Source: Catajapyx aquilonaris
Lineage: Eukaryota
Assembly (NCBI GenBank): GCA_000934665.2
Contig: JYFJ02003379.1
Location: 1-42,622, forward strand
Length of the DNA stretch: 42,622 bases
Direction of reading: 5' to 3'
Shown: piece after piece, positions 1-42,622 of the stretch
How the letters are laid out: the number at the start of each line of letters is the position of its first letter
Numbering within the stretch: the first letter of the stretch is position 1
Position numbers and translations under genes: made by a program
The notes under the pieces: generated by a model
The model's input: the letters and a program-made list of their open reading frames with translations, nothing else
Told to the model about the DNA's origin: nothing
The model's database searches: none

Positions 1-319
1 TCCCACTTTTTGTGGATCTGTCCACACGCTACACACTACACACTACAGCATTTGAAAATGTCAAACAAGTTTTATGGAGCAAGCTATCTGTTCACAGAAT
101 CTGGAAAAATGTCTTGCACTAATCTAGATGACCTATTATTACTCAGCTGATCTAGTTCTTGAAACACATGTAGAGCCTGCAGGGAGATATCCTATCCGGT
201 TATCACTTGATTCACTTCAGAAGTCCCCAGTTAACGAATGACCCAACTTACGGCGATCCATACTTACGAACAGGCTGCCAAGGCTCCCCAGAAGGATCAT
301 TTATAATAATGATCCCTCC

Positions 320-680
320 ACTTTCTATCACTTCTGTATACGTTGACCGACATCTCTAGTTCAACATACTGTATCATTAATAAATAATTGGGAAATTCCA
401 CACATGTAAACAAACACACATGATGTAAGCAGTTCATTGGAGCAGCATATTGATGCTGTATATATGTGCTGTTCCTCAGGGATTCCAGTTGCATACTAAT
501 CTGACTTATGGACATTTTCAGGGACGTAACTCTGTTCGTAGACTGGGGACCTGCATTTATATAATTTAACATTTTCACATTGCATCTCAAAAACACTGAC
601 AAGATCCCTGAAGTGAACTGTGGCCCTAAAACTAACGATGTTCATTTCCTCATATTTGCAGACGATATTTGCGTTCTAAT
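320..680 (+). mobile_element. Decayed LINE reverse-transcriptase fragment
   Basis: Remnant motifs in the expected order: tgtgctgttcctcaggga (CAVPQG), LGP-like, catttcctcatatttgcagacgat (HFLIFADD); frame is disrupted. Confidence 0.5.
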
Positions 681-1015
681 TGGTTACAACATGATGCAAA
701 ATTTACAGCATATGTCACCCCAACATCTTCCTAACCATTGGCCCACCAACTGAACACTGTATGTAAAGGAATAAAATGGCAATAATGTTTCTCTGGAATG
801 TAGTACACTTCCTGTGACTAAGTGGTTCTTCTGAGAGAATATGCTGCCCTTGTTCAGGCATAAACATTTATGTGTTCCCATTTAACCTCTTACCATCCTT
901 TTGGCATAACCAAATTGTACCCTGATGGTTATGGTGTACTGATTGTTTAACCCCTTATTGGGGTAATAAACCATTCATACATGTAATGATCACATTCATC
1001 ATTGTTATTATTATA

Positions 1016-1760
1016 CATGGGCTTAGTCAAAAGTCATGGCGCATATTTTTTAATTCAAAAACAGTAACACATACAGAGATGACCTTTACTAATTGTAAGT
1101 TTTAAAGCTCCTGTGATTACAATTTGATCTGGTATATAGATGTCGCCCATATCACAGGGGGGGCCGGTACACAAAAGGGGATCGTGAACTCCCTCCGCAC
1201 CATCGCCCTAAGACCGCCCAGGCATGATGCGCTTGGAACTGTTGCAGGAAACTCGGCGATAGACAACATCGGAGCTTGATTTCAAGTGTGGGACATTTGA
1301 CAGCACTATGCTCTGAAAGACTGAAAGGTCTCAGGAAGTTGGTGTCCTCAGTGGTTCCTCACAATCTCTGCTTTGCCCTCCCCCGGAAAACATTTTGAAC
1401 TTTTATCTATCGCATTGAGGGAAATGGTTTTGTAAATGGATTGTGGATATGGATGACATACCCCTCGGATCATAGTGCTCTGACTTGTCCCACACTCGAA
1501 AGCAAGCTCTTGTGTTGTCCATCACCATTTGTCGTGCATGCAGCGTCCAACAGCTCCAAGTGTGTCAGGCTTGGGCAGTCTTAGGGCAATGGTGCAGTGG
1601 GGGGGTCAAGATACCCTTTTGTTTCCTGGCCCCCTCTGCGATATGGACGACATCTATATATCAGATCAAATTGTAATCACCGGAGCTTCAAAACTGAGCA
1701 GAGATCCTCTCTGTATGTGTTACCGCTTTTGAATTTAAAAATACTTTTACTCAACCCACG
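1016..1760. mobile_element. Non-autonomous DNA element with long (about 300 bp) imperfect inverted arms and TA flanks (Tc1/mariner-type)
   Basis: For example gtgattacaatttgatctggtatatagatgtcgcccatatc (about 1112-1152) is the near reverse complement of 1640-1680; TA at 1014 and 1761. Confidence 0.75.
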
Positions 1761-1968
1761 TATTAATTAGACCTATGTGCAATTGTGCATGTTCAATAAA
1801 CTCATGTAGCACTTCTCTAAGTTGAAGAGGCAGAAACCAAATAAATCAAATACCAAGAAATATTAGGCTCTTTATGACTAGCTGTCATATGGAGTGCTCT
1901 CTAAGACAATACCAAAAGTCACATTGCTAAAGCAGCCCATTTCTTTTAAACAAACACAGTAGACTGAC

Positions 1969-2225
1969 CTCAGCACAATGGTTAGTTCGATGTCATCACT
2001 GAGCCTGTCCAGAGCATAGGTCCCTTCCACCCGGATGGCATTAACCTTGTCCCGCAAGGCTTGGTTGCTCCCTATTGGTGGATGCCTCTCTCTCAGGATA
2101 TCCATAATGTTGGGCTGCCTGAGAAAGGCCACCACCTTGTCGTTGTATGCCGTTGGGATGTCCAATACCACATGGGCAAAAGCAGAGCAGTTGCTGTTTA
2201 GAGGACGAGGTGGGGGCATTGGGGC
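1969..2225 (-). CDS. HECW: HECW coding exon 8 (helical region before HECT)
   Basis: IPTAYNDKVVAFLRQPNIMDILRER...LRDKVNAIRVEGTYALDRLSDDIELTIVL; donor AG|GTCAGT. Confidence 0.9.
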
Positions 2226-5200
2226 CTGTCAAGAGATAAGACATTTCAGGTTAGCAACATCTGTCCTATAACTTGTCATACACCTTCTTTTGCTAAATAA
2301 GTTGTTTCTCAATGGAAAGGTTGCATTTTATGAAGTAAACCCAGAACAAATGGTTCTTCTCATGTTATTGACATTGTATTAGTAATATCAGTAATGCACA
2401 TACCCTCATAGGCATCAAGTCTTCCTCTTCTCCAAGGCTACGACTCCTTCTCCATGAGTTGGACAGCATTGTCTTGTGAGGGTTGATGTACGGAGCATCT
2501 ATGGGAAGCCTGGGATCGATAAACGTGGTGGTTTTGGATGTGTGGTCTATAAAGAACTGCTTCCCATTCTTATCAAATTTTGTCTCCCAAGCCCTTGGAA
2601 GATCCCTGGCAGTGTCCGCAAAGAGGTTCAGTAGAGCTACCAAATCTCTATTGTGCTGATATCGCTCAAAGTTTTGCAGGGACCTCCGTATCTTGGAAAT
2701 CATGTGCTTGAGTGAGCTGATCCGGTTGTACATGCACATGGCTTCCTCATTCATGTGAAGTATGGAAAAGAAGTCTGATCGGGTCAAGAACTTCACTGCT
2801 GGAGCCCCCATAATCAGCTCACGTTGCTGGTCAGGGGTGAAGAGAGCACTAGCACCATTCTGCGGATCTTCAAAGTCATTTCGTCTGCTTGTGATGGTTC
2901 GACGAATGCTCTGGTAGCGACGATCCAGCTGTTGTCGTTGCAAGTCATTTGCACTTGATCGTGTCCGTTGTCCACCATTTCCAGTTGGTCGTTGCCAAGT
3001 TGTAGTGCGATGCAAGTGATCAATATAAAAAACACGTCCATGGCTGTCAATTCGTGCCTCCCAATGTGCTGGTAATGGCTCTTCCCCTGGGCCAAGCTCC
3101 ACCCGCTGGAACTTGAAAGTTCGCTCAGGGATAGAGGGGAGGCGTGTAGTTGGCGCATGCTGGGATGGCGACAGAGACAGTGGCGAGACTGACAGTGGTG
3201 ACACACTCTCTGGCGGTGTCAAAGCCATACGAGGACGGGTGCCATTTAGGTGGTGGTGTGAAGGTGGTGGTGGTTGGGGTTCCCATTGCTGTGGGAACTG
3301 TGGTGGTGCACTCACCTGGTTCAGACAAATTAGTTTGTTAGTTACATCAGGGAGAGTAATACAACAGAAAACACTGTTAAAGAATCATCAGTAATACTTA
3401 GGAAATATCAAATGTATTGACTTTAGTCTTCCTTACATTAATATTTCTGCTCAACTCAGCCTAAGACAAGAAGCCTTCATGTCAATAAATGCATTTGGCC
3501 ACCTTGAAGGCTCGTCATATTTACATGGTCACTTGTAAAAGCAGCCCTTCTATATCCCTGACTAACAGGATATGAGAAAAATGCTACTTGACACTGAAAT
3601 ATCATTCCTCCCTACGTCTCTTTTTATAATAATAGATCTTTGACTCTATCTCTCACTAACCTCAACATCACACAGACATTCTTCAATGCAGGGATTCTTT
3701 TGTTAAATTCATAAATCAGTGGCTACAATTCATGCATAAGTAAACAACACTTATGCTTCTAACATTTCCTCCTTTGATGTTAAAAATCCCAGTTCTGCGC
3801 AAATGAAGTACTGAATGTCTTCTTGTACCCTCTACCCTATTCTTCTCATTCCCATGAATGCAACTTTAAAGCAAGCCTGTGTCAATTGAGTCTCAAGAAG
3901 CGTTATGCCATGCAGATAAAGTGGTGAGAAATATCCATACTTGTCGCCTGTGATGTGTTGGTGTAGGTGGACACTGTGGGATTGGGCTGGCAGCCCGCTG
4001 AAGCAACCTATTCTGTGGTCTCACTGGTACACGTGGCGCAAATTCAGACACTTCAGGGTTGGAAACACGCCGGGGGAAGTTGGATGGCAATGGCATATCA
4101 TTGTCAGTATTCCAGTCCTTCCTTTTGCGACGCCGATGGACACTTCCACCATCCCAGCTAGGAGTGCGGTGGTGAGATGAACGAGGCTCACGATCTGCAT
4201 ACAGTAAGTGATGCTGCCGATGATTATTATTCAGAGGTGATCTTCGTTCCTGCTCTTCATCGACATCATGCACTTCAATCTTGATGTTTACTGGTACAGC
4301 AGGCTCTTCTGCTACAATGTTCATCTCCTCAGTAGCTTCAGAACTATCCAGATCAGAGCTGGACTCACGGCGACCGGCGCCTGAGAGGTCATTCTGGACA
4401 TCATCTGAGCTGCATGTTGAAGTTTGAAGAGAATCTGAAGGTGGAACTGTCAGCTCATTTGAAGGTTGAGGAGACAAAAGTGTAGGAGTTGCATTGTTGT
4501 CCTCTGGAGAGCACACTATGTTTGGAGGCTGCTGTTGGCATGTTGAAGGTGATGGATCAGCTGTCCGAATGGGGCTCGGGCACACCTGTGAGTAGATATT
4601 AGTATTAAAGTGGCAGAAGTCTTGCAAGGGAGTGCTAGGTGTGAAAGATTCTTTTATTGAAAGCTGCTTAATAAGATTGGGGCTGTCATGTTCCATGCTA
4701 CAATTACTTGACTACTTCAGAAACAAATGTTTCTTTGGCAAATATTTCATCAGATAGAAGACATTGAACTAAAAATTGGTTAATTCTCCAGTTCAAGAGG
4801 AGGATAAGGAAAGGTGTTATGGATTATTTATCCCATCAGCCTTGAAGTAGTAGTTTTAGAGTCAGCTCAGTGTGTATCAATCCATCATGTTGGGGCTTTA
4901 ACCATGCACATACGGTTATAACACAAATCTCAGCAATCTTTTGATATCTTTTGTGTAGGCCTGTGCAACACCTGCAGAGAGACTTACTGTAACCCAACAG
5001 GAAGGAGCACATCACACAGCAAATCAGATTAGGCATTTGCATTGTGGTACTTTGAATGAAAGTAAGCTTATCAGATTATTTTCGTTTAAAAATTTAAAAA
5101 TTTCGCAGAGCCAAACAGTACCTGGCTTGTAGTATAATTGGGCACACACCAGTTTGACACACAAATATACGGGAGGGTACACTTCCCAAGTCTCCAGTTC

Positions 5201-8200
5201 AAGCAGGGTCAAGGAATATACCATCAGCTGCTTATCCCAGAAATCAGTTTAAAGAGAACCGACCTGTTGGAAGCAACTTTCATAGCCAAATTCATTTTAA
5301 ACTCTTTAAGATGGCCACGGATATACAGGGTGTATCTGAACTCAGTGCCCCGACATATATGACTGCCTTCCTAGCCACCAGAGGATCGATTTAAATATAG
5401 GAGTCATATGTCTTGACAGCCTCATTACTGAGATACACTCTTTAGCGATTTTTGCCTAATCGCTCCTTCTGACTTTTAAATAGAACTTTCTGGTGTAACT
5501 AGCCAAAGAGGCCTTACCACCTGTGGGCAACAAACCAACAAAGTCTCGCCCCCAGACCTTCCAGAGCCTTCTGACTGGGGGAGGGTTCGATGGGTGGCCT
5601 AACCGACAGGATATTTTGTACTACATGTTTGCGGCCAATTATCTCCGTAATGAGGCTGCCCAGACATATGACTCCTATATTTAAATCGATCCTCTGGTGG
5701 CTAGGAAGGCAGTCATATACGTCGGGGCACTGAGTTCAGATACACCCTGTAGAATCAACACGATGTTCCAAAACTCCCTCTTTAACTGGGGGCATCTACA
5801 TTTGCCCTGCAATTTTTTTTTTTGTTAGAATGGGCAATTTATAACTCCATGCTATTTGTTCATAGAACCTACAAGGAACTATTGCCAACTCCATGCACAC
5901 AATATTAATAGGCCTATAAGGCAGGGATGCTTGAGTATAACACAATCTCATTCCTCTTTTTCTAAAACTGCCCACAATAAGAAAAACAATACGACTATTT
6001 TAAAATAAGGTTCTGAAGAAAACTTAATTCCTTACAACTACCTGCGGCAGCTCAATTGAGTCGTTGGGGTCTGAACATGAACTCAGGTCCATAAAGTTGA
6101 CTTCCAAGTTGTCCTGACCTGGAACTGACAAGGACTTGGATGCAGGAACACGGTGGCATTGATTGGTTGGAGTAGCATCATCATCTTCCTCTGGCTCAAC
6201 CACTTCAGGACATGGAGATGTTGCCACTGGGCGTTCTGTCTTGTTGTTGATATCCACTACAGCAAGGCTCTCAACAGATGATGCATCAAAAAGTGGCAGG
6301 TCAGCTTCTGGAGTTGCTAATGGTGCTGTCGGCTGTGATGTTTGATGTGGGACTTCTTGCGACACTTCCTGTGGTAGGGATGTTGGTCTTGCCACGTCCT
6401 GTGAGGGCGATGTCGCCAGCGACGGCCCCTCGGCCTTCCATTTCTTCTTGTCACGCTGTTGATGGTGTGGGCATGGCACTGTTGCTGACCTTCTGGGCAT
6501 ACCTCGGACTTCATCAAGATCAACTATCTCGAAATTGAAGCTGTCCTCTGGATTTACAAAGCGCCGGGGTCGAGGTGGTGGTTCTGGTGGATGAACATTA
6601 TTGTTGGCAAGGTCACCATTGTGATACTGCAATGCCTTGGTTCGTGACAATGGACGGTGTGCCGGTGAGAAGCCACGAGGAGGTAAAGGTGGTGGTACTT
6701 CTGCACACTGTGGATAGAGTGTCTCATATGGTTCATCTGGTTTGGGTGCCTTCCACCAAACATGATCATCAACTTTCGTACGCACTCGACCATTCTTGTC
6801 CCATGCCTCAGCAGCCTCGTTCTCACGCACTGCAACTCTTCCTCGCATCTTTCCACCTTTTTTTGGAGGGTCCAGATTGGCCCGCCCATTCACCAACCCA
6901 TTTGCAACCCCAGCCTTTCGTCTCAACTTGGCGCTGCACTCAGGTTCAGATTCACTCTCTGAACTTGCCCTCCATATATCCTCCAAATGTTTTCGACGTG
7001 CCCACCATTCAACTCCAGGTTTGTTTTTTCCTCTAGTCTTGGCCTCCTCTGACTCATCAATTTCACTAGCAGTGAACACCAATGGCATGGCCTGGCCACC
7101 TTGGTCATTTGATATCACATACTGGTGTAAAGGAGGTGGTGCATTTTCAACTCCAGCAGTAAAACAGACAGTGGCAACACTGGATTCAGAGGAGGTTAGC
7201 TTGGCCTCAAACTGGCGAGGGGCTTCCCGGAGGGCATTGACTGGAATGCTGGCACGGCCCAGACAACGACTGCTCAAGGGCCGACGCTTGCGGAATCTAT
7301 CTTTCACCTCCAGTTCTAAGATGTCACTTGGGTAGGCCACAAACTTGAACTCCTGATGGATAAGAAAAGCATGACTTTAGAAACTTAATTCAGATGCTCT
7401 AGTAATCTAACTCATGAAGTGTGGTTCCAAACATGCAATACTAACGAAGATTAGAACTATACCTGTTCCTCCCAGGACGGATGAGTCGTATTCTCCTTCA
7501 CAGCTGATCTCACCTCCTGCCCATGATGTGGAAGGAGTAACACTCCTGGCCCCATAGCAGGCCTTATCCTAAGCTTCACATATGGATCCGGATTAAACAG
7601 AAGGCCCTTTCGCAGTCCAAATGCATTCAAATCTGTGGATTTAACACCATCGAATTAGTGAGATTGTCCAGCTCAAAAATTACTCTACTTACTTACTTGA
7701 GACAGTGAAGTAGACCAGATCGGCCTGCTCCACACAACCTGAGGGCTCGACTGCCTCGCTCTTGGTTCCTTCTTCGTCCGAACTCTCCACAAAGGTGGTT
7801 GCTTCGACAGGAGGATGGCATACTTTGACCGATGGAGAGCTGGCCAGGCAGGCCCCACTCATGCCACTGTAGTAGCAAAAGCAGATCTCACTGCAGCCTG
7901 TACATGAGGAAGTGAAAATTTAAAAAATCATCAGTGACAATAACCACCAATTTTTGGTCTATTAAGTCACTGATCTAGTCATACACTGGGAAAAAGACAC
8001 TCATGAATGACTCATCTCTGGCTTTCCTGCCTCTTTTTCTAAATAATTTCCTATCCAGAATGTGAAATCTTATATTCACTTCACCTTCCATACTTCCACT
8101 GTTTATATTGAGTTGACATATTCGCGAACCTAATATATCACAGAAATAACTTATTCACAGTCAAGTTATTAAGCACCGAAAATTATCTGTTCAACTGTTG

Positions 8201-11200
8201 GAACCTTGTGCAATGTGCATCCTGTACCACCTCAGTACACTGTTTACAATTTAGTAGTGGTATTGTTTAAAATCAAACCTTAGTGGTCCTCTTTATTCTG
8301 GCACACAAAACGATAGATAATGGGTTGTCTCTGTACTCCTGCCATTGATATGTGCTGCCCTGATTCAACAACTTAACATGAAGAGCTGAATGGCATCCCC
8401 CAGAGCATGTCAAAGGGTAAAACCAAGCCAGCAGTTTCGTTTGAGTTGAAGGATGTCGAATTTCAAGTACAATTTAATGCTCAAGTTCCGCCTGAAATTG
8501 TTGCAATCATGTAACATGCTACCAGGAATACTTCTGGCAGACAGGGAAGTTCATGTTGTTCCCCCCGCCCCCCCAACGAAGGTTTAACTGATCACAAAGT
8601 ATTATGGAGGAATGCACACAGGTTGTCTAACTTGATACATCAGCGCTGAAAAATAATAACCTGCTGTGTGAAATGACCACTTTTCATCCTTACAAAATCA
8701 TTTAATTTTAAAGGTACTATGTAGATTAAGTCAACCATTTACTTTTAAAGGTACCATATAGACTCAAAATCTATGTGGGTACCTTTAAAATTAAGCGGTT
8801 TTTTAAGGCTTCCTGAGAAGTTGTCATTTCACACAGGTTTTTATTTTACAGCAACAATATATTGATTCAATTTTCCCCCTACTATTCGCTGTCACTTCAT
8901 AGCCCTTCAAGCTTGCACTCATTTTACTTACTGTCAAATGGTTCTTATGATATCACAAAATGTGGTGTTCTTTAAATGCAAGTTGCAGTAAATGATGCCA
9001 ATATTAGTCAAGGCACACATCATTTGCAACACACTGGGAAGTTCTGCTGCAACTTCCAGATAAAATATTTTGCGAAGCAAAACCTCTGTTTAAAAAAAAG
9101 TAACAAATTATACACACAGAAATTAGAGCTCTTCTCCTGACAGAAACTTACACAGTTGGAGCACAAAAGCATAATGAAGAATGTAATCCTGCTTCAGTTA
9201 AGTGTATTCAAAACTAACAGCTTAAAGTCTCTAATAATAATCAATCAAGATGCTGAAGGGTAACTGTAAATGAACGAATTTGAAGACAAAAGCAGACCGA
9301 TGTATGTTTTCTTAAGTTAAATGGTATTGGCAGTATTACCTTGTAGCACCAGAATGGCCAGACAAGCAAGGGAAAGTTATAAAAAAAAAGTGCATGGGAG
9401 CCAAATGACAGGATTGGGATTTGGGCTTCCTATAGGATTTGGAACAGGGCCAGTTTTATGCATACCCCACGGTATAAGTTGCTGGTGCGGCTCCAAAACC
9501 CAGGCGGTCTTTCCCGATGCTGCGCCAACAGTGCCCTGGCCCTTCCGATCCAGCCACTTCAATGGGTCGTCCTCATCTGAGTGGGAAAGATTGTAAGATA
9601 CAATTAGTGCACTGCAATGTGAACAAGTGGAAGCCTCCACATTAACCACACAGAGCGTGGCATCATTTTCACACTTCACGCGTGCAATTTGGCCTGAAGT
9701 GTGGGCCCCTTTTTACCTGCCTGTGACAACCCTTTCATCAAAGTCGCATCAGGCCAGGGCCAGAAATTCACCTCATCGACCGGACATGTCTGCTGCACTG
9801 CCTTCATTGAGATTCCCCCAGGCTCCTCATACATATGCAATCAGGCAATTACTCGTCTAGGCCACTCTCAACATTTCCAAACACTGACTGCACAGCCTCC
9901 TCCGACCCACCCATCCAACCTCCCTTTTTCTTTTCTTCTTCCCCAAGTATAAGGATGAAAAAGGAGGCAAGTGTCCAAAGGAGGAGTGGTTCCCCCCGTC
10001 CTCCCTCATTTTCGCTTTCCCAGGTCAATAAACCGTTCCTGTGATGTAACGTGCTGGGGTTAACATCTGACAGTGACTTTTATACAGATGTAATGTTTTG
10101 GCATCAGTGCGCTGCTTTCATTCTGCACAGAGATTCATTACCATACTTACATCACTCCAGAAACCCAGTCTAACTAAATTTCCTTTTTAAAATCTTAAAA
10201 AATTTAAACAGGAATGTAATTATTATCGACTGGACTTCATGTATATATTTAATTTCCTATGCGGAAAATCCCTATCATTATTTTACTACGTTACACTGCA
10301 AGTTGTGATGAGCATAGTACCGGTACGTAAAACTGTAAATTGAGTTACGTGACACATGAATTTCCACAGAAAAATTGCGACAATCTCATTTTTTCCCTTT
10401 CCAAAAACTACAAAAGTGAGGCAAGACATTTGTCATGTCTCCTTGTTCATTTAACGCCCAAAACCCACTGTGACCTCACTTAATCTCTTGGGAATCGTGT
10501 GCAAATTACAAAACCAATTTCTGAGAGCTGGATTTCCACCTCATTATGACTGAAAACTTTCATCACTCACCTCTCTCCCCCTCTCCACCCCCTGGAGCTT
10601 ATTAAACCATGGTAACTCATCTCTTACAGACCATCCAAGTCTGAAGAATAACGACCCAGAGAATTTTCCTTACCAAAATCGGAGCACTATAGGAGAGGGC
10701 GATATTTTCTGCTAAAAAGACTCCTGATGAGCTTCCTTTTTGGCCCTAGGCAACTTTTTACTTCCTTCACTATGGAAAAGCTCGCCAAATTTAATTAGCT
10801 TCCTTTTAAAACCTCACGCCTGCGAAATACCACTCTTGTCCTTGTGATACTTGGTAAGCTCCCAAGAGGATTGTCTCCTCCTCAAGAATGTGGGCATAGA
10901 TCAGTTGTAGCCAACTGGTTGACCCAAAACGTGAGCTTGGATATTGTGTATTTTCCACACTATAAAAGGAAAACCACATAAAACCGCAACAGGCCATATG
11001 ACCCAGATTTCATGGATGTTTCAGCACTGGTCCAGAAAAGTTATGAGGAAGCTGCGGGTTTTCCGATGCAGACACATGTGCTGTTGCACAACAAGAGAAG
11101 AGCTCATAATGTTTGCAATGATGGACAGACGTCACTACCAGAATTTGCGCTCTTTTTGCACCTGAGCCAATAACCCACTTCAATGTAACCCTCGGCGTAT

Positions 11201-14200
11201 GATTTACGCGGCAGTAAATGTTCTTATGCATTATGTTCGTGTTAAAAATAAATTGCGTACGTGGTAAACTTCACGTACGTCCCAGTGAGATACCGATACT
11301 GCGTTTTGAGTACGTGAATGGGGAAAAATGTTTTTGCTTGGTACACTTACGTACACGCATGATATTACGCAGTAATTACGTGTGATAATTACAACCCACG
11401 TAAAGTACGGTCCGGTTGATTAAAAATGTATATACCTACACAATGGTGAATCCATGTTTCAATAAAACTATTTGCAAAATTAAAACCCAAGCACACCCCA
11501 TGGTACAATTACGCTTCGAATTGACACGACTATACACTCCCTTTTCCGCACAAAAAGTCGTATTAGGACCGTCTCAAGTAATTGACTGTCGGATACGCGA
11601 CCCTCCACTGTAATAGTAATCAAAATAATGAAGCATTTGATGCCTCCCCAGTGCATGCCCCTAGCTCTTTCATTTGCCTCTACGAAGCAAACACCGTTGA
11701 TAGGTGCTGTACGCGTAATTCGCAAAAAGTGCATTCTGCAGATACGGTAAATATCCTTCGGGGGAATTACAGCGCATGCCATGAACCATGTTGTCGCAAA
11801 CATCCGTTGCGTAATTTTGCATCAAATTCCACAAAATTTTGACACGTCCAAATATTGACCCATCTGGTCACTTCCCGCAATTAAATTTCAGCACTGGTAC
11901 GCACCCTTTTTTTTAAAACCTTCCCAGCAAATCCCGACCCTTCCAGCAGTTCCGACACTTCGGCACCCACTAAAAAGCAAAACCGCAAGCACGCTCTGAG
12001 AGGAAGGTCGCTCCTAAACACTGGTCACGTATCACTGCTTGACCCACCACATACCCGAATCCGGGTGTGTTCCAGATGCAGGATGTTCCGGAGTGACCTA
12101 CATCCGTCCGGCGGCTGCAACAGGGTAAATTCAAAGTATCGATCTAAGGCTCGAGGGGGGGAGTGAGGGGGGACGGGTGGGTACAGGGTGGGATGGGGGT
12201 GGGTGGGGGCATGTGTGTGGATGATGCAGTATGGGATTTTTTTTAAAAAAAACTCTAGGAGAGAAAAAGTACAGAACGCAGGTCCTGTCGGTATGACTCC
12301 CGATTGTCAACTGTGCACCAGCACTGCGACTGCCCCCCTCGACACTCCGCCCCAGCCTCGATCATTTCCAGCTCCTTGGCAGCCGAAAAGGAAATAAATG
12401 TCAGGTGGTGGGTGGGGATGGCCCCGATCGACAAAAATGCATTTTAAAAAAGGTCGGCAAATTGTGCAGGGTTCATGGCACCCAGAGGCACACCCCACGA
12501 AATTGCGCACAATAATGGGGCATCTACGATTTCTCCGAAAGTTACCACTAGATGTTTTTAACAATATTTCATAATTTATTTAATATTTTCATTTTAATAT
12601 TGAAGTCATGTAATATTTTCATTTAATATTGAAGTCGTAATATTTTCATTTTAATATTTATTTATTTATTTATTTATTTTGGCTACCCCGTATCAGGGCC
12701 AGAGGTCATCTTGGGGGGATATTTTCATTTTAATATTGAAGTCATGTAATATTTTCATTTAATATTGAAGTCGTAATATTTTCATTTTAATATTTATTTA
12801 TTTATTTATTTATTTTGGCTACCCCGTATCAGGGCCAGAGGTCATCTTGGGGGGATATTTTCATTTTAATATTGAAGTCATGTAATATTTTCATTTCAAT
12901 ATTGAAGTCATGTAATATTTTCATTTTAATATTTAATTGTACAAATGACAGTTAATTCAATCAAATTTAATTGTCCACATACAGTAATATATGGCATAAT
13001 CACAGTGTTGCGCATTGTCTGAAGCGAACCATAACGATGATGCCTCGGATTGGTCCAGCAATAGCCAACCAGCAAGTCCCAGGTCGGAGCCCCCGCCTCC
13101 TTCCTCTCTATTGCCCAGCCCCACGTTCAGGCGCGGAACAAACGCGTCCAATTTTGTCACCGCGGTTTTCCAAATCGGGAACTGGCTTACTAACCTGCCT
13201 CACGGTGTAACAACCCGGTCCACGCTCGCGTTATCGTCAGGATGACACCCTCAGAATTCTACGCTGCACACACACTCATGAGAATTCCTAGTGGCATCCT
13301 TTTCCGCCCACACCTGCCGCCTCCTTTTCATACAAAAATAGCGGATTGGGTTGGGAGGGGGCCCAGATGAACGCATCGCCTCCGGAAACCGAGTTCCGGT
13401 TGTTCGAAGCTAGAGGAGGAGGGGGGGTGGGCCAGCTAGGCACAAACAGGAGGAAAAAGGACCCAAATTTGGTCCTGTATATATGACACCCCCATGGAGA
13501 CTCGCACGCTACCAGGTTTTTTATCCGGAAACAGCTCAGTCCCCATTCAATTGCGACTTCCGCTGGGATTTCAGGCTTATTGCTCTTTCATCCATGATTC
13601 ACTGGTTCCGGGCATATCGGCTGGCTGTATATAAGATGTCGTGTAATCAGAATATTTATTATGCTGCCCAGAGTGAGTGTTCATTATGTTTCCCAAGGCT
13701 GAAGTACTCTACACCGTATTACATCGCTCTACTGTTGCAAAAAGGCAAGGACAGTACCTATTTATATCGGTGGTGTAAAACTTTATGGCTTCAACATCCT
13801 ATACTTTTACTACTGCCATTTCTCTTGATTATGCACATAATATTGGCAGTACTCGAAACTGCAGGATAACTAATCCGATCTATATGACATTGCTGCAGTT
13901 ACAATTACCTCGAAAATAGCAGCGCCGGACTCATTAAATGGCAATTTCCTTATCCAAAAACTGACTAATGATCCCATGCAATCGACTAGGAATAAATCGC
14001 GCGATCGATCCAGACTCAACGTATAATCAAGTCACAGCGGTAGTCAGCTTATGCGGAAATGCTTTTTCTTCATTTCTCACCTTTCTGCACACCCTACTCT
14101 GCGTGACCATTGTCATTACAGCGCATTACAAGCTTATTTGTGCGCACCCTTCAGAATCCCATAGCCGCACATTAGCAACCTTGCAAGGTAACACACCTTT

Positions 14201-14265
14201 TGCATGTGTCCCTGTCCAACATTGTCAATGTACAAAAAGGAAGGCCAGCTTCCAGTAGGCCCTAC

Positions 14266-14336
<71 letters not shown>

Positions 14337-17300
14337 GGTGGTGGTAAATATACATTTCTTGAGTTTTTCACAGCACCATGTTACACTGCGCATACTGGGT
14401 GTTTCAACCGAATTGTTTGTTGTAGTTAGCAATTTTTGGCATGACTGAGCAATTTACGAGTTATTTACTCACACCTTGAGCGTCAGATGCACATGTCACA
14501 TTTTTCTTCGAGGCAATTGGCCTTTCGCTCCCGAAATATCCTAAAAACAGTTCTGAACTTCGCTTCCGGTTCCACAGCTTCCCCTCTACCGTCGCCTTTT
14601 CCCTTCTTTCAAAAAGCGGCATATTTCACGTGCGAATAAGCCCACCTTCCGCTTCAACCCTCAGCCTCCGTTTTGATCTTCTAGACGACGAGCAGGCCAC
14701 AGTCTAAAGACAGCCGACAGACAGGAGGGGGATGCTAGCAAACAGAAGGCCTCGTTTGGCACCTATTCGGGATGACTGAACCTCCCCGAGAAGAACAAAA
14801 AAAAAATGCTTCTCAACAGCCAATCGCCTCCGTTCCAAAACCCTCTTTACTTATTCCCAATTATGGCTCATTAGCGGCGGAATAACGAGGCTGCGCTGCG
14901 ATAAAGACTTTTCCCCGCCGGCTCCTAATTTACAACCTGGAGAATACCCCCCTTCGTCTTATTTCTTCAAGAGTGTTCCTCCACTTAGGCCACATCCTGT
15001 GTTCTGTGGATCTTCAGCGGTTAGGTTTCGAAACATAAAAATTAAGGTGCCATTCACACTGATTGCACCGTTTCTTTGTAAAAACACTCGGTATACGTTG
15101 TGGTTAGTAACACACACTCCAGCTCTGCAGACAAGTGAAGGCTTCAAGGTGAGGTTTAAGGTCGGATCGATCTGACCAGGGAAGGATGTGTCTAAAGACC
15201 AGATTTTCTCCTTCATTGGCAACCACCATGCCTCTCAACAATTTCATTCCTCAAAAGTCTGTGGCAGATTGAACCCAACACAAACCCTGCATATATCGGG
15301 CTCGGTCCAAATCTTTTTCATTTAATTTCCACGCACGTGTGACACTTCCACACGGTGTTGCACCGCAACGAGAGTGTCCCAGACGTTAACGGAATTTTCT
15401 TTTTGGCACGTTCGCAAAAGTTGGCGCTGTATTAGCAGTAGCGCGACGTGCTGTAATTCCCTATTTATCTTCGCGGTGCCCACACGTCAGATGCAAATGT
15501 ACTCCCAGAAATGAGAAGAGAGGACAGTGAAATATGCGCCCTGTCGTGCTTTCAACTGACGTCGTACCCATTTCGGAATGAGACAAACGCGATACTCCTT
15601 GCGGCGGTATCTTGCAATTGTGTACCTGTGACATACTTTTTCCGACCGTAGAGTGACAAAGATAAAGCATCGAAGGAGGGAAACATTAATATTTTGCTGG
15701 CTCAACGGTGGATGACGCAGTATTGCACCTGTTATACCAGTAAACTATGGATATGTGCACACTTTTTCTATTCCAGACGGTTTGCTGCTACCAAATCCTA
15801 AATATCTGTAAATATAAGTTTTAATCGTGTCTGGGATAATCCTGTACATGTAATTAATTTTATAATTATCTTATAAGCTGCGATTTAGGCATGTATTAAG
15901 CCAACTTTAGGAGGATTTTGCTTGTCACCTGCCAATATATCGGTAACCTAATCCATCTGCATGATGTAATTTATGCGTAAATCGCCATGCCTTCCTATAG
16001 CGCTAGTTCGCATCATAAACAAGTAGCTGCAGTATAATTACTTGGCCAAATATAGCCAGCCATGGCTAAGAAGGCTACACCAGCTGCACGATGAAAGGTC
16101 GATCGTGACCTATGATTCTTTAAGAGCCGCATTTGGCATATTCACGATTGATTGATTTTCTTCCCGCTATTGATTACATGACTCACCCAACACTGTCAAG
16201 GAATGTTTGCCGTCTGTCACCTTCCACAGCCCCAATGCTGTACAGTACATCCTTAGCCCTATATATATATACCATTCCAATTTCCAGTGCAATCTACACC
16301 CGAATAATGCGCACATGTGGCTCGTTAGCAATCCGGATTATCGTTGCAAACCCGACCTTCCACGATATTGATTCGCAAAGTGTTGATGAAATATCCGCAA
16401 ATTCATCCTTCCACAGCGTTTATTACACTCGCTAATTATCCGGAAACCCTTCTGCACTTGCAGCATCGCCTCAAAGAACTTCCCTCCCTTATTTATCTGT
16501 CACGATGTTGTGAAAAAGGGTGGCAGTTGGGCGGAGAAATGGGGAACATTAATCGTGGTCAGAAGTGTGTGTATAGTCCACATCAGCACCTGGGTCTGGC
16601 TGGCAATCTTCCCATAGCCAAGGAAAAGAACTCAGGTAAAGTATGGGATGCAGAGGAAAAAAAATTCGCAAAAGTATTTCCCCAAGGCCTTTACATACCC
16701 GTCTCATTCATTCTGCTACAGCTGTCTGTGAATGAATAGACTGCACTTCCAAATGAAAAGGGGGCAGGAAACTGTTCCAGATATTTCTAAGAGATAAGTT
16801 TTGGGTATCGCCACGTGTCTGTGTATATTTTCTTGTGGGCGTGTGACTTCCCCCGGAGAAAACGGTTTCTTTCGACAGCTGATCCTGACTCACACCCCAG
16901 CCCAAACAAGACATCCCAAGAGGAGGAAACAGGATGTGAAGGTGCCAAAGATGCTACCAACATATAAACCTAATATTAATTCCTGTTTCCTGTGACCCTT
17001 ATTGGAAAGGTCAACTGCAGAAGGAATGATAGGAAGCAATTTGGCCACGAGGGCGTGACCCAAGTTCGTTAACTTTTGGTACACAGCCCTACGTTGAATT
17101 ACACAGCATGTAGTTATTAGCCAAGCAGCTTCCAGTCGTCACAATCCTCTTTGCACTTTAATGGCCGCTTCCTTCGCGTGACTCCATTAACCGAGTGCTG
17201 GCTTTTCTACAATATCAGCAATGCAGCAGAATCCCTGACGTAATGCAACATAAAAGAATTGCGTAACCATTAGCTTCCTCACAGGAAGCACACCTCATTT

Positions 17301-19130
17301 GGGTCAAAGTTCGGAATAGCTTAACTGAAGCATTAGCTGATACCGGAGCTTGTGTATAACCGGGCATAACGAGCCTCCCAGTAATCTATTGTCATCGCCC
17401 TTTTGTTCCTAGGTGTTGTAGGGAATGACTTAGGGCGCATCCAGGACATCCGGATTTTATCCGCGGCCACATTGCGATGATTACTTGCACCCCGTTCGTT
17501 TCCAGGATCTCATTTAAACCCAGACTTGGGATGGTCTCATTGCCACAGCCTAACTGAAAGGGAATGGGCATGAATGCCTAATTCTCTTTCCGACTGAATC
17601 AATCTCCGCAAAATCCCTCCGCCACAACCGCGACTTGATAGCACCGCACAAAAGTGCCCTTCCACTTGAACAGAGTACCTCTGTCTCATCCAGGCTGCAA
17701 ATATGGGGAACACGACCGAACAAACGGTTCCGGTGGAAGCGGAACGGGAAGCAACCACAATCCACTCCCTCCCCCCCAAAAAGAGACCTCTCGAGCCTCG
17801 GCTCCAAGGAGCATCCCCGATTACTTTACCGATACATTATTACGGGAACTCGGGAAAATCAAGCGGGATAAGGCCAGACCAGATGGCATGACCAGATTGG
17901 GTGGATAAAAAAATATTTCCGAATTTCCTGTTTATTTGCACTGAAGATGGCACTGACATATTGGGCATTCGATTGATCCTTGACCCTGTTTGCGGGCAGT
18001 AAACCAGCATATCTAGGCTTTCAAGTGCACCACTTGAAGGAGATTGAAATGCATTGCAGCAGCTCATGCATAATGCATGATACCTGAACACATCCCCAAG
18101 ATATACCGGTAGTGAAGTTCACTTTCGCGGACGGGTTACTCTCTTTCTTTCGGGCCTGTGTGAGTAGCATACTCATTAGCGTGTAAGTCACAGTTCCAGT
18201 TGTGCAATAAATATCAAACGACATGCTATTAAATAGTGCATGCTGGTAAATTACTTTGTATTTTATGGGGGTTACTGGCATCAGGTGACTGATTAACATG
18301 GCCGAACAACACCTTGCTTCCAAATTGCTTCAATGATTTATGCACTACATACTAATCTTGCTTCTTGCTTATCTTAAGGTCGGAGAAATAAAACCCATGT
18401 ACCTGCATAATTAAGGCCCATTGCGCATCATTACCTGCTCAGTTTACCTTTACAGTGTTCAAATAACTGGCTGTGAAGTTTCCAGATTGGTACTCGCTGT
18501 TGTTTACAATTCTCAACAACACTTGACACAAGGAGTGCTACACATGGCATGTCCTAATTGCTGTGCTAACACAAAACCCATTCCATATTAATTTATTAAT
18601 TAAAGGGGCGAATATGCACCCCAGAAGTCGAGCAGCGCACAGACGAAGATCAAGGCCACATCAATTGCTGGTTTCATATGCATTAACATATTTTTGGAAA
18701 CAGCCGCTCAACGTTGAAAAATATTCCTGGCACCTAGCTATGCCAAAAATGTGGGACCAGAATGCCCCCAAGCCACCATTACTTGGTAAGAAGGAAACGT
18801 TATCCTACCTGCAGCATAAATTCCAATCCAGTCCTCGCTGCTAACCTCCTCTTCACCCAGGCTCCAACTGACCATCACCACTTCCCTCCTCCCTGCATCA
18901 ACCGTCCTCTTATTCACCTCAATTCTGGCACCTTGTCCACTATCTACCCTGTCACTGTTCCCATCAGTTCCCAAGGCAGCGGCGGCGGCAGCTCCAGCTT
19001 CCTCTCCATCTTCCTCCTCTTCCTCATCATCCTTCAACTGTTGTGGTCCTTGCTCCGGCGGTGGGCCCTCCCGGGATTCCGCGGATGAGCCCTGACCTTT
19101 CATCTGGGGCTCTTGCTGACCACCTCCCAT
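1969..19130 (-). CDS. HECW: HECW1/2-like (NEDL) C2-WW-HECT E3 ubiquitin ligase, 5' part of a multi-exon gene; HECT domain lies beyond the window start
   Basis: Exons 19130-18809, 9576-9466, 7897-7697, 7632-7463, 7352-6042, 4585-3941, 3315-2404 and 2225-1969 join in frame through GT-AG introns (about 1309 codons). They encode HECW N-terminal motifs (EEVSSEDWIGIY; EICFCYYSGMSGA), a C2 domain (GLRKGLLFNPDPYVKL...PHHGQE), two WW domains, and the HECW helical region (PTAYNDKVVAFLRQPNI). Confidence 0.93.
2404..3315 (-). CDS. HECW: HECW coding exon 7 (WW1 and WW2 domains)
   Basis: [30 protein letters not shown] and [31 protein letters not shown]; donor AGG|GTATGT. Confidence 0.93.
3941..4585 (-). 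CDS. HECW: HECW coding exon 6 (Ser/Pro-rich linker)
   Basis: 645 nt open, phase 0-0; acceptor ctcacag; ends CPPTPTHHRRQ|GTATGG. Confidence 0.8.
5326..5749. mobile_element. Tc1/mariner-type MITE, about 110-bp near-perfect TIRs, TA target duplication
   Basis: ta|cagggtgtatctgaactcagtgccccgac ... gtcggggcactgagttcagatacaccctg|ta. Confidence 0.9.
6042..7352 (-). CDS. HECW: HECW coding exon 5 (end of C2 domain, disordered Pro-rich linker)
   Basis: EFKFVAYPSDILELEVKDRF...CLGRASIPV; 1311 nt open; donor CAG|GTAGTT (alternative GTAAGG 6 nt further on). Confidence 0.88.
7463..7632 (-). CDS. HECW: HECW coding exon 4 (C2 domain)
   Basis: LNAFGLRKGLLFNPDPYVKLRIRP...PHHGQEVRSAVKENTTHPSWEEQ; donor CAG|GTATAG. 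Confidence 0.9.
7697..7897 (-). CDS. HECW: HECW coding exon 3
   Basis: CSEICFCYYSGMSGACLASSPSVKV...LVYFTVS; donor A|GTAAGT; phase 1-1. Confidence 0.85.
8645..8852. mobile_element. Degenerate MITE-like inverted repeat
   Basis: gctgaaaaataataacctgctgtgtgaaatgac...ttaattttaaaggtac versus gtacctttaaaattaa...gtcatttcacacaggtttttattttacagc. Confidence 0.55.
9466..9576 (-). CDS. HECW: HECW coding exon 2
   Basis: Acceptor tctttcccactcag; EDDPLKWLDRKGQGTVGAASGKTAWVLEP; donor G|GTATGC; phase 1-1. Confidence 0.8.
12575..12935. repeat. AT-rich minisatellite containing an approximately 135-bp tandem duplication
   Basis: Repeated taatattttcattttaatattgaagtcatg; the block ggctaccccgtatcagggccagaggtcatcttgggggg occurs at about 12681 and about 12817. 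Confidence 0.9.
14266..14346. repeat. (GTA)n/(GTG)n microsatellite
   Basis: Directly visible. Confidence 0.97.
18809..19130 (-). CDS. HECW: HECW coding exon 1 (acidic N-terminus, start of HECW N-terminal domain)
   Basis: ATG at 19130 with in-frame stops upstream; VSWSLGEEEVSSEDWIGIYAA; donor G|GTAGGA. The exon's acceptor is tatttcag|19204. Confidence 0.8.
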
Positions 19131-19931
19131 GAGAGTTCCACTTCTTCCAGGTCGTCACACGCAGTCCATTGTTGTACCTCACCCATTCGGACGGATGGAC
19201 ACTTCTGAAATACAGGCCAAGCATAATTCCAGACCATACTGGTTATATGTATACTGTATACAGTATTACATTATACTACACTTCCGTTATTTTCCTACTT
19301 TCTCATGACTAGTTTCATCACTGTTTAACCTTTTCAAAGTCAGCAACTCCCAAGATCATTAAGCTCAACATTGTTTGGCACCAGTGCTGTTTGGCGTCAC
19401 TATCATCATCAGGTTCTTTGCTCTAGGCCTCTAGGGCACCTTCAGCATTGTGTGCCTATAGGGCTGGCATGGAACACCCAGGCGCACCTATAGGAGCCTT
19501 ATCTTTCTGCTTTCGAATCCCTATGTAATTAATGTCTGCAGGACCGGGCGCTACAACTTGAGATAATGAACAAGATGACATCCCCATTAATGAGGCTTAT
19601 TGGAATCCTGGCGAGAATGTTCTGCACTACTACTCAACATTGAGACATTATGCAACAGAAAGAGGGCAAGGTCCTACAGAACAGCCTTACAGGTTCTCGG
19701 AAAGATCGGAACCCGGCTTTCACTCATGAAAATTCAAGGTTTGCAATGAATTCTTATCGGACATGTGCTGTGCTGGGAGAAACCTGCAAATTGCAGTGCG
19801 TCATCCGTCCAGGGCGTCGCTTTTCTTCGGAACCAAGTTTGAATGATAATCATGCAAAGCAGGTGCCAATCAGCAGGTGCGCCAGGACTGGACAGCATGG
19901 TGTAATTTAATCTAATAAACATGATATAGAG

Positions 19932-20010
19932 AAAGTTCATTTCTAGCTCCATGCCTGGACGTGTGTCTATAATAGACACACGTCCAGGCATGGAGCTAGA
20001 AATGAACTTT
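19932..20010. repeat. Perfect 79-bp palindrome (39-bp arms, 1-nt centre)
   Basis: aaagttcatttctagctccatgcctggacgtgtgtctat-a-atagacacacgtccaggcatggagctagaaatgaacttt. Confidence 0.95.
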
Positions 20011-23000
20011 GTACAGGGCTGTAAATTACAGGTATCTGAGATGAACTTCACCGTGCAATCACGCAGTACCGGTACAATATTAGCCGCACACCACAAAAAT
20101 GGCACAAAAAAATGTTACGTAACCCTGATCCCTACAACAACAACAACAAAAATATTTCACGACAATCTGGTTCTTACAAGCTGAAACTTTCACGCGATGA
20201 AGTACTCACTCTCATAAGCGTGGGATGTCTTTTCATGGAACAACACAATGCCCGTGTTTTTAAACCTCGCACTATCTCTGCAGCAGGTGGTCTCTCAACT
20301 TTCATTAACAATCGACCTATCCGTTGAAATCAAGTTTCTCGGAAAACTACTCGCGATATTGTCTCCTCCGATGGCTCACTATATGGTCAGTGGAATAGCC
20401 TTCACCCTCCCAGGGATAACCTTGCACAATACGACCTTCTCATGGTGCAGCCTCTGTCATAATACTTTCACACGCACCCACGCACTCTGGCAAACTCACA
20501 AAGGTGTCCAAATCCCTGATCCCAAACTGAATCACCCTCTATCAAATCCAATTTCTCATTGCAGACTGTTATATGATCCTTGTTTATTACTGCGTCACAC
20601 TGGCATGCAGCAGAAATCGGGACCGAAGAAAAAAAATTAGGGAAACGTGCCAGAGAAGGAATATCAGCTGGTTCTGAAGGGTACGGAGCACACACAGACG
20701 AGTTTTTCGTGTCGGAAAATATATATATATTTGCGTCGAAATTTTCGCCCGAGCAACATTCTCCGGTTCCGAATGTCAAGAGCGGCTGACCCCGTGGCAT
20801 GATACGAAACATGGTTTCTCACTTGGCACGCGGAGTCTCCCCAGGAAAATGCCCCAGAAGACGCAGGATCCAACTGTAGCCATTTTTCGCGGAATTTCAG
20901 CACTCGGCGGTCTGAATGGTGCCAGAACTGTAATAAGACATTTTAATGCACTTCGCCAAGCCTGTGCACACTGGATGCAACTTTCATTCTCAATTCTGGA
21001 ACGTGACCGGAGGGGGGAAACGAGCAACTGGTACAAAATGTCAAGACTTCTTGGGGATGGCTGTCAGAATTAATTGTGACATAATTGTTAAGAAAGAAAA
21101 GCGACCAATTTACCTCGATGCCTTTGGCCACGTCTGCTGGGTAAGGCACAAGGTACGCAAAATAAGTTTTAAATGAGCACAGAATATTAGTGCTCGCATG
21201 CGATGCTTTTCTCCGTACAAAGGGCCGAAGTGAATCATAATCCGCATGAGTGCCCGAATGTGGGCCATTACATCCAGCAACAATGGAACAATCAAATATG
21301 ATTGCCCCTCAGGGTGAACTGGTAATTCAAAGCTGGGCAGTGGGCCTAAACATGGACATTTCTGAATCACCCCCTTGAATAGAGATCACTTTGGATTACT
21401 GCATTATGGTCGGGGGTGATGGATTCAAAGCCATCACACTGCTCTCGAATTTGCCCATATAGTCCTACCAAAAACAGCCATTTCCTGTGCTGAGGGTACT
21501 CGTACCATATTTATTGCCAATGCATGACCTACTGGACAACATGGTCCTACCAAATCCAAACATTTCTATATTTATTGCCAATGTGCGACATCACTCCTTG
21601 GCGATTACAATGTCCCAGAATTATACAAAACTGGTACGATCTGCAAAAGAAGCACGCATGTCATCACGACCCATTCACCAGCACTTAGCAGTTACGCAAG
21701 TTCTAAAGTGACTTCCCTTGACGTCAGCTGTGGCATATTTCCATTTTTACACTGTAACATACATCGGTTTTCCGGCAGTACCTCCAGTAACCATTCTCTT
21801 CCGTATATGGCTCTTTCAATAGCCTTTCCTCGTGCAACTAACGCAGTCAACATGCAGAACGGAAATAAACATCCCCACAAGTTATTCAGTAACTTTTTTT
21901 AAATGCCACTGGCTGGCAGAGTGCACCCACACACCCTTCGAAAAAAAAATATAATACTCGTGGGCGTGCATGGCCGCAGGTACACGACCTTCCGATACCG
22001 CCGTCGGCTCCAATAATAGCCTGCTAATGACTTGCCGCACAACTGTATCATCCTGCCAGTTGACAATCCCCCGCATTACTTAATTTGCTCTTCCAACCTC
22101 ACCCCAGCCACTCCACTAATGAACACTTGTATAAAAGGGAAAGAGCTGGCTGGCTGCTTCAATTTCTATAACGATGTCAATTGTACGTCACCTGCAAAAG
22201 CAACTCCTCAAGAAAACTGTCTAGCCAGCCAAGCTTGCTTGTCTCAGATTTCGACTTGACGGAGCTCTAGGTAATGGCACACCTAATTTCCTACAGTGGC
22301 AACTAATGTGGGGGCCTTGAAAGGATGGAATAGGCCTTTCTTCGCCGGGAATACCCTGCGGCGAAAAGCATATGTATCATTATCCAACTTTTTTGACATA
22401 ACTGTGGCCTGCCTAGGGGGGAAAGGCCACGCCATCACTAGTCTTTCCACTATGGCTGTTTTGGACCCCAAGAGTAACGAGTTAGTAATAGGTGTGTGGG
22501 AGGCATAATGCCATTTTGGTCAAGGCTGGGGGTTGATGAACATTCTTCCCAGCCACATGCAAAATAATACTGCAGGCATCAAACCGCAGTGTATACCTGA
22601 CTGAATTAAATTTATAGAAGCGACATTTCCCCAACAATAGCTGGTGTGTGCTGTGATTAATTTCGTGGGTAACCACTACTCCATGTGAAACACCGTCACA
22701 CCTGTGGAGCATCATCAATATTAATTTCCATCCCTGGTGAAATTACACCACTTTTGTCCAACATTCCAACACAGCCGCACTTAACACACAAACCAGCAGT
22801 TATGCAGTGCTTAAACGGCGGTGCTGCTCGAATTTATTTTAATTTTTAAATTTCTCTAATTGATTAACGAGCTGCGCATGGAAATATGAAGCATTCTTGT
22901 TGCTGCACCTTATAATTTGTTTTTCAAGTCAAGGTCAATACACTGGACCGGCCAGTAACCTTTTCGGGAGAGGTTGCTTACACCAATACTAATACAGATA

Positions 23001-23934
23001 TATCGATTTACATCTGAAAAAGGGTCAATCGTTAAAAGGACTGTCAACCATTTCCCGACTTGTAGGCTACAGCTACCCAGTCACGGTAATTATCATTCTA
23101 TCAGAAGCAGACCAAAGCAATGAGTTATCGCACTGTTTCTAAAAATAAATGTAGTGGAGGTGCAAGCCGTCAGGGTCGTGCAATGAACTTAGCCACTGAC
23201 AAACGGGCGATAAAAGAGCTATGTTTTCACTCATTCACTGCCAGTCATTATGTGTTGAGTAGTAATAGTTCTGAGGTGCTTGCTGTAGTTGTTTCCTTCG
23301 TCGATGGAGGTCATAACTTGGGATAAACATGATATGGCAATCCCAAAGGGATTAGAGTAATGATGTGCCCTTCTCTCATTAGGGCAAGACTGACCTGTGA
23401 TCACATTACCTTATGCAAGTGGTATGAAGTGGATAATATGAATTATAGTTTGAATCGATTGGCAATTATTTCTTAGATTATTATTTATAAAGACCCGTCT
23501 ATTTTATTTATCTTTAGTCTGCATTCAATGATATTGTGCATGTCAATTATACTTAAAACAAAATTATTATTTTGTTCGGAGATGCCATTATTACAAAATT
23601 CAGGTTCTTTATCAGATCTTAATCCACCTTGATACTGTTCAGTAGTGGTGCACACTGATATACTGTTTGCAAAGATCAGTTTAGGTCGGGACGTGTCATC
23701 ATACAACTGGCCCTCAGGAATTTAAAAAGTGTAGAAAGCAATCATTCAAAATATTCAACTGTCCAAAGAAATTAGTACATTACACGATTTGTTCAAGGCA
23801 TTGACCAAACTAGAGAGGGAATCATGTGTGGGATATGGTAAAGCAATTAATTACATGCAAACAAAGTTTTAAATCCATTGCTTATAGAATCTATTGTAGT
23901 ATCAGATCATGATTCTTCAAACAGGCTGTGCAAG

Positions 23935-24116
23935 TTGCACAAGTCTGTGAACTGACATGCTCCCCCTCCAGCCTATTTCTCCAGTTTCTTTATCTTAAAT
24001 CCCCCACCTCAGTGAATTCCATTCAGACCAGTACCCCCAACCCACCTACCCTATTTAATCCTAATCAATAATAAAATCTCCCTAAGGGAAGCTTGTCAGT
24101 TCATAGACTTGTGCAA
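23935..24116. mobile_element. Short MITE-like element with about 27-bp TIRs
   Basis: ttgcacaagtctgtgaactgacatgct versus agcttgtcagttcatagacttgtgcaa. Confidence 0.55.
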
Positions 24117-25857
24117 TGGTCAGTAGCTGCCCTGTCTCAGAGAAGAAGCCTAGACCTCCCTAATTTCTCACTCCCCCTATTTTGATGCTGCCACTACATA
24201 TGTCTAGTACTGAACAACTATAATGTTACTAATGCCTATAGCTCTTGTATTATTAGATGTGCAAGTCACATTAATTAAAGCAATAATTAAAAGCATAAAG
24301 CACATCTTGGTTAGTTTTATTTCCTGCTAGTAAATTTGTGAGAGACTGCAATCAAAGTACCCATGAGACAATTGCAAATTGTGTTAGATATCCATTCTTC
24401 ACATAAGCAGTGGTGACATCTTTATCTCTTACGTGAGCAAAACATTCCTGTTTTACTAAAGAGATAACAAAAGTAAGTACATGTTTACTAACAACTACTG
24501 TACATCAATCCTCACTTTGTACATCATTTCTGCTGGGCTTGAGGCTAAAACTGCAATCATACCTTGTCACTAGCATAACACCATTACAGTAGAAAAACTA
24601 ATCCCTACTCATGTACAGTATTTAACCTTCACACAGTAGCAGCTTTGGCACAAGAATTCAACATGTGCCCAACTCACAAGACAGGTGTCAACATAAACTA
24701 CAGCTTACATTAGTAACTAGTGAATATAAAATACTCTGCTTCCCTTCTTATACTGTACATCTTATTGGCCACAGGCTTATGCATAATGGTACAATCCAAT
24801 CCAGATAGAAAATAACAAAACTAACCCAACTACAAGTCCCAGAATAAACACGGACTTTAGCAGCATTGGCCAAATACAAAACTGCACTGTAGAATATTGT
24901 ATAGCGTTAAAAATTTCCAACACACAGTTTAAAACTTTGCAACATATCTACCACACACTGAACTATACTATTACCATAAGATATATTTTGAACAAAATTC
25001 ATAAAGCCTGTTTAATGCCACTGTTAAGTACAAACTTGGAAAGTACTATGTATTGAAATCCCACACCAAAATTGCATTAAAGAGATTTGTTGTAGGCAGT
25101 CCCTTAACAGAAAGGACAGAACTACCTCTCAGAGTAAAATAATTTGGATTTGAAAATATGAGCAAAATGAGAAAGTATTTTTAAAGTTCCCTTGTACTTC
25201 AATAATAGCATGCCCTGCATTCCCTATCCACTCTACCTGAGACGGCATCTCCTTGGTGGTGTCATCACCCTCTGTTAGGTACGATATTGTCCAAAAAGAT
25301 GGAGCCAATTTTGCATTGAAACCAAATTCAAAATCATATTCTTTTTGAGCAATAAAGTACCATACTCTAAAATAGTTGCCATTATGAGCTGAATCCTATT
25401 TGCACGCCTGTACACTACCCTTGTCAAGAACAAAACCACATCACAAAATGCTATTGATTTCTCCTTGTAGCTGATGGCCCACACATATAAACCTACAGCA
25501 ACTGAGGATTATGTTTACAATGAAACTTGCGCATAGCAGGATCTCTCTGTTTCGCATCCATTTTCCATACTGAACAGGTGTCCATTACATACAGTACTTC
25601 ACAAAAACTGCAATGCGGCCAAACACAAGCTCTGTAATGGGCAGGTTTCTGCTCTAAGGTGCATTTACACGTAACACCATAGCATAGGCAGAAACTAAAC
25701 ATGGTCTACTATTTGCTGGTGAAGTACAATACTGTCTACCTGGAAACCATATGTTACCATCTGATTTCACGTCAACCTGGATGAATTTCTACGAGATCTA
25801 TTGCCAACAGATCCAGTTGACATGAGATCAGACAGTCACATATCAGGTTGGCAATAC

Positions 25858-26046
25858 CTTCCAGAATAGTGGACTGGTTCTACACCTGGTCCAGTGCACT
25901 CGTACCAGTGTAAACGACCCTTTTGACATGTCACACCATATTAGAGCCCAGTCCACATATTGCATGTATAGTCCAGATGTTTGGAAGGTGTTTGGATCCT
26001 CCACATGACCTCCCACCAGCAGAGAGGTCGAGAGGCCAGCACCCAT
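25858..26046 (-). CDS. Candidate upstream-ORF / microprotein exon (MGAGLSTS...PLFWK) in the HECW leader
   Basis: ATG in strong context (gggATGG); 63 codons to the phase-0 donor AAG|GTATTG; in frame with the open frame at the HECW acceptor 19204. Confidence 0.4.
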
Positions 26047-26049
26047 CCC

Positions 26050-26630
26050 TGAACATCACCCCCCATCAATAAATCCTTGGCCGCAAAAACCCCAGGCCTA
26101 ATTTACCTGTCATTGAGTGCACATCAGGGTGCTGTCCCCCACCCCCGCCCCCTCTCGGTGTCCGGACGGGTCCGGAGAAGGGGGCAAGGTCTGGTCCTCC
26201 CAGGACCGGCGCGTGTTCCAAACTGCGTGGGGCTGTCAACCGAAGGTGGCACAGGGGGCACGACCCGCACTCACGAGACGGGGAAGGGGTCAGGGCGAAT
26301 AAACATTTGGAGGGCTGGCGGCCAAAAAGCGGGGCCCACAGAAGGAGACGACGAGACGGGGGCTACTCTACTTCACTACCACTCCTTGGGTTCCCGGCAA
26401 CTGCGCATCCTCACTGCCCGATCACGACGACAGAGGGGGGAGGGAGGCCCACATGCTACCAGACCAAGGGCGAGACAAGGGCGGGCCCAGGGCAGGATCC
26501 GGGGGGAGGGACGGAACAACGCGGGTTTTAATGCGGAGAAGATTAATCGAATTGAAGGAATGGAATCTATTTGGGCGGATAAAGGCGCCTCTGGCGGACA
26601 GGTGGGGAAGGTCATCGAAGCGCGCTTTTT
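26050..26630 (-). promoter_or_regulatory. GC/CpG-rich probable promoter and first exon of the HECW locus
   Basis: Local CpG-rich island just downstream of XPB; minus-strand donor ACAG|GTAAAT at 26107. Confidence 0.45.
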
Positions 26631-26975
26631 TTTAAAAAAAATTATTTAGTCAGTTCAGAACAAAGATATCTGCAGAAATCTTTGGTTCAGAACATGAATC
26701 GCAACTAGCGCAATGAAGAACCACAGTGGACCAGAGGGCTAGTGTCTAAATATCCACAGAGAATCCGGGGTGATCATTCCAGCAGCCAGTATGGATCCGT
26801 TTTTTTTTCCCCCCCTGGAGAGAGGAAAAAACAATGGTTGGCCCAGGCTGATGGCTTCAAACATAGTGAATAAAAAATATGTAAGACCTTCGGTGGGGCT
26901 TCTTTCCTGTTAGTAGGTTGATATGTATTCTTAGACCTTTTTCATCTTTTCATTTACCAATTTTATTAATTTGCC

Positions 26976-27155
26976 TGTGCTTGATGGATTTTTGATTGTG
27001 GGAGGAAACGAGAGACCTGAGAAAACCCATGTGAACATGGAAAGAATCCATCCAAACTCTATCCACATAAGGATCCTCTGTCTGATCTGGGAATTGAACT
27101 GGGGACCTCAAAGGTGGAAGGCTGTGGCAATTGCTACTACACCACTGTGCCGCCC
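26976..27155 (-). mobile_element. tRNA-derived SINE (V-SINE-like core) just after the XPB stop
   Basis: Minus strand reads gggcggcacagtggtgtagtag (A-box-like)...cagttcaattccc (B-box-like)...tgggttttctcaggtctctcgtttcctcccacaatcaaaa. Confidence 0.65.
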
Positions 27156-27281
27156 TAATAAGCAAAATGCACCTAATAATCCAAAGGTTTGCACAGAAAA
27201 TAAGTATGCAACTCTTTGTGGTCAAAATGAATTTGTTTATAAATATGGGCACAAAGTATTACAAAACAAAGCTGTACAAAT

Positions 27282-27407
27282 TTATTTCATTCGGAATTTC
27301 TTGAATAAGGGATGCTTCTGGTTGAATGCTGACGACTTCTTGTACTCCATGTACACGGCATCATCGGCGCCAGAGAGAGAACTCATGTTGCCTGTGCGTC
27401 GATTTGC
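27282..27407 (-). CDS. ERCC3: XPB exon 8 (terminal)
   Basis: [22 protein letters not shown]...[10 protein letters not shown] followed by TAA. Confidence 0.93.
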
Positions 27408-30400
27408 CTGAAATTAAATTGAAAAGGTCTCAAACCTGACATTATGTTGTATTTATTGCTTCTCCCTGATAAGAAGCTTCCACCCAAATGGATAATAAAC
27501 ATTATCATCATGTATACTGTCTTTGTAGCAGCCCAATTATGGAACAAAACCAACTAATTATCATGTATACATTTTGAGAATGTACAATTTTCGGCTCCAT
27601 TAACATTGAGAGAAGCTCTGAATGCTGATGTTGCAGTATGCATTTTCTCCAGTTCTGCCTACATTATATCACTAATTTTAGACACAGGAAAAAAGACCAG
27701 GGTAATTTGGGTACCTGTGTACAGTTGGTTAAGTCCTTTCCACATGAGGCGGATTATTAGCCTCCAACAGAGGTGCTAGCTATAGGGGAGTGCGAGTCAN
27801 GGGGGGGCAGCACCTCTGATGGAGGGTAATAATCCCGCCTCATGTGGGAAGGAAATCCTTTAACCGACTGTACCACATGAGTACCGTACCCAATTCTCAA
27901 TATGTACTATGGGCGCCAAAAGAATTGACCGGAGTTGATGGGTATACGTATAGCGCCCGATAGCGCCATATACCCATCAACTCCGGTCAATTCTTTTGGC
28001 GCCCATAGTACCAAGGTCCCTATTAGGATCCAATAACCAATTAGAGTGCAATAATGTTTACTAAGGTTGTTCATAGTGATACTACATGAAAAAGTGAAAC
28101 ACATCAGGTTTCATCTAATTAGACACCCAAGTCAGAATTTCGGATTTAAAAATCACGATTGTTAAATCTAGACTTTTCAGATACCTGTATCTAATTGGGC
28201 AAAAAATTAGTTTCACACCATTAGATAAATTATTAGGAACAACCTTACTAAAAACTATTGCAATCCATGCCAACACTGATCATGGAAGATGTCTTTTATA
28301 ATCCTCACCACTGGACCCTTGTGGCCCTCGCCAGGGATTTTCTCTTCATCTGCATCCATGTCAGTAGCAGCCAACACCTGCTGCAAGAGGTGGCCCTGCT
28401 GGTCTTTGTTTGCATAATCCAGTGTCTCTTCATCCATTCCTGCCAACCTGGTAATCACCTTGTAGCTGTAACCCTGGTTGACCAGAAAGCGCTGCCTCTT
28501 CCTTGAGTAGCTCATTTCCATGGTGTCTTGTGAGACTAACGTGTAAAAGAAGGCATTATACTCCTCTGCAATAGCACCTTTCTTGGCACGGAGAATCCTT
28601 CCAAGTCGCTGTGCCTCCTGCCGTCGAGATCCACCATGAGATGATATCTGAATCAGGACATTGGCTTCCGGAAGGTCAAATGATGTGTCAGCCACTTTGC
28701 TCACAAAAATGGTGTTCACATTCGGGTTGAACTTGAAGTTTTGCAGAATGGTGATTCGCTCACTCTGAGGGAATGCGGTTGTAGGTCACAGTTAAGAAAT
28801 GCCCCACAAAAATGGCATTATCATGCAGATGTGCACCATGCTGTTAGGAAAACTTAAAAAATACTTAGCTAATTGATATCAACAAGTGTAATTACGCTTT
28901 AACTGTCCGTATCTGAATTAACACTAAGTCACATCATCCTATCATTCAAGTTCTGTAAACCAATAAATGACTAATTCTAACTTCCTGTACTGTACAATGA
29001 TAGGGAATTAACCTTACAATCTAAATATTGCATGAGGTACTGCTCTCTAATGTGTACCATGTGATGGGAGTCTCATGGATTACTGCCGAACATGGTAAGG
29101 GCCAAGAATAAATTTTTGGACTCACCTGTGAGGTAGGCCCATAGATAAAGAACTTGCCCATTGTCCTGGCATAGTGCTTCAGTGCAAAAACATTGTCAGA
29201 GAAGACAATTATCTTGTCATTGCGCTGCTCATGGTATTTAATCAGAAACTGACACGCTCGAAACTTATTTGGGTTCATCACATACAGCAGCTGAAAGAAA
29301 CGATGCAATTCAGTATGAACCAGCTAATTTCAAACAAGAAAAATGAAAATATACCATTTACTCTACGTGACATTTGAATGTCTATACATTGTTGGTATGG
29401 GCTTTTCATGAGACCTGGATGTGGCAGATTTGAATTCACTAACAATGTGTCTGCCATGCATCTGAAATAAATCCCTTTTATGAGAAATATCACTTACAAG
29501 TTTCTTGCAAGTCCTACAGGTGAGATATTCTCTGTAGAATTCTGGAGTCATAGGGCACCAGACCTCAGCACATTGGACCTTGGCGATGAATCCATTGTTC
29601 TGAAGCTCAAGCCAGTTGGCCTCATACAGTTTTGGGCCAATGAGAAAATTCAGATCTGCAATTTTGTCATCCTCTCGGACCAAAGTGGCAGTAAGGCCAA
29701 GTTTGCAGTGAGCCTGGACAAGGGTCAGCACTCGCCGGAACATGCGTGCTGGGATGGTGTGCACCTCATCTAGTACCATGATCCCCCATTCTTGATCCTG
29801 CAACCACTTCATTGTCTGTTCTGCCTCCCATGAACGCTTCTGTTGATGGGTTATCATCGAATAAGTTGTCACCAAGATGGCGCACCTAAGGTGTTAAAAG
29901 TTTCTCATGTATATGGATTTAGGACATTTTATAATATTGCCAACATAACATGAGCAGTATAACTCACCCCATAGGCTTGTCCTTGGCCTCACTAGTAAAT
30001 CGACAAATCATGCTGTCATCAGCAGTGGACCAGGTTTTGAATTGGGCTTTCCACTGCTCAACAGACACCCCTGAGTTGCACAGCACCAAGGCCCTCTTGC
30101 GAACAGTGCAGCATGCAGTTACCCCAACCAAACTCTTCCCTGCACCGCAAGGGAGCACAATCACTCCAGATCTTGCTCGGCCATTGCCAAACATCTTCCT
30201 CAAGCTCTTCTCCTGATAGGGCCGCAACACTGCAGATGGCTTCAGGTCGATATTTATGTCTGGGTTAACAGTGTCATTTCGAAAATCATACTCTGCCAGC
30301 AAGGGATACTCCATTTCAATGCAGCGTTTCTGAAGCAGTTCAATGCGCTCTTGGTTCACCTCAAAAGACACTGTTTGAAGAGAGTTGGCACCACCTTCAC

Positions 30401-33400
30401 CCACTGCACCTTCCTCATCCTCTTCATCGTCCTTGTCCATTTTGTTGTAGAAAGTACTTATGTCCTCAGGGACTGCATTGCTGTCCCCATTCTCCACTGC
30501 ACTGGATGAAGTTGAAGGCTTTGCTCCAAACTGCAAAAAAAAGTACACGGTAAATGTCTTGCTTCCAAAAACAAAATTGAGGGTAAGACCCACAAGGGGT
30601 ATCAGAAGCAGCGTCAAAGAGTGAAAGAGTACTGGTACTAAACCTCCACATGTTCAGCCTGGGCCTCTTTTTACCATTAAAGCTCATACAACCATCTAAC
30701 TGCAATTAACAAAAATCTTCTATTTACTGTAACACCACACACACTGCAGCATGGTGGTATACAATGGGGTTGACTAGGGGGCTGGTATGCCTCAGATGCT
30801 AATTTCCGAATTTGAAAGTGTTACTTTGACTCGATTCTTTATGTATTGGCTGCCTTCATTCACAGATCACTTCCATATGGAACTATGGAAGTCAGCTTCA
30901 ATGTGTATGTACCTGGGGTGCTTCAACATTCCCATCAATCTCCTTGATGAGCTCTTCCTCCTGCTCTAGGTTGTGTCGCAGCCTGCACTCCTGAATTACA
31001 GGGTCCTTCAACATCCTCTGCAGCACCTCTGGATATGGAGACTCAACAAAGTACTTGTTATGCTTTAGAACCAGTTTCACCTTCCCATAGGAGACAGTGC
31101 AAAGTTTAATAAAGCTCTCAATCCCTTTGGGCACGGTAGTCTTGCTGAGTCGCTTCAGATACTCAATGATATCCCTAGTTTGTAGCCCAACACTGACAGC
31201 AGCATAGAGTGAGTATGAGGTAAGCTTATACTCATGAAGGTGTTCTGGACGGCACACTGGTTCTGAGATGGCAATGAGAAAGTCATGTGCATGACGGTAC
31301 ACAGGACTGAATGACTCCAAGAAGATGTGGCCATTTGGAGCCACCCACAAGGGGCGGGACGCATGGTCATCTTTTAAAGACATCTGGGATCGGTAGTCCT
31401 TTGCACCGTACTCATCTTCTGGGACAGCATTATCAGCCTTCTCTGCATTCTGCTTGGCTGCCTCTGGGACACCCTCTGAAAAAGGAGGATTGACATATTA
31501 ATGCATTTATTGCACTTATTAGGACACGTAAATGTTAAGAGACAATCACACAACATGTGAAGAATACCAGAATAGAATTATTACGAGATCTTATGTCATG
31601 CAATATGAACAAGTGTAGGGTACCTGCTGAGGCATCGTCGTCACCACCAATCCACTCTTCCTCTTCCTCCTTTTTCTTCCGTTTGAATCCCTTCCCTGTA
31701 ATAAAACATGAATTTATCAAAATCCAGCTGTAGCCTACAGTACTCCCCTCAGAGGGCCACCAGCCCACTGGGTAATATATCTAATCTAACCAATAAGTAA
31801 TAAAAAATACTCAAATACTCAACATCCTGCTGCACCAGGATCTTCATAGCAATAGCACTAAATAAGCTACTGCAGCCTGGCATTAAGCCATAAAACATAC
31901 ACAGATGCAGTGACACCTATCCAAATCAGAATCAGGCCTTTGAACTAAAACTTTCCCGAGTGAATAGACTTCCATGATATGCGACAGGAATCCATTCAAG
32001 ATCTTGTACCAGGGCCAAACCAAAACTTTGACATGCTTGGTCTGGGTAAATTACAGGGGTCACTTGGCTATTATCACAATAACATATTGCAAGGTCCTTG
32101 GTGTAATCACAGATAAGGGCAACACACTGACAACATGCATGCAAAATTTCGCGTTTTCCCGCTTTTTCCCCCATAAGGAGGGCTATAAAATATTTCGATA
32201 TATATCTCACAGGCAATCGATATTTGCATTGTCGTGTAGCACCTCATTACAAACTTATTCGATGGAATTATAATTTTATCCGTGCTCTCTGCTTTCCTCT
32301 AAATTATTAGCGAAATGTGTAACATCTGATTGTTTGACGGTAAGTAGGCATCAATTACAAGCAATCTACGATGTCAATTGCGATATATCGAAAATCGATA
32401 TATCGCATGAGAGGCGATTTTGTTCCAGGCCCACTTTACCCGATTGTCATTCTGAATGCAACGGAAGTTCATATGAAAAATAATCGACAATTATGAGGCA
32501 TATACGTTCATCTTGAACTAATTTCGCGTCAATTATGAAAAAATTCAGGACTAGTGGATCACAGTTCCATCTGTCAACCCTGACAGGTCCAGGGCAACGA
32601 CATCGCACATCCTGCACGCATCCTGTTCCTGTGGAGGTTCTACTCTTTGTCTCCCCAAGTTGACCTCCTGAGTTCAAGGTGAATATGAAGCAAAGTTTCA
32701 CAAAATCTGCAGATTTCGTAGAATGAAAGTTCCTCTTTCCAATGATGCAAAGTGACCCTCACCAGGCCAACTGGTGTCTCAGATGTTGTCACTTAAGCAC
32801 TAGGCCTAGTTGAAATTTTGACATATCAGTTAAGCTGCAGTTCAACAATGTCCAAAAAAATGGCATCAGCGAAGGGTTTTTATTTTGCAGGTTATTAAGT
32901 CACTAGGGGCTAGCCCCTCGCAACTCCCTATCTAGCCCTATGGTGATGGTTGTTGAATATAAAAGTCTCCCCCAGCCTGGAATGTGGCGCTAGCATGGCC
33001 CCACAGGGATCTTGTGGTTCGGGTGGCTGACTGGCGATCTGCGAATGCCCTCCAGACCCAGCTGCAGTGGAAAGAATGGTTCGGATTGTTTCAGGCGTCT
33101 GCAAGCGTCCGCCCTAACCACAAGATCCTGTGGGCATACGCCAGCATTGTGGACGTAGACTTTTATATTACATTGCCGTATTGTATAAGTTGCAGGGGGC
33201 TGCTGGGGGCACAATTTTAATCATCTCGCAATGGCAAAACATATTATTTTTGTGAACGCAAATGGGGTCGCGACCCACAGTTTTGGAAGCACTGCCGTAG
33301 GTGCTGGTGATGCCCGATCTTTTCACCATACATGTGTCTCCACAAAAAAGTCCATCGGGGCAAGATCTGGGCTTCTGAAGGGGATAGGCATGGCGAAACT

Positions 33401-35492
33401 TCTCATTAAAGACTTCGCACACTGGGAGGCTGAACAAATGAAATTTTCCTATGACAGGTTTGTTTCATGGATGAGGCAGCTTTTTATGTGAATCATCAAG
33501 AACAAGATGTGTGGTGTAAAGACCCGAGATATCCAGCACCTATGGGATAGGACTGCAACTGTTAACTCCAAATAAGATTGATAGGGTTTGGCACAATACC
33601 GATTACCTGCTTTTCAATCTGCCGAGCGACACATGAAGCTCATATCGAAACAAACTAAGGTGAGACCAACACTTTAGATCTTTCTTAGCATTTCCAAACG
33701 TAAATCATTCAGATGTCTACAAGTTTCCGAGTTATAGGGTTTTCAAATTGGGACATTGTTTTTTGATGACACTGCAGATTGGCTTATCATTACCAAAAAA
33801 AAGAGAAGAAAATAATAGAAACATAACAGTGTCACACTGTTACTGAGAATTGCTCCAATTGCAGGTGTACAGGTATAGCAGGCCTGGAAACAATGATTGC
33901 ATAATTAATGTGTTTATCAATTGCTTAAGTCAAATCCCCCTATTTCATCTTCAGAGAATCAGTTATCCACAAGTGTCTGAGATGAAGTCAAACAGATGGG
34001 TTCAGTTCAAGGAGAACCACTTCGGCAACAACGCATTAGGGAACAGCGAAGTTCATGTTGAGGCAGAGGTGAAGAAAAATGCACCTAAGTACACACCAAA
34101 GTACACGCTCAGTGCCACATTTATGTCGAAGAAAACTGCCCTTAGTACATCTGGCACAAGGAACACTCATGGCAATGATACCACCGAGTTGGACTGTTCA
34201 ACCAACCTGGATCTCCACTCAACATCCATCAGTACACCCCAAAATAACTCTCCAAATACCTGCCCTGCTCTGGCCGCAATTATTGAGAATGATACCGTGA
34301 TCCTGGAGGGAAAATCTGCATGCAGCGCAAGTAACACTCATGGCAATGCCACCTCTGAGTCTGATCATGCAACCAACCTGGATCTTCACTCAACATTGGT
34401 CAGTACACCCCATAATAACTCTCCAAATACCTGCCCTGCTCTGGATGCAATTATTGAGAATGATACCATGGTCCTGGAGGGAAAAGCTGCACTTGCTTTG
34501 TGCAGCGCAAGTAACACTAGTGGCAATGACACCTCTGAGTCTGATTATGCAACCGACCTGGATCTTCACTCAACATTGGTCAGTACACGCCAAAATAACT
34601 CTCCAAATACCTGCCCTGCTCTGGCTGCAATTATTGAGAATGATACCATGATCCTGGAGGGAAAAGCTGCACTTGCTTTGTGCAGCACAAGTAACACTTG
34701 TGGAAATGCCACCTCTGAGTCTGATTATGCAACCGACCTGGATCTTCACTCAACATTGGTCAGTACACCCCAAAATAACTCTCCAAATACCTGCCCTGCT
34801 CTGGCCGTAATTATTGAGAATGATAACATAAACCTGGAGGGAAAAGCTGCACTTGCTTTGTGCAGCACAAGTAACACTAGTGGCAATGACACCTCTGAGT
34901 CTGGTTACGCAACCGACCTGGATCTTCACTCAACATTGGTCAGTACACCCCAAAATAACTCTCCAAATATCTGCCCTGCTCTGGCCGCAATTATTGAGAA
35001 TGATACCATGAACCTGGAGAGAAAAGCAGTTGCTTTGTGCAGCGCAAGTAACACTCGTGGCAATGACACCACAGAGTTAGATTTTGAAACCTGCCTATAT
35101 CACCACTCAGCACCCATCAGTTCACTCCACAATTACTCCTGGAATGCTGCTCTGACTGCATTAATTGGGAATAAGACTGTGACCGTGGTGGGAAGAACTA
35201 CAGTTGGTTTGTTCATAATCAGGAATGGCACAAAAATTATGGCAGAATTTGCATTCCGCTCAAAGCTCCATTCAGTGCTCAACCAGTCATCACAGAGTAA
35301 CCGCTCTATCCTGACTGCATTAATAGGATGTGGTGCTTTCCCAGAGGGGATTACAAAAGATATACTCTTCCATGATGATCAAGAGAGAAGTTACTTGGTA
35401 AGTGGACATTCTTGATCCTAGCATATCCCATTGATTCCAGATGTAACAGCCTCAGCTATGGCAGACTCGAAAGGCTGACCCACCATACTTCC

Positions 35493-35574
<82 letters not shown>

Positions 35575-37071
35575 TTGGGTAGTGCGGACCTCCCAACTGG
35601 GGAGGTAATGCACGGACCTTTATTTGTTCTTTTTTGGCCTGTGTACAATGTGTACCTATATTGGAACATTGTTGCGAATCGCCCGGGTCCATGAGCTGGG
35701 AGGGGATGTGCAAGATGCAAGTGCAATGTCTGAAAGAGTACATTTTGTGAACTCCCCCGGGTGGATTAGTCTATCAGAGATTCCACCTGAGACGAACCCA
35801 GAGACAACCGCTTAACGCTGCTCGAGATGAAGGGGGGAGACCCCGGGCTGGGATCGAACCCAGCAGCAGGGGATAAACTATTGTTTATCCGCACGTTAAC
35901 AACAAGACCTCCCGACGGTTGGCAACGTTGAGTCGCAAACAATCGGGTGCCTATTGATACTGCTGCATGGTTACATGGAACTGTGCTTTATTCTTCTTTT
36001 CGGGTTTTCAGGGATTCAATTCGGGATTTTGAGGTGATTAAGTGGATGGAATAGCCATTTGTCTTGGTGTTGCTGTATGGCTTTTTGTTACCGCAACAGT
36101 ACTACTGTACATTGTTGTGGCCCTGCCAGGCACGGTACGTCGCCCGTGCGTGATATTTTTAGTTCTTGCGGAGCGATAGCGGAGCTGGGCGCTTATTGTG
36201 GGTTTCTGTATCCGCAACATTTACTGTCCATCTTGTGGCGCCGCAGGCCAACGAACGTAATGTGGCTTTGCCAAGCGCGAAGTACACCTTCACACAGTCC
36301 GTTAAACAAACGAACTACATGACGCCAAGTTCCGCCTGCCACCACCAGGCTCTCCCCTCCTATCATGCCCACGACTCACTCTGCAGGCATAGGCCTACTA
36401 CTGCACACGCTCAGAAAACACGGCTGGTGTGACATCATATCGTTCTTTGGGTTAACGGACTGCAGCAACCATCATGGCATATTTCCCACCTCCTTCATTA
36501 ATACTGTGGTCCTAGCACTCGTCTGAACGGTTCGCGTGGCCGAGGTAAGAAGACGCCCTTTGTTATGCTCTCCCGGCAACCGGTTGTTTGCGACGCGTAG
36601 CCAACATGTTTGGAGCACCGCGTCGCTAGGTGCGGATAAACGATAGACTTTCCGCAGCAGGACCCTTCCATCCCTGGGCTCATATGTCACTGCAGCGCCA
36701 CTGCGCCTCTCCCACCATACTTCCGTATATGGCCTGTGTATTAGGTTATGATACTTATTTCTGCAGTCCTGTTAAGTCTGTTAAATCCGTAGCCTATTGT
36801 AGTACTTACTGTAAAACTTCTTTTTTTTCAATTAGAATGGCTACTGCGGTAGATCTTGTTGTTAGCAATTTGATACGAGTGGAGGAAATATTGCAGCAAC
36901 TTAGTTTCAAAATGTGCAGCAACACTCATCATGGCTTTCATTCGAGCACGTCCCTGTAAGTCAATTTTTTCCTGGCTGCACCTCCAAATGAGCTCTACTT
37001 GTGTATGATCCCGGATTCACGCGAACGTTACCTTTGTCGTAGTCCTTCTTGGCCTTCTTGCCTCCCGCCAT
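27282..37071 (-). CDS. ERCC3: TFIIH helicase/translocase subunit XPB (ERCC3/haywire), complete, 8 exons, 790 aa
   Basis: Exons 37071-37032, 31695-31624, 31475-30913, 30530-29968, 29885-29498, 29290-29126, 28764-28309 and 27407-27282 total 2373 nt in frame. Motifs: [18 protein letters not shown], Walker [33 protein letters not shown]-terminal HPLFKKFR. Confidence 0.97.
27710..27885. mobile_element. Fold-back / MITE-like inverted repeat in the last XPB intron
   Basis: ccacatgaggcggattattagcctccaacagaggtgct versus agcacctctgatggagggtaataatcccgcctcatgtgg; one N in the loop. Confidence 0.7.
27904..28011. mobile_element. Miniature element with perfect 43-bp inverted arms and TA flanks
   Basis: gtactatgggcgccaaaagaattgaccggagttgatgggtata ... 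tatacccatcaactccggtcaattcttttggcgcccatagtac. Confidence 0.85.
28309..28764 (-). CDS. ERCC3: XPB exon 7 (helicase C-terminal domain)
   Basis: [14 protein letters not shown]...[40 protein letters not shown]. Confidence 0.96.
29126..29290 (-). CDS. ERCC3: XPB exon 6
   Basis: [17 protein letters not shown]...[13 protein letters not shown]...IYGPTSQ|GTGAG. Confidence 0.95.
29498..29885 (-). CDS. ERCC3: XPB exon 5 (DEVH box)
   Basis: [10 protein letters not shown]...[13 protein letters not shown]; donor CTT|GTAAGT. Confidence 0.96.
29968..30530 (-). CDS. ERCC3: XPB exon 4 (includes Walker A)
   Basis: [12 protein letters not shown]...LRPYQEKSL...[12 protein letters not shown]; donor GG|GTGAG. Confidence 0.96.
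30913..31475 (-). CDS. ERCC3: XPB exon 3 (N-terminal domain)
   Basis: GVPEAAK...[28 protein letters not shown]...[17 protein letters not shown]. Confidence 0.95.
31624..31695 (-). CDS. ERCC3: XPB exon 2
   Basis: [23 protein letters not shown] (NLS-like); phase 1-1. Confidence 0.85.
32956..33169. mobile_element. Degenerate MITE-like inverted repeat in XPB intron 1
   Basis: aatataaaagtct...cccacagggatcttgtggtt versus aaccacaagatcctgtggg...agacttttatatt. Confidence 0.55.
33982..35415 (+). CDS. Uncharacterised 477-aa ORF with 57-60-aa tandem repeats, nested antisense in XPB intron 1
   Basis: Frame open 33850-35415; first ATG at 33982; possible acceptor catcttcag ending 33954; repeat unit lengths are all multiples of 3. 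Confidence 0.55.
   Translation: MKSNRWVQFKENHFGNNALGNSEVHVEAEVKKNAPKYTPKYTLSATFMSKKTALSTSGTRNTHGNDTTELDCSTNLDLHSTSISTPQNNSPNTCPALAAIIENDTVILEGKSACSASNTHGNATSESDHATNLDLHSTLVSTPHNNSPNTCPALDAIIENDTMVLEGKAALALCSASNTSGNDTSESDYATDLDLHSTLVSTRQNNSPNTCPALAAIIENDTMILEGKAALALCSTSNTCGNATSESDYATDLDLHSTLVSTPQNNSPNTCPALAVIIENDNINLEGKAALALCSTSNTSGNDTSESGYATDLDLHSTLVSTPQNNSPNICPALAAIIENDTMNLERKAVALCSASNTRGNDTTELDFETCLYHHSAPISSLHNYSWNAALTALIGNKTVTVVGRTTVGLFIIRNGTKIMAEFAFRSKLHSVLNQSSQSNRSILTALIGCGAFPEGITKDILFHDDQERSYLVSGHS
34162..35220 (+). repeat. About 180-bp tandem repeat, 5 full copies plus a degenerate sixth
   Basis: Units begin aacact at 34162, 34333, 34513, 34693, 34873 and 35050. Confidence 0.95.
35496..35573. 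repeat. (TAA)n microsatellite, probably the tail of the adjacent SINE
   Basis: Directly visible. Confidence 0.97.
35498..36710 (-). mobile_element. tRNA-derived SINE with (TTA)n tail, interrupted by a DNA element
   Basis: 19-bp direct repeat cccaccatacttcc[a/g]tata at 35479-35497 and 36711-36729; A-box-like ggcgcagtggcgc at the 5' end; B-box ggttcgatccc at about 35850-35860. Confidence 0.7.
35871..36653. mobile_element. Non-autonomous DNA transposon with 24-bp GG-starting TIRs and 8-bp target duplication (Merlin-like)
   Basis: TIRs ggataaactattgtttatccgcac and gtgcggataaacgatagactttcc; gcagcagg at 35863-35870 and 36654-36661. Confidence 0.7.
37032..37071 (-). CDS. ERCC3: XPB exon 1
   Basis: [13 protein letters not shown] then G|GTAACG; phase 1 matches exon 2. 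Confidence 0.8.
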
Positions 37072-38000
37072 GACCCCAGGAAAAGCCGGTTTCAGTGCAG
37101 AGACGCAGTTTACTCTGCCAGACGACACGACGAGCCGATCGCCATCTTGGACGTTGCACCACCAGTGTTGCCAAGTCGGGACACATTACATGGTTGCCAC
37201 GTTATTAATTGATGATGACAAGCTTTAATTAAATCAGATTTATGAGTAAAAGCGCACAAACTGCTTTAAAACCACCGGTAAAATACAATTGCAATATTCG
37301 ATTTGGTGATTTCACAGTGCCACCTGCGCGGGTGCGTTTGAAGAGGAACAATAGGCTCTTTATGCAATTCGGTATAATTACATAACCGTACATAACATTG
37401 AAAACATCATTTCAGGTTGCGAATTTGCAAGCGATGCAACATCTTGGCAACGTCTTTGTATCTTTTGCGCAAATATTTGTCTAACAATTTGCGTGCTATT
37501 TGGCGAAATTGCAGTTATTTGCTGGAAATGACGCCGCACCCTTTGTTCCGCCCAGTTCCGCCGCACCTGCCGCCTCGTAACAGTTAAAGAAGTAGCTATT
37601 AACCGTTTGGCAACATTACTTTCTCCCGCTTTCTCCCATACAGTGCCATAAGGCCCAGACACCCTGCCCTTCTAAAAACAAAAATTCCAGGCACCAAATG
37701 TGGTCAGTCTGGCCACTGCCAAACTTGAACGTGTATAATTTACACAGAGTCTAGTACCTGCGCGGTCAGAAGCTGTTAACTGCTACCACAGCCAATAAAC
37801 AAAAGTGAAGCCGAGCTAGCTGCTATGCTCTGTTCCCTCTCTTTTGCGCTGTTCGATCAAAGCGCCGGGTGTCAGCTTGCTTGGTGGGGTGGTGGCTGGC
37901 TGAGGGGGTGTTGCCTTGTTCTCTTGCGTCGGGGGTGGTGTTCGGAACGGGGCCAGACCGGGGCGAAAAGGGGAAGGAGGAGGAAGAAGAAGGGGCAGAT
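37072..38000. promoter_or_regulatory. Probable bidirectional promoter shared by XPB and loqs
   Basis: Start codons are divergent with 929 bp between them; YY1-type CGCCATCTT at 37140-37148; repeated TGGCAAC/GTTGCCA motifs. Confidence 0.6.
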
Positions 38001-38084
38001 ATGTTCATGCCCGAGACTCCCAGCGGCTTGGGATTGGGGCTGAACGGAATGAGGGGTCCAGCCAGCACGGGACCAGCCCAGCAG
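38001..38084 (+). CDS. loqs: loqs exon 1
   Basis: MFMPETPSGLGLGLNGMRGPASTGPAQQ|GTAAAG; phase 0 matches the next exon; the start codon is not certain. Confidence 0.65.
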
Positions 38085-41000
38085 GTAAAGGAAGGATGGG
38101 CCCGGAAAGGAGGGAGGGGGGAAGAGAGCCGCCCAGGCCTAACCGCTTTATGTTTGGCTGGCCATTCACCCTGCAACCTTGTGATTGATATACAGGAGAA
38201 TATGACAAACTGTTCTAGGAAAGTCTGCTGCAGACTGAATTATCGCCATTAGCATGTTTGGCTGCGGGTCAGAGGAACACTGTTTCAGGGCTGAAAATGG
38301 GTTGCTTTTCAGAATGCAGTCAAGCAGGAAGGTGGGTCTTTCGAGGCAGCTCAACTGGGTGGAGGACTTCCGGCCAAGACCCCGGTGTCGCTGCTGCAGG
38401 AGCTGTACAGCCGAAGAGGGATGACCCCCAAGTACGAGCTGGTTCAGATCGAGGGGGCTGTACACGAACCCACATTCATGTACAGGGTCACCGTGGGAGA
38501 TATTGTTGGTACGTTCGGCATTCATACATACCAACGTGCATGGCATGGCGGGTGGAATAAACAGTCTGCAATTGGAATTGATAAGGGGCATTGTTCTCAT
38601 TGTGAATGTAGGTTAAGGGTTATCTGCTGTTGTAGCCAAGGGGTCGTGGAACTGGTGTACACGTTTTTGGGGGAGTTGTTACCCCCTTGGTTGTAGCACA
38701 TACAGGGTGTTTGTTACTAGGCCAGCCAATGGCTGTAGTATTCTTTGAGACAAAAGAAGTCAGAAAATGTAGGGGGGAGAAATGTCAAGGGAGAAACAGT
38801 TAAAATTACCTACACCAGAAGCGTTGGTCAATGGTTGCCGAAGGAGCAGGATATGAGCGCGTGAAAATTAGGACTGTTGGGATTTGCAAGGTCACCTCTG
38901 TCACAGAAGTGATTATCACCACTCATATCCTGCAACTGTGGCAACCACACGCCAATGTTTCTGGTCGTCTACCTCGTTAACTGTTAGTCCCTCAACATTT
39001 CTCCACCCTTCATTTTCGACTTGTTTTGGCCCGTGTTGCATTACCCATTGCGATTGTGTCCTGTAAACACTGAGCTACCAGGAGCTGACATACTTGTTTT
39101 GGTCCAAGTAATACGCTGACAGCCATTGGCTGGACTAGTTAGAAACACCCAGTATACTGGTGCGTACTAAATTTGAATTTGTCTATGGTGCAGTGGCAAC
39201 TGGTACCGGGCATTCAAAGAAGGAAGCTAAACATGCTGCAGCTAAAGCAGTGTTGGACAAGATTGTGCAACAGAATTCTGGTGGGCTGCCTTGCAACCCT
39301 GGTCAGCCCTCATTGGCAGAAGTCAACACCCAAGTGAGTACCAAAACAAAAGGCAGGCCAATTGCTAATTTGATACGCAACATTGCACATTTTGATGCAT
39401 GGTTCAGATGTTCTTTTAACATCTAATTTGCCATGCTTTCTTTCTAGGTGGTATCGCCTTATGAGGACAAAATCCCTGGAAACCCAGTGGGAGCCCTCCA
39501 AGAATTGTGCATGGCGAGAAGGAAGCCACCCCCAGCCTATGAAGTGGTATCTGAGGAGGGACTGCCCCATGAGAGGCAATTCACCATTGCATGTGTTGTT
39601 TGCAAGCTCCGCGAGACTGGCACAGGGAAGTCAAAGAAGCTGGCCAAGCGGCAGGCTGCTTATAAGATGCTCCAGAAGCTCAAAGATTTGCCCACAGAGA
39701 CCCCAAATGTCACTGCTGGGTTGGAGGATGAGGACGAGGTATGTTCTTGCATACAAAGAGCTGGCTCAACATGAGTTGGCTTCTGATTGTGTGATGGAAA
39801 TGGGGCAGCTTCAGGCTGCTGAGCCAACTTTTCAGGGAGTGAAGCTTCATAATTGGCCCATGTTCATCACCTATTCTCATGTTTTGCTGTTGGAACTGTC
39901 ATGAATAGCCTGTTTGCAATGTTGTTAAGAGGTGCTTTGAATTTGTTGAAATTTATAGCCAAAAAAATCACTTAAATTTTGAAATTCAAATGGGTGAGGT
40001 AGGGCAGATCATCTTATTAGCTCTAAGCATTCCTATATTTATGAGTAGTCAACTCAATGTGAGACAGCACAATTTCTTGGGAGAGGTGTCAGGAAAGAAT
40101 TCTAGCCTACCTATTTTCATACCGATCCCACTGCATGCTCCCACTCCTACTTCCCAAAAGTCTTACTGTCTTTCCAGCCTCTGAAATAGCTTTGCGGACA
40201 GATAGAGAAAGGAAGAGGAAAATTCCTGGCAACAAAAAAACACTTTTGTTCTTGCAGATAGCACAAAAGCTGTCGGCCGCTCGTTATGCGGGGCTGAAAG
40301 ACAGTAAGATCTCAACCCTGTCCCCGCCACACAGCCAGAAGGTCTCGCAGTTCCATCGCAATCTCAAGTCATCCACGGGAGAGAAGCTGGCCCAGCTGCA
40401 GGTGAACAAATAAAGAGAGAGAGAGAGAGGGCAGAGAGAAAATGTGGCTAGCTCACAAGGACTTCATTTGCATTTGTATGGTGGTGACAGGAGAACAGCT
40501 TAATGAAGGACGGCAGTGGGACTATGCCACTGTGCATGAACCCATGCCATTGGTGGTGGGAGGACATCGGTTATTCAGAAATAGGGGGATTTTGGTGGCA
40601 TGCTGCTTATTGTTATGCTGCCCTTGGGGAGGGAAGAGCATCCTGCAACATGTCAAGTTTAAAATTAACTTTCAGCTCCATGAAAAACTTGAGCAGGAAG
40701 GATGCCACACTCTATGCCAGCATGAAGTTACAAGACTTTTTCAGTTGTATGGTATTGCTGGAATAACTAAATGATCAGCAATAACATGCTTTCACATTGC
40801 TTGAATGCACTGGCAATCACATAAACAACTCATCTGAACTCTAAACTCCCTTCCAGATTAGGATAAGTGAGCTGAACCATATTTTCTCTCTACGTCATAC
40901 AAGTGCAGTTGAGGCAGTTGGGCCATTCATATGCTTTGCTATGTGTTCACCAAACCTTATCCTCACCTCTTTTCTGTCTCTGTTAGAGCTGTTGACATTG

Positions 41001-41925
41001 TAGGTGTGTGGCTTGGTTTGGCATGTTGGAAGCAAAAGAGCTGGCTTACCTCCACCTCCTTAACCTCCCTACCCTGGGGAAGCATAACCAAACAAAGTGA
41101 TTGGCATGTGGTTTTTGTCCTCTTCTTTTTTTCTAGATCTTGGAGATACCGACGTCCATCTATGAATTGCTGGACGAGGTGAGTGGGCCTTGTTCCCGCC
41201 AAAAATTTACCTCTCCTGAAAACCCTGAGAACTGTGTGGATGCATGATGGCACTTTTGGCTTGTTTATCTTTGTTTCTTAGCTTTGAATTTTTTACTTCC
41301 CATCCTTGCCTGTGATTTGGTTTTCTGTTTCCCGTTGCCAGGACACTACATTATCGGTTATGTTTCGATTTTGGTCTTTATGGGAAAAGTTTCCCATGTT
41401 TATTCTCAACTCGTAAATATTTTTCAGACCACCCCACTGAACACAACTGTGCTCAACTATGTCCAGTTTCTGCATGAGATTGCAGTCGAGCAGAACTTTG
41501 AGGTTACCTATGTCGACATAGAAGAGATGTCGGCCACAGGTGAGCTGTCGTACTTTTTAAAAAACTTATTTATAGTTATGTACTAATTGAGAAGTTACTA
41601 GTGGTGCCAGTAGAGTATACCATTCAAGCTATCAAGGAATCTGTTTTTTTTTTTTCTCTGGTACCGTATTGAAGATACTAACCATTATTTTTAGCAATTT
41701 GATGAAGTGATGCCTGCCACTTTAAAGTTTTGAAGATAGTCTCTCTCATAGACCATACACAAACTAATTTATTTGCATTCACTTACAGGCTTATTCCAGT
41801 GCCTGGTGCAGCTGAGTACTCTGCCAGTGGCAGTCTGCTACGGCACTGGCAAGTCGGACAAGGATGCCCAGTCGGATGCAGCTCGCAATGCCCTTGAGTA
41901 TCTGAAAATCATGACCAAGAAGTGA
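38001..41925 (+). CDS. loqs: Loquacious / TARBP2 / PACT-like triple-dsRBD protein (Dicer partner), 367 aa, or 381 aa with the cassette exon
   Basis: Exons 38001-38084, 38313-38508, 39194-39333, 39448-39738, 40258-40401, 41428-41539 and 41789-41925 total 1104 nt in frame. dsRBD1 KTPVSLLQE...SKKEAKHAAAKAVL; dsRBD2 NPVGALQELC...KSKKLAKRQAA; dsRBD3 ...QLSTLPVAVCYG...ARNALEYLKIMTKK. Confidence 0.93.
38313..38508 (+). CDS. loqs: loqs exon 2 (dsRBD1, first part)
   Basis: Acceptor cttttcag; AKTPVSLLQELYSRRGMTPKYELVQIEGAVHEPTF; donor G|GTACGT. Confidence 0.92.
38703..39152. mobile_element. Tc1/mariner-type MITE in a loqs intron
   Basis: ta|cagggtgtttgttactaggccagccaatggctgt ... acagccattggctggactagttagaaacacccag|ta. 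Confidence 0.75.
39194..39333 (+). CDS. loqs: loqs exon 3 (dsRBD1, end)
   Basis: ATGTGHSKKEAKHAAAKAVLDK; donor CAA|GTGAGT. Confidence 0.9.
39448..39738 (+). CDS. loqs: loqs exon 4 (dsRBD2)
   Basis: GNPVGALQELCMAR...GLPHERQFTIAC...GKSKKLAKRQAAYKM. Confidence 0.94.
40258..40401 (+). CDS. loqs: loqs exon 5 (dsRBD2-3 linker)
   Basis: IAQKL...HSQKVSQFHRNLKSSTGEKLAQLQ|GTGAAC; phase 0-0. Confidence 0.88.
41137..41178 (+). CDS. loqs: Candidate 42-nt in-frame cassette exon of loqs (ILEIPTSIYELLDE)
   Basis: Long polypyrimidine tract ending ctag; donor GAG|GTGAGT; phase 0-0 with no stop; TGCATG at 41241. Confidence 0.65.
41428..41539 (+). CDS. loqs: loqs exon (dsRBD3, first part)
   Basis: NYVQFLHEIAVEQNFEVTYVDIEEMSAT then G|GTGAGC. 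Confidence 0.92.
41789..41925 (+). CDS. loqs: loqs terminal exon (dsRBD3, end)
   Basis: LFQCLVQLSTLPVAVCYGTG...AARNALEYLKIMTKK followed by TGA. Confidence 0.94.
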
Positions 41926-42622
41926 TTGCATTACTGTGCTAATCTGGACCCCAACACACTTCCACCAGCGTAGTGAGAGTTCATTTTAGGGGTCTTCCAT
42001 TGCCGCATGCTCTCAGCATGGTTCTTGTTCTCTTTTGGCAAGAAGCGGCTAACAGAATGGAGGCCCGGGAGGTGGGTCCTCGTGCTTAACGGGCACACTC
42101 CCAGTCGGGTTGAAAAAAATATAGTAGCCTTTACATTAGTTTCGGTGTTCTTCGTTGTTAGATTGGCTGTGTTTTGGCAACATGGTGTTGCTCTAGGCGT
42201 GTGCCCATCAAGCAAGATGACCCACCTCCACCTCGCTCACACAGTTTACACGTTTCAAATGTGTAACAACGGATACACATTTACAGGCTATACTTTGCAT
42301 TGTAGTGAAATTTTTCTCGTCTCGTCACCCAGCAGTTGGTTGTTGTTGTAGTCGTTTTTGCATGTGGGTGTAGGGGCATGTAGGAAAAGGGCATTATTTG
42401 GATGCAAAGTATAGGTGTTGTAATATGAATGTTGCAGAAGCAATTTTTGACTCCTGGTGTCGCTGCAGGGAAAAAAATCAAGTAGCAATTGATAATAATT
42501 GTTTATGCCCCAATAGAATTGTACATTCTTTGCAATTCTTAAGGCCATTTCACAAAAAAAATGTCGCGCGGCAAACGGCGCGACTTGCGGCAAATTTTTG
42601 TTTATATTTATTGTTGCCAACA

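What the first reader, a model, noticed from the sequence alone, without database searches (positions are those of the whole stretch)
33850..35415. Nested antisense ORF in XPB intron 1 built from 60-aa tandem repeats
Seen: a 1.5-kb stop-free frame with repeats of consensus [59 protein letters not shown]. Unit lengths 171, 180, 180, 180 and 177 all preserve frame. Each unit has about three N-x-S/T sequons and two Cys. Toward the C-terminus, more diverged copies remain recognisable ([23 protein letters not shown]...ILTALIG) and are still stop-free, and the non-repeat flanks are also open. Inference: a lineage-specific repeat protein, possibly a glycoprotein, hosted antisense inside a core TFIIH gene. 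I recognise no family and see no signal peptide in this exon.
Basis: partly seen in the sequence, partly recalled or inferred. Interest (0 to 1): 0.7.

Follow-up and report, generated by a model that had tools for sequence, protein, structure and literature searches.

The report
Orphan repeat exon inside XPB intron
A stretch of DNA inside the first intron of the DNA-repair gene XPB looks like a genuine, fast-changing protein-coding exon made of 60-amino-acid repeats with many sugar-attachment sites, but it has no known relatives, and whether it is still expressed is untested.

Summary
In detail: a 522-codon stop-free frame (33847-35415, +) lies antisense in XPB intron 1, with units of 171, 180, 180, 180 and 177 nt plus two diverged ones. 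Length alone is not decisive (about 29 such frames expected genome-wide), but it behaves like an exon: acceptor at 33955 and GTAAGT donor at 35397, host-like codon usage that starts at the acceptor, only in-frame length changes, and N-x-S/T sites kept 17 of 18 times (neutral 12.9, P=0.01). Amino acids are otherwise unconstrained (dN/dS about 1). A truncated duplicate on contig C4616 carries three frameshifts; the window copy has none. No credible homologue in 1.84 billion proteins; a probable decayed relative lies on C171. No signal-peptide exon with a start codon was found, and expression is untested. Best reading: exon of a lineage-specific nested gene for a glycosylated repeat spacer, live (0.45) or recently disabled (0.28). 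Boldest reading: an alternative first exon spliced in frame to the neighbouring loquacious-like gene (0.12). New member of a known kind; interest 0.35.

The parts
33847..35415 (+). Stop-to-stop open frame, 522 codons
33955..35397 (+). Predicted coding exon B, 481 codons, phase 0 at both ends
   Evidence: top-scoring + strand exon candidate in 19300-38300; acceptor 8.1 bits (12 of 1062 AG sites as high), donor 7.3 bits (22 of 957 GT sites as high); codon model
33873..33954 (+). Predicted 82-nt intron in front of exon B
   Evidence: donor at 33872 is second of 957 GT sites; codon score intron-like, -0.26
33819..33872 (+). End of predicted exon A: 18 open, hydrophobic codons in the phase that would join exon B, preceded by two in-frame stops, no ATG; either a non-coding leader or a decayed signal-peptide exon
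   Evidence: 79 of 2425 GT sites have as hydrophobic an open 18-codon run; interpretation is inference
33982..33984 (+). First in-frame ATG inside exon B
34156..34326 (+). Repeat unit 1 (171 nt), 13-15% from units 2-5
34327..35043 (+). Repeat units 2-5 (180, 180, 180, 177 nt), 5-9% apart
35044..35223 (+). Diverged unit 6 (25-29% from units 1-5 over its first 99 nt), keeps all three sequon positions
35224..35397 (+). Unit-7-like tail, 22% identity to unit 1, three sequons; 35125-35301 matches a decayed frame on C171
35398..35403 (+). GTAAGT donor, identical in the C4616 duplicate; stop codon follows 15 nt later
31696..37031 (-). XPB intron 1 (host)
37032..37071 (-). XPB coding exon 1
38001..38084 (+). 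Usual first coding exon of the loquacious/TRBP-like gene, ends in phase 0
   Evidence: dsrm domain in the next exon; the name is recalled from sequence likeness
38313..38508 (+). Exon 2 of the loquacious-like gene; phase-0 acceptor, in frame with exon B
   Evidence: joined frame of 811 residues plus stop, no internal stop
33295..33780 (.). High-copy MITE-like repeat just upstream of exon A
   Evidence: 39 other contig places listed first; counts are lower bounds; depth
35871..36653 (.). High-copy MITE-like insertion with terminal inverted repeats, absent from the C4616 duplicate

Best explanation
33955-35397 is a real coding exon of a lineage-specific gene that sits on the + strand inside XPB intron 1 and is still under selection. 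SHOWN: open frame, splice signals at both ends plus an 82-nt intron in front, host-like codon usage, in-frame unit-length changes only, sequon retention, dN/dS about 1. INFERRED: a 60-codon segment of the ancestral exon was duplicated in tandem in several rounds (oldest units 6-7, then unit 1, then units 2-5) by unequal crossing over; selection keeps the frame and the N-x-S/T sites but not the other residues, as expected of an extended, heavily N-glycosylated spacer or coat protein (Ser+Thr+Asn 33%, net charge -23); the transcript starts just downstream of the MITE at about 33800 or further upstream and is probably tissue-restricted, to avoid colliding with XPB transcription. NOT FOUND: the exon that would route it into the secretory pathway, and any downstream exon of its own.
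For: Splice model. Codon model: N-flank plus unit 1 beats all 116 control stop-free frames on both scores together, the non-redundant 242 codons are matched by 2 of 116; the reading frame scores best of six on the full codon score in each of the five parts scored behind the acceptor, and not in front of it. Frame: 0 frameshifts in the window copy against 3 in 728 nt of the duplicate; neutral survival P 0.007-0.03 for the aligned part, 6e-5 to 1e-3 for the whole exon, 5e-5 to 1e-3 over the history of units 1-5. Sequons: 9 in 233 non-redundant residues against 4.4 by shuffling, P=0.015; 17 of 18 kept against 12.9 under neutral change, P=0.01. Two DNA copies only. A probable old, decayed relative on C171.
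Against: No amino-acid constraint: 27 non-synonymous to 8 synonymous alleles among units 1-5, evenly over codon positions (11, 12, 12); 25 to 10, pN/pS 1.0, against the duplicate; of 7 changes assigned to the window lineage in units 4-6, 6 are non-synonymous. Absence of stops among the substitutions is not itself significant (about 0.6 and 0.9 expected). The survival P-values are inflated because the frame was picked for being open. No ATG-led signal peptide upstream and no convincing transmembrane exon downstream. Unit 6 plus tail is only weakly coding-like (6 of 116 controls as good). Codon and splice models rest on 8 segments, 17 donors and 18 acceptors from this window, at least one donor probably misplaced.
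Confidence: 0.45

Rival explanations
1. Recently disabled gene: exon B was coding while its repeats grew, but the gene has lost its start or its first exon (two stops and no ATG in front of the hydrophobic run of exon A; MITE directly upstream), and the frame has not yet had time to break.
For: dN/dS about 1 and 6 of 7 window-lineage changes non-synonymous; exon A is open and hydrophobic but has no start; both other copies are dead; no further exons found.
Against: 3.4-9.8 frame-breaking events were expected in the window lineage since the duplication and none occurred, so death would have to be much younger than the roughly 5% split from C4616; all three splice sites remain strong.
Confidence: 0.28
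2. Alternative first coding exon of the loquacious/TRBP-like gene: a promoter in XPB intron 1 drives a transcript that starts at ATG 33982, splices 35397 to 38313 across XPB exon 1 and the shared promoter, and makes an 811-residue double-stranded-RNA-binding protein with a 472-residue repeat extension.
For: Both the exon-B donor and the usual exon 1 end in phase 0 and the join has no internal stop; no + strand coding exon of note was seen between 35398 and 38001, and the acceptors at 36661 and 36767 lie in or at the edge of repeats; a cytosolic product needs no signal peptide; dN/dS about 1 fits a disordered extension.
Against: Phase agreement is a 1-in-3 event; sequon enrichment and retention point to the secretory pathway, not to a cytosolic RNA-interference cofactor; no protein of 287-914 residues with this sequence scored in the search; the probable relative on C171 has no match to the window's loquacious-like gene in 29 kb around it; the duplicate keeps loquacious exons 1-6 open while its exon-B copy is broken.
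Confidence: 0.12
3. Captured or transposon-derived fragment: a piece of a gene or of a mobile-element ORF dropped into the intron between repeats, never expressed here.
For: The 1.7-kb unique block is flanked by high-copy repeats on both sides; the region duplicates readily.
Against: Only 2 DNA copies and no intact donor gene in the assembly; the C171 relative is single copy; no Pfam match; frame protection continued in place after the C4616 split.
Confidence: 0.08
4. Non-coding tandem duplication whose frame is open by chance.
For: About 29 frames of this non-redundant length are expected in 285 Mb; dN/dS about 1; slippage can explain the 3-nt loss in unit 5.
Against: Chance would also have to give strong splice sites at both ends and a short intron, frame-specific codon bias, only in-frame indels and sequon retention; longest of 8787 control frames is 242 codons.
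Confidence: 0.05

Closest known systems
Internal nested genes of insects (opposite-strand genes inside introns)
   Same: Coding sequence inside an intron of a conserved host. PMC13343718 (passages read) counts 659 internal nested genes in its Drosophila set, says nested genes often arise by relocation into introns, and reports about twofold higher expression divergence in testis than for unnested genes.
   Different: Here only one large exon and a short upstream exon end are found; the gene is not shown to be complete or expressed, and has no database homologue.
Mucin-like and other secreted tandem-repeat glycoproteins (single large repeat exon, VNTR type; family knowledge recalled)
   Same: One large exon of in-frame tandem repeats, Ser/Thr-rich, frame kept while residues drift.
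   Different: Ser+Thr only 23% and Pro 4%, with Asn 10% and N-linked rather than O-linked sites as the conserved feature; 2-3 Cys per unit; no signal peptide or membrane anchor found; no Pfam match.
Thrombospondin type-1 repeat proteins (P0003 looks like one; name recalled)
   Same: Similar period (about 57-60 residues) and a short Pro/Asn/Cys motif align.
   Different: Single-unit score at most 7.9 bits; units 1-5 have no Trp and 2-3 Cys; the hit is summed periodicity.
Loquacious/TRBP/PACT double-stranded-RNA-binding proteins (neighbour; name recalled, dsrm)
   Same: Exon B can be joined in frame to exon 2 of this gene.
   Different: No junction evidence; one literature search (listing only) showed no title on such a long repeat extension.

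Membership tests
Internal nested protein-coding gene | Coding sequence lies inside an intron of a host gene | tested here: met
   XPB exon 1 and exon 2 join in frame across 31696-37031
Internal nested protein-coding gene | Exon signals and coding statistics | tested here: met
Internal nested protein-coding gene | Complete gene (start, stop, all exons) inside the intron | tested here: inconclusive
   ATG 33982 and stop 35413 exist, but a strong donor at 35397 has no partner inside the intron
Internal nested protein-coding gene | Purifying selection on the protein | tested here: inconclusive
   dN/dS about 1; frame and sequons protected
Internal nested protein-coding gene | Transcribed and translated | not testable with these tools
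   no labelled RNA run offered
Mucin-like secreted repeat glycoprotein | Signal peptide or membrane anchor | tested here: not met
   none in exon B or in an ATG-led + strand exon in 19200-33960; exon A run has no start
Mucin-like secreted repeat glycoprotein | Pro/Thr/Ser-dominated tandem repeats | tested here: not met
   Ser 11.7%, Thr 11.4%, Pro 3.8%, Asn 10.4%, Ala 10%, Leu 10%
N-glycosylated repeat protein | N-x-S/T sites enriched and conserved | tested here: met
   P=0.015 and P=0.01; 22 sequons in 472 residues
Thrombospondin type-1 repeat | Trp motif, six Cys, Pfam match | tested here: not met
Transposon ORF or dispersed satellite | Many dispersed copies or a transposon domain | tested here: not met
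   2 DNA matches; no Pfam domain; single-copy read depth
Alternative first exon of loquacious-like gene | In-frame donor to exon 2 | tested here: met
Alternative first exon of loquacious-like gene | Junction reads 35397-38313 | not testable with these tools
   no raw RNA reads offered

The most novel reading that the evidence does not exclude
Exon B is a tissue-specific first exon of the loquacious/TRBP-like gene: a promoter inside XPB intron 1 reads through XPB exon 1 and the shared promoter and yields an 811-residue Dicer cofactor with a fast-evolving 472-residue tandem-repeat N-terminus. That would couple an RNA-interference isoform switch to interference with XPB transcription, in a locus where the cofactor gene has also been duplicated.
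Probability: 0.12. Interest if true: 0.7.

Novelty: new member of a known kind. Interest (0 to 1): 0.35.

Why it matters
If live, it is a clean case of an orphan exon in which selection holds only the reading frame and the glycosylation sites while dN/dS is about 1, with a dead duplicate beside it as a built-in neutral control; such genes are missed or dismissed by dN/dS filters. Nesting itself is common and nothing ties the product to TFIIH. The fusion reading would matter more, as a new kind of Dicer-cofactor isoform, and is settled by one junction assay.

Tried and rejected
Homologues: word search of 5.8 billion clusters, 0 of 6850 candidates at E<=1 (lengths 287-914 only); alignment of the tail with the C171 frame, longer proteins, 0 of 1291 at E<=10 (weak evidence); phmmer over 1.84 billion gave 2 hits, both summed periodicity (single unit at most 9.5 and 7.9 bits), each a one-member unnamed cluster. 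Pfam: only a sub-threshold GAGA hit, 0 of 7 units, 0 of 6 pieces. Atlas: no usable hit for the whole, best 0.79 for the tail, within chance. Rfam: 0 in the window. AlphaFold single-sequence models had pLDDT 33 and 40, so no fold search was run. Recalled likenesses dropped: a ubiquitin-protease Cys box in the first 36 codons (intron-like, no Pfam) and an RRM or retrotransposon ORF1 fold in the tail (no support). Expression: no RNA holder listed. Run X5 is unlabelled; its contigs lie on XPB and loquacious-like exons and repeats and have depth 0 over 34012-35266; contigs show presence, not absence, so this is not counted. C171: N-flank and tail protein alignments were not significant (P=0.39, 0.15) and neither was the core DNA alignment (114 against a null mean of 94); nhmmer found nothing. 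The duplicate's three frameshifts were not confirmed in reads (not among the rows shown). Allele instead of duplicate for C4616 was rejected: the XPB body has one copy, C4616 is unrelated beyond window 34670 and contigs of both versions are at about single-copy depth. Earlier findings: none near or by sequence. Literature: a search for XPB or haywire with nested genes listed 4 papers, none on this by title and abstract start; some searches were seen as listings only. An alignment search of the own genome was not available, so very distant paralogues may be missed.

Full report
Observation. The frame is there: 33847-35415 on the + strand, 522 codons, while the other five frames hold 19-47 stops. 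Tandem Repeats Finder gives period 180, 5.3 copies; the units measure 171, 180, 180, 180 and 177 nt, followed by a sixth 25-29% diverged and a seventh recognisable only as protein. XPB lies on the minus strand; its 40-nt coding exon 1 (37032-37071) joins in frame to the exon beginning at 31695, so the frame lies in the 5.3-kb intron 1. In the unlabelled run X5 one 2498-nt contig covers XPB exon 3 and has 173 nt left over, which by the depth table fits exons 1 and 2 (my arithmetic; the joint is not among the rows shown). A loquacious/TRBP-like gene (name recalled; dsrm domain) starts head to head at 38001. DNA contigs from one sample agree with the flanks and show about single-copy depth over the array.

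Is it coding? With duplicated units removed, 283 codons remain; about 29 frames that long are expected by chance in 285 Mb, so length is not enough. Four further lines agree. (1) Splice signals: a model from 17 donors and 18 acceptors of this window ranks 33955-35397 first among + strand exon candidates in 19300-38300; 12 of 1062 AG sites and 22 of 957 GT sites score as high as its ends, and the donor at 33872, 82 nt upstream, is second of 957. (2) Codon usage: trained on 8 coding segments of the window, the frame scores 0.09, 0.11 and 0.18 in the N-flank, unit 1 and unit 3 (held-out true exons 0.07-0.19), -0.05 in unit 6 plus tail, and -0.26 in front of the acceptor. Against 116 control stop-free frames, 0 match the N-flank plus unit 1 on both scores, 2 match the non-redundant whole and 6 match unit 6 plus tail. 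(3) Frame protection, below. (4) Sequons: 9 in 233 non-redundant residues against 4.4 expected (P=0.015); at three positions per unit 17 of 18 are kept against 12.9 under simulated neutral change (P=0.01), with the middle residue varying.

Against constraint on the residues: among units 1-5, 35 derived alleles split 27 non-synonymous to 8 synonymous (29% synonymous expected) and 11, 12, 12 over codon positions. So only frame and sequons look protected.

The duplicate. The frame has one other DNA match in the genome, C4616:9335-10065, 93% identical. C4616 copies window 34670-41753: the 3' half of the exon, XPB exon 1 and six of seven loquacious-like exons, but not the XPB body, which is single copy. 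Its exon-B copy is cut at 34670 by unrelated sequence and has deletions of 1, 7 and 7 nt; the window copy has no gap against it; substitutions are 25 to 10, pN/pS 1.0. The first two deletions are derived in the duplicate, as sister units show. Its loquacious-like exons are free of stops and frameshifts, 17 to 12, pN/pS 0.59 (the difference from the exon-B ratio is not significant, P=0.30). Non-coding parts of the block show 191 substitutions and 49 frame-breaking indels in 4387 nt. At those rates, or at the duplicate's own, the window copy should have suffered 3.4-4.9 breaks in the aligned part (P of none 0.007-0.03), 6.8-9.8 in the whole exon, and 6.9-9.9 over the history of units 1-5. These P-values are optimistic, since the frame was chosen for being open, but they make long neutrality unlikely. 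Of 23 differences in units 4-6, 7 map to the window lineage (6 non-synonymous), 12 to the duplicate and 4 are unassigned.

Relatives. None credible outside the genome; the two phmmer hits are summed periodicity. Inside it, the tail hits a frame with three stops at C171:116516-116686 (32%, E=0.02), whose only other hit is this exon (E=0.003; not independent). Upstream of it, in the expected order, DNA aligns with the 82-nt intron, the acceptor and the exon start (P=0.013 by resampling, 3 of 126 real tiles as good), though three other local tests were not significant. I rate it a probable (about 0.65) old, dead paralogue without the repeat expansion. It is single copy.

What is missing. Sequon selection implies passage through the ER, yet exon B has no signal peptide and no ATG-led hydrophobic exon with a donor was found on the + strand from 19200 to 33960. 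The 18 codons before the 33872 donor, in the phase that would join exon B, are open and hydrophobic (79 of 2425 GT sites do as well) but follow two stops and have no ATG, with a MITE just upstream: a non-coding leader, or a decayed signal exon. Downstream, the 35397 donor has no evident partner before exon 2 of the loquacious-like gene, to which it joins in frame (811 residues from ATG 33982).

Mechanism and odds. Most likely (0.45) a live, tissue-restricted nested gene whose large exon encodes an extended N-glycosylated repeat spacer, grown by unequal crossing over and held only in frame and sequons. Next (0.28) the same gene recently disabled. Then an alternative first exon of the loquacious-like gene (0.12), a captured or transposon fragment (0.08), chance (0.05). 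That the exon is coding-derived is about 0.9; that it is used today about 0.55. Anatomy and statistics are shown; expression, glycosylation, localisation and splicing partners are inferred.

Comparison and novelty. Nesting is common: PMC13343718 (passages) counts 659 internal nested genes in its Drosophila set and notes origin by relocation and raised testis divergence. Notes of this scan on the same genome describe other orphan or glycoprotein genes nested antisense in introns (unchecked). It works like a mucin-type repeat exon but fails the mucin tests (composition, no signal peptide) and is no thrombospondin repeat. Searches listed nothing on a nested gene in XPB intron 1 or on such a loquacious extension; the library lacks most subscription papers and I read no supplements. 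Verdict: new member of a known kind, interest 0.35; one junction assay decides the boldest reading.

Noticed in passing
G000:C4616:216-8866 (L003, L004): Second copy of the loquacious-like gene, exons 1-6 open with splice sites kept, pN/pS 0.59, with changes in the first RNA-binding domain; it also carries an orphaned XPB exon 1.
   Followed up: partly
window 41749-42541; G000:C5243, C6013, C8967: The last exon and 3' end of the loquacious-like gene recur at 97% identity on three other contigs; the start of C8967 overlaps C4616, so it may continue that copy.
   Followed up: partly
window 35871-36653: MITE-like insertion with about 30-nt terminal inverted repeats and an apparent 3-nt CAG target duplication (PIF/Harbinger-like, recalled); the empty site is seen in C4616.
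   Followed up: partly
G000:C171:116390-117100 (L052): Single-copy decayed frame, probable old paralogue of exon B, in a stretch with no evident gene.
   Followed up: yes
window 37071-38001: XPB and the loquacious-like gene are head to head with 930 nt between start codons, probably a shared promoter.
   Followed up: no
window 1-19154 (minus): HECW-type ubiquitin ligase gene (WW and HECW1_helix domains), running off the contig start.
   Followed up: no
window 19932-20010 and 27904-28011: Perfect inverted repeats of 39 nt (1-nt spacer) and 43 nt (22-nt spacer).
   Followed up: no
window 12573-12956: AT-rich 136-nt tandem repeat with 30-nt subrepeats.
   Followed up: no
window 26053-26649: GC-rich 198-codon open frame on the + strand behind the XPB 3' end, not examined.
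   Followed up: no
window 32912-33202: Another high-copy dispersed repeat in XPB intron 1.
   Followed up: no
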